Assembly (NCBI GenBank): GCA_044341565.1
Contig: JBIIRM010000001.1
Span: 1,159 to 65,158, forward strand
Direction of reading: 5' to 3'
Length of the DNA stretch: 64,000 nucleotides
Origin: Minisyncoccia bacterium
GTDB lineage: Bacteria > Patescibacteriota > Minisyncoccia > SW-4-49-11
A program made the translations under genes and the position numbers. This document shows, piece by piece, positions 1 through 64,000 of the stretch. The notes beneath the pieces are model-generated. The model did not search any database. It was not told the origin of the DNA and was given only the letters and a program-made list of their open reading frames with translations. Every line of letters begins with the position of its first letter. The stretch's first letter is position 1.

Positions 1-11
1 CAAAAATATAT

Positions 12-910
12 ATAGCTGGACATAATGGTTTAGTAGGTTCTGCAATTATAAGATATTTACAACAACAAAATTATACTAATCTTGTTTACAAGAGTTCCAA
101 AGAATTAAATTTAATGAATGAAGATGAGGTTTTTGCTTTTTTTGAAAAAAAAAGCCAGAGTATGTTTTTTTAGCGGCAGCTAAAGTAGGAGGTATATTAG
201 CTAATAGAGATTATCCTGCTGATTTTATTTATCAAAATTTGAAAATGGAAATAAATGTAATCGAGGCCTGTCGTAAATATGAGGTGAAAAAAATGATATT
301 TTTAGGAAGTTCTTGTATATACCCCAAGTTTGCAGAGCAACCTATTAAAGAAGAATATCTTTTAGATGGAAAATTAGAGGAAACAAATGAACCCTATGCT
401 ATTGCAAAGATTGCCGGGATTAAGTTGTGTCAAGCATATAACAAGCAATATGGGACAAAATTCATATCAGCTATGCCAACCAATTTATATGGAATAAACG
501 ATAATTTTGATCTACAGACATCACATGTATTACCTGCAATTATTAGGAAAATGCATGATGCAAAAGTTAATAATGAAAAAACTGTAACTTTATGGGGTAC
601 AGGATCGCCCAAAAGGGAGTTTTTATTTGTTGAGGACTTAGCAGCGGCTTTAGTATTTTTGATGAATAATTATGATACCAATGATTGGATAAATATTGGA
701 ACAGGGGAGGATATCTCCATAAAAGATTTGGCCAATATAGTAAAAGGTATAGTTGAATATACTGGAGATATTGTTTGGGATTCGTCTAAGCCAGATGGAA
801 CGCCTAGGAAATTGTTGGATGTCTCAAAAATAAAATCTTTAGGATGGAAAGCTAATACTAACTTAGTAGAGGGTATTATGATGACTTATGATTGGTTTTT
901 AAAAAAATAA
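12..910 (+). CDS. fcl: GDP-L-fucose synthase (GDP-4-keto-6-deoxy-D-mannose 3,5-epimerase/4-reductase); 5' end lies outside window; frame broken at an A9 tract
   Basis: Frame A (12-157) reads IAGHNGLVGSAIIRYL...VFAFFEKK. After a 1-nt frame change at the A9 run (145-153) the frame reads KPEYVFLAAAKVGGILANRDYPADFIYQNL. This continues into the listed ORF 239-910 (LGSSCIYPK, NEPYAIAKIAGIKLC, PTNLYG, KPDGTPRKLLDVSK). These are the hallmark Fcl motifs in the canonical order. Confidence 0.8.
145..153. repeat. homopolymeric A9 tract (T7 tract follows at 165-171) at the fcl frame-break point
   Basis: Read directly from the sequence. Ten A would give gaa aaa aaa aag cca gag tat and restore the Fcl frame. 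Confidence 0.9.
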
Positions 911-987
911 AAGTTCATAGGACTATATCATACATATATATAGGGGGTATCAAATATGTATGATATAATAGGAGAAATTGTTTAGAT

Positions 988-2091
988 ATGAATATACTTT
1001 GGCTTACTTGGAAAGATACTGAACATCCTCTTGCTGGAGGTGCAGAAGTTGTTTCCTCGCAATTAGCAAAACAACTAGTTGAACATGGACATACAGTTCG
1101 ATTTATCACAGGGAGTTTTGCTGGAGCAAAGACAGAAATAATAAAAGATGGATATCAAATTAATAGAGTAGGGAATCGATATACCGTATATTATAAGGCC
1201 TCACAATATTATAAACAAAATCTTAAAAATTGGGCAGATATTGTCATAGATGAAATTAATACTATTCCATTCTTCTCCCCATTTTATGTAAAAGAGAAAA
1301 AAATACTATTTTTTCATCAACTTTGTCGAGAAATCTGGTTTTATCAGATGATATTTCCACTTAGTTTAATTGGATATCTGATAGAGCCAATTTATCTATG
1401 GTTATTACGCAATAATACGGTTATTACCGTATCTAATAGCACCAAATTAGATTTATTAAAATATGGATTTAAGGAAGATAATATTCATATTATTAGTGAA
1501 GGGATAGAGCTAGAACCTGTTCAAGATTTAAATTCTATTACTAAATTTGATAAGCCTACAGTATTAAGTCTAGGTGGAATTAGAGCAATGAAGAGAACCT
1601 TAGATATTGTAAAATCTTTTGAAATAGCAAAAAACACTATCCCAGAATTACAATTAATTATTGCAGGAGATTATCAGGACTCATATGGAGATAGAGTTTT
1701 AGATTATGTAAAACAATCACAATATCAATCAGATATACAAATATTAGGAAAAGTTAATAAGGAGAAGAAAATTCAACTGATGCAACAAAGTCATCTCATT
1801 GCCGTCACTTCTATCAAAGAAGGCTGGGGATTAATTGTAACAGAAGCTAATTCCCAAGGAACCCCAGCAGTAGTATATAATGTGGATGGACTTAGAGATT
1901 CTGTAAAAGATAAAGAAACTGGATATATTAGTGAACACAATACTCCTAGGTCTCTGGCTCAATCAATACAATTAGCCTTACAGGATAAAAAAGTATATAA
2001 TAGTATAAGGAAAAATGCTTGGGAATGGAGTAAGACCATAACTTTTGAGCAAGCGTATACAGATTTTAATGAAATAATATCTCAGTCATGA
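988..2091 (+). CDS. glycosyltransferase family 4 (GT-B fold)
   Basis: C-terminal EGWGLIVTEANSQGTPAVVYNVDGLRDSV matches the E-x7-E motif region of GT4. The stop overlaps the next start (ATGA at 2088-2091). Confidence 0.75.
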   Translation: MNILWLTWKDTEHPLAGGAEVVSSQLAKQLVEHGHTVRFITGSFAGAKTEIIKDGYQINRVGNRYTVYYKASQYYKQNLKNWADIVIDEINTIPFFSPFYVKEKKILFFHQLCREIWFYQMIFPLSLIGYLIEPIYLWLLRNNTVITVSNSTKLDLLKYGFKEDNIHIISEGIELEPVQDLNSITKFDKPTVLSLGGIRAMKRTLDIVKSFEIAKNTIPELQLIIAGDYQDSYGDRVLDYVKQSQYQSDIQILGKVNKEKKIQLMQQSHLIAVTSIKEGWGLIVTEANSQGTPAVVYNVDGLRDSVKDKETGYISEHNTPRSLAQSIQLALQDKKVYNSIRKNAWEWSKTITFEQAYTDFNEIISQS

Positions 2092-3737
2092 AAGTAAAGC
2101 CCCTAGTTTCAATTATAATTGCATGTAAAAATAATGCTCGGTATATACAGCAAAGCCTTAACAGTGTTCAAAATCAAACATATAAGAATTGGGAATTAAT
2201 TATTGTAGATAATTTCTCAACTGACGGAACATTTGAAATTGCCAAAGAATATACGGATAAAGTGTATCAATTAGGTCCAGAGAGGAGTGCTCAATTTAAT
2301 TACGGGTTTACTCAATCAAAAGGAGATCTTATATATCGTATAGGAGCAGAGTTTGAGTTAGAACCTGATGTAATAGAGAAATGTGTAGCTAAAATTCAGG
2401 AAGGTTATGATGCGGTTGCAATACATAACAGGAGTAGTAATACAATGGGTATATGGTCTCAGGTAAGGTATTATGAAAGAGAGTCTTATAAAGAAGATAA
2501 TATTGTTGTAGCAACAAGGTTTTGGAAAAGAGGGGTATTTGAATCTGTTGGTGGATTTGATGAAAATTTAGTAGCTAATGAAGACTTTGATTTACATAAT
2601 CGTATTGTAGAGAGGGGGTATAGATGGACTCATGTTGATGCAATAGAAGTTCATTTAGGCGAACCTAAAAACATTTTAGAAGTATGGAACAAATTTTATT
2701 ATTATGGTAGAACGATTGGTAATTATATCAAAAAAGATAAGCAAAATAAAAAACATATCAACATTATCCGACCAAGTTTTAGAAACATATATAAAATGAT
2801 GTATAAAGAAGGTGGTATAAAGCTTTTTTGTGCGTTTTGGATATATATGGGGGTGAAATTTATTGCTGGAGGTGTGGGTTATTTGGTAGGACCACCAAAA
2901 CAGTTGAGGAATAAAGATAGTATCTTAGTAAAAAATATAGATTTGAAAAAACCTCTCATTTCAGTAATAATTCCAACATATAATTCTTCTCGTACATTAG
3001 AGCGATGTCTACAAAGTATCAAAGATCAGACCTATACTAATATTGAACTCATTGTAGTAGATAATAATAGTACAGATAAGACAAAAGAAATAGCGAGAAA
3101 ATTTACAGATAAAGTATATAATAAGGGTCCAGAGCGTAGTGCTCAGAGAAATTATGGAGTAAAGAAGTCCAAGGGAGAATATGTCCTTGTACATGATAGT
3201 GATATTTATTTTAACCACAATACTATACAAGAATGTGTAGATACAATAGAGGTGGGGCCTTATAGAGCTCTTATATTACCAGAAAAATCTATAGGAGAAG
3301 GATATTGGGTTAAAGTAAAAGCTTTTGAGAGAAGTTTTTATGTGGGTAATGACTATATTGAGGCAGCTCGATTTTTCCCTCGGGATATATATACGCAATT
3401 AGGTGGTTATGATGAGAATTTAACTGGACCAGAAGATTGGGATTTGACAGTAAGAATACGAGAATTAGGGCTTAGTATTGGCCGTACCCCATCATTTTTA
3501 GAACATGATGAGGGAAGAATTGATTTATTGGGAAGTAGTAAAAAGAAACAATACTATGCGAAAGATATGTTTGGTAAATATGCAAATAAACAGTCAGAAT
3601 ATTTCAAAAAACAAATGAGTTTTTTTGTTCGTTTTCCTATATCTAAATTAATAATAAAAGGTATAAGGCATCCAATTTTATTGAGTAGTATGATATTGAT
3701 GAAAGGGCTAGAATATTGGAATAGTAAGAAAAAGTAA
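2088..3737 (+). CDS. tandem double-domain GT2 glycosyltransferase (two GT-A modules in one polypeptide)
   Basis: Two GT2 N-terminal signatures: VSIIIACKNNARYIQQSLNSVQNQTYKNWELIIVDNFSTDGT near residue 7, and ISVIIPTYNSSRTLERCLQSIKDQTYTNIELIVVDNNSTDKT near residue 293. Each is followed by a DxD-type region (DSD/EDFD, EDWD). Confidence 0.75.
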   Translation: MKVKPLVSIIIACKNNARYIQQSLNSVQNQTYKNWELIIVDNFSTDGTFEIAKEYTDKVYQLGPERSAQFNYGFTQSKGDLIYRIGAEFELEPDVIEKCVAKIQEGYDAVAIHNRSSNTMGIWSQVRYYERESYKEDNIVVATRFWKRGVFESVGGFDENLVANEDFDLHNRIVERGYRWTHVDAIEVHLGEPKNILEVWNKFYYYGRTIGNYIKKDKQNKKHINIIRPSFRNIYKMMYKEGGIKLFCAFWIYMGVKFIAGGVGYLVGPPKQLRNKDSILVKNIDLKKPLISVIIPTYNSSRTLERCLQSIKDQTYTNIELIVVDNNSTDKTKEIARKFTDKVYNKGPERSAQRNYGVKKSKGEYVLVHDSDIYFNHNTIQECVDTIEVGPYRALILPEKSIGEGYWVKVKAFERSFYVGNDYIEAARFFPRDIYTQLGGYDENLTGPEDWDLTVRIRELGLSIGRTPSFLEHDEGRIDLLGSSKKKQYYAKDMFGKYANKQSEYFKKQMSFFVRFPISKLIIKGIRHPILLSSMILMKGLEYWNSKKK

Positions 3738-3738
3738 T

Positions 3739-4716
3739 ATGGATTTAGTATCTGTAATTATAGTTAATTATAATGGTAAAAAATGGCTTCAAAAATGTCT
3801 AGACTCGTTATTGAATCAGACATATACTAATTTTGAAATTATTTTAGTAGATAATAAGTCTACTGATGATAGTATAAAGTTTTTGAAAACTAATTATTTA
3901 GATAAGAGATTAAAAATAATAGAGCATAAAGAAAATAGCGGCTTTTCGGGAGGAAATAATATCGGTATTGAATCTGCGAAAGGAGAATATATATTATTAT
4001 TAAATAATGATACTTGGGTAGACAGCGATTTTCTTGAAAAAATAATGACCTTCTATAAGAATAATAAGTACGATATTGTAGCTCCATATGAAAATGATTA
4101 TGAGGACACTAAACATCCTCAGTACAGTATACAAATTGATATATTGGGGCATCCTATGTATGATAGACAAAAAAATGATAAGGCAGATTTTTATCTATCA
4201 GGAGTATCGTTACTATTTAGGAAAGATTTTTATTTAGAAACAAAAGGATTAGACAATAATTTTTTTATGTACTTTGAGGAGATAGATTGGTTTTGGAGAG
4301 TTATGCTACTGGGGGGAATATTTAGACATATTCCTAATCTCTATGTTCATCATGCGGGTTCTGGTAGTACTGGTTCCGGTATCAAATATTTATCTTTTTT
4401 ATGGAGAAATCAAAACACCCTCCAAATGTTAATCAAAAATTATTCATGGTATAATTTGATTTGGGTATTACCTATATATATTTTACAAAATTTATTTGAA
4501 ATTATTTTTATGATTTTAATTTTTCAACCAAAGATTGCATTTAGTTATATACAAGGATGGTATTTTAATATTATTCATTTACCCCGCACATTGCAAGAGA
4601 GAAAATGGGTGCAAAAAAATAGAAAAATTAGTGATGCTGTGATTATGAATGTGATGTATAAAGGGTTTGCTAAATTTCATCATCTACTTGTATTTTTTAA
4701 GATAAAATCAGTATGA
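3739..4716 (+). CDS. GT2 glycosyltransferase
   Basis: VSVIIVNYNGKKWLQKCLDSLLNQTYTNFEIILVDNKSTDDS; LLNNDTW; C-terminal hydrophobic segments. Confidence 0.75.
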   Translation: MDLVSVIIVNYNGKKWLQKCLDSLLNQTYTNFEIILVDNKSTDDSIKFLKTNYLDKRLKIIEHKENSGFSGGNNIGIESAKGEYILLLNNDTWVDSDFLEKIMTFYKNNKYDIVAPYENDYEDTKHPQYSIQIDILGHPMYDRQKNDKADFYLSGVSLLFRKDFYLETKGLDNNFFMYFEEIDWFWRVMLLGGIFRHIPNLYVHHAGSGSTGSGIKYLSFLWRNQNTLQMLIKNYSWYNLIWVLPIYILQNLFEIIFMILIFQPKIAFSYIQGWYFNIIHLPRTLQERKWVQKNRKISDAVIMNVMYKGFAKFHHLLVFFKIKSV

Positions 4717-5336
4717 GAAATCCTTATAAATTAAGTAAAGCTGGATATTCTACGCATTCAATTATAATTAACTCCACAGGGAATCAAGGTGTTGTATTAG
4801 ATGTAGGTTGTAATGATGGCTATATAGGTAAAGATAGTCATAAAGATGTCATTTTTTATGGGCTCGACTATTTATCAGAAAGTGTCGTAAAGGCTAAAAA
4901 AGTATATAAGGACGCCCATGTGTATGATCTTAATAATCTACAAAAATTACCTTGGGATATACAGTTTGATACAATAATTTTTGCCGATGTCCTAGAGCAT
5001 GTAATATATCCAGAAAAAACTCTACAATTTTTTGTTGATAATTATCTTCAATCTAAAGGAAAAGTCATCATATCATTACCTAATATTGCTAATTGGCAAA
5101 TTCGTCTACAATTATTATTTGGTAAGTTTGACTATACTGAAACAGGTATTATGGATAAAACTCATTTACATCTTTACACTTTCAAATCAGCCAAACAATT
5201 ATTAGAAAAGAGTGGATTACATATTACAGCAACATTTGGTGGGGCTTCATTTTTTGGTAAAATAATCACATATTTCCCATGGCTCAAATCATTATTGGCA
5301 ACTAATATTATATATACTTGTGAAAAAGTTAAATAA
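4713..5336 (+). CDS. class I SAM-dependent methyltransferase
   Basis: VLDVGCNDGYIG (motif I-like), FDTIIFADVLEHV (motif II/III region). Overlaps neighbours, so operonic. Confidence 0.6.
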   Translation: MRNPYKLSKAGYSTHSIIINSTGNQGVVLDVGCNDGYIGKDSHKDVIFYGLDYLSESVVKAKKVYKDAHVYDLNNLQKLPWDIQFDTIIFADVLEHVIYPEKTLQFFVDNYLQSKGKVIISLPNIANWQIRLQLLFGKFDYTETGIMDKTHLHLYTFKSAKQLLEKSGLHITATFGGASFFGKIITYFPWLKSLLATNIIYTCEKVK

Positions 5337-7578
5337 AGATATTATATTTATCGGTATATTAATATTGATAGGTATCATTTCTCATCTTGAATGGTTTAAT
5401 CCATATAGTATCTTGAATGATTCGGATTGGTATTTTTGGTATAATGAAACTATAAGAGAGTTAAATGTTGCTTATGGGGCATGGAATAATATGTTTGGCT
5501 TTGGAGTTCCTAATATCCAACTATATTTTAATATATTCAAGATACAATGGTATGTGATTGGTACATTAGGGTTCTCATATGATATTGCAGCTAAAATAAG
5601 CTTTTTAATCCCAGTTGCAATTATGGGATTTATTTCCCCCTATATATTATCAAGAAAAATTATAGAAGATAGATATATTTCATTTTTAGGAGCTATTTTT
5701 TATGGGACAACAACATATTTTTTGATTCGTCAAACAGCACATATTCCTGTTGCATTTATTTATGCTATGGCTCCAATATTAATATATGTATTTATTAATT
5801 CGTTACAGAAGAATAAATTATATTATTGGATTATATTTGTTATATTTAGTAGCATTTTGATGGGGTATGAGCTCCGAATTGTATATATTTTATATTTTAT
5901 ACTATTTATTTATATCAGTGTTTTTTGGCATAATAAGTTTATTACATACTATAAAAATATTATCATAAGTGGAATTATATTAGTCTTATTGAATCTTTAT
6001 TGGATATTGCCAACTATATTTGGGACCGCAGGAAGTGTGATTGAAGGGGTTGCTAATAGAGGTTTATTTGGAGATTTTCTGTTCTCAATGACTCAATCGA
6101 TTACATTATTTGATAGTGCTTGGACAGGATCAACACCCAATATAAATTTTGAGAAAGCTATTATTCCATGGCAAGCTTGGATAATACCAATAATAATTAT
6201 TGGTGGATTGGTATTATATAATAAAAAAGATCACACATTAGAAAATAAAAGATATGTACTGTTTTTTTTAATTGTATCAATATTGGGTATATTCTTAACA
6301 AAGCAATCCGCAGCACCCTTTGAAGGATTATATTTATGGCTATATCAATATTTTCCTGGATTTAATTTATTTAGAGAGGCTTCAAAATTTTATTTAATTA
6401 CAGCAATAGGGTATTTAGGCTTGCTTCTGTTTAGTTTACAGTCTATAAAACAAAATAGTAGTAGAAATATATACTATGGAATTACTATAATAGTATTTTG
6501 TGTATGTTGTTATAATTTGATACCACTTATTAATGGTTCTATAAAAACAATGTTTATATCTAAAGAAGTATCAAAAGACTATATTTTATTTAAGGATTAT
6601 GTATATAATCAGGATACATATTTTAGGACTCTATGGGTGCCCACATATTCACGATACGGTCTTTTTACAAGTCAAAATCCAATTATATCTAATGTAGCAC
6701 TATCTAGTTCGAGTAAGATATCGGGGTATATAACTGATCCAGGTCAGGCTTCTGAGGATTCCATTTTATCAGTTTATTTAGCATCAAACGCTAATCAACT
6801 GATGGATATTTTATCTATAAAATATGTTGTTGTCCCTTTACAAGATCCTGTTAATGATACGGATTTGTTTAGATTTTATGGAGGGAGTGTTAATCCAGAT
6901 ATTAGGAATTATTATATAAATCAATTAGATAAAGTTGATTGGCTCAGGCGAGTGGATATAGGTCAGGATAAATTAGTGATTTATAAAAATGAGGGTTTTA
7001 GAGATAATCTATATATTACAAAAGAATCTGAAGATATAGATCAAAATATCGAATTTGAAAGTATTAAATATAACCAGATTAAGCCCACACAATATACAAT
7101 ATCAGTAGAAAATCTTAAGGAAAATAGATATATTAACTTTACAGATACATATAATCTCGGATGGAAATTGAGAGTGGGTGCATTTAATTGGCTAACAAGT
7201 TTGAAGACACCAAATTACTTTCTACCTGATGAATTTCATTCTGAGAGTAAAATTGGATTAAATGAATTTACCATTGATCCAGAATATATAAAAGCTAATT
7301 TTGATAAGTCTATGTACAAAGAAAATTTGGATGGATCTATTGATGTAGAACTAACATTATACTTCAGGCCTCAGTCATATTTTTATCTTGGTATTATTAT
7401 TTCCCTGACTACTTTGATTCTATGTCTAGGGTATCTTGGGTTTTATTGGGTTAGGAGAAGAAAGAATCAGAATAATCTACCCCTCAATTTATCTCCCGTA
7501 GAGAGAGAGGAGAATGGGGGACAAAAGAAAAAACGACCTAAGTCAAAAGGTCAAACGAAAGCGAAGATAAAGAAGTAA
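5320..7578 (+). CDS. large polytopic membrane protein, GT-C-like (putative membrane glycosyltransferase/polymerase), polybasic C-terminal tail
   Basis: About 10 or more predicted TM helices in the first ~400 aa. A ~300-aa hydrophilic domain follows, then a final TM (YFYLGIIISLTTLILCLGYLGFYWV) and a K-rich tail QKKKRPKSKGQTKAKIKK. No confident family motif recognised. Confidence 0.45.
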   Translation: MKKLNKDIIFIGILILIGIISHLEWFNPYSILNDSDWYFWYNETIRELNVAYGAWNNMFGFGVPNIQLYFNIFKIQWYVIGTLGFSYDIAAKISFLIPVAIMGFISPYILSRKIIEDRYISFLGAIFYGTTTYFLIRQTAHIPVAFIYAMAPILIYVFINSLQKNKLYYWIIFVIFSSILMGYELRIVYILYFILFIYISVFWHNKFITYYKNIIISGIILVLLNLYWILPTIFGTAGSVIEGVANRGLFGDFLFSMTQSITLFDSAWTGSTPNINFEKAIIPWQAWIIPIIIIGGLVLYNKKDHTLENKRYVLFFLIVSILGIFLTKQSAAPFEGLYLWLYQYFPGFNLFREASKFYLITAIGYLGLLLFSLQSIKQNSSRNIYYGITIIVFCVCCYNLIPLINGSIKTMFISKEVSKDYILFKDYVYNQDTYFRTLWVPTYSRYGLFTSQNPIISNVALSSSSKISGYITDPGQASEDSILSVYLASNANQLMDILSIKYVVVPLQDPVNDTDLFRFYGGSVNPDIRNYYINQLDKVDWLRRVDIGQDKLVIYKNEGFRDNLYITKESEDIDQNIEFESIKYNQIKPTQYTISVENLKENRYINFTDTYNLGWKLRVGAFNWLTSLKTPNYFLPDEFHSESKIGLNEFTIDPEYIKANFDKSMYKENLDGSIDVELTLYFRPQSYFYLGIIISLTTLILCLGYLGFYWVRRRKNQNNLPLNLSPVEREENGGQKKKRPKSKGQTKAKIKK

Positions 7579-7579
7579 T

Positions 7580-9958
7580 ATGAAATCAGGAATTACTGGT
7601 CTAGATTGGGTGAAACTGGCAATTGTTATTGTAGTTTTTGGGATAACTTTTATCTTGTTAGGCAGTATATGGTCAGCTTTAATCTGGGCATATATTGGAG
7701 CTGTAATATTATTTCGATTAGATGGTAAATATGCAGGGTATGTGGCTATTACCTTTCTTGTACTCGCTCCTATTGCCTTGTCTCTCAAATTAGATAAATT
7801 GGCTGAAGCTTTTGCGGTGAATGTTTTTTATCTTATGTGTATTATGGTATTTAGTGAAATATGGAGTGGGCAGAGATGGCGCTGGCAAGGCTTAGAGAAT
7901 CTTTTGGACAGCATAGGGCATTGGACTCATAAACAAATTACCAAAATCCCTAATTATATTTGGATTATGGGGCTATTGGGCATATCTCTTGTATATGTGT
8001 CAGGGAAGTATTTCTTTAAAGAGGCTATTCCTCATAATAGTTTTTTGGATATGGGTGGTGCTGTGGTGCATTTTGATGTCTTTAGGATGTTTGGGATTGG
8101 ATGGTTTTATCAATTTGGATTTGCTTGGAATATATTGACGAGTAATTGGGCGGTATTATACACTCATACTCTTTCATTATTGGCAGGAGACTTTTATCTC
8201 GGGATAAAAATTCATCAGCTTATTAGTATTGGTGTTGCAGCTGTGGGTATTATAAAGTTGATGAGAGTTGTACTCCCTCAAGCGACAAAAAACACTCTTG
8301 GTATTGGGGTTCAGATTCTCGCTACGCTTATATATATATTGAATCCATTTTATCTCTCGGTATTAAATGGTGTGGTGGAATTTGGTATTGCTTATGCTTT
8401 GCTTCCTTGGATTGTAAATGATTGGATTTGGTTGATGAGACATAAGCCAAATTGGTTTGGGTTGATACATCGGACTTTGGTGTTGGGTATTATTGTAGCT
8501 TTGAGTACATTGATTTCAGGTATTACTATGGTATTTACTAATATTATTCCTCTTATAATTATTATGTTGGGCATTGCTCTGATTGATTATAAATCTCCAC
8601 GAGAATTAATGCGGCGATTGGGATTATTCTCATCAGTTTGGGTTATTGTAATCTTGGCGGGACTCCATATGCTTGTACCGACATTCTTTGGATATCGAGC
8701 GAATACAGGGTTATTGGATGAGTCTCAAACTCAGGAGCGTATAGTTCCTTTTGTAAAGGATTATTATTCTCCTACTATTGCAGAAATTGGATATCTTCAA
8801 AATAAAGAGGGTATTGTATCAGGAGAAATTGGATATTCTCTTAAAAGTATTCCTCTTGATAATCGTATTATTTGGCTTATTTGGACAAGTTTTGGTATTG
8901 TATCAATTCTCTGGATGAGGCGAAACAAATATATACTCCCAATTTGGCTAGGTTCTGGGATCGCGGGATATTTAGCTCTCGGTTATAGTCAATCTTGGTT
9001 ATATAGGGTATTAAATGAGTATTTCCCTTATTTTTGGGGGCTTAGAACCCCTGGAAGATTTATGATGGTATTTGTATTAGGTGTTGCTATGCTAGGGGCC
9101 CTTACCTGGTATTATGTAGTGACTGAGATGAAATCAAAACAATGGCGTATGCTCGGGTTATTTTCTATTCCCATATTCTTGATCATGATATTAGTCTCAG
9201 CTCGATATCAAAGTCTAAAAATGTATACATTCTATACAGTACCTTCCCTCAATGTTCATTATCCTGGTATAGATAGGGCTAAAAAGATTGTAGATAATCT
9301 TAATCCAAATCAAGAATATCGTATTCTCGATTTGACTCGAGATGATGATGGAGCTTGGAATCATACTCGAGCTATGTCTATTAATCAGAGAGTATTCAAT
9401 AATTTTGATAAGGTATTATTACAGCATTCTGTACCAAAATGGATACCGGTATTACGAGAAAATAATGTTAAATATATTGTGACGACTAGCTATGATAATT
9501 ATTGTGATGATAGATTTCAGGATGACAAAAATCTTGTTTCTTGTTACCTCTTGGAGCGAAGAGCTGAGTTGAATTTGGTGAATTCTACTGTAGAAGGATA
9601 TCGTATTTATGAAGTGCCTGATGTAAAAGAATATGTCTCTGGAGATAAGGTGGAGGTGGGATTTTCTTATAATCCTACCATAAGAACAGGGGATGATGAG
9701 CGCAATGTTAATGTAGCTGAAGTCTATAGTCCTCAATTCAAATGGACTTGTGGAGAGAAAACTATTGATACTAAATCTAAAACTAATGGTCTTACTCAAT
9801 CAGCAATATTACCTGCTAATTCAGAATGTAAATTTGGCTATCATAAATCTCGGAGTGTAGTAGTGGCTGAGACTATATCCTATGGACTCATTCTACTCGC
9901 AATATTAGGGGCTATGGGGCTTGCTATCAAAAGAATTTGGTTTTGGGGTAAGAAATAA
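7580..9958 (+). CDS. second large polytopic membrane protein, same architecture (paralog of 5320-7578)
   Basis: Multi-TM N-terminal half, large extracytoplasmic C-domain, terminal TM ISYGLILLAILGAMGLAIKRIWFWGKK. Start follows the previous stop by 1 nt. Confidence 0.45.
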   Translation: MKSGITGLDWVKLAIVIVVFGITFILLGSIWSALIWAYIGAVILFRLDGKYAGYVAITFLVLAPIALSLKLDKLAEAFAVNVFYLMCIMVFSEIWSGQRWRWQGLENLLDSIGHWTHKQITKIPNYIWIMGLLGISLVYVSGKYFFKEAIPHNSFLDMGGAVVHFDVFRMFGIGWFYQFGFAWNILTSNWAVLYTHTLSLLAGDFYLGIKIHQLISIGVAAVGIIKLMRVVLPQATKNTLGIGVQILATLIYILNPFYLSVLNGVVEFGIAYALLPWIVNDWIWLMRHKPNWFGLIHRTLVLGIIVALSTLISGITMVFTNIIPLIIIMLGIALIDYKSPRELMRRLGLFSSVWVIVILAGLHMLVPTFFGYRANTGLLDESQTQERIVPFVKDYYSPTIAEIGYLQNKEGIVSGEIGYSLKSIPLDNRIIWLIWTSFGIVSILWMRRNKYILPIWLGSGIAGYLALGYSQSWLYRVLNEYFPYFWGLRTPGRFMMVFVLGVAMLGALTWYYVVTEMKSKQWRMLGLFSIPIFLIMILVSARYQSLKMYTFYTVPSLNVHYPGIDRAKKIVDNLNPNQEYRILDLTRDDDGAWNHTRAMSINQRVFNNFDKVLLQHSVPKWIPVLRENNVKYIVTTSYDNYCDDRFQDDKNLVSCYLLERRAELNLVNSTVEGYRIYEVPDVKEYVSGDKVEVGFSYNPTIRTGDDERNVNVAEVYSPQFKWTCGEKTIDTKSKTNGLTQSAILPANSECKFGYHKSRSVVVAETISYGLILLAILGAMGLAIKRIWFWGKK

Positions 9959-10022
9959 TAAGATATTTTTGCATAAAATATAATTTCTATGCTATTATAA
10001 AGATAAGAATTTATCATAATAT

Positions 10023-10775
10023 ATGGTTGATATTAGTATTGTTGTACCGGCTTATAAAGAGAAGGATAATATTGCCAAAACAATTCAAGCTCTCGAGGCT
10101 TATGCTATCAAACAACCAGAAAATATAGAAATTATTATTGCAATTGATGGGTGTCAGGAGACTTTTGATGCGGCATATCCGTATGAGTCAGAGCTGACCT
10201 CGGTTAATCTCTCTACTCCAAATCAAGGTAAGGGTTGGGCTCTGAAATATGGATTACAATTTGCAAAGGGGAAATATGTTGTATTCTATGATGCGGGACT
10301 GGATTTCCCTGTTGAGAATATTTCATTGGTGATTGCTACCCTGCAGATTACCGAAGCCCCTGTTGTAATTGGATCAAAGCGAGCTCGCGGTTCAGTGATA
10401 AAATATCCTTTTATCCGGAAAGTGATTAGTTTTGGAGGACAATTAGTAACCTTTGTATTATTTGGATTGGGGGTTAGTGATACTCAAGTTGGTCTCAAGG
10501 GGTTTGAGCGAGAGAAAATCACCTTTATTATGGATCAAATGGTGGTAAAGCGTTATGCTTTTGACATAGAAATGTTAGTATTAGCTCGCTATTATAAATA
10601 TGCTATTCTAGAGGTACCAGTGCGACTTTATCTCAATTTAACTGCAAGTGGTGTGACATATAAAACAACTCGAGATACTCTGGTGGATACTCTTGGGATA
10701 TTTTATCGTCTTAGAATTCTGAGATATTATCAGAAGCAAGCTAAAAAGTTAAAAAAGAAAAAAGCCACTCCGTAA
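10023..10775 (+). CDS. polyprenyl-phosphate glycosyltransferase, GT2 (Dpm1/GtrB-like)
   Basis: ISIVVPAYKEKDNIAKTIQALEAY, IIAIDGCQ, FYDAGLDFP. Lys-rich C-terminal tail. Confidence 0.7.
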   Translation: MVDISIVVPAYKEKDNIAKTIQALEAYAIKQPENIEIIIAIDGCQETFDAAYPYESELTSVNLSTPNQGKGWALKYGLQFAKGKYVVFYDAGLDFPVENISLVIATLQITEAPVVIGSKRARGSVIKYPFIRKVISFGGQLVTFVLFGLGVSDTQVGLKGFEREKITFIMDQMVVKRYAFDIEMLVLARYYKYAILEVPVRLYLNLTASGVTYKTTRDTLVDTLGIFYRLRILRYYQKQAKKLKKKKATP

Positions 10776-10785
10776 GGGGGTGGCT
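10763..10785 (-). terminator. hairpin AGCCAC...GTGGCT spanning the convergent stop codons, followed on the minus strand by a T-run
   Basis: Stem GCCAC/GTGGC (10764-10768 / 10780-10784). The A-rich tract 10742-10762 on the + strand gives U-run after the hairpin for the minus-strand transcript. Confidence 0.5.
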
Positions 10786-11515
10786 AAGACACAATATTAG
10801 AAGAATGATCGAGCTGCGAGCAAATATTTAGATGATCTATTTCCCATCCCGAAAGGCAGGGGATATATGTTATATATCCTGCTGAGGGTGGTATACGGAG
10901 GTTTCTATCCTCGAGTATATCGAGGGTTTCAGGGTATTGTATATTTTTTATTTCAACATTAGCTAAGATATGAAAGGATGAGAGCGTAAATGAAGACTGA
11001 TTATTATCTGCTTCTACATATTGCCAGCGATACCTAGTTGTAAGTAGATCGGGCTCTATTGCGATCTTTGTATCAAGATAAGCTATGAGGAGATGTATGT
11101 CAAAGTTTGCTCCAGAGATATCTATAAATTTACCTGTTTCAAGTTTTTGTAAAAGATATTTTCTTTTCCTCGAGCTATGGAGATCAAGATATGCAAGTAA
11201 CAAATTCACACCTTGAATTTGTATATGCAGGCAGGGATTATTATCAATATTATCCCAATTTACATGAGGAGGATGAACTGCATATTGTAACTTTTCTTTA
11301 TAAGACAATACTACGCAGGAACGGGGTCGGTGAATGAAATGTGTAGCCACTCTATATATATTGTTAATACTCTCGATATCTCGATGAGTGGCATTGAGTA
11401 GAATGCAATATTGGGCGGGTAGGCTCTGTAAAAATTGCTTAAGATTAGTTCTCCGATAAATTTTATCCATATCAAGAATGATCAGGGAAAAAGTTTTAGG
11501 TCCAGAATCATACAT
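10784..11515 (-). CDS. hypothetical protein (243 aa), elevated GC
   Basis: Clean ORF with its own terminator. No motif I can place confidently. FSLIILDMD near the N-terminus loosely resembles a GT-A opening, but support is weak. Confidence 0.5.
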   Translation of the reverse strand: MYDSGPKTFSLIILDMDKIYRRTNLKQFLQSLPAQYCILLNATHRDIESINNIYRVATHFIHRPRSCVVLSYKEKLQYAVHPPHVNWDNIDNNPCLHIQIQGVNLLLAYLDLHSSRKRKYLLQKLETGKFIDISGANFDIHLLIAYLDTKIAIEPDLLTTRYRWQYVEADNNQSSFTLSSFHILANVEIKNIQYPETLDILEDRNLRIPPSAGYITYIPCLSGWEIDHLNICSQLDHSSNIVS

Positions 11516-11625
11516 GGGAAGGTACAGTAACTATATGTAGTATAGCATATTTTAAAGAAGTCCTCCTCCGTCCCTCTCATATAAATATGGGAGGGACACC
11601 TCCCCCAAGGGAGGACAGAGTACAA

Positions 11626-11651
11626 GAAAAAAGCCAGCTTCTAAACTGGCT
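11626..11651 (-). terminator. intrinsic terminator of 11641-12231 gene
   Basis: Stem AGCCAG/CTGGCT (11632-11637 / 11646-11651). On the minus strand it is followed by TTTTTTC (reverse complement of 11626-11631). Confidence 0.6.
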
Positions 11652-12231
11652 CAGAGGGGATATGTGAAATCCAATGGAAATGGCTAACTCGAAGGGGGGA
11701 TTGTATATTGGTATATCCTCGAAAATCAAATTGATTGATATCAAGATAGCATTCGAATCTATGCATTGTCATCTGTGTGGCAATGCCTGGATAGGGGTTA
11801 CTATAATCATCTCTAGGATTTGCTACCTGCAATTGTCTCCGTGCTATGATTTGAAAGGGTTGTATGGGTATTCTGAGTTCTTCATCAGCTATTGCCTCAA
11901 AGGCCTTCTTACAAGGGATTTCGTCTCGATGAAGCTGTTTGATAATGGAATAGGGTTTGAGTATATTGGATCTTAGGATTTTTCCATCTTTGAAACTATG
12001 GCCCTCTTCTCTCAATACAAGTAATTCATCAGGATGAGGGTTGAAATAGACAGATATAGCTGTTATTGCAATATGTCGAGTGAGAGTATTATTCTCACAA
12101 TTTACTGTACTATAGCCAGTATTGACTTCATCAATCAAATGAGTGGCAGTTTTTGTACCATTAATTCCCCACAAACTGAGGTCAATATCTGTCTCACGAA
12201 TCATCCCAAACAAATCTTGTAGGGCAAACAT
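11641..12231 (-). CDS. hypothetical protein (196 aa), elevated GC
   Basis: ORF plus its own terminator. No recognisable motifs. Confidence 0.5.
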   Translation of the reverse strand: MFALQDLFGMIRETDIDLSLWGINGTKTATHLIDEVNTGYSTVNCENNTLTRHIAITAISVYFNPHPDELLVLREEGHSFKDGKILRSNILKPYSIIKQLHRDEIPCKKAFEAIADEELRIPIQPFQIIARRQLQVANPRDDYSNPYPGIATQMTMHRFECYLDINQFDFRGYTNIQSPLRVSHFHWISHIPSEPV

Positions 12232-12282
12232 TTTTTCTGGTGCAAGGTACTATTATATTATATCATATTTGAGGTTGGGTAA

Positions 12283-12322
12283 AATAACAAAATGTCCCCT
12301 GACACCGATTCGGCGTCAGGGG
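12283..12322 (-). terminator. intrinsic terminator (CCCCTGAC/GTCAGGGG stem with inner CCG/CGG) followed by a U-rich tract
   Basis: 8+3 bp stem at 12296-12322. The reverse complement of 12283-12295 is ACATTTTGTTAT. Confidence 0.6.
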
Positions 12323-12542
12323 GGATGTCAGGAGATGGCTGTACTGAATGCCACCAAATCTCCCGAGGGGGAGAAAACTTCCACGAGGTGGAAGCGTCCC
12401 AGCTCAAGGGCTGGGACTGGCTGTGGGCCAGTGGGCCGAGGGGATGGTTTCCCTGGCTTCCCCTTGGTGGGGATGAAGTTGGGGAGTTTGACTCCCCCCT
12501 GATTACGAAGTTTCATGGTGTTTTCACCTTAGGTCAATTACA

Positions 12543-12571
12543 ATTATAGCACAAAACCACTAATTTGTCAA
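12543..12571 (-). promoter_or_regulatory. sigma70-type consensus promoter TTGACA-17-TATAAT
   Basis: Read directly as the reverse complement of 12543-12571. Confidence 0.6.
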
Positions 12572-12590
12572 TATCAGATAACATTAAATG

Positions 12591-12623
12591 TAAAAGAAAA
12601 AGACCTGTATCTAATACGGGTCA
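12591..12623 (-). terminator. probable terminator of the 77-aa ORF
   Basis: GACCTGTAT/ATACGGGTC imperfect stem at 12603-12623. The A-run 12591-12602 gives a U-run on the minus transcript. Confidence 0.4.
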
Positions 12624-12844
12624 AGTGGGAGGAATTGGTATCTTTGAGCATCGAGCTCATCATGCTGCTCCTTGGTAAGGGGGTATTCTCTTGGAGGGAG
12701 CTTTTCATTTAAAGGTCGCCTTGGATCCCAAGGGATTATGAAGTCCTTCTCAGGGTCAATATAGGCCTTGAGCCAAATGGAATAGGGAATACCATTCTTG
12801 GCAACCCATTCGGGGCTATACGGTTCGAGATTGGTGATGGTCAT
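12611..12844 (-). CDS. hypothetical small protein (77 aa), elevated GC
   Basis: ORF with a downstream hairpin and U-run. No motifs. Confidence 0.4.
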   Translation of the reverse strand: MTITNLEPYSPEWVAKNGIPYSIWLKAYIDPEKDFIIPWDPRRPLNEKLPPREYPLTKEQHDELDAQRYQFLPLDPY

Positions 12845-12890
12845 AAAGGTTCAGTAACTACGGGCATTATATACTAGGGCTACTAAAATA

Positions 12891-14174
12891 TCAAGTATTC
12901 CGACGATTTTGATATATACTTACAAGAGTAGTAATTATAAATAGTCCTGTCATATTCCAGAGCACAGCATTCACAATGCTTTCTAGGGATGAATTATTAT
13001 ATACAATAGCAATAGCCATGGTAATGCTTCCAATTATAGGGAATATACTAAGACTATATTTTTGAATAGAGAGATTATAATTGACGAGTACATTGATAAG
13101 AGAATACATCCCCATAATAAGAGCGAATTTCCCAAGTAGAGGTATTATGGGGGAGAATTTGTCTCCTAATAGGGTGTTGACTATAAGCTCGGGGAAAGAT
13201 TGATACAATATAAAAGCAATTAAGCTCATCAGTCCTACTGAGGCGAGAGAGGCATACAGCATTTTGTGATGTGGTTCATCTACGGTATGGCGGGCTGAGA
13301 CAATAGGGAACATTGCCATAGGTATAGCGGAAGTAGCAAAGAAAATAATTTTACCTAATGTAGCAAGTCCTGCATAATCTCCCGATGTCTCATCAATAAG
13401 ATAATGTTTAGCGAGAATTATATCAACAGAATTGAGTAGAGTTATTCCTAATACGGCAACTGTTGTGGGTATGGTGTAAATAATAATATCCCTCCATTTG
13501 AAATGGGGTAATTTAGGGGATTCTGGCTTATACTCTTTTAGTATATCGCGGAGGAAATATAAGGATAGTCCAAGCATGAATATACTGGCTATTGGTACAG
13601 CCAGCATTGCACCAGTTACAGGTGACATTGGCCAAAAAGGTAATGTAAGTATAATAAGTGCTGATATTTTTGCTATTACTCCAAAAAGGCTAGCAATAGA
13701 AAATCCAGTAAATCTTTGAGTACCTTGTAAGACACTGGTCCCAATAGAGCCTATCAGGGATAGCCCGAGAGCTAAGGCAAGTATAATAAGTGGTCCAAAG
13801 GATTCGAGATGCAGGAAACGATAAATAAATGGACTTGCTATACCAAATAGCATAATGAGTCCAAGGGATATAAGTCCAAGATAATAGGATAAAATACGAA
13901 TAAAAGAAGCAAGGGCAGGATAATCTTTTTTGGCATAGAGTACTGATGAGAATTTGATTACTACTAAACTCAAGGCTCCCCCCAATACAATTATAATGGT
14001 AAGTAGGGAGAATAAGCTAGCAAAAGTACCGAGTTGTTCTTTGTCGAGTATACGGGCCACAATAATATTGAATACATAATTGAGAGCTCCCACTCCAAAT
14101 GATCCAATAAATACAATCATTCCTCCACGAAATAGAGGGCTATGATATTGTTTTTTTATAAAGGCTTTCACCAT
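12891..14174 (-). CDS. polysaccharide/oligosaccharide flippase, MOP superfamily (Wzx-like)
   Basis: 427 aa with about 12-14 TM helices. Typical Wzx/polysaccharide-biosynthesis-protein topology; sits in the glycan locus. Confidence 0.65.
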   Translation of the reverse strand: MVKAFIKKQYHSPLFRGGMIVFIGSFGVGALNYVFNIIVARILDKEQLGTFASLFSLLTIIIVLGGALSLVVIKFSSVLYAKKDYPALASFIRILSYYLGLISLGLIMLFGIASPFIYRFLHLESFGPLIILALALGLSLIGSIGTSVLQGTQRFTGFSIASLFGVIAKISALIILTLPFWPMSPVTGAMLAVPIASIFMLGLSLYFLRDILKEYKPESPKLPHFKWRDIIIYTIPTTVAVLGITLLNSVDIILAKHYLIDETSGDYAGLATLGKIIFFATSAIPMAMFPIVSARHTVDEPHHKMLYASLASVGLMSLIAFILYQSFPELIVNTLLGDKFSPIIPLLGKFALIMGMYSLINVLVNYNLSIQKYSLSIFPIIGSITMAIAIVYNNSSLESIVNAVLWNMTGLFIITTLVSIYQNRRNT

Positions 14175-14262
14175 AACATATTTTCTAGTGACAATTGTAT
14201 CTAGTATACCATTGTCTTATGGTTTGTGCTATAATACTACTAATAATCGAGTATCAGAGTAT

Positions 14263-15165
14263 ATGAATTTAAAGACGGTATTACAAGGAATTGCTATGGG
14301 TGTAGCCGAGCTTATCCCTGGACTTAATGCTGCTACCTTAGCTTTGGTTTTAGGGATATATGAGAAATTTATTGATTTATTATTCCAATTCTCACGGCTG
14401 ATTAAAACAGGGTTTTCTGTCATCATATTACGCCGTGGACAATGGTCTGAAGTTAAAAAAGTGGCTCAGGCTATTCCTTGGGGATTTGGTATTTCATTAT
14501 TTGTAGGAACTTTGATTGCAATAATTGGATTGTCCCAATTATTACATACTCTCTTGGATATTGTCCCTCAATATGTTTATGGATTTTTCTTTGGACTTAT
14601 ATTAGCATCTCTCTCCGTGCCATGGGCAAGTATTCATAAAAAAGAATCTATTCATTATATTCTTCTTATTGTATCGAGTATTATTTTCTTTGGAGTATTT
14701 TCATTAACTCCTACCGAGCTTATTACCAGCCCATCTTATGTATATATTTTTATTGGGGGAGTATTAGGAGTGGCTTCTATGTTACTCGGATCAGGAGGTT
14801 CTACTGTTTTAGTTGCAATGGGACTATATCAATATATACTCGGATTAGTAGGAGATATTGTGAAATTAGATTTTACTGCTCTTTTACCGCTCATTATATT
14901 CTTTAGTGGGCTCGGAGTAGGGTTCTTACTCTCTATTAGTTTAATAAAAAAAGCTTTAGCCTCATATCATAGTATTATTATGGCTATTATTACGGGAATT
15001 CTCTTAGCGTCATTACGGGCAATGTGGCCATTTTTTGAGGTTAATGATAAAAGCTATATATTACAAACTCCATGGGATTCAGAATATATACTTGGAATTG
15101 GTATCAGTATATTGATTGGAATTGGGTTAATTGCAGTATTCAAAAAGTATTCAGATAAAGTATAA
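14263..15165 (+). CDS. DUF368 family membrane protein (family recently linked to undecaprenyl-phosphate translocation)
   Basis: GVAELIPGLNAATLALVLGIYEKFIDLL is the DUF368 signature. I chose the start at ATG 14263 (MNLKTVLQG), because the upstream ATG at 14188 lies in a promoter-like TATAAT region (14230-14235). Confidence 0.65.
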   Translation: MNLKTVLQGIAMGVAELIPGLNAATLALVLGIYEKFIDLLFQFSRLIKTGFSVIILRRGQWSEVKKVAQAIPWGFGISLFVGTLIAIIGLSQLLHTLLDIVPQYVYGFFFGLILASLSVPWASIHKKESIHYILLIVSSIIFFGVFSLTPTELITSPSYVYIFIGGVLGVASMLLGSGGSTVLVAMGLYQYILGLVGDIVKLDFTALLPLIIFFSGLGVGFLLSISLIKKALASYHSIIMAIITGILLASLRAMWPFFEVNDKSYILQTPWDSEYILGIGISILIGIGLIAVFKKYSDKV

Positions 15166-15168
15166 TAT

Positions 15169-16074
15169 ATGGCAGATATTGCATTAGATATAAAAGGGTT
15201 ATATAAGACATATAATGATGGTAAGGTTAAAGCTCTCAATGGAGTAGATTTAACGATATATAAAGGAGAGATATTCGGGTTACTCGGACCAAATGGAGCG
15301 GGGAAATCTACGCTTATCAATGTACTTACTACACTTGCCAATAAAACGGAGGGTCAGATTATTATTAATGGTATAGATTTTGCTAAATTTCCATCTGAGG
15401 CTAAAACATATCTTGGAGTTGTACCACAAGAATTTAATTTTAATTGGTTTGAAAAAGTTCAGGATATTGTAGCACAGCAGGGAGGATATTATGGTGTGCC
15501 GGTAAAAGAAGCTATAGAATACTCAGAAGTATTACTCAAGAGACTTGGACTTTGGGATAAAAAAGATACTATTGCTATGCAATTATCTGGAGGAATGAAG
15601 CGGCGTCTTATGATAGCCCGAGCCCTTATTCATAAACCAGAAATTTTAATACTCGATGAGCCATCTGCAGGAGTGGATGTTGATCTTCGGCGAGAAATGT
15701 GGGAATTTGTCCGAGAATTGCATGAAGAAGGGGTTACTATTATTCTTACCACACATTATCTAGAGGAAGCAGAGAATCTTTGCGATAGAGTAGGAATTAT
15801 TAATAAAGGGAATATTCTTGAAATAGGTACAGTTAAAGAATTATTATCTGAGCTTACCAAGGATACCTTGATATTAGATATTGTAGGGGAGGCTAAAGGA
15901 CTTCCTGAACGATATCGAATCACTGATGGTGATACCATTGAAACAGATTTACTGAAAGGGGAGGATTTGTATACCATTACCCAAGATTTACATCAACACA
16001 ATATTCAAGTGATGGGAATACGGAATAAGAGTAATAGATTAGAAGAAGTATTCATCAATAAAGTAAATCAATAA
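15169..16074 (+). CDS. ABC transporter ATP-binding protein (ABC-2 exporter type)
   Basis: Walker A GPNGAGKST, signature LSGGMKRRL, Walker B ILILDEPSAGVD, H-loop TTHYLEEA. Confidence 0.85.
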   Translation: MADIALDIKGLYKTYNDGKVKALNGVDLTIYKGEIFGLLGPNGAGKSTLINVLTTLANKTEGQIIINGIDFAKFPSEAKTYLGVVPQEFNFNWFEKVQDIVAQQGGYYGVPVKEAIEYSEVLLKRLGLWDKKDTIAMQLSGGMKRRLMIARALIHKPEILILDEPSAGVDVDLRREMWEFVRELHEEGVTIILTTHYLEEAENLCDRVGIINKGNILEIGTVKELLSELTKDTLILDIVGEAKGLPERYRITDGDTIETDLLKGEDLYTITQDLHQHNIQVMGIRNKSNRLEEVFINKVNQ

Positions 16075-16075
16075 T

Positions 16076-16846
16076 ATGAAAGCACCTATTTGGATACCAT
16101 TATATACGATTATCAATAAAGAAATGATTCGAATTTTTCGAATTTGGACGCAGACATTATTGCCTTCCGTGATTACCACCAGCCTCTACTTTCTTATCTT
16201 TGGAGCTTTTGTAGGTTCACAAATTCGAGATATCGAAGGAGTGAGCTATATGCAATTCATTGTACCAGGACTTGTCATGATGGCAATTATTACTAATGCC
16301 TTTATGAATGTAGTGGGTTCATTTTTTGGAGCTAAATTTGGGAAAAGCATAGAAGAATTACTAGTATCTCCAACACCAAATTGGGTAATTGTGTGGGGTT
16401 ATGTTATTGGAGGAGTTGTACGAGGACTGGTTGTAGGAGTATTGGTGCTGATTATCGCATTATTATTTACCAAGCTGACTATTATGAATTTATGGGCAGT
16501 AATTCTGTTCTCGGTCCTAACGGCGGTAGTATTTTCTCTTGGGGGACTTATGAATGCCGTCTTTGCCAAAAAATTTGATCATACCGCTATTGTCCCAACC
16601 TTTGTATTAACTCCGCTTACCTATCTTGGAGGAGTATTTTATTCCGTTAATGCTCTCCCAGAATTCTGGCAAAATGTCTCACGATTTAATCCTATTCTGT
16701 ATATGGTAAATGGATTTAGATATGGATTTTTTGGAATATCTGATGTCAATATTGGGATATCTGTAACCATTCTTGTAATACTTGTACTGGTACTCTCTAT
16801 TTCTGATTTAATGCTACTCCGTAAGGGTGTTGGATTGAGGAGTTAG
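16076..16846 (+). CDS. ABC-2 family transporter permease
   Basis: 256 aa with 6 TM helices, immediately after the ATPase. Confidence 0.75.
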   Translation: MKAPIWIPLYTIINKEMIRIFRIWTQTLLPSVITTSLYFLIFGAFVGSQIRDIEGVSYMQFIVPGLVMMAIITNAFMNVVGSFFGAKFGKSIEELLVSPTPNWVIVWGYVIGGVVRGLVVGVLVLIIALLFTKLTIMNLWAVILFSVLTAVVFSLGGLMNAVFAKKFDHTAIVPTFVLTPLTYLGGVFYSVNALPEFWQNVSRFNPILYMVNGFRYGFFGISDVNIGISVTILVILVLVLSISDLMLLRKGVGLRS

Positions 16847-16852
16847 GGAAAG

Positions 16853-16873
16853 AAAAACCCCTCCTAAGAGGGG
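16853..16873. terminator. hairpin CCCCTC-CTAA-GAGGGG between convergent genes; stronger for the minus strand
   Basis: Stem 16858-16863 / 16868-16873. AAAAA at 16853-16857 gives a U-run for the minus transcript. Confidence 0.5.
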
Positions 16874-17445
16874 CTGGTGGTAAATTTTGCGATGAGCTTC
16901 TGAAATTGGTTGAGGCCATCGGCGAGGTCTCTCTCGAGATTTCCTGTTTGAGTCAAGACTAGTGAAGATATATCTTTGAAGGAATCTAGAGGTTCATTAT
17001 GCCGCAAGATTCGCTCCATAGGTATCCCTCGCTGTATCAAGATATCTTGTGGGACATCGAGAGTCACATATATCACCGGTGGGCGATATAGCTGTATTCT
17101 TTTGTCGAGAGATATTCTCTGGAGTATCATGGTAGAGAGGAATATCGTACCTTGCTCCCGTTGAGGCTCAATGGTTGGGAGATCAACACCATAGAGATGA
17201 TTTCCTGCCTCAAGCCTCTCCCAATTGGCCTCACCCGCCTTTTTCTCTAAATCATAATACTGCTCTCTACTGACAAAGGTGTATTCGAAAGATAGGGTGT
17301 CCTCTTTACGGTGACTATTATCGGGAGGGCGAGTGGTATAGAGCTTTAGGAATTTGGTCCGGGGAATATGCTCGAGAAGATGGCGGATGAGGGTTGTTTT
17401 CCCTGCGCCACTGGCTCCGACAAGGGTGATGAAAGGTGCGGTCAT
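16864..17445 (-). CDS. P-loop nucleoside monophosphate kinase, guanylate kinase-like
   Basis: GASGAGKTTL (P-loop), YTTRPP...EYTFVSREQYYDL and LEAGNHLYGVDL line up with Gmk TTRPxR...YxFVS and NxYGT regions. GC is elevated, about 45% by eye. Confidence 0.5.
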   Translation of the reverse strand: MTAPFITLVGASGAGKTTLIRHLLEHIPRTKFLKLYTTRPPDNSHRKEDTLSFEYTFVSREQYYDLEKKAGEANWERLEAGNHLYGVDLPTIEPQREQGTIFLSTMILQRISLDKRIQLYRPPVIYVTLDVPQDILIQRGIPMERILRHNEPLDSFKDISSLVLTQTGNLERDLADGLNQFQKLIAKFTTSPS

Positions 17446-17523
17446 AATACCTTTAAATTAACATAAATATCGTATTTAAAAAGAGTGTAATTGTCAAATG
17501 AGTGGGGATGTTTTTCTTCCGTA

Positions 17524-17562
17524 TTGCAAATTATTTGCAAAATGGGGAAATTAGTGTATACT
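17524..17562 (+). promoter_or_regulatory. promoter with perfect palindrome TTGCAAA-TTA-TTTGCAA overlapping the -35 (TTGCAA-16-TATACT)
   Basis: Palindrome at 17524-17540. TATACT at 17557-17562, preceded by TG. A second -10-like TATAAT at 17573-17578. ATG at 17601. Confidence 0.45.
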
Positions 17563-17600
17563 GGTGTGATAGTATAATTCTCATATAATTATTTAGGGAT

Positions 17601-18434
17601 ATGATTTTAGCATTTTTAGGTAAGGGTGGTAGTGGTAAATCTTCTGTATCTACTCAGATGGCTCTTCATCTTTCTTCTCAGAGGAAAAATGTATTGGCTA
17701 TTGATGCTGATCATAATATGGATTTGTCATATAATCTGGGGGGAGAAGATATGATGTATTATGGAAAGGCTTTAATGGATTTGCAATTAGCAGTTGGTCT
17801 TGATAAATCAGAGAAATATTCAGCTGCATTTCTTCAGAAGATAGGGAAACGATTTACTTTATCTCCATTAGCTTCTGAAATTGAGAAGTATTCTGTGAAA
17901 TTAGAGAATGGTATTCGATTGATGAGTGCTGGACCTCAAACTGATGATGTTCTGTATGGAAAAGCTTGTAGTCATATTTTAACTACTCCATTAAAACTTC
18001 TTCTTCCTTTATTAGAGCTTCAAGAAAATGAGGTTGTGGTAATTGATGAGAAAGCTGGAGCAGATGGAGTATCTACAGGAATTATTACAGGGGTGGATAT
18101 TGGGGTAATAGTATGTGAACCAGCATTACATAGTATCAAAACGGCAAAGCAAATTGCAGAATTAATGAAATTTTATGAAACTCCGTATATGTTTGTAGGG
18201 AATAAAGTAACTTCAAGTGAAGACAAAAATTTTATTGAGGAAAGTTTGGCAGAAATTCCTATTACTTACTTAATGGAAAGTACGAATCTAAAAAGAAATC
18301 CCTCTCTCTTGGTTTCAGAGTGGAGTGATGAGCTGTCCATGATATTCGAACATGCACAAAAGATATCTCAGAATAATCGTTTAGAAAGAACCATAAAGAA
18401 ATTTCAACGAAATCAGGAATTCTCTCATAATTAG
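17601..18434 (+). CDS. ParA/MinD-family P-loop ATPase, CooC-like
   Basis: Deviant Walker A KGGSGKSS, IDADHNMDL (compare CooC DADPxxNL), hydrophobic Walker B VVVIDEKAG, single Cys-Ser-His at YGKACSH. Confidence 0.6.
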   Translation: MILAFLGKGGSGKSSVSTQMALHLSSQRKNVLAIDADHNMDLSYNLGGEDMMYYGKALMDLQLAVGLDKSEKYSAAFLQKIGKRFTLSPLASEIEKYSVKLENGIRLMSAGPQTDDVLYGKACSHILTTPLKLLLPLLELQENEVVVIDEKAGADGVSTGIITGVDIGVIVCEPALHSIKTAKQIAELMKFYETPYMFVGNKVTSSEDKNFIEESLAEIPITYLMESTNLKRNPSLLVSEWSDELSMIFEHAQKISQNNRLERTIKKFQRNQEFSHN

Positions 18435-18469
18435 TTGCCGTTAGCAAAGAGCTCTCGATAAGGGGTTCT

Positions 18470-18934
18470 TTGGTAATGGGAACATTACCAGTCCTGTTCT
18501 TTGATTTTAATCTGATGAAATGCCAAGATGCCCAAAAGGTTTGGAAAACGGGTAATCCGATTGAAGGTTTGATGCAATACTTCCCTGAAGCACTACAGTT
18601 TATTCTTCAGAAAGCCAAATGCTTTGCAGAGAACTGTCCTGGAGGGGAATTCGACACACAGGTTAAAGATCTGGCTGGGGCTGGCCAGTATAGGCTTGTT
18701 TATCTTGACGGACAAGATCAATTGGCTGAGCAAATTCACCAAATCCTGGGAGATTGTGCTCTGAATCAGGCATTGTCACGCTATGTTTCAGGGCTCCATA
18801 ATCGTCCCATTCAGATGGGGAACATTTGTTGTAATGCGTGTATTTCAGCAGAACCCGAATTTTTTCAGAATCTGCAGCTCATTGATGTTCAAAAAGCAGC
18901 TATCAAGATTGAAGGGATGAAGACTGGAGACTGA
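18470..18934 (+). CDS. hypothetical Cys-rich protein (154 aa, 7 Cys incl. CPGGE and CCNAC)
   Basis: ORF followed by a strong terminator. GC about 43% by eye. Confidence 0.45.
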   Translation: MVMGTLPVLFFDFNLMKCQDAQKVWKTGNPIEGLMQYFPEALQFILQKAKCFAENCPGGEFDTQVKDLAGAGQYRLVYLDGQDQLAEQIHQILGDCALNQALSRYVSGLHNRPIQMGNICCNACISAEPEFFQNLQLIDVQKAAIKIEGMKTGD

Positions 18935-18959
18935 TTCATCTCAACTAAAAATCCATCAA

Positions 18960-18990
18960 GCCCGGCACCATGTGTCGGGCTTTTCTCTAT
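18960..18990 (+). terminator. intrinsic terminator
   Basis: GCCCGGCAC-CATG-GTGTCGGGC, a 9-bp stem with one G-U pair, followed by TTTTCTCTAT. Confidence 0.75.
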
Positions 18991-19054
18991 CCAAATATAC
19001 GGTTTTATAGTACACTATATAACAAATACTGAAGACAGAATCGATAAGAATAGA

Positions 19055-19756
19055 ATGATATACTGGAATCAAAGAATGGTGATAATTGGAATGGTATTGA
19101 TTGCAATACTATTAATTGTAATTAGTGCTATTGTGTCTCCCCAAGGGGATGAATTATTGGAGAAAAAGGCTTCACTCTCCTATAGTATTATGTCTGAGCC
19201 AAGTAGATTATTTAATGTCGATCAGGAGGCAAATATCCCGACATGGTTTACTGCATCTATTGCCCTCTACACTGCTTTGGTGGCGTCCTTGATTGCGTCT
19301 AGTATGAAGTCTCAAGGGAAAAAATTTGCTGGCTGGAGAGGACTTGCTTGTCTATTCCTCTATATTGCTTTAGATGAGGTTGGGGGATTGCATGAATTAT
19401 TAATTGATCCATTGCGTAATGCATTTGGATTAACGGGTTGGCTATATCAATCATGGGTAATAGTGGGACTTGCTATTGCTCTGATTGTAGGACTTGCCTA
19501 TATACAATTCTTATTCCGATTACCCCGCGGTATAGGGTTTTATTTAATATCAGGAGGTATGATATATGTATTTGGTGTTATTGGGGTAGAGGCTATTGGA
19601 GGACTTGTATTGAGTACAGAGGGGCTTACTAATTGGTATGTACAGCTTGCTCATATTGAGGAATTCTTAGAGATGATGGGTCTTATATTAGCCCTCTATG
19701 CTCTCAGTGAATTTGCTCGCCGTGAATTGAAGTCTATGACTATTGTGTTGAAATAG
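19055..19756 (+). CDS. hypothetical polytopic membrane protein (233 aa)
   Basis: Multiple hydrophobic helices; no recognised motif. Confidence 0.5.
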   Translation: MIYWNQRMVIIGMVLIAILLIVISAIVSPQGDELLEKKASLSYSIMSEPSRLFNVDQEANIPTWFTASIALYTALVASLIASSMKSQGKKFAGWRGLACLFLYIALDEVGGLHELLIDPLRNAFGLTGWLYQSWVIVGLAIALIVGLAYIQFLFRLPRGIGFYLISGGMIYVFGVIGVEAIGGLVLSTEGLTNWYVQLAHIEEFLEMMGLILALYALSEFARRELKSMTIVLK

Positions 19757-19811
19757 GAGATGTTTGAAATAAATTTAATCGGTTGATAATTATTGACAAA
19801 AATGAAAAAAT

Positions 19812-20948
19812 ATGCTATGGTGGGGTCAATTAATGGTGTATAAGTATATGTCTAAATTTTCTGTACAGAAGCTACGTTACTTTGCTGAGTTATCTTTGTT
19901 GACAGCAGTTTTCATAGGATATATTATATTTGTTATCAATTCATTTATAATGAGAGGTAGTGATTTAGTCATATCTTTATGGCTTATTTTTAGTATATTT
20001 ACTGTTATTTGGTTTAGCTATTCATTATTAAAAATTAAGTCTGTTAGGCGAAGAGTTCGTCGACTATTTGTTTTGAATATTAATTTGATATTAAATAATC
20101 GCATTTTTTGGGCTTTGTTAGGAACTATTAATAAAAGAATACCGTTTATTAAAACAGTATTCTTAGCATATCCTGCTAATCATAAATTTGCGACGGAATA
20201 TGTATTTGATACTATTTTAGAAGAAACTCGATGGCATCTATGGTTTACTGGGTTTTTTATTCAAAATGGTAAAATTGGTATTCAATTTGCAATATCTTCT
20301 ACAGAAAAAGATTTTAGAGATGAGAATAATATTGAAAATCTAAGAATATTATGGCTGAGAATGAATTATCTTAAATCTTTATTAGAAGCTGATCAAATGA
20401 CTTTTGCCGGTATATTACCAGGAATATTCTATAAAAAGAATATTATCCATACGTTACCAATAGAATTAGATGTTACAGTAAAAGCTGTAAAGCAGGCTGT
20501 ATTAAAAGCTATTGATAAATTAAATCTTCCGGATAGCACCCCTATTATTGTATTAGGAGGAAAAGGCTTTATTGGAAATAAGTTTGTATCTGAAATGGAG
20601 AATAGAGAAGTATATTGTATTGATAAACAAGATGCTGACTCACCTGCTATGGAAGATATTCTAAAAAAAGTAAAAGACAAAGTTATTATTCTTAATGTTG
20701 CAACCCAAAAAGCATTACAAGAAAATTTGCTTTATTTCAATGAAAAAGTTATCATAATAAATGAAGTATATCCAGAACCTTCTCGAGAACTTACTCATAG
20801 TCTTAAAGAAAAAGGAGTAACATTATTCCATATTATTGGAGTAAAAGGAAAATCTTTCCCAAATTTCCCAAGAGCTTATAGAGAGGGAATACCATGTTGC
20901 GCTAGTTGGGATAATGATAATCTAGAGGCAAAGATAACACAATTATAA
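19812..20948 (+). CDS. membrane-anchored protein with a Rossmann-like GxGxxG domain (IIVLGGKGFIGNKF)
   Basis: Two or three N-terminal TM helices, then a nucleotide-binding-like fold. The true start may be M at 19851. Confidence 0.45.
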   Translation: MLWWGQLMVYKYMSKFSVQKLRYFAELSLLTAVFIGYIIFVINSFIMRGSDLVISLWLIFSIFTVIWFSYSLLKIKSVRRRVRRLFVLNINLILNNRIFWALLGTINKRIPFIKTVFLAYPANHKFATEYVFDTILEETRWHLWFTGFFIQNGKIGIQFAISSTEKDFRDENNIENLRILWLRMNYLKSLLEADQMTFAGILPGIFYKKNIIHTLPIELDVTVKAVKQAVLKAIDKLNLPDSTPIIVLGGKGFIGNKFVSEMENREVYCIDKQDADSPAMEDILKKVKDKVIILNVATQKALQENLLYFNEKVIIINEVYPEPSRELTHSLKEKGVTLFHIIGVKGKSFPNFPRAYREGIPCCASWDNDNLEAKITQL

Positions 20949-20986
20949 TTTTTACATAATAATAAAAACAAAATAAAATTAATATA

Positions 20987-22603
20987 ATGGTGGGATTTGA
21001 TGTAATAAATATATTACTAATCACAATTGGAGTAACAAATCTTGCTTTAGGGTTATTGCTCTTTTTTAGCTCTAATGAAAAACAAGATAAAAGTGGAAAA
21101 TTATTTTCATTGGTTGCATTAGCTGTAGTTGGTTGGATTGTAATGATGATTATATATCGGTCTATTAATAATGTAGATGCTCTTTTAGGAATTACAAAAT
21201 TACTATATATTTCTGCTCTTTTGATTCCAATGGTATTTTTACTTTTTGTAAATCGTTTTATATATGTCAAAATTAATAAAACATTAGAAAAAGCTTTATT
21301 AATTTTCTTGACTTTCCTACTTATATTAACATGGACAACCCCTTATATAATTAGCTCAGTTGTCCTACAAGATGGTATGGAGCATAAAATTATTTTTGGT
21401 AAGCTTTTCTGGATATATGTTATATTCTTAATTGCAACATTTAATCTTGCATTTTATGAATTGATATTAAAATACAAGGAGTTTAAAGGGTTTAAACAAA
21501 AGCAAATTCTATTCATTATCTTAGGGACATCTTTATCTACTTACCCAGCTTTTTTAACCAATTTAATTTTTCCATGGATAGGAATAGTTGCATTTAATTG
21601 GGCTGGACAATTATCTACAATATTTTTGACTATCTTTACTTCTTATGCTATTTTAAAACATCATCTCTTTGATATCAAAATGATTTTATCTGAAATATTA
21701 CTCGGATTAATGGGTATTATTTTATTTGTATATATTTTTGTATCTAAAAATACCTATGAGGTAATAGTAAGTATAATATTCTTTATTATATTTACTGGAG
21801 TCGCCTATACATTATTAAGAGAATTATTAAAAGGAATTACTCGAGAACATCAATTAGAGCGAGCTAATAAGAAATTGATTGAGACAATTGAGTCAAAGGA
21901 TTTATTTCTTCGTATGACATCTCATCAATTGCGCACACCACTTACATCATTAAATGGATTCTTATCTCTCATTTTGGAACAATGGCAAGGTAAATATAAG
22001 ATGAATCAAGTAACTCATGATGATTTGGTTAGAGTATATCTTAATGCTCAGAGACTTATTGCTATTGTAAATGATATGCTCGCTTTTAATGCAATTAAAG
22101 CGAATAGATTTGGAGTTATTATGCGACCAGAAGTAAATGTAAAAGATGAATTAAATTATCTTCTTCAGGACAATAAATATATATTAGAATATTTTCAAAC
22201 AGAAGTTATCTTAAAATCTATAGGGGAAGACTTTAAAATTTCTATGGATAGTGTGAGAATGAAAGAGGTATTTCAAAATTTATTATCTAATGCAGTATAT
22301 TATGGAAAAGGAAAAGTCTGGATTACGATAATTGATGAGGGGGATAGATTACAAATCCGATTCCGAGATAATGGTCCTGGAATAGATGTCAGTATAAAAG
22401 ATAAAATTTTTAAATCTCGATTCCGAGCTCGAGTTGCCGGGGATCAAAATCCTAATGGTTCAGGGCTTGGGTTATTTATTTCTCGTACTATTGTCGGGAT
22501 GCATCATGGGACATTGAAACTCAAAACCCCCGGCTCTTCACAGGGGGCAGTATTTGTGGTAAAAATACCTAAAACTGCTAATCTGGATAAATATGAGGGG
22601 TAG
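20987..22603 (+). CDS. sensor histidine kinase with N-terminal multi-TM sensor domain
   Basis: Seven or more TM helices. H-box LRMTSHQLRTPLTSLNGF, N-box LLSNAVYYG, DNGPGID, GSGLGLFISRTIV. Confidence 0.85.
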   Translation: MVGFDVINILLITIGVTNLALGLLLFFSSNEKQDKSGKLFSLVALAVVGWIVMMIIYRSINNVDALLGITKLLYISALLIPMVFLLFVNRFIYVKINKTLEKALLIFLTFLLILTWTTPYIISSVVLQDGMEHKIIFGKLFWIYVIFLIATFNLAFYELILKYKEFKGFKQKQILFIILGTSLSTYPAFLTNLIFPWIGIVAFNWAGQLSTIFLTIFTSYAILKHHLFDIKMILSEILLGLMGIILFVYIFVSKNTYEVIVSIIFFIIFTGVAYTLLRELLKGITREHQLERANKKLIETIESKDLFLRMTSHQLRTPLTSLNGFLSLILEQWQGKYKMNQVTHDDLVRVYLNAQRLIAIVNDMLAFNAIKANRFGVIMRPEVNVKDELNYLLQDNKYILEYFQTEVILKSIGEDFKISMDSVRMKEVFQNLLSNAVYYGKGKVWITIIDEGDRLQIRFRDNGPGIDVSIKDKIFKSRFRARVAGDQNPNGSGLGLFISRTIVGMHHGTLKLKTPGSSQGAVFVVKIPKTANLDKYEG

Positions 22604-22618
22604 TAATATTGTTGATAT

Positions 22619-25321
22619 ATGAAAAAAAGAAAAGAATATTATCAGCTTACAGCCAAAGAGGTATTAGAATTAATAGAGGGTAATACAGGAGGACTTACTT
22701 CTCAAGAAGTAGAATCTAGACAAATACAATATGGAAAAAATATATTAATTCCAAAACAAGGAATTTCACCCATTTGGTTGTTTTTACGCCAATTTCATAA
22801 TGGGCTTATTTATATTTTACTTTTGGCGGCAGTTATTTCAGCATTATTCCAGCATTGGGTTGATATGTGGATTATCTTTATTATTGTAGGCATTAATGGA
22901 ATTATTGGCTTTAGCCAGGAGTATCAGGCAGAAAAATCGGTGGCAGCTTTAGCTCAAAAGATTTTAGTGAGAGCTAAAGTGTATCGTGATGGAGTATTAC
23001 AAGAACGTGATGCTCAGGATTTGGTGCCTGGGGACATTATTATTTTGGAAGAGGGGGATAAGGTGCCTGCTGATGCTCGGCTTATTGAGGCTACAGAATT
23101 TCAGGCTATAGAAGCATCTTTAACTGGTGAGTCTAATCCCATACATAAATCAATTGATAAAATTGAAGCGACAGTTTCTATCGGAGATAGAATGAATAGT
23201 GTCTGGATGGGAACTCTTATTGCTACAGGATGGGCTAAGGCAATAGTAACTGCCACAGGTTCCAAAACGGCTGTTGGGAATATTGCAAAAGATATTGAAG
23301 AGGTGGCAATTGAGCAAACACATTTTCATAAACAAACAGCGGTATTGAGTCGGCAATTAGGGATATTTGCTTTTATTTCTTCAATGATATTATTTGTTAT
23401 TGGATTTTGGTTTCGGGAATTGCCACTCGATGAAATAATATCTTTTACTCTTTCAGCTTTGGTTGGAGGAATACCTGAAAGTTTACCAGTGGTTTTAGTA
23501 GTGGTTCTTGCTATTGGGGCAAAGCGTATGAGTGATAGAAAAGCAATTATTCGATCTTTTCCTGTTACCGAATCATTAGCGGTAATGGATACGATTATTA
23601 CGGATAAGACAGGTACATTAACTGAAAATAAAATGACAGTACAGAAAATTTGGGTACTTGATCAAGATATGATTTCAGTTATGGGACAAGGATTATCTAT
23701 GGAAGGTGACTTTATACACCAAGATAAAGTGATTACGCCATTAGATCATCCTGCGGTATCTCAACTCATTCATATTGCTGGACTCGCTCATAATGGAAGA
23801 GTATATGAAGATATGACAGATGAGATACATAAATTGAAAAGTATGGGAGACCCTACAGAGGTTGCCTTGGGAGTAATGGCTGCAAAAGGTGGATTAAAAA
23901 AAGAAGCTTTAGATACAGAATGGAAACGAATTCTTGATTTACCCTTTCGTTCAGAAAATAAATATCGGGCCAGTTATGTTAATCATGAAGATAACCATAC
24001 ATATCAGCTTATGGTGATTGGTGCTAGTGAGAAGGTATTAAGTATGTGTAGTCATATTCTCGATTCTTCGGGAAAATCTATTCATCTGACACAATCACAT
24101 ATTGATAAAGTTTCAGAGGCTGTTGCTTTATTGTCTCGTCAGGCAATGAGAGTTATTGCTTTAGCATATCAGGAGCATAAAAGCTCTCTTGCTACTATTG
24201 ATCCTCAGGGAGTAAAAAATTTAGTTTTTGTGGGATTAGTTGGTATTATTGATCCTCCTCGAATGGAGGTGAAAGATGCTATTTTACAAGCTCAAAGGGC
24301 TGGAATTCGAGTAATTATGGCTACAGGAGACCATAAAGATACCGCCCTTGCTATTGCTCAAGCTGTAGGGGTTGCTCAGAAAGGAGATTCAGTAATGGAG
24401 GAATCAGATTTAGTGAAGTTATCGGATACACAATTATATGCTGCCCTTAAACATACTCCTGTTTTGGCTCGATTAAGTCCTCATATGAAATTACGTGTGG
24501 CTGAAGTATTACAAAAACATCATCATATTGTGGCTATGACGGGTGATGGGGTAAATGATGCACCTGCTTTGAAAAAAGCTAATATTGGAATTGCAATGGG
24601 GATTCGAGGGACTGATGTTGCTCGGGAGGCGAGTGATATTGTCCTTACAGATGATAATTTTGTAAGTATTATTTCAGCAGTAGAAGAGGGACGAGTTATT
24701 TTTCGAAATGTTCAGCAAACAAGTTTATTTTTAGTTACGAGTAATATTGCTACTATTGCAGTATTTATATTATGTTTAGCCTTAGGGTATTCTTTACCTC
24801 TCCTTGCAATTCAAGTATTATCTCTTAATTTAGTTACGAATGGAATTTCGGATATTGCCCTTGCTACGGAGCGTAGTCATAAAGATATTTTATTAGAACC
24901 ACCACTTCCCGTTGATAAAAAAGTGATTTCATCAGATAGATATATGTATATTACGGTGATTTCTCTGACAATGATTATTATTGGATTTGGAGGATTTTTA
25001 TTATATTATAGTCAAGGTATTGAACAAGCAAGAACAATGTTCTTTTGGTCTTTTGCAAGTATGCAGTTAGCGAATACCTATAATATGAGGTCTCCTAGGG
25101 AGTCCTTAATGAGTATTGGAGTATTCTCAAATGCTATTATTAATTGGAGTATTCTTTTGTCTATAGCCTTACTGATTGCAATGATTCAGGTCCCATTTTT
25201 ACAACAGGTACTTCAATTTACCAATATCCCTTTACTAGACAGTATTTATTATGGAATATTCTCAATGATTGGTGTGGTGTTGATTGGGGAATTATATAAA
25301 TGGATTATTCGCCGTCAATAA
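22619..25321 (+). CDS. P-type cation-transporting ATPase (P2-type, Ca2+/Mg2+-like)
   Basis: DKTGTLTENKM phosphorylation motif, TGDGVNDAPALKKA hinge, GDH/TGES actuator region, about 10 TM helices. Confidence 0.85.
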   Translation: MKKRKEYYQLTAKEVLELIEGNTGGLTSQEVESRQIQYGKNILIPKQGISPIWLFLRQFHNGLIYILLLAAVISALFQHWVDMWIIFIIVGINGIIGFSQEYQAEKSVAALAQKILVRAKVYRDGVLQERDAQDLVPGDIIILEEGDKVPADARLIEATEFQAIEASLTGESNPIHKSIDKIEATVSIGDRMNSVWMGTLIATGWAKAIVTATGSKTAVGNIAKDIEEVAIEQTHFHKQTAVLSRQLGIFAFISSMILFVIGFWFRELPLDEIISFTLSALVGGIPESLPVVLVVVLAIGAKRMSDRKAIIRSFPVTESLAVMDTIITDKTGTLTENKMTVQKIWVLDQDMISVMGQGLSMEGDFIHQDKVITPLDHPAVSQLIHIAGLAHNGRVYEDMTDEIHKLKSMGDPTEVALGVMAAKGGLKKEALDTEWKRILDLPFRSENKYRASYVNHEDNHTYQLMVIGASEKVLSMCSHILDSSGKSIHLTQSHIDKVSEAVALLSRQAMRVIALAYQEHKSSLATIDPQGVKNLVFVGLVGIIDPPRMEVKDAILQAQRAGIRVIMATGDHKDTALAIAQAVGVAQKGDSVMEESDLVKLSDTQLYAALKHTPVLARLSPHMKLRVAEVLQKHHHIVAMTGDGVNDAPALKKANIGIAMGIRGTDVAREASDIVLTDDNFVSIISAVEEGRVIFRNVQQTSLFLVTSNIATIAVFILCLALGYSLPLLAIQVLSLNLVTNGISDIALATERSHKDILLEPPLPVDKKVISSDRYMYITVISLTMIIIGFGGFLLYYSQGIEQARTMFFWSFASMQLANTYNMRSPRESLMSIGVFSNAIINWSILLSIALLIAMIQVPFLQQVLQFTNIPLLDSIYYGIFSMIGVVLIGELYKWIIRRQ

Positions 25322-25329
25322 AGTTTGTT

Positions 25330-25959
25330 TTATCTTCTGGGCATGATTTTTTGATAGATATTCTCAATAAAGGTTATTCCTCCAGGGAAAAAGTTGAATA
25401 ATACAACGGAAGTATACATTGCAAGAGATATATTGGTATTCCAGAAGGATAAAGGAATAGCAAGTATAGTACTTAATAGGGGTAATAATATACGTATACG
25501 AGTATATTTACGATCTGAGGTATAGAATTTATCTTCATCGATATTATGAGAAAGTCTCATATAGGTTCTGAGTCCATAGAGAATTAAACTTAATAAGGAA
25601 ATATTAATCCCCTAAAAGATAATGGCAAATTGGGTATAATGATATTCCCCTAAAAGATGAGCAGAAAAGGGGAGTAAGGCTACAGAAATAAAGAAAATAA
25701 TATTAAAGTTTACAATATGAGTGTCGATCTTTTTTGCATAATACGATATCATAAATACATGAGCTCTCCAAAGCGTTGCCAGAACAGTGAAACTCAGCAT
25801 ATAGCTTAGAAATAAGGGAGTTAATTGTCTTACTGCTTCTCTAAGTTCTGCATTAGTAACAGTATGATGTATTTCTGGGACTTTAATTTCAATTACGAGC
25901 AATGTCATAACAATGGCAAATATCCCTTCCGCTAAAGCCTCTAGTCGTTGTTTATTCAT
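25330..25959 (-). pseudogene. DUF1211 (TMEM175-like) membrane channel family gene interrupted by a single in-frame TAG
   Basis: ORF 25612-25959 (RLEALAEGIFAIVMTLLVIEI is the DUF1211 signature) and ORF 25330-25560 share one frame. They are separated by exactly 51 nt (17 sense codons) after the TAG at 25612-25614. Combined length is ~208 aa with ~5-6 TM helices, which matches the family. Confidence 0.6.
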
Positions 25960-26020
25960 ATAAAAAATATAATACTATGTTTATAGTATTAAGAAATATG
26001 GATTTTGAGTCAATTTAATG

Positions 26021-26434
26021 CTATTTTTCAGCTAATGATTGATAAACTATTTCTGTTAATTTTTGCATTATGGTAAGACAAATAATAATAATAAGTAATC
26101 CTATAAATCCACTAATAGTTACATATTCTTTGAATATAAAACTAATAATTGCTAAGAAAATAAATTTTGAAAAGAATATAATAAGCCATATCACAAATAC
26201 TAAGCCTGCCTTACCCCAGGGATAATTCTTACTTTTATACCAATTTTTAACAATATCTTTGAAGGCAAGAGTATAATAGGTGAGTATTTGTAATACTATG
26301 GATAAGCTAAAGGTAATAGAATATGAATGAGTATCTAATATATCAGTATAATCATTAAAAAACCCCAGTACTACGGAATATAATAAAATTCCGATAAACA
26401 TATTTTTGAAGAGTTCTTGTTTTTTACTTATCAT
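26021..26434 (-). CDS. hypothetical 4-TM membrane protein downstream of ntpD
   Basis: 137 aa, hydrophobic, co-directional with the ATPase operon. Confidence 0.45.
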   Translation of the reverse strand: MISKKQELFKNMFIGILLYSVVLGFFNDYTDILDTHSYSITFSLSIVLQILTYYTLAFKDIVKNWYKSKNYPWGKAGLVFVIWLIIFFSKFIFLAIISFIFKEYVTISGFIGLLIIIICLTIMQKLTEIVYQSLAEK

Positions 26435-26441
26435 ATATAAT

Positions 26442-27056
26442 TTATAATTCCAACAATTCTTTCACCTTCATGATAGTGACTTTTTCTTGGCGAGTAAGTT
26501 CATCTAATGAGCTTTGAATTGATTTCAAATTTTGCTTCATATCAGGAATTATAACATATTCAAGAGCATTTACTCGACGGCGTGTTATTTCGATTTCTTC
26601 AGCCAAAAGGCGAGCGGTGAATTCTATTTCCGCTAATTGTATAATAAGGGGTAATATAGATTGTAATAATGAGAGTGATTGATCTAAATCTTTGGGAGTT
26701 CCAAAAGTTCCATATTGAAAGGGGTCTCCCGTAATATGAGGGATAATATGAGGGGTTTTCACTCCCATAATGGATTTTTTCTGTAATTCTAAATATGTTT
26801 TGGCTTGTGAGAGCTGAATTAATTCTTGAATAGCTTCTTCTGAAATTTTGGTTTGTGCAAAGCGGAATAGTTGTATTGCCTCTACAATTTTAGGGGTTAA
26901 TTCACCTCGAAGTTTTATTACTTCTTGGATAATAGCGAGGAATTCTTGAATTAGGCCATCTCTTTTGTCGGTAAGCAAATTATGTCCTCTGGAAGCTGTT
27001 TTAATTTTCTTCTTAAGTCTTAGGGCCTCTTGTCTGGTAGGCTTTACTGCTGGCAT
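26442..27056 (-). CDS. ntpD: V/A-type ATPase subunit D
   Basis: MPAVKPTRQEALRLKKKIKTASRGHNLLTDKRDGL is a typical subunit D N-terminus. Operon position after B. Confidence 0.8.
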   Translation of the reverse strand: MPAVKPTRQEALRLKKKIKTASRGHNLLTDKRDGLIQEFLAIIQEVIKLRGELTPKIVEAIQLFRFAQTKISEEAIQELIQLSQAKTYLELQKKSIMGVKTPHIIPHITGDPFQYGTFGTPKDLDQSLSLLQSILPLIIQLAEIEFTARLLAEEIEITRRRVNALEYVIIPDMKQNLKSIQSSLDELTRQEKVTIMKVKELLEL

Positions 27057-27058
27057 AT

Positions 27059-28444
27059 TTATTTGGAATATTTCTCAATAAATTCAGGCTTGATTTTCTT
27101 TAATTCTTTTTTCGGAAGAATGGATAATAATTCCCAAGATAAATCAAGAGTATCTAATATAGAACGGTTCTCTCGGCGACCCTGAGTAATATATCTTGTC
27201 TCAAAAGCCTCAGCAAATCGGATATAAGCTTTATCTGTCTCGGATAGGGCTGATTCACCAAGTATGAGGGCTAATTCTTTAATTTCCATTCCTTTGGCAT
27301 ATGAGGAGGCCATTTGCTCTTTGACGGCAGATAAATCTTCACGGGTATATTTTTTATTTACTCCAATACGAGAAAGAGATCCAATTGGTTGAATTGGAGG
27401 ATAAATCCCTTGATTATGAAGCTCTCTATTGACCATAATTTGCCCTTCTGTGATATATCCTGTAAGATCGGGGATTGGATGTTGTTTATCATCATCAGGC
27501 ATTGTTAGTATAGGAATTTGCGTCAATGAACCGGTAGATCCCTTGATAAGTCCCGCTCTTTCATAAAGAGTTGCTAAATCGGTATAGAGATATCCCGGAT
27601 ATCCTCTTCTTCCAGGAATTTCTTTTCTGGAGGCTGATACTTCACGGAGGGCGTCAGCATAATTGGTCATATCGGTTAATATAACTAATACATGCATATT
27701 TTTCTCAAAGGCAAGATATTCTCCCAGAGTAAGTGCTAGTCTTGGTAGGGTAATACGCTCTACAATAGGGTCGCTGGCGGTATTGATAAAGAGTGCGGCT
27801 CGCTCCATAGCTCCTGTTTTTTCAAATGAATCGATAAAGAATTGTGCTTCTTCAAAAGTAACTCCCATAGCTGCAAAAATAACAGCAAATGGTTCATCTG
27901 ACTCTACTAAATCAGTACCATTTTTTACTTCAACCACACGAGATTGTTCTGCAATTTGGGCAGCAAGTTCAGCATGAGGTAGTCCAGCTCCAGAAAATAT
28001 AGGGAGTTTTTGACCTCGTACAAGAGCATTTAATCCATCAATGGTAGAAATTCCTGTTTGAATAAATTCACTAGGGAATTGTCTTTGTCCAGGATTGATA
28101 GGGGCGCCATTGATATCTAAATATTTTTCAGCAATAATCTCGGGTCCACCATCTTTGACCTCACCAGCTCCGGTGAATACTCTTCCAAGCATTGATTCTG
28201 CAACACCAAATCTGAGTGTTTCTCCAAGAAATGCAATTTCAGCTGTTTTGGTATCAAGTCCTTCAGTATTGGTAAATAGTTGAACAATGGCGGTATCTTT
28301 ACCAGCCTCAAGTACTCTTCCTCGGCGAATATTTCCTTTTGCATCTCGAATCTCTACAATTTCCTCAAATGCAACTTCGGGTACCTTTTCCACTACTACG
28401 AGTGGTCCGGCAATTTCTTTGATTGTGTTATACCATTTCTTCAT
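27059..28444 (-). CDS. ntpB: V/A-type ATPase subunit B (regulatory)
   Basis: 461 aa with degenerate P-loop IFSGAGLPH and an alpha/beta ATPase fold (LTLGEYLAF...[16 protein letters not shown]). Confidence 0.85.
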
Positions 28445-28453
28445 ATAATTATC

Positions 28454-30286
28454 CTAAATTCCGTTGATTACTTTATTAATACCAAAGTCTGAGTCTTGAT
28501 TATTCTCCTTGAGATTTTTGATGGTGGGAGCAATAGAATCAATTAGAGTGGTAATTGACTCTATATCTGATTCTGGTATATTTTTGAGTTTACTAATAGA
28601 TTCTCTTATTGAAAGGTCTAGTATATCAGTAATTTCAATATGTGTATTAGCTTGAGCAAATTCTAAGGCTTCTGTATGGAAAGTAAGCATTGCTTTTAAC
28701 ATCAAATACATTTTACGGGTTGAGGCAAAAGCATCCACTTCATCAAAAGCATTTTGTTGTAAATAATCTTCTCTCAAACCACGCGCAGTGTCGAGAAGAA
28801 TTTTCTCAGCATTAGATAGGGCATCCATACCTACTAATTTGATAATATCATCAAGCTCATTTTCTTTTTGTAAAATTTGCATAGCAAGATCACGAAGAGT
28901 ACCCCAATCTGAATGCGTTTTTTCAATGAAATATTCTTCTACATTATCCCGATACAAACTATAACTATTAAGCCAATGAATAGATGGGAAATGTTTTTTG
29001 GCAGCAAGTGAAGCATCAAGTCCCCAAAAAGCCTTAGTTACTTTGAGGGTAGCTTGACTTACAGGTTCAGACAAATCTCCTCCTGGAGGGGATACCGCTG
29101 CAATAATAGTAGCTGAACCAGTTCTATTTTCTGATCCAAGTGTTGTCACAATACCAGCTCTTTCATAAAAGGCTGAAATTCGAGATCCAAGATAAGCAGG
29201 ATACCCTTCTTCTCCTGGCATTTCTTCTAATCTTCCAGACATTTCTCGCATAGCTTCTGCCCAACGTGATGTTGAATCAGCCATCATAGCAACATTATAT
29301 CCCATATCTCGATAATATTCAGCTAATGTAATACCGGTATATACAGAAGCTTCACGAGCTGCAATAGGCATATTAGAAGTATTGGCAACTAAAATAGTCC
29401 GCTCCATTAAAGGTCGTCCTGATGCGGGGTCTTTTAAATGAGGGAATTCTACTAGTACATCGGTAATTTCATTTCCACGCTCACCACAACCAACATAAAT
29501 AACAATATCAGCATCAGACCATTTTGCTAATTGTTGCTGAATAACGGTTTTCCCAGCTCCAAATGGTCCTGGAACAGCGGCAGCTCCTCCTTTTGGTACA
29601 GGGAAAAAGGTGTCAATAATTCTTTGTTGTGTAATAAGAGGAGTGCGAGGAATTTGTTTAGCTTGATAAGGTCGGGGAGTACGTACTGGCCATTTATGCA
29701 TTAATTGCACAGGAGTATCTCCAATGGTAGCTATAGTTTCAGTTACGGTAAATTCACCAGATTTAATATCAGTAATTTCTCCTTCCACTCCTAAGGGGAC
29801 GAGAATTTTATGTATAATAAGTCCTGTTTCTTGTACTGTTCCTAGTATATCTCCAGGAATTACGGTATCTCCTTTTTTGAGTAATGGCTTGAATTCCCAT
29901 TTTGTCTCTCGATTAAGGCTTGGAGCGGTAACACCTTTTGCAATATATCCTGGATTTAATCCATTAGCAGCTGCCTTTTCTGCAATAACATTAAGGGGTC
30001 GTAAAATTCCATCAAATAATCCAGCAGTTAAAAGTCCAGGGCCAAGTTCTATACTAAGGGGCTCACCAGTTGAACTTACGGGTTCTCCTACAACAAGTCC
30101 AGAAGTATCTTCATATACCTGGATAGAAGCGGTATCTCCCTTAAGCTCAATAATTTCTCCCATAAGCTCAAGTGTTCCTACTTTAACCAAGTCATACATT
30201 TTAGCTCCTCTCATAGAGTCAGCAATAACAAGTGGTCCTGAGATTTTGATAATTGTTCCTGTATTCATAATAATTAGATTAATCAA
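28454..30286 (-). CDS. ntpA: V/A-type ATPase subunit A (catalytic)
   Basis: 610 aa with P-loop GPFGAGKTV and the [16 protein letters not shown]-equivalent region. Contains the non-homologous insert typical of A subunits. Confidence 0.9.
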
Positions 30287-30606
30287 GAGGCGAATAATGT
30301 GTCGAGGCTCATTCCTACAGCTTTCTCGGTTAGCCGTTTTAGCTCATCCACAGATGAGCTATCACTACTAATAGGAAGTTGAGAAATAGGAATAGTAAAT
30401 GAGTTCATAATTTTCCGTTGTTTTGGTGTCAATATAATAGAAGAAGATATAAAAATAATAGCATATTGATCAATATCTTTTTCTATAGATTGAATGATAG
30501 TATCTATTGAAATCTCTTCACTATTAAAAGTTTCAAAGCCAAATAATTGAAATAAGAGAATAATATCTACCTCAGCAATTACAACGGGTTTTTTATACGG
30601 TATCAT
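30283..30606 (-). CDS. ntpF: V/A-type ATPase subunit F
   Basis: 107 aa; [18 protein letters not shown] resembles the subunit F N-terminus; operon position. Confidence 0.65.
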
Positions 30607-31541
30607 ATAGCTGAATAATTAATAAATCGTAATTTAGCTTGCTTGGAGTCTATTTGCTTACCATATTGTAAAAGGAGTAATTTTATATTTGCAATAGCAT
30701 AATGTAATCTCTCAGTATATTGAATAATACGATCTCCTGACATACCAGTAAATTGAGCTTTATTTATCGCATTTATTTCTTTTCGAATAAGGGTATTTTC
30801 AATATTAATAATATTAATATCAGCGGGAGATAAATGGAGGAATTGTCCAATATCACCTAGAATATCTCCAAAGCTAAAACCCTTTACTGCATTAATAGCA
30901 AAGCTTCCCTGAATTGGTAATAAATGGCGTATAATATGCTCTCGTGATTGTCCTTTTTGGGTACGTGCTAATACATTTAATAAAGTATAGCTATTAATTT
31001 TAGTTAATATGAAGTGTTTCATCACCCTACTGGTATCTTGAAGATGTTCAAATAATAAGGTTAAAAAGACTTCTTCTAGATAAGAAATAATTCCAAAGCT
31101 ATCAGGAGAATGAATGATTTTGTCTTGTTTCGCTAAAAGTTTTTGTTTAAATTCTGTTGAATAGTATAATTGACTTGGGATTTCAGATAGAATATGTAAA
31201 AATGCTTTTTCTCCTAAAATTTCACCATATACTGTTTGATTGAGAGTAATTTTTTTTACATTTTCAAAATCTTTTTGTAATTGAAGATATATAAATGGAG
31301 CAGAGTCATGAGGAAGAAGATGTAAAATCCCATCTATTTCTTTCTGATAATAGTGATTTAATTCTTGAATAATTGTTGGGATATTATTATCAGCTATATG
31401 GAATGAGTTTTTAATTAAAGTAAATACCCCATCAATATTATCGGTTACTAATAAATGCTTTACTTCAATAGAAGAAGGCAAATGTCCTAATCTTGAGACA
31501 TATCTACTCGCAACACCAATGAGGGGTATTTGTAAACTCAT
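30603..31541 (-). CDS. ntpC: V/A-type ATPase subunit C (eukaryotic d-like)
   Basis: 312 aa, helical; position between E and F as in ntp/atp IKECFABD operons. Confidence 0.6.
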   Translation of the reverse strand: MSLQIPLIGVASRYVSRLGHLPSSIEVKHLLVTDNIDGVFTLIKNSFHIADNNIPTIIQELNHYYQKEIDGILHLLPHDSAPFIYLQLQKDFENVKKITLNQTVYGEILGEKAFLHILSEIPSQLYYSTEFKQKLLAKQDKIIHSPDSFGIISYLEEVFLTLLFEHLQDTSRVMKHFILTKINSYTLLNVLARTQKGQSREHIIRHLLPIQGSFAINAVKGFSFGDILGDIGQFLHLSPADINIINIENTLIRKEINAINKAQFTGMSGDRIIQYTERLHYAIANIKLLLLQYGKQIDSKQAKLRFINYSAI

Positions 31542-32095
31542 AATTGTTTTATGATAAGGGGAAGAGTTTTATGTTTTACTATTGCAAGAATATCTTCTAC
31601 AGTAATCTCTAAATGTCCAGATTCTAATATAGTACTAATTGTACCTAAACTCTCCGAATGATTTGAATGGGTAATAGTATATCTAAAAGGTTTAATAAGG
31701 GATTCTAATTCAGAACTATATTGTCCACTAAGCTCCAGAGTTGATGAAGAAGGAATATCTTTTAAGGTATCAGTAATCAGATTTTTAACAAATTGAGAAT
31801 TAAGAATATTAGGAAGGATTTCTTGGTATATGGTATCTAATTCAGCTTGTACAGAATATCCATAGGCAAATTTCTGAGATTTACTTTGTTGAAATTTTTT
31901 AAAATTAATTTGAGTAGAAACTGCTTCATCAATTTCTTGTGAATGGAGTCTTTTCACTTCAGCTAATTGGCTATTCCAATGAGCTTTAACATCTTGAAAT
32001 TCAACAGCATATTGAGACTCTAATTTCTCAATATCAGCATTTACTTGTGACTGAATCAAATCTGCTAAAGTCATATTATCCAATTGATACTCCAT
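31538..32095 (-). CDS. ntpE: V/A-type ATPase subunit E
   Basis: 185 aa with an N-terminal coiled coil; operon position. Confidence 0.6.
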   Translation of the reverse strand: MEYQLDNMTLADLIQSQVNADIEKLESQYAVEFQDVKAHWNSQLAEVKRLHSQEIDEAVSTQINFKKFQQSKSQKFAYGYSVQAELDTIYQEILPNILNSQFVKNLITDTLKDIPSSSTLELSGQYSSELESLIKPFRYTITHSNHSESLGTISTILESGHLEITVEDILAIVKHKTLPLIIKQL

Positions 32096-32555
32096 TAATA
32101 ATCAAAATTGAAACAAGAAGCCCAAATACAGCAAATGTTTCTACTAAAGCAGCAAGGATAATTACTTGCCCTATTTTAGATTTATCTCGAGAAATAAGTT
32201 GAATTCCACTTGCAATTACATCCCCCTGATATTTACCAGAAGCAAGACAAGTAAGTCCTACTGGAATTCCTGCAAAAGCTAATATGAGACCATTTTGCCA
32301 AGTTACATCTGCAAATTCACCAGATAAAACTCCAGTATTTTGTAAAATCAATACCGCTGCTAATAGTCCATAAATAGCTTGAGAACCTGGTAGGGCTGAT
32401 AATAATAATACATTACCAAATTGTGATTCATCTTCTGCAACAAGCCCAGCTCCAGTTTTTCCAGCGGTAGCTACTCCAATTGATGAACCAGCTCCAGCAA
32501 GCCCTGCAGCTAATGCTGCTCCTAATACTGCCAAACTTATTCCTAATACTTCCAT
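32076..32555 (-). CDS. ntpK: V/A-type ATPase proteolipid subunit K (c-subunit, 4 TM)
   Basis: 159 aa, Gly/Ala-rich with 4 TM helices, internally duplicated pattern. Confidence 0.8.
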   Translation of the reverse strand: MEVLGISLAVLGAALAAGLAGAGSSIGVATAGKTGAGLVAEDESQFGNVLLLSALPGSQAIYGLLAAVLILQNTGVLSGEFADVTWQNGLILAFAGIPVGLTCLASGKYQGDVIASGIQLISRDKSKIGQVIILAALVETFAVFGLLVSILIINGVSIG

Positions 32556-32646
32556 ATATGTAATTTAAATTCTTAATAGGGGATACAGATTCCTGCTATC
32601 CTTTTCACTATACTCTTATATATGTAAGAATACAATGAAAAGAATA

Positions 32647-34689
32647 TCAAGACTTTTCAATAATACTATATTCTTGAGATCGAGTTATCACTTGTAGAGG
32701 TTTACCTCCAGATTGGAAAAATTTACTAAAGAACTCTACAAAATGTAGTCGACCAACATTAATATATGTACCGAGTACATTAAGCGCAAGATTAAATATA
32801 TTTCCTGCAATAAAAATAATAATCATAAGAATATATCCAATCAAAATCCATGCTCCACCCTTTTCTACAAATCCACTACCAGCTAAATTAGATAAAGTAC
32901 CTACAACCCCTGCAATAATTCCTGTAGCAAGTCCTAGAGCAACTAATCGAGTATAGGATAAAATATCAGATAAATATCCTACTACTCCAAAAAAGACATC
33001 ATAAGCACCTTTTCCAAATCGAGCGAGAATTGAATTCATTTCTCGTCCAAGCGTATAAATCATTACAATAATATAGGCTATATAAAGATATAAGAGGGGA
33101 TCAATTAATAATTGTAATCCAGAGCCGAGTAATCCAAAATTAATTAATAATAATACTATTCCAAAAACTAAAGCACCAACCCATAATATGGAATCTATAC
33201 TTGATTCCCAAACAGATTTTTTATTAAAGGCTTGAATAATATTAAGTATTAATCCAAATAATAGATGAATAATACCTAATATAATAGTGAAAGCCATTAA
33301 TGCAATTACACTACCCATTGGATTAATAATTTGAATCTGTTGTAATAGAGGAATAAGACCAATATTAATGAGAAATAGCATATGAGGAGAAGCAGTTTCA
33401 GGGTTAATGGCATCAGGGGTAATACCAAACCAACTACCAAATAAAGCTCCAACAATAAGAGTAGCAATAGAGGATATGAAAATTACGGTAAAGATATCTC
33501 TTGCTCCAGACTTTAATTTAGATTGCAGAAGTCCGGCTCCCGTGAGAATAATTAAGATTAAAGCATATCCTGCCTCAGATAATGCAAGTGCAAACATAAA
33601 GGTAAAGAATAATGCAATAAATGGTGTTGGATCAATATTTCCAGCCTGAGGATATCCCATAATTCTCGTTACTGTTTCAAAGTTACGAATAATAGGGGCA
33701 TTTTTCATAATAATAGGAGTTTCAGAAATTTTGGAGGGTAATTCAATAATTTCTCCTTTTTTTGATATAGTCTGAATATCTTTTTCTAATAAATGTAATT
33801 TTTCAGAATCTATCCATATTTGCAATGAAGATGTATTATTTTCTTCAGGAGTAAAAGCATGTAAATAAGATATTATATTGAGATGAGAAGTTATTACATC
33901 ACTTAATATTGCTAAATCTTTTAATTTGATAGGAGATTTTTTTAATTCTCGATTTAATTTGAGAATAGCCTTTTTGTTTTCATTGAATTCTTGTTTGCTA
34001 CTATGATAAATATCATAAAAAGAACCAGAAACTTCAGCCGGAAATTGAATTAAGGTCGCTTGATTTTGTATGATTTCCAGGCCAATTTTTGCTTGAGATT
34101 TTGGTAGGGCTAGAATATATACATAATCAGTATCAATTTTTTTTACTGATTCTAATACAATAGAAGATAAGGTTTTTTCTAATTCATCAATAATATATTG
34201 AACCCGTGACTCATCAATTAAGAATGGTAAAAATTGAATATAAGAATAATTCTTAAAAATATCAAGTTCAATATCCTTGAGAGGATTAGATTTTGCAATA
34301 ATATCTTGTAATACTTCTTGGCGACTTATTAAATCATCTTTTAAATCATTTTTTTCTACAATTTCTTTGGCTTTTGCAATAATAAGATCTTGCTCATTAT
34401 CATAATGTGCAAATATTTGTTCAGTAATACTAAATCTATTATCGATAAGACTCGCTAAAACAGATTTTTTTTGAGGATTATAGATTTTATAAACATCCAG
34501 AGCTTTATTGATAATATCTAATTTTTCTAATAAGTCTTGCTGTTTTGTTGTGGATTGAGCATCTAGAGGGGTGTTTTCTATTTTTTCAATAATTTGTCCA
34601 ATTTGAGATTTTTGAAGATATGATAAAAGGGATAACTTTTTCTTATTGGGGATAGTGATTTGAATAAGTTTAGACGCTTGAACTCCCAT
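32647..34689 (-). CDS. ntpI: V/A-type ATPase subunit I (a-subunit)
   Basis: 680 aa with an N-terminal ~330-aa coiled-coil cytoplasmic domain and a C-terminal ~8-TM domain. Confidence 0.75.
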   Translation of the reverse strand: MGVQASKLIQITIPNKKKLSLLSYLQKSQIGQIIEKIENTPLDAQSTTKQQDLLEKLDIINKALDVYKIYNPQKKSVLASLIDNRFSITEQIFAHYDNEQDLIIAKAKEIVEKNDLKDDLISRQEVLQDIIAKSNPLKDIELDIFKNYSYIQFLPFLIDESRVQYIIDELEKTLSSIVLESVKKIDTDYVYILALPKSQAKIGLEIIQNQATLIQFPAEVSGSFYDIYHSSKQEFNENKKAILKLNRELKKSPIKLKDLAILSDVITSHLNIISYLHAFTPEENNTSSLQIWIDSEKLHLLEKDIQTISKKGEIIELPSKISETPIIMKNAPIIRNFETVTRIMGYPQAGNIDPTPFIALFFTFMFALALSEAGYALILIILTGAGLLQSKLKSGARDIFTVIFISSIATLIVGALFGSWFGITPDAINPETASPHMLFLINIGLIPLLQQIQIINPMGSVIALMAFTIILGIIHLLFGLILNIIQAFNKKSVWESSIDSILWVGALVFGIVLLLINFGLLGSGLQLLIDPLLYLYIAYIIVMIYTLGREMNSILARFGKGAYDVFFGVVGYLSDILSYTRLVALGLATGIIAGVVGTLSNLAGSGFVEKGGAWILIGYILMIIIFIAGNIFNLALNVLGTYINVGRLHFVEFFSKFFQSGGKPLQVITRSQEYSIIEKS

Positions 34690-34720
34690 ATAGATATATA
34701 TATTTACAAGATAGTATTAA

Positions 34721-34984
34721 TTATAATTGAGTAAGAATAATTTTTTGTATTTTCTTATGATCCAATTGTACTTTTTGTTTTTCAATATCAATAATATCTT
34801 GATGGGCAGATAATTTGCTGCTCACAATTTCATTCTTATTAAGAATTTCTTTTTCAAGCATATCGATAGTATTTTTTTTATCGATAATATAATGCTCTAC
34901 TGTTTTCTGGTGATTACTTTTAATTGCTTTTGCTTCTTTAACAAAAGATTTTTCAATTTCAATCAAATCAACTAATTTTTTCAT
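34721..34984 (-). CDS. small coiled-coil stator subunit (H/G-like) at head of ATPase operon
   Basis: 87 aa, charged coiled coil; first gene after the promoter, upstream of I. Confidence 0.4.
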   Translation of the reverse strand: MKKLVDLIEIEKSFVKEAKAIKSNHQKTVEHYIIDKKNTIDMLEKEILNKNEIVSSKLSAHQDIIDIEKQKVQLDHKKIQKIILTQL

Positions 34985-35004
34985 AACATAAAAGATTACA
35001 TGTC

Positions 35005-35033
35005 AGTATATCTCAATATCGACTCTTTGTCAA
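35005..35033 (-). promoter_or_regulatory. consensus sigma70-type promoter TTGACA-17-TATACT for the V/A-ATPase operon
   Basis: rc of 35028-35033 is TTGACA; 17-nt spacer; rc of 35005-35010 is TATACT; about 20 nt upstream of the ATG at 34984. Confidence 0.5.
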
Positions 35034-35040
35034 AAAACAC

Positions 35041-36483
35041 TTAGATAAAGAATTTTTTGCGAATAATTTCGTCTTGTTCTTGTTGCTTTGATTCTATAAC
35101 ATCAATAGCTTTGATTTTGAGTTCTCTCAAGTCTTGTACAGCTAATTCTTGTACTCTTGGCTTAAGATAATCAAGAGTATTCTTATTGGGATCTTCGAGT
35201 ATTTCCGCTAATAATACATTTAATATTGCTCCAATCATGGGTCCTGGTTTAATATTGAGTTCATTGATAAGCATATTTCCATCAATAGCAAGGCGTGATA
35301 AATCAATAGGATCTAACATAACTTTTTCTGTCATATATTCAAAATGCCTCAGTCTATATGGCCGTGCTTTGGGAGTTCCAGAACCAATACGGTCACATTC
35401 ACGAAGTTTGATTAAGTCTTTGATATTCTCAACGCCTACATTTCGAATTAATTTACGAATAGAAGCCTCAGTGACTTCATTGGTATCATAATAAAACATA
35501 TGATAACGTACTAATTTTGAAATGCGGGCTGCAAATTTTTTGGGATAATGTAATCGATTTAAAATCTCATAGGCCATACTGGCTCCCACCACTTCATGAT
35601 TATGAAAAGTACAGGTTTTACCCGTGCCTTCTTTGGTACGAGGTTTTGCAATATCATGTAATAGCCCCGCCATTCTCAAATCAAAGCTCCAGTTGCTATC
35701 ACAAGCATGTTGCATAGTACGAAGTAAATGCTCCCAGACATCATAAATATGATGTCCATTTTGCTCTACTCCAACACCTTCTAATAATTCGGGTATACTA
35801 TATTGTAATAATCCACTATCTTTTAGCAAAATATAGCCATTAATAGCTCGCGGAGTATTCATTATTTTGGTGATTTCATCGCGTATTCGCTCCTTGGCAA
35901 TATGCTCGAGATTAGGGGACAAATTCTGTATAGCCAATAGGGTCTTAGGTTCAATAGTGAAATCTAATTGTATTGCAAAACGAATAGCCCGCATAAGCCT
36001 GAGGGCATCTTCATTGAATCTATCCTGAGCTTCCCCCACAGTACGAATAATACCTTTTTCTAAATCAGCAAGACCTCCAAAGAAATCTTGTATTTCTCCT
36101 TTGGAATTCATCGCAAGAGCATTGACAGTAAAGTCGCGGCGAGCAAGATCAAGAGACAATTCAGACACAAATTCTACTGTCTCAGGGTGGCGATAATCTG
36201 TATAATGAGCTTCACTTCGATAGGTAGTAACTTCAATAATTTCTACCGTCTCATCAGCTTTGCGATATTTGACTCCTACAGTTCCAAAAGTATTCTCATA
36301 TACGGAGTCGGGGAATAATGTTTGGATTTGATCAGGAAGAGCATTGGTAGTAATATCCCAATCTACAGGATTTGCACCTCTTACAAGATCACGAACACTA
36401 CCTCCAACAATAAAAGCTTCATATCCCGCTTTTTCAAGAGTATGCAATATTAAAAGAATATGGTCAGGTATAGAATAAGACAT
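35041..36483 (-). CDS. cca: CCA-adding tRNA nucleotidyltransferase (class II, with HD domain)
   Basis: GGSVRDLVRG...DWDITT head domain, RRDFTVNALA, HD motif LLHDIAKP. 480 aa. Confidence 0.8.
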   Translation of the reverse strand: MSYSIPDHILLILHTLEKAGYEAFIVGGSVRDLVRGANPVDWDITTNALPDQIQTLFPDSVYENTFGTVGVKYRKADETVEIIEVTTYRSEAHYTDYRHPETVEFVSELSLDLARRDFTVNALAMNSKGEIQDFFGGLADLEKGIIRTVGEAQDRFNEDALRLMRAIRFAIQLDFTIEPKTLLAIQNLSPNLEHIAKERIRDEITKIMNTPRAINGYILLKDSGLLQYSIPELLEGVGVEQNGHHIYDVWEHLLRTMQHACDSNWSFDLRMAGLLHDIAKPRTKEGTGKTCTFHNHEVVGASMAYEILNRLHYPKKFAARISKLVRYHMFYYDTNEVTEASIRKLIRNVGVENIKDLIKLRECDRIGSGTPKARPYRLRHFEYMTEKVMLDPIDLSRLAIDGNMLINELNIKPGPMIGAILNVLLAEILEDPNKNTLDYLKPRVQELAVQDLRELKIKAIDVIESKQQEQDEIIRKKFFI

Positions 36484-36501
36484 AATTTTTCATATAAATA
36501 A

Positions 36502-36579
36502 TGGAGCCAATGGTGGGGCTCGAACCCACGACCTATGCGTTACGAATGCATTGCTCTACCAGAACTAAGCTACATTGGC
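36502..36579 (-). tRNA. tRNA-Thr (anticodon CGU), CCA encoded
   Basis: Minus-strand sequence is GCCAATG TA GCTT AGTTCTGGTA GAGC A ATGCA TTCGTAA CGCAT AGGTC GTGGG TTCGAGC CCCAC CATTGGC T CCA. Perfect 7-bp acceptor stem, T-loop TTCGAGC, anticodon loop TTCGTAA (U33, CGU, A37). Anticodon stem has one A-C mismatch. Confidence 0.8.
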
Positions 36580-36588
36580 ATAAGCATA

Positions 36589-36616
36589 GTATAGTCTAAA
36601 ATGGCTATGAGAGCAA
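36589..36616 (-). promoter_or_regulatory. candidate tRNA promoter TTGCTC-16-TATACT
   Basis: rc of 36611-36616 is TTGCTC; rc of 36589-36594 is TATACT; the tRNA 5' end lies ~10 nt downstream. Confidence 0.4.
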
Positions 36617-36651
36617 GAAGAAAAACTCGACATCATAAATAATGTCGAGTT
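36617..36651 (-). terminator. intrinsic terminator (10-bp perfect stem) for the 36673-36966 gene
   Basis: AACTCGACAT-cataaata-ATGTCGAGTT at 36624-36651. On the minus strand it is followed by TTTTTCTTC. Confidence 0.75.
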
Positions 36652-36672
36652 GATATGATTAAAAATATTTCC

Positions 36673-36966
36673 TTATGAGGATGTGGCTGGTATTCGATTG
36701 ATAAGTCTTGCAATATGCTCATGTATGAATAAAGTAGCTTCAGCTTGAAAGTTTTTTCTACTCTTATTACATTCTCTTCGAATCTCATTAATAGTTGGAC
36801 CTATGAGATCTCTTGTATGAGGATGTTCTCTGAGTATATTTTGCCAAGCCTTTCTTTTTTCAATACCACTTAATTGAGTGATAGGGAGTTTGGGTATTGC
36901 ATATTTTTCCAAATGATTCAGTATGGTATCCCAGTCTTCAAGAGCGAAAGTCAATTTTGTTGTCAT
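36673..36966 (-). CDS. hypothetical protein (about 97 aa from MTTKL; longest ORF extends to 37038)
   Basis: ORF with terminator. The extended N-terminus would overlap the upstream gene's terminator, so I prefer the internal start at 36966. Confidence 0.4.
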   Translation of the reverse strand: MTTKLTFALEDWDTILNHLEKYAIPKLPITQLSGIEKRKAWQNILREHPHTRDLIGPTINEIRRECNKSRKNFQAEATLFIHEHIARLINRIPATSS

Positions 36967-37020
36967 TGTAAATAGCAGGACATCACAAAATATATTAACA
37001 GAGACTATACTATTTGTCAA

Positions 37021-37046
37021 AAGAAAAGACCCCGACATTGTCGAGG
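37021..37046 (-). terminator. intrinsic terminator of the high-GC gene
   Basis: On the minus strand: CCTCGA-CAATG-TCGGGG (with a G-U pair) followed by TCTTTTCTTTT. Confidence 0.55.
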
Positions 37047-37067
37047 CTGGGTGAGGTTAGTGTGTTA

Positions 37068-37631
37068 TCAGGAGTCGATGAGATCCTGCAGAAGCGGGGT
37101 CCATTGATCGAGCTCATAGGCCAGGAGGTTTGATGCCTGTGCATCAATGACGCCCATGATGGTGGGTGAATCAGATCGCCCGATGAGAGCGGGCTGAGTG
37201 GTGTAATCACCCCGCTTTCTCTCCCAGTAGTCAACCGTCTTGGTAGAAAGACCGCAACGGTTACCGAGGAAGATATTCTCGGCTGTGGGGGTCTCACCTC
37301 TGCGGGTTCGATTGACTCCACTGGAGTATCTCACCTCTTGAGCAGCAAGAGCTATCAAGGTCTTGCGAGCCTTGTCGTATTGACCGTAGTCAATACGAGC
37401 CAGTGCTCGTTCAAGCTGATAGAGCTCAGCACACCTGTCGCACCAAGGTGACACGGTGACGTAGAACGCCACCAACTGAATGGGAGGCTTTCCACTCAAC
37501 CCCTTCAATTTGAGGAGGCTCTTGCGAGCTTCCACCTTCAGCTCATTGAGCTGTTTCGCTGCGATAGCGGGTGAGAAAGCAGCGCGGAGGCGCCGACGGA
37601 TCTTGAGTGGGCTTTCGATGGTAGTAGCCAT
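37068..37631 (-). CDS. hypothetical protein (187 aa) with strongly atypical composition (about 55% GC); Arg-rich N-terminus
   Basis: Clean ORF, own terminator, sharp GC step at both ends (about 37040 and 37640). No family recognised. Confidence 0.5.
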   Translation of the reverse strand: MATTIESPLKIRRRLRAAFSPAIAAKQLNELKVEARKSLLKLKGLSGKPPIQLVAFYVTVSPWCDRCAELYQLERALARIDYGQYDKARKTLIALAAQEVRYSSGVNRTRRGETPTAENIFLGNRCGLSTKTVDYWERKRGDYTTQPALIGRSDSPTIMGVIDAQASNLLAYELDQWTPLLQDLIDS

Positions 37632-37698
37632 GGACTAAATGTTAATGAACAAAAATGATTATATCACAAAATAGGTAAAATGTCAATTTGTATAAACA

Positions 37699-39126
37699 TT
37701 AATCAGAGTTGGGAGAAATGGTGCTGTTATCACTGGTATCTTTGATAGTATAGCCTCTTTGATATAGTTCATCTCTTAACTCATCGGCTTTGGTGAAATT
37801 TTTGTCAGCTCTCGCTTTATTACGTTGATTAAATAATTCCAGTATATCAGTAGGAATATCTTGTTCTGTTTTCTTCTCCAATATATCAAGAGCTAATATA
37901 CGCTCAAGCCTCTGGAATGCTTTGATAATATGGCGTCTTGGTATTGGCTCTCCATCATCTATTGCGCTATTGATACTGCGAATAAATTCAAAGATTTGGG
38001 CTATTGCTTGTGGGGAGTCAAGATCATTGAATAGGGCTCGGCGAAAACTGGTATAAGTATCTCGTATGAGTTTTTGTAATTTGAGATTTCTCTTATGATG
38101 AGGTAGAGCTTGTACTCTATGAATAAAGGTGAGTATTCTATTGCGACTTTGTTTGGCTTGTTGTAATGAATCCCAAGAAAAATCTATATCAGAGCGATAA
38201 TGTGCCATTAATACAAGTAGTCTCAAATCAAGAGGGGAATAGCCTTTGTCAATAATATCATCAAGAGTAATAAAAGTCCCCGCTGATTTAGACATTTTAG
38301 TCTTATCTACAGTAAGAAAATAACTATGTAGCCAATAATGCGCCATAGATTTACCGGTATCAGCTGTGAATTGAGCTATTTCATTGGTGTGATGTATAGG
38401 TATATGATCTTTTCCTCCTGTATGTATATCAAAAGGTGCATGTAATAAACTATCTGCCATTACTACACATTCTGAATGCCAACCAGGAAAACCAATTCCC
38501 CAAGGACTATCCCATTCCATTTGTCTTTGTCCATCTTTGGGTGAGAATTTCCATAAAGCAAAATCTGAGGGAGACTTTTTGTCCCCGATATCTACTCGAG
38601 CTCCAGCTTCCTGAGCTTCAAGATTGAGACGTGCAAAATCAGCATATTCTGGGAATTTAGTGGTGTCAAAATAGATTCCATCAGCAATAGTATAGGTATA
38701 TCCTTTTCGTTCTAATCTCTTAATAAGATTAATTTGCTCTTTGATATAATTGGTAGCTTTAGGATAATGATCAGAAGGAATGATATTCAGTTTATCTAAA
38801 TCTTCTCGCCACATTTTGGTATATTTATCAGCAACTTCAATAGCGGTGAGATTTTCTCTTTTAGCTCCTTTTTCTAATTTATCTTCTCCTATATCTTCAT
38901 CACTAATAAGATGCCCTACATCGGTAATATTGGTAACTGAATAAACCGTATAGCCATGAATCATCAAAGTTCTTTTGAGTAAATCATCAAATAAACTTTT
39001 GCGTAAATTTCCAATATGTTGTCTATCATATACGGTTGGACCACAACTATATAGTGATACTCTCTTAGGATGTATTGATTTAAAGGGGACTATTGCTTTA
39101 GCTGAAGTATTATATAGTTTTATCAT
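37699..39126 (-). CDS. cysS: cysteinyl-tRNA synthetase
   Basis: HIGH motif CGPTVYDRQHIGNLR, KMSKS present, Zn-ligand Cys positions (CGPT..., WHSEC). Confidence 0.9.
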   Translation of the reverse strand: MIKLYNTSAKAIVPFKSIHPKRVSLYSCGPTVYDRQHIGNLRKSLFDDLLKRTLMIHGYTVYSVTNITDVGHLISDEDIGEDKLEKGAKRENLTAIEVADKYTKMWREDLDKLNIIPSDHYPKATNYIKEQINLIKRLERKGYTYTIADGIYFDTTKFPEYADFARLNLEAQEAGARVDIGDKKSPSDFALWKFSPKDGQRQMEWDSPWGIGFPGWHSECVVMADSLLHAPFDIHTGGKDHIPIHHTNEIAQFTADTGKSMAHYWLHSYFLTVDKTKMSKSAGTFITLDDIIDKGYSPLDLRLLVLMAHYRSDIDFSWDSLQQAKQSRNRILTFIHRVQALPHHKRNLKLQKLIRDTYTSFRRALFNDLDSPQAIAQIFEFIRSINSAIDDGEPIPRRHIIKAFQRLERILALDILEKKTEQDIPTDILELFNQRNKARADKNFTKADELRDELYQRGYTIKDTSDNSTISPNSD

Positions 39127-39132
39127 ACAAAA

Positions 39133-40785
39133 TTATTGAAGAGGATTAGATGTTGCTTTATTTGGTGGGCGATATGTGGAATAAAATGCATCTCTTTTTA
39201 TCATATTTTCTCCTTCATAAATTTCACGATAAGCTACGGTTTTCATTGATCCATCTGGACTCGATTCAAGCACAACAGGATCTATAGTTTTAGCAGTTTT
39301 CCCTGTAGATGTTCCATAAATTTCATAATAGAGAATAGTTCCTACAATATAATGTTGAAGAAGAATATAATTATTGGTATCATTCTTAAATTTGAAATCA
39401 GGCTTTGGAATATAAATGGTAGCATCTAGTCCTGGCTTTCCATAATAATTGACAATATAAGAGTGATTACGCCGCTCAGTAATAGGTAGGGCAGCATTAA
39501 GAGCTGCGCGGAATAGGGTGGTAGATACCTGACAAATTCCTCCCCCATATTCTGGGATTGTCTTTTTCCCTTTAATGACTAATTCAGGAAGATATCCACT
39601 ACGAGCATCAACTTTACCGAGTGTGTCTACAAAAGAAAATTCATCTCCTGGTTTAATAAGAGTACTTGAGATTTTGTCAGCCGCAACATTAATATTCTTA
39701 ACTCGACTTTTACTTGATCCACGAAAATTAGATTCTCCTCTACCAAGTAATGTTTTGAGCCCAAGTGCATCAAATTGAGACTCGTCAATGAGTGGGGAAG
39801 TCACCGCTACGAATAATTCAGTTTTAGGGATACCAGCTAATATATCATCTCGAATACGTTTGGAACTTTCTTCTAACATTAACTGAGTACCTTCTTTTCC
39901 TTCCTGCACAATTTTGATTTGCTGTGTAGTGGCATCAAATCTCAATTTAGCATCTATTGGTTGACTAGTAAGAGTTTTTTGTACCGACTCCAAGTATTCT
40001 TTAATGATATCTTGGGATATACCCAGTTTACGAGTTGTGGGATCAATGGTAATCCAGGTTACAATTTCCTCAGGAGGAATAGTAATGGTGGTGTCATTGA
40101 AAAAGATATCATGTTTTACTAAAAACCCTTCTAAATCAGATTTTTGAGCTTCCCAAGAACTCGTGGTAATAGTAGGCATTTCTTTTTTGAGAGGGATTTC
40201 AATACGGGCTTCATCTTTATTCAGCTCAGCAAGAATAAGAGGAGCAATAGCTTCGCTATCAATACTTTCTCCCGCTTGTTCGGGTATAATAGTAACTTGT
40301 CCATTGATATAATCTAATTTAGCATCGGCTAAGGTATTAAGGGCGGGATTGACTTTTGCTCCAAGGGAAGATTCTATATTCCCAATATCAGAGCTATATA
40401 CCCAATTTATAGAAATAGGTTGAAAAAGTTTTTGGAGGAGCTCTACAATATTACCTTCTCGTTTTATTTTATAGGCTTTAACCAAAGTATCATCGGTATT
40501 TAGAGTAAGCCCAAGCTCTGCTAAACTAGTAGGATATTCTTGATCTCCATAGGTTAATAGTATCGGTTTTTCACTTAAATTTTTATTTTGTTCTTCTAAA
40601 ATAGTAAAAGCTTCTTTGAGATTTTTGGAACTAATATCTATTCCCTGTACAGATACTTTGGGATAAATTGAATCACGATATGCATATGCTGCCCCACCAA
40701 TAGATAAGGCAATAACCCCAAGACTAATTCCTGAGATGATTATAGGTTTTTTTACTTTTTGCCAAGTTAATTTCATATCAGACAT
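39133..40785 (-). CDS. VanW-family protein with N-terminal TM anchor
   Basis: GGGICQVSTTLFRAALNAALP is the VanW domain signature. Signal-anchor ISGISLGVIALSIGGAAYA. Confidence 0.65.
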   Translation of the reverse strand: MSDMKLTWQKVKKPIIISGISLGVIALSIGGAAYAYRDSIYPKVSVQGIDISSKNLKEAFTILEEQNKNLSEKPILLTYGDQEYPTSLAELGLTLNTDDTLVKAYKIKREGNIVELLQKLFQPISINWVYSSDIGNIESSLGAKVNPALNTLADAKLDYINGQVTIIPEQAGESIDSEAIAPLILAELNKDEARIEIPLKKEMPTITTSSWEAQKSDLEGFLVKHDIFFNDTTITIPPEEIVTWITIDPTTRKLGISQDIIKEYLESVQKTLTSQPIDAKLRFDATTQQIKIVQEGKEGTQLMLEESSKRIRDDILAGIPKTELFVAVTSPLIDESQFDALGLKTLLGRGESNFRGSSKSRVKNINVAADKISSTLIKPGDEFSFVDTLGKVDARSGYLPELVIKGKKTIPEYGGGICQVSTTLFRAALNAALPITERRNHSYIVNYYGKPGLDATIYIPKPDFKFKNDTNNYILLQHYIVGTILYYEIYGTSTGKTAKTIDPVVLESSPDGSMKTVAYREIYEGENMIKRDAFYSTYRPPNKATSNPLQ

Positions 40786-40825
40786 CTATGTATTATGTAT
40801 AGTGTACTATAGCTTATATATATTA

Positions 40826-41815
40826 TCAAATTGATTTACCTCTCAATTTACGAAATACGCTATATAGAGAGAATACTATATGATTGTGAATCATAATTTG
40901 GCTTGTAGGATAGTTTATTGTCTCTCCTCCAAATTGTATTTTGAAACGAGAAATTCCTTGCCAACTTTTCTTGGTAGTAGAAATTCCCCAAAAATCATAA
41001 ACTTTTTTACCAAGTTTTCTTGCCTCTTTAATAGATTTCCATTGAAGTAGTGTTGGAGCCATTAAATTACGATATTGATTACTTGAAGCTCCATGCAGAT
41101 ATATTCGTTCTGTTGGGGTATCAAGAATAATATTAGCAGCCAAAACCGTAGAATCATATTCAGCAATAATGAGGAATGTTTTAATTGTGGGTAGTTTAGT
41201 TGTGAGTAAATGATAATAATGCTCTTTATTATGTATAGCAAATTTTCCTCTTTGACTGGTATCTTGTATCAGCCGAAAAAATTGATTAAAATATGTTTCA
41301 AAACCAGTATCATCATTATTAATCTTTTTGATTATTACTCCTTTACGCTCAGCAAGTTTGATATTATAGCGCATTTTAGAATGAATAGATTTAAATAGAG
41401 TATCTTCATCTTGTTCAAGATTCAATATTTGGGTTTGATGAGGAAGTCTCTCGGTTGAACTGACTTTTGTATTATTTTCCCATATTTGGATAGGATTTAG
41501 CTTAGTAGGTTCGATTAAGGTGAATACTGCCTTATATTTTTGTGCTATGGTTTTGATATTATCCCAAAACTCATTTTTTTGCTCTGGGCTTATATTTTCC
41601 TGATACAATATGGGTCCTCGAGGAATATATAATTGAGTATAGGATCCAATCAAATGATATATATACACTTGTGCAAATAATACGGGCTTATCATTATCAG
41701 TAATATATATTCTCTCAACTGCTAATATATCCTTTGCAATTAATAGGGCCCAATCTGATAACTGATAATATTCAGGTATATTTTGAGGGGAAATATCTGT
41801 GAGCTGTAAAATCAT
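40826..41815 (-). CDS. FemAB-family peptidyltransferase (peptidoglycan interpeptide-bridge formation)
   Basis: 329 aa. Two GNAT-like halves. Overall similarity pattern to FemX/FemAB (ERKGVIIK, central region LIQDTSQRGKFAIH). Call rests on moderate confidence. Confidence 0.5.
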   Translation of the reverse strand: MILQLTDISPQNIPEYYQLSDWALLIAKDILAVERIYITDNDKPVLFAQVYIYHLIGSYTQLYIPRGPILYQENISPEQKNEFWDNIKTIAQKYKAVFTLIEPTKLNPIQIWENNTKVSSTERLPHQTQILNLEQDEDTLFKSIHSKMRYNIKLAERKGVIIKKINNDDTGFETYFNQFFRLIQDTSQRGKFAIHNKEHYYHLLTTKLPTIKTFLIIAEYDSTVLAANIILDTPTERIYLHGASSNQYRNLMAPTLLQWKSIKEARKLGKKVYDFWGISTTKKSWQGISRFKIQFGGETINYPTSQIMIHNHIVFSLYSVFRKLRGKSI

Positions 41816-42774
41816 ATAGCTTGTGGATTTAGAGTCTCGGATATAGATATTAATTCCTCAAGGGATAATAATCCATTGACTGAACCTACTTCTCGGAGCA
41901 CCGCAGAAGATTGAATAATTCCCCATATTAATGATTGAGATATATTATCAGATTGAATAAATGAGGCCAGAAAAGCTGCTGCAAAGGCATCTCCCGCCCC
42001 TGTAGTCTCAGCAACGGTAACTGGTCTTGATGGTAGATAAAGAATGGTATTCTCAGTACTGACATAGGCTCCATTATTTCCATCGGTGAGCACAATAATG
42101 GGTATTCCTAATATATGTATAGCTTGAATAAGATTGGGTATAGACTCTTCTTTAAAATTATTAATAATATATTGTGCCTCTTCTTTATTTACAAAAATAA
42201 TTTCAATTTTAGGGATAAGATTATGTATTAAATCTAAATGATTTTTGAGTAAATAGGATCCTGGATTAAAAGCAATTCTATGAGGGATATTTTCTGCAAT
42301 AACAGATTCTAATAATGGTTCACATCCATGACTTAATGAGGTAATATATAGCCAGTCAGCTTCTGGAATTTGTATAGAATTATAATTCTTGGGAGTATGA
42401 TAAGATAATACGACTCGCTCTCCTGACAGGGAGAGAATAGTAGATTGATTAATACCGGAGTCTTCTGAAATATCTATATGGTCAGTATTAATATGAGATT
42501 CAGCAATAGTATTCACAATGTATTGAGATAATTCATCATTACCGACTGAGGCAATAAGAGCGGATGATATTTGTAATAATGTTAAACCATAGGCAATATT
42601 ATAAGCATTTCCCCCAAGAGATTCATATATATCAGAGATAGGAATTTTTTGACCTAATTCTAAATTAAATACAAAATTTCCTGGATTATCCGGGGAAGGT
42701 ATAATAGGTGTTTCAGGTAATAATAAAAATCTATCAAGCGAAATATCTCCAAGAATAGCACATTGATAATTCAT
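41812..42774 (-). CDS. PfkB-family carbohydrate kinase (ribokinase-like)
   Basis: C-terminal GAGDAFAAAFLASF (PfkB signature 2); N-terminal GG-dipeptide region. Confidence 0.75.
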   Translation of the reverse strand: MNYQCAILGDISLDRFLLLPETPIIPSPDNPGNFVFNLELGQKIPISDIYESLGGNAYNIAYGLTLLQISSALIASVGNDELSQYIVNTIAESHINTDHIDISEDSGINQSTILSLSGERVVLSYHTPKNYNSIQIPEADWLYITSLSHGCEPLLESVIAENIPHRIAFNPGSYLLKNHLDLIHNLIPKIEIIFVNKEEAQYIINNFKEESIPNLIQAIHILGIPIIVLTDGNNGAYVSTENTILYLPSRPVTVAETTGAGDAFAAAFLASFIQSDNISQSLIWGIIQSSAVLREVGSVNGLLSLEELISISETLNPQAI

Positions 42775-42778
42775 AATA

Positions 42779-43213
42779 TTAGGATTGAATAATAATAGAT
42801 CTCTCTTCCGGGCTTATCACATCAAAAATAATTTGAATATGAGGAATATCTTTCCAAAGATTAGGTGTTTTATTTGCCCATTCAATAAGAAGTATAGATT
42901 TAGGATTTTGTAATATATCATTAATGCCGAGTTCCAATACTTCCCACTCTTGCTCGAGGCGATATAAATCAAAATGATATACCGTATATTCTGAATTAGG
43001 GATTGTATATGGTTTCATAATTACAAAAGTTGGGCTATTGACCGTTTGAGTAATACCAAGTACTTTTAGGAATCCCTGACTAAATGTTGTTTTCCCCCCT
43101 CCAAGTTCCCCATCAAGTAATATGAGCCGAGGTTTTAATCCCTCTAAAACTTCCTGCGCGAGAGTTTGGGCAATTTCTTGAGTTTGTGTGATAGAGTGAG
43201 AAAGTATACTCAT
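42779..43213 (-). CDS. tsaE: tRNA threonylcarbamoyladenosine biosynthesis protein TsaE
   Basis: GELGGGKTTFSQGF Walker A; VNSPTFVIMKPY; 144 aa. Confidence 0.8.
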   Translation of the reverse strand: MSILSHSITQTQEIAQTLAQEVLEGLKPRLILLDGELGGGKTTFSQGFLKVLGITQTVNSPTFVIMKPYTIPNSEYTVYHFDLYRLEQEWEVLELGINDILQNPKSILLIEWANKTPNLWKDIPHIQIIFDVISPEERSIIIQS

Positions 43214-43214
43214 A

Positions 43215-46205
43215 TTATAATACTGTAATTCCTAATACCCGTTCAATTTCAGCAAAATCAGTAGTATGATCTAATACCTTTAGAATACCAGAAACTTCCA
43301 AGGTTGTCATGCCCTCTTTAATAGCTAAATCTTTAATACGGGCGGTGGATGCTTGACTAATAATAATTTCTTTAATAGCTGGGCTAATAACAAGCACTTC
43401 AAATATAGCCATAATACCAAGATATCCATCGGGATGATCGGGGCTTGAATTAGCTTGTAATATAGTATCAGGAATAAGATTATGATAATGTTCTGGTAAT
43501 TTAGAGCGAATAATATCTTTTTGTTCATCAGTTAAAGTGATAGGAGTAGCGGTAGCTGGGTCAAGTTTACGAATAATACGTTGAGCAATAGTAACATTAA
43601 CAAAGGCAGCAATTTCAGAAAGACCAACACCCAAATCATATAATCTCAAAATTGCAGAAGCAGCATCATTAGTATGCAAAGTAGATAGCAAAAGATGTCC
43701 CGTTGCTGCTGTTTGCATAGCAACTTTAGCAGTTTCATTATCTCGAATTTCTCCAATAAGTACAATATTAGGGTTTTGTCTTAATAGGGCTCGAATAGCA
43801 TTGGGAAAACTATAACCAGTCTCTTCATTAATACTCGTTTGGAGAATTCCTGACAATTTGTATTCAATTGGATCTTCAATGGTAATAATTTTCACCCCAG
43901 GCTGATTGAGGGTGTTAAGAGTTGCATAAAGAGTGGTAGATTTTCCAGCACTAGTAGGACCTGTTACAAGTATAAGTCCAGTAGTAGCTTTGAGCTGAGC
44001 TTTAAGAAGGCCAATATTATATTCATCCATTCCAAGATCTTTGAGTCCGAGGCTTGCAATATCTGACCTTAGGATACGAAGTACAATGGTTTGACCATAT
44101 CCTCCGGGAATAATAGAAACTCTTACATCAAAATTCTTCTCAGTAAAAATAGTAAATCTTCCCTCCTGAATAGTATTGCTAATATCCAGAGCTAGACCTG
44201 AGAATATTTTGATTTGGGTTAAAATTTGAGGATAAAGAGATTTTGGAATACGAGCCTCTTCATATAAAACTCCATCAATACGAAATCGAATAATTAAATC
44301 TCCCTCATCAGGCTCAAGATGAATATCAGTAGCTCTTTTTGAGAGGGCTGCTGTAGTAATAGCAGTTAATTGATCATTAATTGACATAGACTCAGACAAT
44401 TGACTAATTTGAGGAGGGGTATTACTCGGCTTTATATGAATTCCACGAGATAATGCTGACGTAAGGGTTGACTCATATAATTCTTCAATATAATTTATAT
44501 CTCCAGCTACAGCTAAGACTTCTTCAAATGAAGTTTCTCCATCAATAGCATGAAGAATTCCATCTTGGAATAAGGTTACCATTCCATTTTCTATAGCTTT
44601 ACGAAATATTTTGAATTCAGGGGTATTATTACTAATTAATTCTTTAATATTGTCACGAGCTTCAAATAACTCATAAATAGCAAGACGCCCTTTATATCCA
44701 AGCCCATAACATTTAGGACAACCTTTGGGCTTATATAATTTAGTTACTTCTTTAGGTATGGTTATATTAGATTTGGGAGAAATAATGGCAAGAGCATGAT
44801 TAATCGTTGTGACCTCTTCCTCTGATGGAATATATTCCTCTTTACATTCACATAATCGCCGCAATAATCTTTGAGCAATAAATAAATTCATGGCAGATAT
44901 GATAAGTGGGGGGGGCACATCAAATTCTTGTAATCTGGTTACAATACCTACGGAATCATTGGTGTGAATAGTAGAGAATACGAGATGACCAGTAATGGAA
45001 GCATTCACTGCAATATTGGCAGTATCATTGTCTCTAATTTCTCCAATCATAATCACATCGGGGTCTTGTCTTACGATGGCTTTTAATCCATTAGCAAAAG
45101 TATATCCTTTTTTAATATCAACTTGAGTTTGATTGATATTTTGTAATCGATATTCAATTGGATCTTCAAGAGTAATAATATTGGTCTCACTTCTATTTAT
45201 ATAATTTAGAAAAGAATAAAGGCTGGTAGTTTTTCCTGATCCTGTAGGCCCTGATAACATAATCATACCTTGGGATTTCTCAAGATTTCTTAAAATAATA
45301 TCTAGAAAAGGGGGTCTAATTCCAAATGAATAAATATCTAAATTGTGAATTTCGGTATTCAATAATCGCATCACAATAATTTCTCCTGTTTTACTCGGCA
45401 ATATAGAAACTCTTACATCAATAGTTTGTTTATTAGCACCATCTTTATCAACAATTACAATACTAAATCGTCCATCTTGTGAAGTGCTTTTAACATTAAG
45501 CACTAATGATGCAAGATTCTTGATACGGGATATAAGAGATTTATAAAGATTAGCATCAAAATTTAAAATATCTTGTAAAACTCCATCAATACGATAGCGC
45601 AAACGGGTAAAAGATCCTTTGGGTTCAATATGTATATCGCTAGCAAAAGAGGATATAGCTCCTGCACAAATCATTTGAATTAACTCTGAAGTTTCTACGG
45701 AATTAATTTTTTGAGCAAAATCCTCAAGTTTCACAATATCACTCTGAGTATCTTCTATCATATACTCCGGAATAAGTAGTCTATCCTTTACAATTTGTCC
45801 TCTATCCTGCAGAAAATCATAAGAAGCATATCCTTTCTCAAGACTATATTTTGAAACTAAATATAATTCTATCTGATACTCTTTTTGATAAAATTGTTGT
45901 AAAACTGTTTTTGTAAGAATATTGTTAATATCTCCAATAGCAATTTTGAGATGAATCCCTGAGCGTTGAAATATAATCATACCAGCCTTCTCGGCTTGTT
46001 CTCGAGTCAAGATTTTAAGAGCATCAGGATTAATTGGAATAAATTTGAGATTAATATAGGCAATTCCAAGAGTATCTGCTTTTCTTTGTGTGGCGAGTTC
46101 CTCTTCTTTTTTTCGAATTAATGTTAAATTTGATCCCGCAGCTGTATTAGTCTGGAGTTTTTCTCGAAAACTTTGGCGATTTGATTGTTTATTTATTGAA
46201 GCCAT
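43215..46205 (-). CDS. GspE/PilB-type secretion ATPase with two complete ATPase cores fused in tandem (T2SE_N + ATPase + ATPase)
   Basis: Core 1: SGPTGSGKTT, LEDPIEY, IMIGEIRD...TGHLVFSTIHTND, tetracysteine CECK...CPKCYG. Core 2: TGPTSAGKST, IEDPIEY, VLIGEIRD...TGHLLLSTLHTND, no Cys cluster. N-terminal GspE_N-like domain. Confidence 0.85.
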   Translation of the reverse strand: MASINKQSNRQSFREKLQTNTAAGSNLTLIRKKEEELATQRKADTLGIAYINLKFIPINPDALKILTREQAEKAGMIIFQRSGIHLKIAIGDINNILTKTVLQQFYQKEYQIELYLVSKYSLEKGYASYDFLQDRGQIVKDRLLIPEYMIEDTQSDIVKLEDFAQKINSVETSELIQMICAGAISSFASDIHIEPKGSFTRLRYRIDGVLQDILNFDANLYKSLISRIKNLASLVLNVKSTSQDGRFSIVIVDKDGANKQTIDVRVSILPSKTGEIIVMRLLNTEIHNLDIYSFGIRPPFLDIILRNLEKSQGMIMLSGPTGSGKTTSLYSFLNYINRSETNIITLEDPIEYRLQNINQTQVDIKKGYTFANGLKAIVRQDPDVIMIGEIRDNDTANIAVNASITGHLVFSTIHTNDSVGIVTRLQEFDVPPPLIISAMNLFIAQRLLRRLCECKEEYIPSEEEVTTINHALAIISPKSNITIPKEVTKLYKPKGCPKCYGLGYKGRLAIYELFEARDNIKELISNNTPEFKIFRKAIENGMVTLFQDGILHAIDGETSFEEVLAVAGDINYIEELYESTLTSALSRGIHIKPSNTPPQISQLSESMSINDQLTAITTAALSKRATDIHLEPDEGDLIIRFRIDGVLYEEARIPKSLYPQILTQIKIFSGLALDISNTIQEGRFTIFTEKNFDVRVSIIPGGYGQTIVLRILRSDIASLGLKDLGMDEYNIGLLKAQLKATTGLILVTGPTSAGKSTTLYATLNTLNQPGVKIITIEDPIEYKLSGILQTSINEETGYSFPNAIRALLRQNPNIVLIGEIRDNETAKVAMQTAATGHLLLSTLHTNDAASAILRLYDLGVGLSEIAAFVNVTIAQRIIRKLDPATATPITLTDEQKDIIRSKLPEHYHNLIPDTILQANSSPDHPDGYLGIMAIFEVLVISPAIKEIIISQASTARIKDLAIKEGMTTLEVSGILKVLDHTTDFAEIERVLGITVL

Positions 46206-46297
46206 GGCATATTTATATGCATACAGTATATCATATAGTCTTGAGGCTGTCTAAACTATATGGTCAATATATAGTCACTATGATATACTGATTATAT

Positions 46298-47368
46298 ATG
46301 AGATATATTCAAGATATTCCTTATTCTCTCAAAGGAAAAAAAGTTTTAATACGAATTGATGTTAATGAACCTGTTAATGCTGAAGGATATCCTCAGGATG
46401 CTTTTCGTATTAAAAAAGCTTTAGCGACCATTCAATATTTTCGAGAAAAAGAGGCAAAAATTATATTAATTGCTCATCTTGGAAGTCCTCAAGAATCAGG
46501 AATTGAAGGATTATCTTTGAAATATATTGCGCAAGTATTAGGAGAATTAGGGGGATTCCCAGTAACATTTATCGATAAACCAATACGTGAAGTCAATGCA
46601 GATATTATTTCAAATCTTAAGACAGGAGAAATAGTTTTTTTAGAAAATATTCGTTTTGATGCCGGAGAAGAGGTAAATGATAAAGAATTTGCTCATCTCT
46701 TAGCCCAATTTGGGAATATATATATTAACGATGCTTTTTCTGTATCTCATCGAAAGCATGCTTCCGTGTCAGCTATTACAGAATACCTTCCATCCTTTGC
46801 GGGACTGCAATTAGCTCAGGAAATTGAAGTGTTGAATCGTATACTAATAAGTCCGGATACACCTGCAATAGCAATTATTGGAGGAGCGAAAATTTCAACA
46901 AAATTACCAGTAATTTCAGTACTAGAAGAAATATTTGACTATATATTGGTGGGAGGGAAAATTGCTAATGAATATCTTGAAGAATATGGTCAGGCGCAAA
47001 GTGAAAAAATTATATTACCCATTGATTTTGTAGGGGTAGAAAAATATGATATTGGCCCAAAAACAAGAGCATTGTTTGGGGAATATATTCATAAAGCTGC
47101 AACTATTGTTTGGAATGGTCCTTTGGGTTATTTTGAGAAAAAACCCTATGATGAGGGAACTCAATATATAGCGGAAGCTATTGCTCAGAATGAATCGAGT
47201 TATTCCGTACTTGGTGGGGGAGAAACGGTAGATGAAATTTATAACTTACATCAAGAATCAAAAATAGATTTTATCTCAACTGGGGGTGGAGCTATGCTTG
47301 AGTATATAGCTCAAAAAGGGCAATTACCAGGAATACAAGCTCTTGAAAATAATACAAAGAATTCATGA
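46298..47368 (+). CDS. pgk: phosphoglycerate kinase
   Basis: VLIRIDVNEPV, Gly-rich hinge, GGGAMLEY; 356 aa, shorter than usual. Confidence 0.85.
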   Translation: MRYIQDIPYSLKGKKVLIRIDVNEPVNAEGYPQDAFRIKKALATIQYFREKEAKIILIAHLGSPQESGIEGLSLKYIAQVLGELGGFPVTFIDKPIREVNADIISNLKTGEIVFLENIRFDAGEEVNDKEFAHLLAQFGNIYINDAFSVSHRKHASVSAITEYLPSFAGLQLAQEIEVLNRILISPDTPAIAIIGGAKISTKLPVISVLEEIFDYILVGGKIANEYLEEYGQAQSEKIILPIDFVGVEKYDIGPKTRALFGEYIHKAATIVWNGPLGYFEKKPYDEGTQYIAEAIAQNESSYSVLGGGETVDEIYNLHQESKIDFISTGGGAMLEYIAQKGQLPGIQALENNTKNS

Positions 47369-48483
47369 AAATCGCAGTACATGCCTCACATTTATGTCAA
47401 GAAAGAGAAGATGGGAATCAAACCTATATGCTTAATTTATTTCGAGGTCTTCGGGATATTGATACAGAAAATCAATATATGTTTTATTATAATAAACCCA
47501 ATGGGAAAAGAGTAGAAGCTCCTAATTTTGAACATAAAGTGAATCAGGCTCCTTTTATGTGGACACAAAGAGTATTCCCCTTTTTATTGCGGCGTGATAA
47601 ACCAGATATTTTGTTTATGCCCATTCAAATGCTTCCATTCTTAAAGCCACGTAAACAAAAATCTGTTGTTACTATTCATGATTTAGCTTTTCTTCTTTAT
47701 CCTGAAACATTCCCCGTAAGGGACGCTTTCTTACATAAATTATATGTCAAAGAGGCTATTACCAAGGCAGACCATCTTATTGCAATTACTGAGGCTACTA
47801 AACAAGATATTATCAAGTTTTATCATATTGACCCTAGTCTTATCACGGTGGTATATCATGGGGTAGATACAGATAGATTTCGATTAATAAAAGAAGGGGA
47901 GCAGCAAAGAGTAGATGAAGTCAAGGTGAAGTATGGCATTACAAAACCTTATATACTCTATATTGGAAATGTACAACCTCGTAAAAATATTCAGGGTTTA
48001 ATTAAAGCCTATCAGCAATTGCGTCTACATACGACACATATTCAACAATTAGTAATTGCTGGGGCAAAAGCTTGGATGGTTGAAGAGGTCATGAAGGATA
48101 TTGGGGATGATTATAGAGAAGATATTATTTTTACAGGAAGATTTGAAGACGCAGAATTAGCCCCATTATTATGGGGGGCTCAGTCTTTTATATTACCAAG
48201 TTTTTATGAAGGATTTGGCTTGCCTATACTAGAAGCAATGGCTTGTGGAGTTCCTACGCTTGTCTCAAATACCCCAAGTCTGGTGGAGGTGGGGGGAGAG
48301 GCTAGTCTTTCATTTGATCCCCATGATATTGACGATATGGCAAAAGTATTAGACAATATATGTACTGATTCAAATTTAAGGCAAAAATTACGGCAAAAAG
48401 GATTAGATCGAGTAAAGCAATTTTCTTGGAAGCAATGTGCAAGAGAAACCCTTGATGTGATTAAAAAAGTATATACATTATGA
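47365..48483 (+). CDS. glycosyltransferase family 4
   Basis: EGFGLPILEAMACGVPTLVSN (E-x7-E). Confidence 0.8.
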   Translation: MKIAVHASHLCQEREDGNQTYMLNLFRGLRDIDTENQYMFYYNKPNGKRVEAPNFEHKVNQAPFMWTQRVFPFLLRRDKPDILFMPIQMLPFLKPRKQKSVVTIHDLAFLLYPETFPVRDAFLHKLYVKEAITKADHLIAITEATKQDIIKFYHIDPSLITVVYHGVDTDRFRLIKEGEQQRVDEVKVKYGITKPYILYIGNVQPRKNIQGLIKAYQQLRLHTTHIQQLVIAGAKAWMVEEVMKDIGDDYREDIIFTGRFEDAELAPLLWGAQSFILPSFYEGFGLPILEAMACGVPTLVSNTPSLVEVGGEASLSFDPHDIDDMAKVLDNICTDSNLRQKLRQKGLDRVKQFSWKQCARETLDVIKKVYTL

Positions 48484-49538
48484 GAAAAATTATTCCTACA
48501 AATGAGCATAATAAAACCAAGAAAAAAATGAAATCTTGGAAAAAAATCACCTTAATTATATTAGGGGTGATGTTATTTATTGCAATAGCAGTACTTGGAT
48601 ATATTGGATATCAGGCCAATCAGTCTATTAATAATATTACAGGAGAAAAAAAGTCTATTTTTGATACAGCCCGCTCTTTATTACCAGGAGCTGCAAGTAA
48701 AGAATTAAAGTCAGATAATGGAAGAACTAATATTGTATTATTAGGTATGCGTGGAGAAAATGATCCAAATGGAGGATTATTATCAGATTCTATTATGATT
48801 ATTTCTATTAAAAATGATACCAAACAGGTGGCTATGATATCAATACCACGAGATTTACGAGTTCAAATTCCAAATACAAAAAATTATGGAAAGCTTAATT
48901 CTATACATGCGATAGGATCACAACAAAAACCTCCACAAGGGTTACAATATACTATGAATACATTAACAGAGATAACAGGACTACCTATGCATTATGGAAT
49001 TAGCGTAGATTTTGTAGCATTTAAGGGAATTATAGATTCATTAGGAGGCATAACAGTAAATGCTGCGAGTGACTTTTATGACCCTAATTATGAAGGAGGT
49101 ATTAGAGTCAAAAAAGGACCTAATGATTTGAATAGTGATAGAGCTCTTAAATATGTATGGGCGCGATTAAGTAGCAATGATTTTGATCGTTCTCGAAGAC
49201 AAAGAGAAGTATTAACTGCAATTAAGGATAAGGCTGAGCAAACAGGGGCTTTAAAAAATCCAGTATTTTTAGTTAATTTATTGAATAATTTAGGAAGTCA
49301 TGTTAAGACAACTATGACATTAGATGAATTAAAAACTACAGTAAATACCTTAAGTGAACTTGATCTTAATACCATGATTCAAAAAGGATATGATACTTCT
49401 GCTGATGGACCTTTTACCTCAAAGACAGAGCCAGGAATAGGGTATGTGATTATACCAAAAACAGGGAATTTTAATGCATTCCAAAAAGATATTCAAAATA
49501 TTTTTCCACCCATAGATAATAAAGATACGAAAAAATAA
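48480..49538 (+). CDS. LCP (LytR-CpsA-Psr) family cell-wall glycopolymer ligase
   Basis: N-terminal TM anchor; NIVLLGMRGEN...SDSIMIISI...ISIPRDLRV is the LCP core. Confidence 0.8.
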   Translation: MRKIIPTNEHNKTKKKMKSWKKITLIILGVMLFIAIAVLGYIGYQANQSINNITGEKKSIFDTARSLLPGAASKELKSDNGRTNIVLLGMRGENDPNGGLLSDSIMIISIKNDTKQVAMISIPRDLRVQIPNTKNYGKLNSIHAIGSQQKPPQGLQYTMNTLTEITGLPMHYGISVDFVAFKGIIDSLGGITVNAASDFYDPNYEGGIRVKKGPNDLNSDRALKYVWARLSSNDFDRSRRQREVLTAIKDKAEQTGALKNPVFLVNLLNNLGSHVKTTMTLDELKTTVNTLSELDLNTMIQKGYDTSADGPFTSKTEPGIGYVIIPKTGNFNAFQKDIQNIFPPIDNKDTKK

Positions 49539-49539
49539 T

Positions 49540-50361
49540 ATGAAATATAAGGTGGCATTAACTATTGTCAATTATAATACTAAGGATTTATTATTTTATT
49601 GTTTGAAAAAAATTTATCAGGCTCATATTAGTGTACCATTTCAAATTATTGTTTTAGATAATGCTTCTCGAGATGCTGAGGAAGTGGAGGAGGAAGTAAA
49701 CAGTAAATATCCAGAAACTATATTTATCAAACAATTACAGAATACGGGCTATACAAAAGGAGTAAATACTTGTGTCAAAAAAGCCAAAGCTCAATATATA
49801 TTTAATCTTAATACGGACGCCTTTATTGAGCCTGGTATTGTAGAGAAAATGGTAGAGTATTTAGATAATAATTCATCAGTTGGACTGATTTCACCACAAC
49901 TTTTAAATTTTGATGGTTCTATTCAGGAGTCTAGTTATCGCTTTTTAACACCATTTATAGCTCTTTATCGCAGAACTCCGATAGGGCTATTACCATTTGC
50001 AAAAAAGGCTTTGGCTCGCTTTCGTATGATTGATTGGGATCATAATTCAATTAAAGAAGTGGATTGGGTATTGGGAGCTGCTTATATGTTCCCGAAAGCC
50101 ACTGTAGAGGAAATAGGATATTTGGATGAGGACATGTTCTTGTATTTGTCCGACACCTATTTTGCATGGCAAATTTGGTCAATAGGAAAAAAAGTTGTAT
50201 ATTATCCAGAAGTACAAATGTATCATTATCATAGAAAATCAAGTCAAAATGGAATATTTCTAAAACTCCTATTCAGTAAAGCATATTGGATACATATTCA
50301 AGATGGTATTACATTTTTCCTAAAAACTTGGCTACGCTCTAATCCACATCAATTAACATAA
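49540..50361 (+). CDS. GT2 glycosyltransferase
   Basis: VALTIVNYNTKDLLFYCL, VLDNASRD, FNLNTDAF. Confidence 0.75.
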   Translation: MKYKVALTIVNYNTKDLLFYCLKKIYQAHISVPFQIIVLDNASRDAEEVEEEVNSKYPETIFIKQLQNTGYTKGVNTCVKKAKAQYIFNLNTDAFIEPGIVEKMVEYLDNNSSVGLISPQLLNFDGSIQESSYRFLTPFIALYRRTPIGLLPFAKKALARFRMIDWDHNSIKEVDWVLGAAYMFPKATVEEIGYLDEDMFLYLSDTYFAWQIWSIGKKVVYYPEVQMYHYHRKSSQNGIFLKLLFSKAYWIHIQDGITFFLKTWLRSNPHQLT

Positions 50362-50371
50362 AATTGTCATT

Positions 50372-51553
50372 ATGAAACCTCTCAATATTCTTTTCACCAT
50401 ATTATTACTCGGCATCTCTTTTGTGTCGGGGGGGCTTTATTTCCATGATTATGTACATAGTTTTATTGGAACTACTCCGCTATCAAGCTCAAATTTTGAA
50501 ACAAAAACATTACAAAATGTATATAGCTTTTTACAAGATAAATACTTATATCCAGATCAAATTAATGATAAAAAAGATACAGAATTAGGATCTGTTAAGG
50601 GTTTAGTTAGTTCTTTAGATGACCCTTATACCGTATATTTCTCTAAAGATGAATATGATTCATTTCAAGAGAATTTAGAAGGGAAATTTGAAGGTATTGG
50701 AGCTCAAATTGGTCTTAGAGAAGAACAGCTAATTATTGAAACACCTATTGATGGAACTCCAGCAAATAAAGCAGGATTATTACCAGGAGATGAAATTGTA
50801 ACTATTGATGGAGAAAGTACTATTGGGCTTAGTGTAGAAGAGGCTGTTACGAAAATAAGAGGAGAAAAGGGAACTGAAGTTAAATTAGAAATAGCAAGAA
50901 AAGGTCAAGATAGACTAAAAACTGTTACTATTACTCGTGATGTCATTGATATACCTAATATTACTGTGGAGGAAAAAGATGGTATTGCCATTATATCTAT
51001 TTCCCAATTTCAAGCTGAGACAGCTCAGGAATTAGATACTAAATTAGCTGAACTTAGTCAAAAAGGGGTAAAAAAAGTAGTATTAGATTTAAGGAATAAT
51101 CCAGGAGGATATTTACAGTCAGCAGTAGAAACTATAGAATTATTTGCTCCAAAGGGATCAATTGCTGTAACAGAAAAAGGTAAAAATGATAAAGTAATAG
51201 AAGAATTGAAGACTAAAAAAGCTCCTAAATATGGAGATATTCCATTAGTGGTCTTAGTGAATGAAGGATCAGCCTCAGCCTCAGAGATTGTAGCGGGTGC
51301 ATTAAGAGATTTAAAAAAGACTCAACTGATTGGTAAAAAAACATTTGGAAAGGGAGTAGTACAAAGTACTCAGAAATTTCCTGATGGATCAGTGCTCAAA
51401 TATACTATTGCTGAATGGTTTACTCCATCAGGAAAAGCTATTAATAAAGAAGGTATTAATCCAGATATAGAAATAGATTTAAAGTCAGAAGATATTAAGG
51501 ATAAAAAAGATCCTCAATTAGATAAAGCTTTAGAAATTATTAAAGCATTATAA
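50372..51553 (+). CDS. ctpA: carboxyl-terminal processing protease (S41) with PDZ domain
   Basis: PDZ region GLLPGDEIVTIDGES; catalytic region VLVNEGSASASEIVAGAL and GKKTFGKGVVQ. Confidence 0.85.
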   Translation: MKPLNILFTILLLGISFVSGGLYFHDYVHSFIGTTPLSSSNFETKTLQNVYSFLQDKYLYPDQINDKKDTELGSVKGLVSSLDDPYTVYFSKDEYDSFQENLEGKFEGIGAQIGLREEQLIIETPIDGTPANKAGLLPGDEIVTIDGESTIGLSVEEAVTKIRGEKGTEVKLEIARKGQDRLKTVTITRDVIDIPNITVEEKDGIAIISISQFQAETAQELDTKLAELSQKGVKKVVLDLRNNPGGYLQSAVETIELFAPKGSIAVTEKGKNDKVIEELKTKKAPKYGDIPLVVLVNEGSASASEIVAGALRDLKKTQLIGKKTFGKGVVQSTQKFPDGSVLKYTIAEWFTPSGKAINKEGINPDIEIDLKSEDIKDKKDPQLDKALEIIKAL

Positions 51554-51564
51554 TAGATCTAAAT

Positions 51565-51597
51565 AAAAAATCTCTCTGTATAAAAGAGAGATTTTTT
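51565..51597. terminator. bidirectional intrinsic terminator (perfect 12-13 bp stem flanked by A-run and T-run)
   Basis: AAAAAATCTCTCT-gtataaa-AGAGAGATTTTTT between convergent ctpA and proS. Confidence 0.85.
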
Positions 51598-51606
51598 ATT
51601 TGAAAT

Positions 51607-52821
51607 TTAGAGCTTTTCAAAAGGGATAATATCTCCATTTATCTCAACCCCATTTTGCTCGAGACTTTTCTTGCTGATAATAATTCTTTGAGGAATTCCA
51701 ATCAAATCAGCATCAGCAAATTTAATTCCTGGCCTTTCATCACGATTGTCAAATAATACAGATTTTCCATTTTTTTGATACTGCTGATAAAGCTCTTCTG
51801 CTTTATTTTTTACCTCATCAGAATCAGTATTCAGCATAATAAGATGTATATCAAAAGGACTAATTTCAGCTGGCCATAGCATTTTAGAATTATTCTCAGC
51901 AAATATTTCTACGATAGTTCCCATAAGTCGTGAAATTCCAATTCCATAACACCCCATAATTACAGATTGATTTTGCCCCTTATCGTCGGTAAACTCAAGT
52001 CCAAAAGCATCAGAATATTTGGTTTGTAATTTAAAAATATTACCAACTTCAATAGCTTTTTTCTCAATCAAATCACTATTCCCACATTCGGGACACGTAT
52101 TTTGCTCCTTGATAATTTCTTGATTGATACCAATATTACAGGTCTCACATACGAATATGGTATCTTCCCCAATATCTGATATAGTTTGAAATTCATGAGA
52201 ATATTTACTAAAACTTCCACCAGAAGCATAAGTCTTGAGAGTATTGTTGCCCAGCCCAAGCCTGTTATAAATATTAATATAGGCTTGAATTACGGTATTA
52301 TAATAAGTATCTAAATCATCGCTATTAGCATGAAAAGAGTATAAATCTTTCATAATAAATTCTCTTCCTCGAAGCAGCCCAGATTTTGCGCGCTTCTCAT
52401 CTCTAAATTTAGTTTGAATTTGATAGGTAGCTAAAGGTAAATCCTGATAAGATTGAATTAAGTTTTGGGCAAGGGGAGTAATAATTTCCTCATGAGTAGA
52501 TCCAAGAGCTAATTCAGTATTCGTATAATATGAAGTGAAGCGATATAAAACATCAAGACTATCCCAACGCCCAGTTTTTTCCCAATAGGCTTTTGGTTGC
52601 AGAGCTGGTAAGAGGATTTCTTGAGCTGATATGGCTGCTAATTCTTCTCTCACAATTTTTTCAATATTTTGAATAACACGATACCCTAAAGGTAAATAAG
52701 CATATACTCCAGCCATAATCTGATCAACAAATCCAGCTTTAATGAGAATTTGAGCATTGAGAGATTCTTCTGTTTGGCTTATTTGTTTACGAGTTTTAGA
52801 AATAAGAGATGATTGATACAT
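51607..52821 (-). CDS. proS: prolyl-tRNA synthetase, minimal form lacking the INS editing domain; CxxC...CxxC knuckle in its place
   Basis: N-terminal similarity to ProRS (GFVDQIMAGVYAYLPLGYRVIQNIEKIVREEL). Motif 2 FRDEKRAKSGLLRGREF, motif 3 GCYGIGISRL, C-terminal anticodon-binding region. VCETCN...CPECG lies between motifs 2 and 3. Confidence 0.75.
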   Translation of the reverse strand: MYQSSLISKTRKQISQTEESLNAQILIKAGFVDQIMAGVYAYLPLGYRVIQNIEKIVREELAAISAQEILLPALQPKAYWEKTGRWDSLDVLYRFTSYYTNTELALGSTHEEIITPLAQNLIQSYQDLPLATYQIQTKFRDEKRAKSGLLRGREFIMKDLYSFHANSDDLDTYYNTVIQAYINIYNRLGLGNNTLKTYASGGSFSKYSHEFQTISDIGEDTIFVCETCNIGINQEIIKEQNTCPECGNSDLIEKKAIEVGNIFKLQTKYSDAFGLEFTDDKGQNQSVIMGCYGIGISRLMGTIVEIFAENNSKMLWPAEISPFDIHLIMLNTDSDEVKNKAEELYQQYQKNGKSVLFDNRDERPGIKFADADLIGIPQRIIISKKSLEQNGVEINGDIIPFEKL

Positions 52822-52824
52822 ATA

Positions 52825-53289
52825 TTATGCATTAGTCAATAAAGAAGTAATTTGTTCTTTGGAAAAGTGTTTTAAGACAATATGCCATACGGGCTTGCGA
52901 TATTCATGTAAGAAAATTTCAATCTTATCTTGAGGTACCCATAAAAACCCTCCAAGTTCGCGGCGATCCACTTGTATGGATTTAGTATTCCCAGTAAATT
53001 TGAGTAACATAATAGTTTGTTCTTGACCGAGATTTTCATCACGAATTAATTTTTTTGCCCAACGATATATATGTTTCTCAGGACATTCGGCTAAGAGCGT
53101 AAATTCTGTAGTATGTAATTCTTCTCCTAATTCTCGAAGTACCGCCTTTTGATTGGACTCTCCTTCATTTACTCCACCTTGAGGAAATTGCCAATGAAGA
53201 GGATCATTGGATCTTGATACAATAAGTACATTGCCATCTGCATCAAAGATGATAGCAAGTACATTTTTCCGTAATTTACCCTGTGTCAT
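52825..53289 (-). CDS. Nudix hydrolase
   Basis: Nudix box GGVNEGESNQKAVLRELGEEL. Confidence 0.8.
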   Translation of the reverse strand: MTQGKLRKNVLAIIFDADGNVLIVSRSNDPLHWQFPQGGVNEGESNQKAVLRELGEELHTTEFTLLAECPEKHIYRWAKKLIRDENLGQEQTIMLLKFTGNTKSIQVDRRELGGFLWVPQDKIEIFLHEYRKPVWHIVLKHFSKEQITSLLTNA

Positions 53290-53421
53290 ATAAAACTAAA
53301 ATTTACCTTGATATAAGAATTAACTATAGTATAGCTTATAATTGCTATTTTGTACATAAATATGAAATATCTATTGTAAAATAATATATATTATGATACA
53401 ATAGATATATATTAAGTAATA

Positions 53422-53670
53422 ATGATAAATATGAGTAAAAAATTATTAGAAAAGCACCCAAGTCACAAAGAATTCATTGCAAAGACTGAAATTGTAACAA
53501 AGCTTGCCTTCAAAGCAGTAGCTTTAACAGTAGTTATTACTTTGGTATTGTATCAAGTATTATTCGCCCTATCATATCTTGGATTAACCGCTTATCAAGA
53601 ATATAAGCAAGATCAAGCTCAACAAAAGCAACAAGATTCTTTACAACAATTACAACAAGATAAGAAATAA
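53422..53670 (+). CDS. hypothetical small single-TM protein with Gln-rich C-terminus
   Basis: 82 aa, with a terminator 26 nt downstream. Confidence 0.4.
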   Translation: MINMSKKLLEKHPSHKEFIAKTEIVTKLAFKAVALTVVITLVLYQVLFALSYLGLTAYQEYKQDQAQQKQQDSLQQLQQDKK

Positions 53671-53695
53671 TTTTATCTAAGTTGAGAAGACTAAT

Positions 53696-53719
53696 AAAAA
53701 CCGGGTAAAACCGGTTTTT
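53696..53719 (+). terminator. intrinsic terminator AAAAACCGG-gtaaaa-CCGGTTTTT
   Basis: Perfect palindrome with flanking T-run. Confidence 0.75.
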
Positions 53720-53793
53720 ATTGTCAAGAATAAGAATATAGTATAGACTAAATAAAGTATAGTATATTGCTAATAGGTATTGTGTAGATAATC

Positions 53794-54855
53794 ATGGATA
53801 TAAAGACATTTAAAGAAAAATTTCAACCTCTTCTTGAGAAAGCTCTTGACCAAAAATTCACAGAATATTCTCTTTATACTCAAGATGAGGAGATTTTGGG
53901 TATAATTCATTATGTGCGAGCTATTATTGGTGGGGGAAAATGTATTCGCCCATATATGGCTTATACGCTATATGAAACATTAGGAGGAGAGGATACGGAT
54001 ACTATTCTAGATTTATTGGTATCTCTTGAAATTTTTCATTCCTTTGCTTTAATACATGATGATGTTATTGATGAAGGGAAAATACGCCATAGAGTTGATA
54101 CTGTGCATACATTTGTCTCTAATAGCATACAGGATAATCATAGAAGTGTAAGGAATAGGGTACATTATGGGCATTCACAGGCAATTCTTATTGGAGATTT
54201 ATTATTCTCATGGTCAATTGGAAGATTTCATGAATTTCAGCAATTACCATATCATAATGATGCGTGGAAAATTTTCTATCAAATGATTGATGAAGTAGCT
54301 GTTGGACAAATGATTGATGTTAATGTGATGACTAGAGACTCAATTGATGCTGATTTGATTGAGACAAAAATGCGATTAAAAACTGCAGGATATACTTTTG
54401 TGCGCCCAATGCAAATAGGTGTTACCTTAGCGGGAAAAGGGAAAGAATTAGAGCAATTCTGTATTGATTTTGGTATTGCTTTGGGATTAGCTTTTCAAAC
54501 TCAAGACGATATTTTGGACATTATTGCAGACCCCAATATTATCAAAAAGTCGGTATTATCAGATATTAGAGAACATCAACATACATTTCTAACACAATAT
54601 GTGCTTGAGCAGGGTAATGAGAAAGATATTATGAAGTTACAGACATATTGGGGAAATGAATCTTTTACAGATAAGGACCAGAAGTCTATAATTGACTTAT
54701 TCGAGCATACAGGGGCTCTTTCTTATGCAAGAGCTAAAGTACAGGCATATTTAGAGCAAGCTCGACAAATTACTCGAGCCGAGAATAATATTACTGAGAA
54801 TACAAGAATTGCATTAAATAGTCTTATTGAATATATTGCTGACAGAGCATATTAA
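53794..54855 (+). CDS. trans-polyprenyl diphosphate synthase (IspA/GGPPS family)
   Basis: FARM motif FALIHDDVIDEG; SARM motif AFQTQDDILD. Confidence 0.85.
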   Translation: MDIKTFKEKFQPLLEKALDQKFTEYSLYTQDEEILGIIHYVRAIIGGGKCIRPYMAYTLYETLGGEDTDTILDLLVSLEIFHSFALIHDDVIDEGKIRHRVDTVHTFVSNSIQDNHRSVRNRVHYGHSQAILIGDLLFSWSIGRFHEFQQLPYHNDAWKIFYQMIDEVAVGQMIDVNVMTRDSIDADLIETKMRLKTAGYTFVRPMQIGVTLAGKGKELEQFCIDFGIALGLAFQTQDDILDIIADPNIIKKSVLSDIREHQHTFLTQYVLEQGNEKDIMKLQTYWGNESFTDKDQKSIIDLFEHTGALSYARAKVQAYLEQARQITRAENNITENTRIALNSLIEYIADRAY

Positions 54856-54860
54856 ACTAT

Positions 54861-55721
54861 ATGGACAAATATACCAAATCAATAGAAGCTATTACTAAGC
54901 AATTTGGAACAAGTTATTATTTTGCTACTCGGTTTTTGCCGGCTGATTTGAGGCAGGCAACCTATGCTTTATATAGTTTTTTTCGTATTCCGGATGAAAT
55001 TGTAGATAATGCTAATAATAATTCAGATACACATATTTTAGCTGAATTGAATGATTGGCAAATAGTATGGGAAAGGGCATATCATGGAGATATTACGAAA
55101 TACCCCGTACTTAATATGACAGCAAAAGTATTTCACACCTATCATATTCCATATCAATATAGTCTTGATTTTCTTGCAGCAATGAAACAAGATATAGTAA
55201 TTAAAGAGTATAAAACCTATCAAGACCTACAACAATATATGTACGGCTCAGCTGCGGTAGTGGGTCTTATGATGACATATATTATTGGCTATACTAATGA
55301 TAAGGCTTTGGAATATGCACCTTTACTTGGAGAGGCAATGCAAATGACAAATTTCCTCCGTGATATTGGAGAAGATTATGATCAGCGTGGTAGAATATAT
55401 ATACCACAGCATGATTTGTTAAGGTATAAAGTTACAGAAGATATGATTCAGAATCATCAGGTAACAAAAGAATTTGTGAATTGTCTCAAATATCAAATAC
55501 AGCATACTCGTGAATTATATCGGAAATCAGATAAGGGACTCCAATATCTGAATAGAAAAGGAAGATTTGCCGTTATTATGGCAAGTCGTATGTATGAGGC
55601 GATTCTCGGTAAAATTGAACAAAATCATTATGATGTGTTAACAAAAAGAGCGAGAACATCAAAGCGAGAAAAAGTATATATTCTTGGAAAGGCAGCATTA
55701 GAATATGGTTTTCAAGAATAA
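54861..55721 (+). CDS. squalene/phytoene synthase family (head-to-head isoprenoid synthase)
   Basis: YALYSFFRIPDEIVD (DxxxD), MYGSAAVVGLMM, FLRDIGEDYDQRGRIYIP (second Asp-rich region). Confidence 0.75.
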   Translation: MDKYTKSIEAITKQFGTSYYFATRFLPADLRQATYALYSFFRIPDEIVDNANNNSDTHILAELNDWQIVWERAYHGDITKYPVLNMTAKVFHTYHIPYQYSLDFLAAMKQDIVIKEYKTYQDLQQYMYGSAAVVGLMMTYIIGYTNDKALEYAPLLGEAMQMTNFLRDIGEDYDQRGRIYIPQHDLLRYKVTEDMIQNHQVTKEFVNCLKYQIQHTRELYRKSDKGLQYLNRKGRFAVIMASRMYEAILGKIEQNHYDVLTKRARTSKREKVYILGKAALEYGFQE

Positions 55722-55776
55722 ATTGAAGCTATATTAATTCTATGATATACTTATTATAATATTAATCAATACTGAT

Positions 55777-56850
55777 ATGGCAAAGACTAAATCCAAAGCA
55801 ATTGATAAGAATGCAAGTAAACAAGATAAGATACAATCTGTATTAGATGATATCAAAAGTAAATTTGGTGATGAGTCCATGATGAAATTGGGCGAGGTGA
55901 AGAAGGTAGATATTCATGCTTATTCAACGGGATCTATTTCACTTGATAGAGCTTTAGGGATTGGAGGTATTCCTCAAGGAAGAATTGTAGAAATATATGG
56001 CCCTGAATCTAGTGGAAAAACAACTATTTGTCTTCAAGTTATTGCAAATGCCCAAAAAGAAGGTGGTGTAGCTGCATTTATTGATACTGAACATGCACTG
56101 GACCCAGAATATGCAAAGAAGCTTAAGGTAAATACTGATGATTTGCTTATTTCACAGCCAAATACCGGAGAAGAAGCTTTATCTATTGTGGAGGCTTTAG
56201 TTCAATCTGGAAATGTAGATATTATTGTACTAGATTCCGTGGCTGCTATTGTACCAAAAGCAGAAATTGAAGGTGATATGGGAGATTCTCATGTAGCTAT
56301 TCAGGCTCGTCTTATGTCACAAGCATTGCGTAAATTAACTGCAATTTCAGCTAAAGCAAATACCACAATTCTCTTTACCAATCAAACTCGTATGAAAATT
56401 GGTATGATGGGTTATGGAAGTCCAGTTGAGACTCCAGGAGGAAAAGCTTTGAAATTCTATGCCTCAGTAAGAATTGAGATTAAGCGTATTGCACAGATTA
56501 AAAAGGGAGAAGAAGTTATTGGAGCAAGAACAAAAGCTAAAATTGTAAAGAATAAAGTAGCCGCTCCATTTAAAGTTGCTGAATTTGATATCATGTATAA
56601 TGAAGGTGTTTCATTGGAAACAGATTTGATTAATTTAGCTCTTAAAGTTGGTGTATTAAAGAAAAAAGGTACTTATATTCAAGATTTAGAGGGAAATACC
56701 CTAGGACAAGGATTAGAATCAGCTCGTAAAGTGCTAAGAGATAGTCCAGAGACATTGGAAAAACTATATGCAGATGTATTGGCTAAAGAAGATATAACAG
56801 AAGAGTCTGAAGATGCTCCTAGTTTAGATAGTAGTTCAATTGAAGAATAG
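55777..56850 (+). CDS. recA: recombinase RecA
   Basis: GPESSGKTT Walker A, IVLDSVAA Walker B, L2 loop region [21 protein letters not shown]. Confidence 0.95.
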
Positions 56851-56852
56851 GT

Positions 56853-57593
56853 ATGGCCTATACATTGGTACTTATTCGCCATGGGGAAAGTGTATGGAAT
56901 AAGCTTGATAAATTTACTGGCTGGACTGATGTAGAATTGTCAGCAAAAGGTATACAGGAGGCAAAAACATTAGGAATTGCTTTAAAGCAAAATGGTTTTG
57001 AATTTGATATAGCCTATACCTCAGTATTAGATAGAGCTGTGGATACATTACAATATGCTTTAGAAGCTGCTCATATGACATGGATACCAGTAATTAAAAA
57101 TTGGCATCTCAATGAAAGACATTATGGGGGATTACAAGGGCGAGATAAAACTGATGCAGTAGAAGAATTTGGAGAATATCAGGTGAAAGTTTGGAGGAGA
57201 GCCTTTGCAATTAAACCTCCTCTCTTGTCAGAATATGATTCACGATATCCAGCTACGGATGATAGATATAAAGATATACCTGTGGACCAATTACCTATTG
57301 GAGAATCTCTCAAAGACACATTAGATAGGGTTGCCCCATATTGGGAACAAGAATTAAAGCCAGCAATATTATCGGGAAAGAGAATTGTTATATCAGCACA
57401 TGGCAATAGTTTAAGAGCATTAGTAAAATTCCTTGAACATATGTCGGACAAGAAAATCATTGATTTAGAAATTCCAACAGGACAGCCATTAATATATCGT
57501 CTTAGGGAGTTAGATTTAAAAGTTGAAAAGCGCTATTATTTGATGAAGCAAAATAAGAGTATATGGAATAAAATTACTTCTCTTTTTAAATAA
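56853..57593 (+). CDS. gpmA: 2,3-bisphosphoglycerate-dependent phosphoglycerate mutase
   Basis: LIRHGESVWN, WHLNERHYGGLQG, SAHGNSLRAL. Confidence 0.85.
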   Translation: MAYTLVLIRHGESVWNKLDKFTGWTDVELSAKGIQEAKTLGIALKQNGFEFDIAYTSVLDRAVDTLQYALEAAHMTWIPVIKNWHLNERHYGGLQGRDKTDAVEEFGEYQVKVWRRAFAIKPPLLSEYDSRYPATDDRYKDIPVDQLPIGESLKDTLDRVAPYWEQELKPAILSGKRIVISAHGNSLRALVKFLEHMSDKKIIDLEIPTGQPLIYRLRELDLKVEKRYYLMKQNKSIWNKITSLFK

Positions 57594-57599
57594 ATACAT

Positions 57600-58280
57600 A
57601 TGTCAAAAATTATATTAATCAGACATGGGGATAGTATATGGGCTCAAGAAAATAGATATATTGGTTGGGCAGATGTTCCATTAGTAAATGCTCGAGAATC
57701 ATTACAACATATGGGTAATGTGTTATTAAATCAAAGATTTCATGTAGATATTATGATTAATTCGGTATTAGAACGCTCTATTGTTAGTGGTTGGACTGTA
57801 CTTAATAATATGTATCACTCTTGGATACCAGAAATACATGACTGGAGACTAAACCCTCGGCATTATGGTAAAATACAGGGTCTTACTCATCAGGAAGCTT
57901 TATTGCTATATCCAGAAATTGAATCCACTATATCTAGTTGGGATAAAAAAACAGAGGCTATTGATATCTCTGATACTCGTCACCCTAGTCATGATAGAAG
58001 ATATGCTCATATTTCTCCTGAACTATTGCCCGCAACAGAAAGTTTAGAGGATGTTGTAAAAAGAGTAAATAGTCTTATAGAGGACACTATAATTCCTTTA
58101 TTAAAGCAGGACAAAAACATTCTTATTATTGCTCATCATGATAGTATAAAAGGATTTCTTCATTATTTTCAAAAAACCTCAATAGAGGATACTCTTCAAA
58201 TAGATTTACCATTAGCTCAAGCAATAATTTTAGATTACAATATCAATACAGGGGAAATATTGGAGTCAAGGCTACAATAA
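57600..58280 (+). CDS. histidine-phosphatase-superfamily paralog of GpmA (dPGM-like)
   Basis: LIRHGDSIWAQENRYIGW, WRLNPRHYGKIQG, IAHHDSIKG. Tandem to gpmA. Confidence 0.7.
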   Translation: MSKIILIRHGDSIWAQENRYIGWADVPLVNARESLQHMGNVLLNQRFHVDIMINSVLERSIVSGWTVLNNMYHSWIPEIHDWRLNPRHYGKIQGLTHQEALLLYPEIESTISSWDKKTEAIDISDTRHPSHDRRYAHISPELLPATESLEDVVKRVNSLIEDTIIPLLKQDKNILIIAHHDSIKGFLHYFQKTSIEDTLQIDLPLAQAIILDYNINTGEILESRLQ

Positions 58281-58335
58281 GAGATGACAAAAAGGCTCAT
58301 ATATGCTAGAATAATACCAATAAATTATTGTTATC

Positions 58336-60837
58336 ATGTATAATCATAGAACTATTGAACAAAAATGGATACAGCGCTGGACTGAGGGCTTTGTAGATTA
58401 TACGGCTAATAATTCTTCAAATAAAGAAAGTAAATATATTTTGGTAGAATTTCCTTTTCCATCGGGGGCTGGGCTTCATGTCGGGCATATTCGTAGCTAT
58501 GTAGCTCAGGATATCAAGGCTCGAATGTATCGAATGCAGCGACAAAATGTACTTTATCCTTTAGGTTGGGATGCTTTTGGGCTTCCAACAGAAAATTATG
58601 CTATTCAAAATAATATATCTCCTATTATTGCAACGGAGAATAATATCAATATCTTCAAAAAACAATTAGCACTATTAGGTTTATCTTTTGATTGGAGTCG
58701 TGAAATTAATACTACAGACCCGCAATATTATCGTTGGACACAATGGATATGGCTACAAATGTATAAATCTGGACTTGCTTATCAGGCCACAACACAAGTA
58801 TGGTATTGTGAAGAATTAAAAACGGTTTTAGCCAATGAAGAAGTTATTGATGGAAAATCAGAACGTGGGGGATATCCCTGTGAGAGAGTATCATTAACAC
58901 AATGGATGCTTGCCATCACCAAATATGCAGATAGATTAGATAAAGATTTAGAAACGGTTGAGTATTTACCCGTTATCAAAACGCAACAGAGAAATTGGAT
59001 TGGGCGTAGTGAAGGAGCAGAACTTACATTTCAAGTTGAGGGACATACTGAGTCAATACAGGTATTTACTACTCGAATAGATACTCTATTTGGTGTCACC
59101 TTTTTGGTATTAGCTCCAGAACACCCACTTATTGATACTATTGTAAAAGAAGAATATAAGGAAGCAATACAATCATATCAGAAGCAAACGAAATCAAAAA
59201 GTGATTTAGATCGACAACAAGAAAAAGAAAAAACTGGGGTATTTACCAGAGCCTATGCCATACATCCATTAACAGGGAAACAAATTCCTATTTGGACAGC
59301 AGATTATGTATTAATGGGCTATGGAACGGGAGCTGTAATGGCGGTACCTGCTCATGATGAGAGAGATAGAGAATTTGCTGAGAAATATAATTTAGCAATT
59401 ATCAATGTTATTACAGAGGATAATACTTTAGAGAACTCTGATTCGTATAACGGATTATCAACATTAGAAGCTAAACAAAAGCTAATACAAGAATTAGAGT
59501 TTAAGAATCTAGGTCATCAGAAAATCCAATATAAACTTCGTGATTGGGTATTCTCACGTCAGCGCTATTGGGGAGAGCCATTTCCTATTGTGTGGATTAG
59601 TGAGCAGTCTTATGGACAAATATCAGGTGAAATTACCGGGTTTCTGCCAGCAAATCCCGTAACTCGACAAAAAAATAATAATACTGAATATGCGGTACCA
59701 ATTCTTCCAGCAGAATTACCACTTGAATTACCAGAAGTAGAATCATATATACCTCAGGGCCAAGGAGAGGGGCCATTAGCATTGGCAAAAGATTGGGTTC
59801 AAATTTGGTATCATATCACCACAGGGAAAACTCTTCCTCGTAGCCAGGCTAAACCCGATGAGAATTGGGTAGAAGGAGTTAGAGAAACAGATACTATGCC
59901 TAATTGGGCAGGGAGCTCTTGGTATTATCTAAGATATGCTGATGCTCATAATACTCGGGAATTAGCAAGTAAAGCTGCTTTAGAGCAATGGTTACCGGTG
60001 GATATATATAATGGGGGTATGGAGCATGTGACCTTACATCTGTTATATTCACGATTTTGGCATAAATTCCTCTATGATATTGGAGTAGTTCCAACAATAG
60101 AACCATATCAAAAGCGCATTATGCATGGCATGATTTTGGCTGAAGGAGGTATTAAGATGTCCAAATCTAAAGGTAACACGATTGATCCCATTGAAATGGT
60201 AGAATCATTTGGAGCAGATTCTTTGAGAATTTATGAGATGTTTATGGGGCCTTATGATGAGGCAATTGCTTGGGATACAAGTGGGCTTATTGGATGTAGT
60301 AGATTTTTGAAGCGGGTATATCAATGGATTACTGATATACAATCTCAAAAATCAGATAAAGCTATAGATACTGCAAAGTTAGATTATGATACCCATTCAT
60401 TAATACGTAAAATTACTGAGGATATAGAGAATCAAAAATATAATACTTGTATTAGTAGTTTAATGGAATATCTTAATACATATATTTCTAAGGATATTGG
60501 CAAGGATTATATTAAGATATATATTACTCTTTTAGCCCCCTTTGCTCCCCATTTAACTGAAGAATTATGGGAAATAGTAGGTGAGACAGAATCTGTACAT
60601 AAAACAATATGGCCACAATTTGATGAATCAAAATTAATTCAGACAGAGGTAGATTATCAAATTCATATTAATGGAAAAATGCGAGATATTATTAGGGTTA
60701 ATGCGGGACTAGATAATGAGGCTATTACACAAAAAGCTTTAGAGTTAGATAAAGTAAATACCATTATCACCGATACAAATAGTATTAAGAAAATTATTGT
60801 CAATCAGGATAAAAGAATAGTAATTATTGTCTATTGA
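58336..60837 (+). CDS. leuS: leucyl-tRNA synthetase
   Basis: HVGHIRSY (HIGH-class motif), KMSKSKGN, CP1 editing-domain region; 833 aa. Confidence 0.95.
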   Translation: MYNHRTIEQKWIQRWTEGFVDYTANNSSNKESKYILVEFPFPSGAGLHVGHIRSYVAQDIKARMYRMQRQNVLYPLGWDAFGLPTENYAIQNNISPIIATENNINIFKKQLALLGLSFDWSREINTTDPQYYRWTQWIWLQMYKSGLAYQATTQVWYCEELKTVLANEEVIDGKSERGGYPCERVSLTQWMLAITKYADRLDKDLETVEYLPVIKTQQRNWIGRSEGAELTFQVEGHTESIQVFTTRIDTLFGVTFLVLAPEHPLIDTIVKEEYKEAIQSYQKQTKSKSDLDRQQEKEKTGVFTRAYAIHPLTGKQIPIWTADYVLMGYGTGAVMAVPAHDERDREFAEKYNLAIINVITEDNTLENSDSYNGLSTLEAKQKLIQELEFKNLGHQKIQYKLRDWVFSRQRYWGEPFPIVWISEQSYGQISGEITGFLPANPVTRQKNNNTEYAVPILPAELPLELPEVESYIPQGQGEGPLALAKDWVQIWYHITTGKTLPRSQAKPDENWVEGVRETDTMPNWAGSSWYYLRYADAHNTRELASKAALEQWLPVDIYNGGMEHVTLHLLYSRFWHKFLYDIGVVPTIEPYQKRIMHGMILAEGGIKMSKSKGNTIDPIEMVESFGADSLRIYEMFMGPYDEAIAWDTSGLIGCSRFLKRVYQWITDIQSQKSDKAIDTAKLDYDTHSLIRKITEDIENQKYNTCISSLMEYLNTYISKDIGKDYIKIYITLLAPFAPHLTEELWEIVGETESVHKTIWPQFDESKLIQTEVDYQIHINGKMRDIIRVNAGLDNEAITQKALELDKVNTIITDTNSIKKIIVNQDKRIVIIVY

Positions 60838-60890
60838 GAAAAGCTATTCTTTGTGATAGTATAGATATATAGTAAACTAATAAACAAATA

Positions 60891-62273
60891 ATGGTCAGTA
60901 TTCAATTTTGTGGTGGAGCCGGTTCAGTTACGGGAGCTAATTATGTTATTGATAATGGAAAAATACGCTTTGTTGTAGACTGTGGATTAGTGCAGGGAAG
61001 CTCTGAGGCTGATGAAATAAACTATAAGCCCTTTGTGTATGATCCAAAGAGTATATCTTTTATGATATCTACACATACCCATATTGATCATATTGGACGA
61101 ATTCCTAAATTTGTGAAAGATGGATTTAGTGGGGAAATCTATTCTACTTATCCTACTCAAGAATTTGCAGAAATATCCCTAAGGGATACGGTGTCTATTA
61201 TGGAGCATGATCATAGTCAATTACCTCTTTTTGCTGAAGAAGATGTAGATAAGGCTATCGCTCAATGGCGGGGTAAGGAATATCATGAAATTTATGAAAT
61301 TGATGAGAATATATCTTTTCGTTTTCAAGATGCGGGACATATTTTAGGTTCAGCTATTAGTGAGATCTGGGTATTAGATCCTGAAATAGGTAAGCGTATC
61401 AAATTAGTATTCTCAGGGGATTTAGGAAATGTTCCATCAGTATTACTTCGCAAATACGATTATATTGAAGAGGCAGATTATGTAATAGTAGAGTCTTGTT
61501 ATGGGGACAGAGTTCATCAAAAATTAGCTGAGAGAAAAGAAATATTAAAACAGGCTATCAAAGATACCATCGACCGAAAGGCTGTATTAGTTATACCAAC
61601 TTTTTCTATTGAGCGTACACAGGATATTTTGTATGAGCTTAATGATATTGTAGAGAATCATTCAGGAGAAGGGCTTCCTCAAGGAAGAGTAGGTCGTATA
61701 GACGTATATTTAGATTCTCCTCTGGCTATTAAAGCGACTAGAATTCATGCTAAATATACTCAATATTATAATCAGGAAGCGAAGCAATTAGCTAAAACTG
61801 ATGAGATTTTTGAGTTTCCTTTTTTAACTATGACGGAACATAGAGAAGATTCTATGAAAATTAATAGTCAACCTCAGCCCAAAATGATTATGGCAGGATC
61901 TGGTATGTCTACAGGGGGAAGAGTTCTTTATCATGAAGAGCGATATTTGTCTGACCCAAATAATATTATTCTATTTGTAGGATATCAGGCTCCTCGTACA
62001 TTAGGAAGGCGTATTTTAGAGGGTGAGAGTCCCGTATACATACATAATCATCCAGTTGACAATAAAATAGAGGTGAGAAGGGTAGAGGGATATTCTGCTC
62101 ATGCGGATAAAGAAATGCTACTTGATTGGCTATCTCATATTAAGCAAACTAAAAATATATTTGTAGTACAGGGGGAGCAGGAAGCTTCTGAATCTTTAGC
62201 TAATGCCATAAAAGATACACTTCATATTACAGCCGAAGTCCCCGAGGAAAACCAAGTAATTATATTAAGCTAA
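60891..62273 (+). CDS. beta-CASP family MBL-fold ribonuclease (RNase J/CPSF-like)
   Basis: HTHIDHIG (HxHxDH), later His/Asp motifs SAHAD. 460 aa. Confidence 0.7.
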   Translation: MVSIQFCGGAGSVTGANYVIDNGKIRFVVDCGLVQGSSEADEINYKPFVYDPKSISFMISTHTHIDHIGRIPKFVKDGFSGEIYSTYPTQEFAEISLRDTVSIMEHDHSQLPLFAEEDVDKAIAQWRGKEYHEIYEIDENISFRFQDAGHILGSAISEIWVLDPEIGKRIKLVFSGDLGNVPSVLLRKYDYIEEADYVIVESCYGDRVHQKLAERKEILKQAIKDTIDRKAVLVIPTFSIERTQDILYELNDIVENHSGEGLPQGRVGRIDVYLDSPLAIKATRIHAKYTQYYNQEAKQLAKTDEIFEFPFLTMTEHREDSMKINSQPQPKMIMAGSGMSTGGRVLYHEERYLSDPNNIILFVGYQAPRTLGRRILEGESPVYIHNHPVDNKIEVRRVEGYSAHADKEMLLDWLSHIKQTKNIFVVQGEQEASESLANAIKDTLHITAEVPEENQVIILS

Positions 62274-62278
62274 AAGAT

Positions 62279-64000
62279 ATGCAAGAATTATTTTATCCTG
62301 AAAGCATAGCAATTATCGGGGCTTCTAGACATAAGGCTAAAATTGGTTCGGTTATTTTTCATAATATTTTAAAAAGTAATTATAAGGGAGACATTTTTTT
62401 AGTAAATCCTTCAGCAAGAAAAATTGAAGGGTATCCAGTATATCAGGATACTAATCAATTACCCCAAGGAATACAAGTCGGAATAGTTATATTACCAGCT
62501 ACTCTTGTACTTGAATCAGTAGAGGAGCTTGGTAAAAAAGGAGTAAAATATATTATTATTATCTCAGCAGGATTTAAAGAATCTGGAGTAGAAGGACGGG
62601 CCCGTGAAAAGCAATTAGCAAAATTAATACAGATATATAATATTCGTATTGTAGGTCCAAATTGTCTTGGAATTATTAATAATGATTCCAATCAATATGC
62701 ATATAATGGATCATTTGGATTATTATCAGTAAAATCAGGTAATATTTCTCTTATTTCACAATCAGGAGCTCTTATATCTGCTTTTATTAATAGAGCAGAT
62801 GCATTAGGAATAGGATTTAATAAAATTGTGAGCCTTGGAAATAAATTAGATATTAATGAAGTTGAGATTATACAATATCTAGAAAAAGATACTAAAACTG
62901 AAGTGATTAGTTTGTATTTAGAAGGTATAGCACATTCCCAAGAATTTATTCAGACAATTAAGAATGCTAAAAAGCCAATTATTATCCTGAAAGCTGGTAA
63001 ATCTACTAAAGCAAAAAAGACTATACAATCACATACTGGGTCTCTGGCTGGAGATGAAATTGTAATAGAAACATTATTACAAGAAGCAGGAGCAATTATT
63101 GTTAATACCTTAGAAGAATTATTTGATACTGTTCAATTATTTTCTCGATTTCAACATGTATCTCGGCATGGACTTGCAATTGTTACCAATGCAGGGGGGC
63201 TTGGCGTCTTATCTATAGATGCAGTGTCAGTACATAATGTGAAATTAACCAAAATTGAACCAAAAGCTGTGAGTCGTTTGCAAAAAATATTACCCTCAGC
63301 TGCCAGTACCGCCAATCCAGTAGATATATTAGGAGATGCTGATGATATTCGCTATCGTGAAACATTACAAGTTTTGGTAAAAGAAAAATCAGTAGGAGCT
63401 ATTATTATCTTAATTACTCCACAGGTAATGACACCTTTATCAGCCATCGGAAGAGTTATTGCTGATATCAGTAAAAAAAATCCTCATAAGCCTATTATTA
63501 CCAGTATTGTTGCAGGTAATCTTACAGAACAGGTAATAAAAGAAATTCCTCATTTACCATATTTTGAAAGTCCAGAAAGAGCTATAGCTGCAGTATCAAA
63601 ATTATATAATTGGAATCATATTGCTCGTAATGCAAAATTATGGGATGCTCCTACGAGCTATGTCAAGAAAGCTGCAATTCAAGATATTAATGACTCTTTG
63701 GCTCAAGATAAAGAAAAAGGACTTATTAGTGCTTCTTGGGATACGGTGAATTTAATTGCAAAAGAATTGTCTTTGGAGTTACCAAAAACATTATCATTAC
63801 ATGATAATAAAGATATTCAAAAAATTGAAAAATATTTACAATATCCTTTAGTATTAAAAGATGTGAATCCTAATATATTACATCGTACTGATGCAGGGCT
63901 TGTAAAGGTGGGGATTAATAGTTTAGATGAAGTAAAAGCATTTTATCATAAACATAAAAAGGGAATTATTATTGCACAAGAGCAAGCTCATAAGGGCATA
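62279..64000 (+). CDS. acetate-CoA ligase (ADP-forming), fused alpha/beta type; 3' end outside window
   Basis: N-terminal CoA-binding domain IAIIGASRHKAKIGSVIF, GPNCLGIIN, HTGSLAG (phosphohistidine loop). Open to the window edge, so not in the ORF table. Confidence 0.8.
   Translation, partial: MQELFYPESIAIIGASRHKAKIGSVIFHNILKSNYKGDIFLVNPSARKIEGYPVYQDTNQLPQGIQVGIVILPATLVLESVEELGKKGVKYIIIISAGFKESGVEGRAREKQLAKLIQIYNIRIVGPNCLGIINNDSNQYAYNGSFGLLSVKSGNISLISQSGALISAFINRADALGIGFNKIVSLGNKLDINEVEIIQYLEKDTKTEVISLYLEGIAHSQEFIQTIKNAKKPIIILKAGKSTKAKKTIQSHTGSLAGDEIVIETLLQEAGAIIVNTLEELFDTVQLFSRFQHVSRHGLAIVTNAGGLGVLSIDAVSVHNVKLTKIEPKAVSRLQKILPSAASTANPVDILGDADDIRYRETLQVLVKEKSVGAIIILITPQVMTPLSAIGRVIADISKKNPHKPIITSIVAGNLTEQVIKEIPHLPYFESPERAIAAVSKLYNWNHIARNAKLWDAPTSYVKKAAIQDINDSLAQDKEKGLISASWDTVNLIAKELSLELPKTLSLHDNKDIQKIEKYLQYPLVLKDVNPNILHRTDAGLVKVGINSLDEVKAFYHKHKKGIIIAQEQAHKGI

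Follow-up and report, generated by a model that had tools for sequence, protein, structure and literature searches.

On the minus strand of the window (the whole 64,000-nt stretch of DNA analysed here), we identified a small-protein gene that is new, restricted to one clade and unusually palindromic in its coding sequence; it is not a new structured sRNA. In our preferred reading, the unit is a monocistronic, strongly transcribed small-protein gene, restricted to one clade, whose hairpins would act in cis on its mRNA. We assign this statement as a whole a probability of about 0.55 and consider it very probable, from the comparative evidence below, that the unit is a protein-coding gene. What we propose about transcription and translation is drawn from sequence and its evolution. 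The unit comprises the following features:

12543..12571, minus strand: sigma-70 consensus promoter, matching at 12/12 positions, with the extended −10 TG present
12517..12536, minus strand: short 5′ UTR, with an SD-like AAGGTG (12530-12525) within a 4-bp hairpin
12328..12516, minus strand: 62-aa ORF, MKLRNQGGVKLPNFIPTKGKPGKPSPRPTGPQPVPALELGRFHLVEVFSPSGDLVAFSTAIS, with a Pro-rich, predicted disordered N-terminal part followed by a predicted C-terminal beta-hairpin
12334..12516, minus strand: nine consecutive GC-rich hairpins in the coding sequence, from the MFE fold
12516-12505, 12497-12481, 12473-12459, 12457-12435 and 12430-12418, minus strand: intra-ORF hairpins 1 to 5
12417-12396, 12395-12377, 12374-12359 and 12355-12334, minus strand: intra-ORF hairpins 6 to 9
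12281..12322, minus strand: intrinsic terminator, with a 12-bp stem and 3-nt loop (12322-12296) and a T-rich tail (12295-12281)

Our comparisons are based on nine distinct syntenic versions of the unit, all from close Candidatus Saccharibacteria relatives and one of them from an uncultured Candidatus Saccharibacteria MAG. The syntenic contigs were reached via one weak match (P0001) and homologues of the neighbouring 196-aa gene (P0002-4), and a profile search then brought in P0005-P0010. The exact 62-aa product was not on record in the protein collection searched, and a HMMER profile scan of 1.84 billion representative proteins yielded no additional members; one repetitive 2277-aa protein that it returned was judged spurious. 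Promoter-pattern scans of metagenome and genome contigs recovered generic strong promoters of unrelated bacteria and one known Saccharibacteria MAG, and in the literature on Saccharibacteria transcriptomes and sRNAs we found nothing concerning the locus. Given that the flippase genes beside the unit are very similar among the homologues (dN 0.02-0.06, dS 0.24-0.85), the homologue set represents a shallow clade, and in the collections searched the family is confined to this one shallow clade of Candidatus Saccharibacteria. In the window, the unit is accompanied by the following neighbours:

11641..12231, minus strand: 196-aa orphan gene (family C), downstream, the usual right-hand neighbour of the unit
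12256..12268, minus strand: conserved ATATGATATAATA box of the extended −10 type, seen as the invariant block TATGATATA.TA...CCTTG in the homologue alignment
12611..12844, minus strand: optional upstream 77-aa Pro/Trp-rich orphan ORF (family A), with a GC3 of 0.53

The coding evidence comes from the reading frame, from indels and from substitutions. From the conserved start, the same frame is open over 62, 60, 113, 96, 86, 71, 37 and 33 codons, and over 115 codons in homologue L036 after removal of one inserted C. In L009, these 113 codons hold the terminal stop only and the other frames hold 1-6 stops; in the homologues of 96-115 codons, every frame but the sense frame is closed. Indels within the ORF measure 3, 6, 9, 12 or 15 nt, all multiples of 3, and those in the 5′ UTR measure 4-5 nt. 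Between the window and L001, the differences at codon positions 1/2/3 number 4/2/15, amounting to 12 synonymous and 6 non-synonymous codon changes, and across eight sequences the minimum substitutions by codon position were 18/22/47 (chi-square p = 2e-4), with a weaker periodicity in the C-terminal motif (25/28/39, p = 0.17). Nei-Gojobori (NG86) estimates gave pS of ~0.45-0.6 and pN of ~0.12-0.22 (Fisher p = 8e-4); a dN/dS near 0.7 for the window versus L003 speaks against coding. Additionally, L009, L012 and L032 share the amino-acid motifs ELPWEP and hhVxVxxPxGE despite diverged DNA. This pattern demonstrates purifying selection on the amino acids of the putative product.

These results bear on an initial sequence-only reading, which had noted a 62-aa Pro/Gly/Lys-rich ORF, had correctly placed its ATG at 12516 (the ORF runs to 12328) and had offered a highly expressed small protein as one of its candidates. 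The open frame, the substitution periodicity, the indels and pN below pS all argue for that candidate, and the question it had raised, whether substitutions would be compensatory or synonymous, is answered by the third-position excess and by pS of ~0.5 versus pN of ~0.17 in the 62-aa frame. Public gene callers had instead called an antisense ORF of 79 or 101 aa in L003, L004, L006 and L007, which we rejected as a true gene given that stops appear in it in longer homologues. That choice of strand could be taken in favour of a purely non-coding structured sRNA whose ORF is accidental, GC-rich sequence having few stops: at ~60% GC, it is not uncommon for 62 codons to stay open, several other frames, an antisense one among them, are open in the window too, and the fold is very stable (z −7.9). 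The three-base periodicity, pN well below pS, indels in whole codons, a sense frame alone open in the longest homologues and amino-acid motifs conserved on diverged DNA are, however, all contrary to such an accident, as are the lack of an Rfam match and the weak structural conservation described below, and we find this explanation scarcely credible.

The novel structured sRNA offered as a further candidate by the sequence-only reading is not supported: the coding signature is clear, structure is weakly conserved and the majority of base pairs differ from one homologue to another. A scan of the whole window against Rfam 15 at gathering thresholds found nothing at the unit and only a tRNA-Thr at 36505-36579, a permissive scan (E <= 10) of 12150-12700 found only a chance lncRNA match over the promoter (E = 3.2), and ARAGORN found no tmRNA at the unit. 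The initial failure to match the unit to known RNAs therefore stood, and no Rfam family turned up, at gathering score or credibly at E <= 10, that would have made it a known RNA. The unit has in common with 6S RNA, tmRNA, SRP RNA and RNase P RNA that it is rich in GC, follows a consensus promoter and stands out from an AT-rich genome; unlike those abundant RNAs, it has no covariance-model match and no rod-like or family-specific fold, and it carries a coding signal.

The compositional and structural anomaly that had drawn attention to the unit is nonetheless real. GC content was 0.58-0.65 in 100-nt windows and peaked at 0.633 in 150 nt, the highest value in the window (mean 0.338, sd 0.057), in agreement with the ~60% against an AT-rich background that had been estimated by eye. 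GC3 reached 0.62 in the ORF versus 0.237 ± 0.08 in 50 long ORFs. As RNA, positions 12536-12283 of the minus strand fold to an MFE of −119.3 kcal/mol, compared to −81.3 ± 4.8 kcal/mol for dinucleotide shuffles (z = −7.94; 0/200 shuffles as stable). This MFE structure has 11 hairpins, including, within 1-2 nt, all eight hairpins originally described, of which that at 12441-12453 is the inner part of 12435-12457; the three hairpins beyond those eight lie at 12528-12517, 12516-12505 and 12355-12334. In absolute terms, the fold of the plus strand is about as stable (−121 kcal/mol, z = −4.6), and therefore the hairpins are DNA-level palindromes and not strand-specific.

We compared the native ORF to versions with synonymous codons shuffled among positions, which preserves both protein and codon usage. 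The window ORF was 29 kcal/mol more stable than these shuffles (z = −6.7, 0/100), and the z-score was negative in 7/8 homologues (−1.3 to −5.1), as follows:

Window, −6.7; L036, −5.1; L012, −3.6; L032, −3.4; L037, −3.3
L003, −2.7; L033, −1.4; L009, −1.3; L001, +0.2

As controls, 30 equally long pieces of ordinary genes from the window gave a z of −0.17 ± 1.1, the lowest value being −2.4. It was thus correct to call this density of hairpins unusual for coding sequence, and the excess can be quantified. The stems arise where Pro/Ser/Leu codons (CCN, UCC, CUC) stand opposite Gly/Glu/Arg codons (GGN, GAG, AGA), in pairings such as EG..LP, P..G, GR..SP, TG..PV and SP.GE, with complementary wobble bases. 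The wobble bases are therefore tuned to perfect pairing of the arms beyond what amino-acid sequence and codon usage need.

The hairpins are, on the other hand, poorly conserved as a fold. In the conserved 5′ half, RNAalifold gave a consensus of −8.7 kcal/mol with an unfavourable covariation term of +1.8, and in a structure-blind codon alignment, 23 of the 55 MFE pairs of the window were also present in its nearest relative and 0-11 in the other homologues. Loops recur at codon columns 10, 17, 29, 36/39, 42-45, 108-113 and 117-123, often register-shifted or re-partnered between homologues; the VEV codons, for example, serve as a 3′ arm in the window but in L032 as a 5′ arm, within an 11-bp stem. 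Pairing in five N-terminal helices was 89.7%, compared to 44-58% in slid controls, and 3 of their pairs were compensatory, with a borderline shuffle control in which the observed value was reached 14-19 times in 500. Of the pairs changed in homologues, 26% were still paired, and double changes kept pairing in 42% of cases versus 25-38% in slid controls. G.U pairs were scarce (26/591, 4%), the hairpin excess was equal on the antisense strand, and synonymous divergence of the unit was similar to that of the flippase gene, i.e., a roughly neutral rate with dS not reduced. These are labile, perfect, DNA-level palindromes, and not an RNA fold held by purifying selection.

This lability weighs against a dual-function RNA, in which the transcript would encode the peptide and also act as a structured RNA, its hairpin array binding a protein or serving as a regulator. 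Such a role would fit a hairpin excess that is family-wide, hairpin positions that recur with weak covariation, and a high GC3 that is maintained. A perfect promoter with a strong terminator is what abundant stable RNAs typically have, the same promoter pattern, judged by eye, fronts a tmRNA-like start in L024 and, less surely, one like that of RNase P RNA in L021, and the transcript would persist in L036 and L037 despite a frameshift in the C-terminal coding part of the former and its replacement in the latter. However, there is no conserved global fold by RNAalifold, few pairs are common to the homologues, and the scarcity of G.U pairs, the lack of strand asymmetry and the unreduced synonymous rate do not suggest selection on an RNA. 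The short forms (L001 and L033-35) lose most hairpins and keep the peptide, with no excess left in L001, and no conserved single-stranded seed region stands out. In the dual-function sRNAs SgrS/SgrT, RNAIII/hld (delta-haemolysin) and SR1/SR1P, the pairing regions are conserved and the regulatory structure lies for the most part apart from the ORF. The unit resembles SgrS/SgrT, RNAIII and SR1 in being a terminator-bounded, structured transcript of ~250 nt with a small ORF and putative abundance, and differs from them in that its hairpins lie inside the ORF and turn over, with no evident seed or target. We consider a dual function improbable.

A separate explanation keeps the same small-protein gene and regards the hairpins as functionless by-products of template-switch (quasipalindrome) mutation. 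GC-rich DNA coding for Pro and Gly would provide many near-palindromes, intrastrand switching in this heavily transcribed gene would time and again copy one arm onto the other until the arms match perfectly, and a disordered protein would tolerate the resulting multi-nucleotide changes. According to PMC8794818 and PMC8604942, template switching can create and maintain hairpins and alter coding sequence, and the unit shares with such hairpins their perfect Watson-Crick stems, clustered differences, register shifts and coding effects; these studies concern RNA genes or yeast genes at large, while here a dense array occupies a single small bacterial ORF. Stems that are almost purely Watson-Crick, an excess equal on both strands, and the turnover and register shifts of pairs among close relatives are what this origin would produce. 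The same holds for the replacement of UCUCCC/GGGAGA in the window by CUCCCC/GGGGAG in L003 (five clustered changes in 12 nt), for the swap of arm role of the VEV codons between the window and L032, and for a dS that is not reduced. However, template switching leaves unexplained a GC3 of ~0.6 in a genome with a GC3 of 0.24 and the lack of a hairpin excess in the GC-rich 77-aa neighbour ORF (synonymous-shuffle z = +0.45), and no individual switch event is reconstructable from nine sequences. That double changes retain pairing somewhat more often than the slid controls also counts against it, although template switching predicts this too. We regard a template-switch origin as a serious possibility and the main rival to our reading, though on balance an unlikely one.

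Our preferred reading, that of a small-protein gene whose hairpins act in cis, would explain the array as a property of the message. A 5′ hairpin abuts or covers the AUG, a 12-bp terminator hairpin would close the 3′ end, and almost no A/U-rich single-stranded RNA would remain between the two. Such a compact mRNA may resist 5′-exonucleolytic, 3′-exonucleolytic and endonucleolytic decay and be long-lived, and its packing with hairpins may slow translation; a compact, stable mRNA would suit a constitutively abundant small protein. The hairpins would thus act in cis on the message, and not as a conserved trans-acting RNA fold. Speaking against such a cis role are the roughly neutral turnover of synonymous sites and the low share (26%) of changed pairs that are still paired; the few G.U pairs and the equal antisense excess agree with a mutational or DNA-level origin as well as with selection on RNA. 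Whether selection on the mRNA or template-switch mutation underlies them, the unit provides a compact natural case in which these two routes to perfect hairpins within a gene can be compared. A stronger version, in which the hairpin array itself is selected, with tuned wobbles, fixed codon columns and an RNA-level role in addition to the peptide, seems to us doubtful. In that event, the array could confer extreme message stability, could be a protein-binding or scaffold RNA, or could be an RNA delivered at the epibiont-host interface, and overlapping codes for RNA structure and peptide would be shaping each other.

The boundaries of the presumed message are well defined. On the minus strand, the promoter comprises a −35 TTGACA (12571-12566), a 17-nt spacer, the TG at 12551-12550 and a −10 TATAAT (12548-12543), and is the top-scoring site within the scanned 2 kb; in the alignment, it is near-invariant among all homologues, as is the AT-rich block upstream. 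Transcription probably starts near 12536. The 5′ UTR hairpin, GGUG-AAAA-CACC (12528-12517), abuts the start codon and is retained in relatives with other sequence, as AGUG/CACU in L001 and as CAUGG/CCAUG in L009, L033 and L036, where it covers the AUG. In the window, L003 and L032, an AAGGTG precedes the start codon at a distance of 7 nt, while leaders of the L009/L033/L036 type and those of L012 and L037 have no SD-like motif; genes neighbouring the unit likewise lack an SD, and the start codon of L001 is GTG. At the other end, the terminator stem has 12 pairs, 9 of them G-C, followed by ACATTTTGTTATTTT, and a GC-rich hairpin with a T-run occupies the same position in 8/9 homologues with differing stem sequences; the L032 contig stops at the T-run, so that its terminator tail is only partly seen. 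The sequence-only reading had these elements right: the TTGACA-17-TATAAT promoter, the AAGGTGA (12530-12524) with 7 nt between it and the ATG at 12516, and the terminal hairpin with its U-run as an intrinsic terminator were all found where it had placed them. Conservation of both promoter and terminator marks the unit as a predicted independent transcription unit.

With a promoter, a short ORF, a terminator hairpin and a structural gene in succession, the locus also has the anatomy of a leader peptide or attenuator, in which stalling at Pro runs would control read-through of the terminator into the 196-aa gene. In the window and L003, no more than 5 nt separate the stop codon from the terminator stem. 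However, this distance varies from 5 to ~26 nt among homologues, the downstream gene is not constant (family D in place of family C in L036), and no conserved alternative anti-terminator pairing was seen. Moreover, the conserved ATATGATATAATA box between terminator and downstream gene is probably that gene's own promoter, and because the 196-aa gene would be transcribed from it, the unit would be a separate transcription unit. On the intervening −10 box, the variable spacing and the inconstant downstream gene, we rejected attenuation as very improbable.

The predicted product has 62 aa in the window and 33-115 aa across relatives. Its conserved N-terminal part of ~37 residues is rich in Pro, Lys and Gly (MKLREPEGxQLPxFIxSKGKPGQGRPSPRPRPEPVPA and variants, also written MKLREPxxLPxFIPxKGKPG..PSPRPxxPxPVPA). 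Stretches of the predicted product include LPNFIPTK and FHLVEVFSPSGDLVAFSTAIS. An AF2 model with a mean pLDDT of 68 predicted coil for residues 1-40 and strands at 41-48 and 54-61, the latter forming a two-strand C-terminal beta-hairpin with a pLDDT in the mid-70s. This C-terminal module is deleted, frameshifted or replaced in 4/9 homologues: in L001 and L033-35 it is deleted and the ORF stops directly after PVPA, in L036 it is frameshifted, and in L037 a divergent tail replaces it. Judged from these homologues, the predicted beta-hairpin module is dispensable. The small protein had no match in Pfam, NCBIfam, PHROG, PADLOC or PDB sequences. Its short cationic Pro-rich stretch with PRP-type spacing resembles insect proline-rich antimicrobial peptides (such as drosocin, apidaecin and oncocin), and SPRPT in KGKPGKPSPRPTGPQPVP also occurs in drosocin's GKPRPYSPRPTSHPRPIRV, presumably by chance, as expected for low-complexity sequence. 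Unlike those peptides, the product comes from a bacterium, carries neither a signal nor a pro-peptide and would by default be cytoplasmic; with no homology in Pfam, NCBIfam or PDB sequences and no visible signal peptide, it does not qualify as a proline-rich antimicrobial peptide. From the gene context, one may speculate on a clade-specific envelope or host-interaction function.

Our results indicate that, in an AT-rich CPR genome, an island of high GC and dense hairpins need not be an ncRNA, even when a perfect promoter precedes it; here, annotation pipelines seem to have missed a translated small ORF or called it on the wrong strand. In this respect, the unit resembles other bacterial sORFs missed by annotation, which have their own promoter and terminator, are missing or mis-stranded in records, and are found via comparative signatures. 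Unlike typical sORFs, it has an extreme GC3 for its genome (0.62 vs 0.24) and a hairpin excess absent from the 30 control segments. With this gene, an orphan family of small Pro-rich proteins, probably abundant ones, comes to light in Saccharibacteria. Saccharibacteria are obligate epibionts and, to our knowledge, their host-interaction factors are largely unknown.

The family sits in a recombining, clade-specific island beside envelope-polysaccharide genes. All nine versions of the unit lie between a gene for a Wzx-like flippase (Pfam Polysacc_synt) and one for a GT2 glycosyltransferase, and four other orphan families occur nearby with varying presence: A (77 aa), C (~196 aa), D (~243 aa) and E (~280 aa). 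Families A, C, D and E had no credible match in Pfam, NCBIfam, PHROGs, PADLOC or PDB-sequence searches; for the 196-aa gene of the window, there was no match in Pfam, NCBIfam, PHROG or PADLOC, and the AF2 model of its protein (pLDDT 49) was unusable, being too poor for a fold search. Divergence of the unit does not follow that of the flippase gene: dS between the window and L036 was 0.97 in the unit and 0.33 in the flippase, and between L033 and L036 it was 0.15 and 0.63, respectively. Given this conflict between the phylogenies and the variable gene content between the flippase and GT2 genes, we infer that the region recombines among relatives. An initial suggestion that the unit sits on a foreign islet is thus borne out in part, namely by a variable island, a phylogeny discordant with the flippase and a GC3 far above that of the genome, while no donor or mobile-element homologue was found. 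BLAST searches against phages and plasmids gave no match to the unit. It is single-copy in the 64-kb window, where copies elsewhere had been considered as the mark of a mobile element, and in relatives it always occupies one syntenic site; on these three results, we rejected a REP/BIME/MITE-like element. The optional upstream 77-aa ORF appears to have its own promoter (12894-12866) as well as a terminator-like hairpin at 12622-12602.

The unit (a minus-strand small gene encoding a 62-aa Pro-rich product) lies in a variable island of orphan genes, features of which, together with those of the upstream ORF, are as follows.

10784-12231 and related loci, minus strand: orphan-gene island flanked by the flippase gene and the GT2 gene
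12894-12866, minus strand: near-consensus promoter belonging to the 77-aa ORF itself
12844-12611, minus strand: 77-aa Pro/Trp-rich orphan ORF (GC3 0.53)
12622-12602, minus strand: terminator-like hairpin of the 77-aa ORF

This island held orphan families only (A, 77 aa; C, ∼196 aa; D, ∼243 aa; and E, ∼280 aa), whose presence differed among close relatives. Given this variable gene presence and the discordance between the unit and flippase phylogenies, our results suggest cassette exchange. Among contigs with syntenic unit homologues, family A was present in L001, L009, L036, and L037, and absent from L003, L006, L012, and L033. The 77-aa ORF had no hairpin excess relative to synonymous-codon shuffles (z = +0.45).

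In the L036 homologue (3001-3474), a single inserted base (AAACCCAGA vs. AATCCAGA) shifted the frame of the C-terminal beta-hairpin motif, so that the ORF runs on through the terminator to 157 aa. Given that the identical product was found on three contigs, this insertion probably reflects genuine mutation and not faulty assembly. Four other homologous loci carried public gene calls of 79 or 101 aa antisense to the unit:

L003, 2636-2941
L004, 2702-2941
L006, 627-866
L007, 793-1032

Comparative data indicate that these antisense ORFs are erroneous annotations of the GC-rich small gene.

The window also contained a second strong GC island:

37015-37653: GC island (GC 0.58)
37068-37631, minus strand: 187-aa ORF within this island (GC3 0.60)

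This ORF, which adjoins a tRNA-Thr (36505-36579), had no match in Pfam, NCBIfam, or PADLOC, only a marginal one in PHROG (E = 0.01), and nothing credible in Rfam. One 189-nt segment had hairpin excess (z = -3.1).

In an unrelated AT-rich metagenome contig (L013, 5470-6290), a GC-rich stretch of ∼800 nt followed a consensus promoter in the truB/infB gap; inspection by eye revealed no convincing ORF in this stretch, which may thus encode a structured RNA. In the window, a 193-aa guanylate-kinase-like P-loop gene (16867-17445, minus strand) with elevated GC3 (0.49) ranked third among the GC outliers of the long ORFs.

Follow-up and report, generated by a model that had tools for sequence, protein, structure and literature searches.

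Introduction

Can one polypeptide carry two working PilB/GspE motors, and if so, what kind of ring would it build? The question is raised by a gene in a 64-kb stretch of DNA from a Minisyncoccia bacterium (the window, analysed over its full length of 64,000 nucleotides), whose product was predicted to hold two secretion-ATPase cores in tandem. It touches two wider problems. How the six sites of PilB and PilT are coordinated is still debated on the basis of homohexamer structures, caught as crystal or cryo-EM snapshots, which have been read in terms of C2 rotary or of C3 or C6 schemes. Type IV filaments are also believed to play a central part in how CPR bacteria attach and take up DNA. Our literature searches on tandem, fused or two-domain PilB/GspE proteins found no description of such a protein.

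Results

One reading frame encodes two PilB/GspE cores

The gene is an uninterrupted ATG-to-stop ORF of 996 aa. Pfam recognises T2SSE in two stretches of the product and MshEN near its start, and the chain runs in the order N1D, N2D1-CTD1, a conserved 31-aa linker, N2D2-CTD2, with the following coordinates in the window:

43215..46205 including the stop codon, minus strand: whole gene, tandem-core PilB/GspE-family ATPase, 996 aa (ORF; Pfam T2SSE twice and MshEN)
45840..46070, minus strand: N1D, the GspE/PilB N-terminal domain (MshEN, aa 46-122; PF05157)
45360..45698, minus strand: N2D1 (~aa 170-282; alignment to Geobacter PilB, residue roles from PMC5424180)
44502..45338, minus strand: CTD1 (~aa 290-568; motifs, conservation, Foldseek match to 5tsg_B)
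44409..44501, minus strand: inter-module linker (aa 569-599; conservation in relatives, AlphaFold helix)
44070..44408, minus strand: N2D2 (~aa 600-712; alignment of the halves, conservation)
43218..44048, minus strand: CTD2 (~aa 720-996; motifs, conservation)
42779..43213, minus strand: tsaE (Pfam TsaE; begins 1 nt downstream of the stop codon of the ATPase gene)

The original prediction was borne out: a GspE-type N-terminal domain is followed, in a single polypeptide, by two complete cores of the PilB/GspE type. Every motif it quoted was found at its position: GPTGSGKTT at 319, LEDPIEY at 346, GHLVFSTIHTND at 406, CECK at 452 and CPKC at 496 in core 1, and GPTSAGKST at 749, IEDPIEY at 776 and GHLLLSTLHTND at 836 in core 2. 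The hallmarks of the PilT-like superfamily (T2SSE, PF00437), namely Walker A, the Asp box, an atypical Walker B with catalytic Glu and the His box, thus occur twice in the chain. The N1D is present in a single copy and matches PF05157 with 24.1 bits, just above the cut-off (23.1); AlphaFold models it as an alpha/beta fold with a pLDDT of 82-91. No c-di-GMP-type MshEN motif was seen on inspection of aa 1-45, and Rfam and tRNA scans gave nothing relevant to the ATPase gene.

The tandem architecture is conserved across Patescibacteria

A gene of this kind could be an artefact of a frameshift, of read-through between two adjacent genes, or of an assembly duplication. The ORF, however, is continuous, and its two halves have diverged. 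Half 1 (H1, aa 163-568) and half 2 (H2, aa 600-992) align over ~400 residues with 36% identity (E = 3e-81), and their DNA similarity is limited to one 180-nt stretch of 68% identity, which excludes a recent or assembly-made duplication. Furthermore, exactly the same 996-aa protein is recorded in several independent assemblies, and its 35-member cluster at 90% identity contains many other members of 996 aa, also from independent sources. More than 130 diverged clusters share the length and the conserved linker, and the sole apparent split copy (P0130) belongs to a 90% cluster that also has a 999-aa member. We consider the chance of an artefact to be practically nil.

The tandem architecture was found in these >130 clusters at lengths of ~965-1,030 aa, and all of those with a source name are from Patescibacteria. 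The best 120 clusters, at ~1,000 aa, are 39-94% identical to the query over 95-100% of its length, with Minisyncoccia, Parcubacteria, Moranbacteria and Paceibacterota as their named sources. Additional tandem subfamilies of 964-967 aa were found, and clustering of 1.84 billion proteins at 50% leaves ~15 tandem representatives. The tandem-core design is therefore conserved across many ultra-small CPR/Patescibacteria bacteria. A genome-contig search with the family alignment, which used universal Walker A and Asp-box peptides, was swamped by ordinary PilBs: of its 80 loci, one was tandem (L012).

The search of relatives for split versions yielded only fragments and a probable truncated call. P0130 (416 aa, 66% identical to half 2) was considered as a free-standing half 2 and rejected as probably a truncated gene call, and P0136 and P0137 are both fragments. 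Annotation pipelines currently name the tandem proteins merely "GspE/PulE family" or "PilB".

Both halves retain the catalytic residues

We asked whether the catalytic Glu and the arginine fingers are kept in each half. The motif columns of both cores are invariant in 120 sequences. In a set of 177 tandem proteins, the Walker A Lys (K325 in CTD1, K755 in CTD2), the Asp-box glutamates (E347/E351 and E777/E781), the catalytic Glu (E389 and E819) and the His-box histidines (H407/H414 and H837/H844) are 99-100% conserved, as are the arginine pairs R265/R695, R280/R710 and R449/R879. The first two of these pairs are the N2D arginine fingers (R271 and R286 in PilB_Gm), which are present in N2D1 (R265, R280) and N2D2 (R695, R710) alike and are 100% conserved. 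By alignment, the conserved residues map onto E357, E395, H413, H420, R271, R286 and R455 of PilB_Gm, whose roles have been described (PMC5424180). Both ATP sites retain the full set of residues required for binding, hydrolysis and inter-subunit sensing, and both engines look active.

A half-inactive catalytic cycle had been suggested for the tandem protein. This now seems unlikely, given that the catalytic residues of the two halves are without exception 99-100% conserved. Such a cycle could arise if half 2 were a degenerate, regulatory or purely structural pseudo-ATPase, and indeed, H2 evolves somewhat faster than H1 (mean identity 0.54 vs 0.59), has fewer columns conserved at a level of at least 95% (85 vs 104), and has lost its Cys4 site in the present sub-clade. 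However, the Walker A Lys, Asp-box Glu, catalytic Glu, both histidines and both arginine fingers of H2 are all among the residues conserved at 99-100% in the 177 proteins, and H2 even holds one arginine, R683, invariant where H1 is relaxed. We regard a pseudo-ATPase role for half 2 as very improbable.

The zinc site was also examined in the wider family. In CTD1 it consists of C452, C454, C496 and C499, and this Cys4 is present in H1 of all 120 sequences. The original prediction that only core 1 carries the tetracysteine motif holds for the 996-aa protein, whose half 2 is devoid of cysteines in the stretch corresponding to the zinc subdomain. It does not hold as a design feature, because 87 of 120 relatives keep Cys4 in H2; its absence from the 996-aa protein and its sub-clade is a derived, secondary loss. 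The zinc subdomain fold itself is present in both halves, CTD2 here retaining the subdomain without the cysteines, so that the tetracysteine zinc subdomain typical of the PilB/GspE clade is found in the chain but is missing from module 2.

A conserved linker and divergent N2D domains are consistent with an alternating ring

Each core superposes on PilB 5tsg_B with a TM score of 0.93 and an rmsd of 2.0 A in Foldseek. The top match was 4pht, a structure of GspE with N1E bound to GspL, over 501 aligned columns; solved chains cover at most ~37% of the model. The linker contains a conserved amphipathic helix at ~aa 572-591, with Y577, L585 and R587 conserved in 98%, 97% and 86% of relatives, respectively. 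AlphaFold places a helix at 571-585 and gives the linker region a pLDDT of 64-84. A construct containing CTD1, the linker and N2D2 was modelled with a pLDDT of 93.2 and a pTM of 0.72, a value that is suggestive only as a sign of packing, and the full chain gave a pTM of 0.51.

The two N2D domains differ in a complementary way. In N2D1, R227, Q243 and G245 are family-invariant and R246 is relaxed. R227 is 100% conserved in H1 and replaced by E or Q in H2 (Q664 here), and the position is R in 91% of single-core PilBs; R246 is R in 57% of H1 sequences, 99% of H2 sequences (R683) and 88% of single-core PilBs. Single-core PilBs thus retain both residues, whereas the tandem form divides them between H1 and H2. 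Each N2D domain has been released from constraint at a position where the other has not, a form of sub-functionalisation.

We hypothesize that three chains would assemble into a single planar ring, in which six motor modules would alternate strictly between H1 and H2, each chain being a covalent heterodimer and the whole a pseudo-hexamer. Such a three-chain pseudo-hexamer is plausible, and would fit the intact cores, the conserved linker helix, the complementary N2D divergence and the pTM of the CTD1-linker-N2D2 model. The C2 rotary cycle that has been described for PilB involves the simultaneous firing of two opposite sites. If H1 and H2 alternate around the ring, every such pair would combine an H1 with an H2, and this would account for the need to keep both halves active. 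Only three N1D domains per ring would be available for docking to a PilM/GspL-like partner.

The same chain might instead form a stacked double ring, in which six chains would build an H1 ring and an H2 ring with 12 ATP sites, in the manner of KaiC or of type II AAA+ proteins. The tandem P-loop modules of KaiC, p97 and ClpB do stack as two rings, and both modules of the tandem protein are complete, so that separate rings of H1 and of H2 are conceivable in principle. The conserved 31-aa linker, however, joins CTD1 straight to N2D2, as would suit modules that sit side by side in a single ring: in PilT-like rings the N2D of one module packs on the CTD of its neighbour (PMC5424180). In addition, the complementary relaxation of the N2D domains is what fixed, heterotypic H1/H2 contacts would predict, and not what two homotypic rings would, and each chain has just one N1D. 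None of these points is decisive, and we think a stacked arrangement distinctly unlikely.

The tandem gene groups with an orphan PilB lineage apart from pil operons

As the original prediction had noted, no pilus genes adjoin the ATPase. The 64-kb window contains no homologue of PilC, PilM, PilN, PilO, PilD or pilins and no pilin leader motif, and gene lists for ~7-10 kb past either window end contain no pilus genes. We examined 19 loci, tandem or orthologous, and none has a pilus gene within ~10 kb; the tandem gene also has no gsp neighbours. What ties the proposed ring to a filament machine is accordingly its homology, together with the N1D that it has kept.

The genome-contig search with the family alignment supplied the CPR loci in which a different gene order became apparent. 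The gene directly adjacent in the window, tsaE, is the one neighbour whose linkage to the ATPase lineage is conserved across CPR, and we treat it as context only; TsaE lies 0.1-7 kb from the ATPase in six loci (L001, L002, L004, L005, L008 and L010) and in 16 CPR loci. A polA-tsaE / ruvB-ruvC synteny was likewise seen in the same 16 CPR loci, and recA, ssb and ftsK are sometimes found nearby. The single-core gene P0394 sits in the same DUF3048 / polA-exo / tsaE / ATPase / ruvB / ruvC / 7TM-transglutaminase block as the tandem genes. In most relatives ruvB is adjacent to the ATPase, but it is not in the present window.

Phylogeny, by neighbour-joining only, agrees with this gene order. A first tree of the halves and their best single-core matches left H1 unresolved, and the tree was resolved once syntenic and operon-type CPR PilBs from other loci were added. 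The syntenic single-core proteins, H1 and H2 then formed one clade with 98% bootstrap, within which H2 was monophyletic (97%). The canonical pil operons of other CPR genomes (L047, L017 and L060) carry their own PilB, which falls in a different clade, so the tandem protein may not be the main pilus extension motor. Together, tree and synteny indicate that the tandem gene is part of an "orphan" PilB paralogue, specific to CPR and distinct from the PilBs that pil operons encode. Its single-core members (for example P0394 / L010, L011, L020-L048) share the neighbourhood and the clade and are 47-51% identical to H1, but have one motor module, keep both of the N2D arginines that are divided in the tandem form, and are ~550-590 aa long, or ~430 aa without N1D. 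We found no characterisation of these proteins, and in a paper on the two pili of TM7x the named proteins, PilB1 and PilB2, are both encoded in pil loci.

Profile scores leave each half below the cut-offs of the named families. The whole protein reaches 766.6 bits with NCBIfam PilB (TIGR02538; cut-off 675.65) only because its two domains add up, the halves scoring 426.3 and 351.6. Both halves are also below the cut-off of NCBIfam GspE (TIGR02533; 427.5 and 365.0 bits against 630.25) and of pilT_fam (166.5 and 169.0 bits against 319).

These observations bear on what the ring would do. It could act outside the type IV pilus, for example in DNA uptake or handling or in another CPR-specific membrane process, and leave pili to the operon PilB. 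The absence of pil genes beside the lineage, its persistent synteny with polA, ruvB and ruvC, its separation from the operon PilBs and the sub-threshold scores of each half for GspE and PilB would all suit such a role. Against this, synteny with housekeeping genes may be mere inherited gene order, and the protein retains the N1D, the pore-loop acidic residues (D392/D394 and D822/E824) and the zinc subdomain of filament extension ATPases; furthermore, we identified no alternative partner. We consider a non-pilus role rather doubtful, and favour a ring that would energise a type IV filament machine, either a pilus or a competence pseudopilus, encoded elsewhere in the genome.

Discussion

Our preferred reading is that the locus encodes a genuine, vertically conserved tandem PilB/GspE ATPase. 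It would have arisen when the motor module of an orphan PilB paralogue, specific to Patescibacteria, was duplicated internally on a single occasion, and would form a three-chain alternating ring that powers a type IV filament machine. Taken as a whole, we rate this reading at slightly better than even. A second formulation is that a second, operon-independent Patescibacteria PilB lineage gave rise, in several classes, to a covalent H1-H2 heterodimer and, from it, to an obligate pseudo-hexamer of the A3B3 type that is fully catalytic and maybe serves a non-pilus function, such as DNA uptake coupled to the recombination genes nearby. This we put forward tentatively, as possible but well below an even chance.

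If true, no natural PilT-class ATPase with linked subunits would precede the tandem protein, in which a motor thought to be two-fold would be forced into a three-fold architecture by the fixed alternation and by the halving of the N1D count. Neighbouring sites that are linked and genetically distinguishable would allow every second position in the ring to be mutated, an experiment for which a homohexamer offers no clean route. R227 and R246 already mark N2D contacts that evolution has been able to split between alternating subunits. A conserved and unstudied second PilB lineage, with single-core and tandem forms apart from pil operons, also bears on the CPR way of life.

Compared with known systems, the tandem protein is closest to the PilB/GspE clade and to the CPR orphan lineage defined here, in which its place in the 98% neighbour-joining clade and its directly adjacent tsaE put it. 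It is ~35-43% identical to Geobacter metallireducens PilB (5TSG/5TSH), Vibrio GspE/EpsE (4KSR, 4PHT, 1P9R) and Myxococcus PilB (3JC8), with which it shares the domain types (N1D, N2D, and CTD with zinc subdomain), the catalytic and sensing residues, and the core fold (TM 0.89-0.93). In contrast to the members of that clade, which have one motor per chain and assemble as homohexamers, it has two helix-joined N2D-CTD modules, so that the N1D docking domain, though present, serves two motors; the gene lies outside any pil or gsp operon, with no PilC, PilM or pilin gene beside it in the window or in the 10-kb flanks of the 19 loci, and the halves stay below the GspE and PilB equivalog cut-offs. 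It is set apart from the retraction ATPases PilT and PilU by its zinc subdomain fold, its low pilT_fam scores and the absence of an AIRNLIRE motif from the tandem protein. Thermus thermophilus PilF (6F8L, 5IT5) is likewise a PilB-class extension ATPase enlarged by internal duplication, but there the N-terminal GSPII domains were multiplied ahead of a single ATPase core, whereas here the core itself was duplicated. V1/F1 A3B3, Pex1/Pex6, KaiC and p97, which belong to other branches of the ATPase superfamily, may be seen as analogous in concept, that of a six-site ring built from two diverged modules that alternate or are linked; in A3B3 one partner is non-catalytic, whereas both halves of the tandem protein look catalytic. 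The C3 "OCOCOC" hexamers of PilT (6OJY, 6OK2), both of which are among the fold matches of the tandem model, are homohexamers of a retraction ATPase, unlike the tandem protein, but their three-fold symmetry with alternating interfaces is the one that would be natural to a trimer of tandem chains.

A continuous gene with two ancient halves

The tandem-core ATPase is encoded by one reading frame, with tsaE on the same strand.

43215..46205, minus strand: tandem-core ATPase ORF, ATG to stop in one frame, 996 aa
42779-43213, minus strand: tsaE, its first nucleotide 1 nt past the ATPase stop

As originally predicted, two full cores lie in this single chain, and all ten motif strings quoted for them were found in place. 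Pfam recognized two T2SSE stretches and an MshEN/GspE-N docking domain (N1D, aa 46-122), and the top NCBIfam models were GspE and PilB, with two stretches apiece. We aligned the two motor modules, H1 (N2D1-CTD1) and H2 (N2D2-CTD2), with each other. Residues 163-568 match residues 600-992 with 36% identity (E = 3e-81), and DNA similarity between the halves is detectable over one 180-nt stretch only (68% identity). The duplication is therefore ancient, and these values exclude a recent or an assembly duplication. The surrounding region has a GC content of ~33% and the same composition as the remainder of the window. A frameshift or assembly duplication, raised in the original prediction as a possible artefact, was also rejected on the ground that the exact protein is recorded in NCBI, JGI and Logan assemblies; its cluster has 35 members, with many independent copies of 996 aa.

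We searched 5.8 billion clustered proteins with the 996-aa query and took the best 120 clusters. These are 988-1,107 aa long, save one 763-aa truncated entry, match 95-100% of the query at 39-94% identity, and are labelled Minisyncoccia, Parcubacteria, Moranbacteria/Moraniibacteriota or Patescibacteria (CPR). A second search added tandem subfamilies from Paceibacterota and Minisyncoccia, 964-967 aa in length; the same fusion does occur in relatives. Exhaustive HMMER searching of 1.84 billion 50%-identity representatives with half 2 alone gave ~15 tandem representatives that are full and two that are fragments, followed by ordinary single-core PilB-like proteins (40-47% identity). The search for split versions yielded one candidate for a free-standing half 2, P0130; a 999-aa protein belongs to the same cluster, and P0130 is probably a gene call cut short.

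The tandem ATPase is thus real and conserved, a new form of motor within a known family. A full-text literature search of incomplete coverage turned up no account of tandem PilB/GspE ATPases, which makes "undescribed" provisional, and papers on CPR pili handle PilB as a single family. Domain-architecture databases may well list such architectures already.

Both ATP sites are conserved

We aligned the tandem protein to Geobacter metallireducens PilB (PilB_Gm), using the residue roles of McCallum et al. 2017 (PMC5424180), and computed conservation per half across 177 tandem proteins.

Equivalents of PilB_Gm residues in the two halves (PilB_Gm; H1; H2; conservation)
Mg-coordinating Asp-box Glu, E357; E351; E781; 99-100% in both halves, 177 tandem proteins
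Catalytic Glu, E395; E389; E819; 99-100% in both halves, 177 tandem proteins
H413, H420; H407/H414; H837/H844; 99-100% in both halves, 177 tandem proteins
Arginine fingers, R271, R286; R265/R280; R695/R710; 99-100%, 177 tandem proteins
R455; R449; R879; 99-100% in both halves, 177 tandem proteins
T327, T411; T321/T405; T751/T835; invariant or at least 90%, 104-sequence alignment
Pore-loop acidic residues, D398, E400; D392/D394; D822/E824; D392, D822 and E824 listed as conserved, D394 not listed, 104-sequence alignment

The Walker A, Asp-box, Walker B (GEIRD) and His-box columns show little or no variation in either core among 120 family members. In the ~1,000-aa subfamily, H1 modules have a mean identity of 0.59 and H2 modules one of 0.54; 104 and 85 columns, respectively, are at least 95% conserved, with the same residue in both at 61. 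Strong purifying selection acts on both halves. The original prediction had allowed for half-inactive catalytic cycles and proposed the catalytic Glu and Arg fingers as a check. Since these residues are kept in both halves, such a design is unlikely.

The halves do differ elsewhere. Single-core PilBs keep both the Arg at R227 and the QDGR Arg (R246; PilB_Gm R257).

Positions that diverge between halves (position; H1; H2; single-core PilBs)
R227 / Q664; R 100%; E or Q; R 91%
R246 / R683; R 57% (also H, T); R 99%; R 88%
Q243 and G245 equivalents; 99-100%; 37% and 57%; 98-99%

Complementary differences of this kind are what one would expect of a hetero-oligomer whose positions are fixed and non-equivalent, and we read them as clear signs of sub-functionalisation. 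The zinc site also varies. Exactly four cysteines are present in H1 in 120 of 120 sequences; for H2, 87 sequences have at least four, 3 have two, and 30, which make up the query's own sub-clade, have none. A tetracysteine motif confined to core 1, as first described, therefore holds for the query and this sub-clade and not for the family, and the ancestral tandem protein had two zinc sites, with secondary loss from H2.

Predicted structure

AlphaFold2, run on the full chain with the 104-sequence alignment, gave five confidently folded domains (mean pLDDT 85.7, pTM 0.51). In Foldseek searches of the PDB each core matched PilB N2D+CTD (5tsg_B, TM 0.93, rmsd 2.0 Å), as well as PilF and GspE; no solved chain spanned more than ~37% of the model, so the PDB holds no tandem structure. 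The linker between the modules (aa 569-599) contains a predicted helix at 571-585 and is not a floppy spacer, since its amphipathic pattern is kept throughout the family (Y577 98%, L585 97%, R587 86%). PilB rings are built of packing units, in which the N2D of one module sits on its neighbour's CTD (PMC5424180). A separate prediction of CTD1-linker-N2D2 (aa 296-716; pLDDT 93.2, pTM 0.72) is suggestive of one such rigid unit, covalently joined.

Genomic neighbourhood

The ATPase gene lies among housekeeping genes, with pfkB, femAB, vanW and cysS downstream and a divergent pgk upstream. The original prediction saw no adjoining pilus genes, and we found neither a homologue of PilC, PilM, PilN, PilO, PilD or pilin nor a pilin leader motif in the whole 64-kb window; gene lists covering ~7-10 kb past either end show no pil gene. 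The window also carries the following.

26442-34689, minus strand: complete-looking V/A-type ATPase operon of a small-genome CPR-like organism (subunit I (V_ATPase_I), c/K proteolipid, F, A, B, D, and two ORFs without a Pfam hit)
25612-25959: TMEM175-like K+ channel gene, directly downstream of that operon
5320-9958, plus strand: two large adjoining ORFs (752 and 792 aa) without a Pfam match, inside a glycosyltransferase, methyltransferase and flippase cluster (~240-14200)
53794-55721, plus strand: polyprenyl synthetase, then squalene/phytoene synthase, beside recA; genes for isoprenoid condensation, paired in a genome that is otherwise minimal

Distant relatives (~40% identity) share a recurring block (L001, L002, L004, L005, L008): DUF3048, polA or a 5'-3' exonuclease and tsaE, then the divergent tandem ATPase, followed by ruvB, a PKD/LTD protein, yebC, ruvC, a 7TM transglutaminase and ATP-grasp genes. 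A bPH_2 gene sometimes lies between ruvB and yebC. The identical slot is filled at L010 by P0394, a single-core 555-aa MshEN+T2SSE protein, and likewise at L011 by P0429. By tblastn, the ATPase has tsaE and/or ruvB nearby, usually with polA-exo and ruvC too, in 16 loci (L020-L022, L024, L026-L028, L030, L033-L036, L039, L040, L044, L048) labelled Paceibacterota, Minisyncoccia, Nealson-, Staskawicz-, Wildermuth-, Doudna-, Falkow- and Saccharibacteria. The neighbourhood is deeply conserved in CPR, and the orphan PilB-like gene has a fixed place in it. At L033, L039, L040, L044 and L048 (Nealson-, Staskawicz- and Wildermuthbacteria, and some loci with the label Saccharibacteria or Patescibacteria group) the gene encodes only N2D and CTD (~431-437 aa), without N1D; the lineage therefore varies both ways, by loss of the docking domain or gain of a second motor.

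Origin of the tandem gene

Canonical CPR pilus operons carrying PilB exist as well. The Pfam-checked order at L047 is PilM, probable PilN (no Pfam hit), weak PilO (below the Pfam cut-off), PilB, PilT, PilC, pilin, PilD; at L060 PilB is followed by Pfam-confirmed PilC, with PilM farther downstream; and L017 and L066 appear similar, judged only by gene order, size and pilin-like amino termini. In a neighbour-joining tree (200 bootstraps), syntenic single-core proteins, tandem H1 and tandem H2 form one clade (98%), apart from operon-type CPR PilBs and those of other phyla. Within it the H2 modules are monophyletic (97%) and H1 modules are intermixed with single-core orthologues, in agreement with identities of 47-51% between H1 and syntenic singles and 40-45% between H1 and H2. 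The same-slot single-core genes, the clades and the identities all argue that the tandem gene has a single origin, in which an orphan PilB paralogue specific to CPR duplicated its N2D-CTD module internally.

The halves of three distant tandem representatives from the representative library, P0135 (1047 aa), P0131 and P0133, fell outside the main H1 and H2 sets in neighbour-joining trees; these could be independent fusions or merely too diverged. At the Planctomycetota loci L078 and L031, three adjacent T2SSE genes (PilB-like, PilT-like, PilB-like) give multiplicity by separate genes, without fusion.

A model for the tandem motor

Each chain combines two complete conserved ATP sites with one N1D; a conserved helix lies between its modules, and its two N2D domains show complementary divergence. 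We infer that three chains would close a six-module ring with H1 and H2 strictly alternating. The C2 rotary model of PilB has opposite sites working in pairs (PMC5424180). Positions n and n+3 of an alternating ring would always be one H1 and one H2, and each step of the cycle would require both kinds of site, which would explain why neither half decayed. Such a ring would carry three N1D domains rather than six and have an intrinsic three-fold architecture, like the three-fold C3 OCOCOC states of PilT.

The ring would drive a type IV filament machine whose genes lie elsewhere. Since the PilBs of pilus operons belong to another clade, the orphan lineage may work in a second system or in some other process instead. 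Its constant nearness to polA, ruvB and ruvC, sometimes with recA and ssb, may reflect a role in DNA uptake or recombination, or just inherited gene order.

Comparison with known systems

In residues and fold each tandem module is a motor of the PilB/GspE clade, yet neither half reaches the NCBIfam equivalog thresholds for T4aP PilB or T2SS GspE, and the protein departs from both in having more than one motor per chain and no pil/gsp operon. It differs from PilT in lacking the AIRNLIRE motif, in having the zinc subdomain fold, and in pilT_fam scores at half of the cut-off. In the closest enlarged relative, Thermus PilF, the N-terminal domains are multiplied and the motor is not, whereas here it is the motor that is duplicated. 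Conceptually, the tandem protein resembles the alternating hetero-hexamers of A3B3 ATPases and Pex1/6, and linked-subunit constructs.
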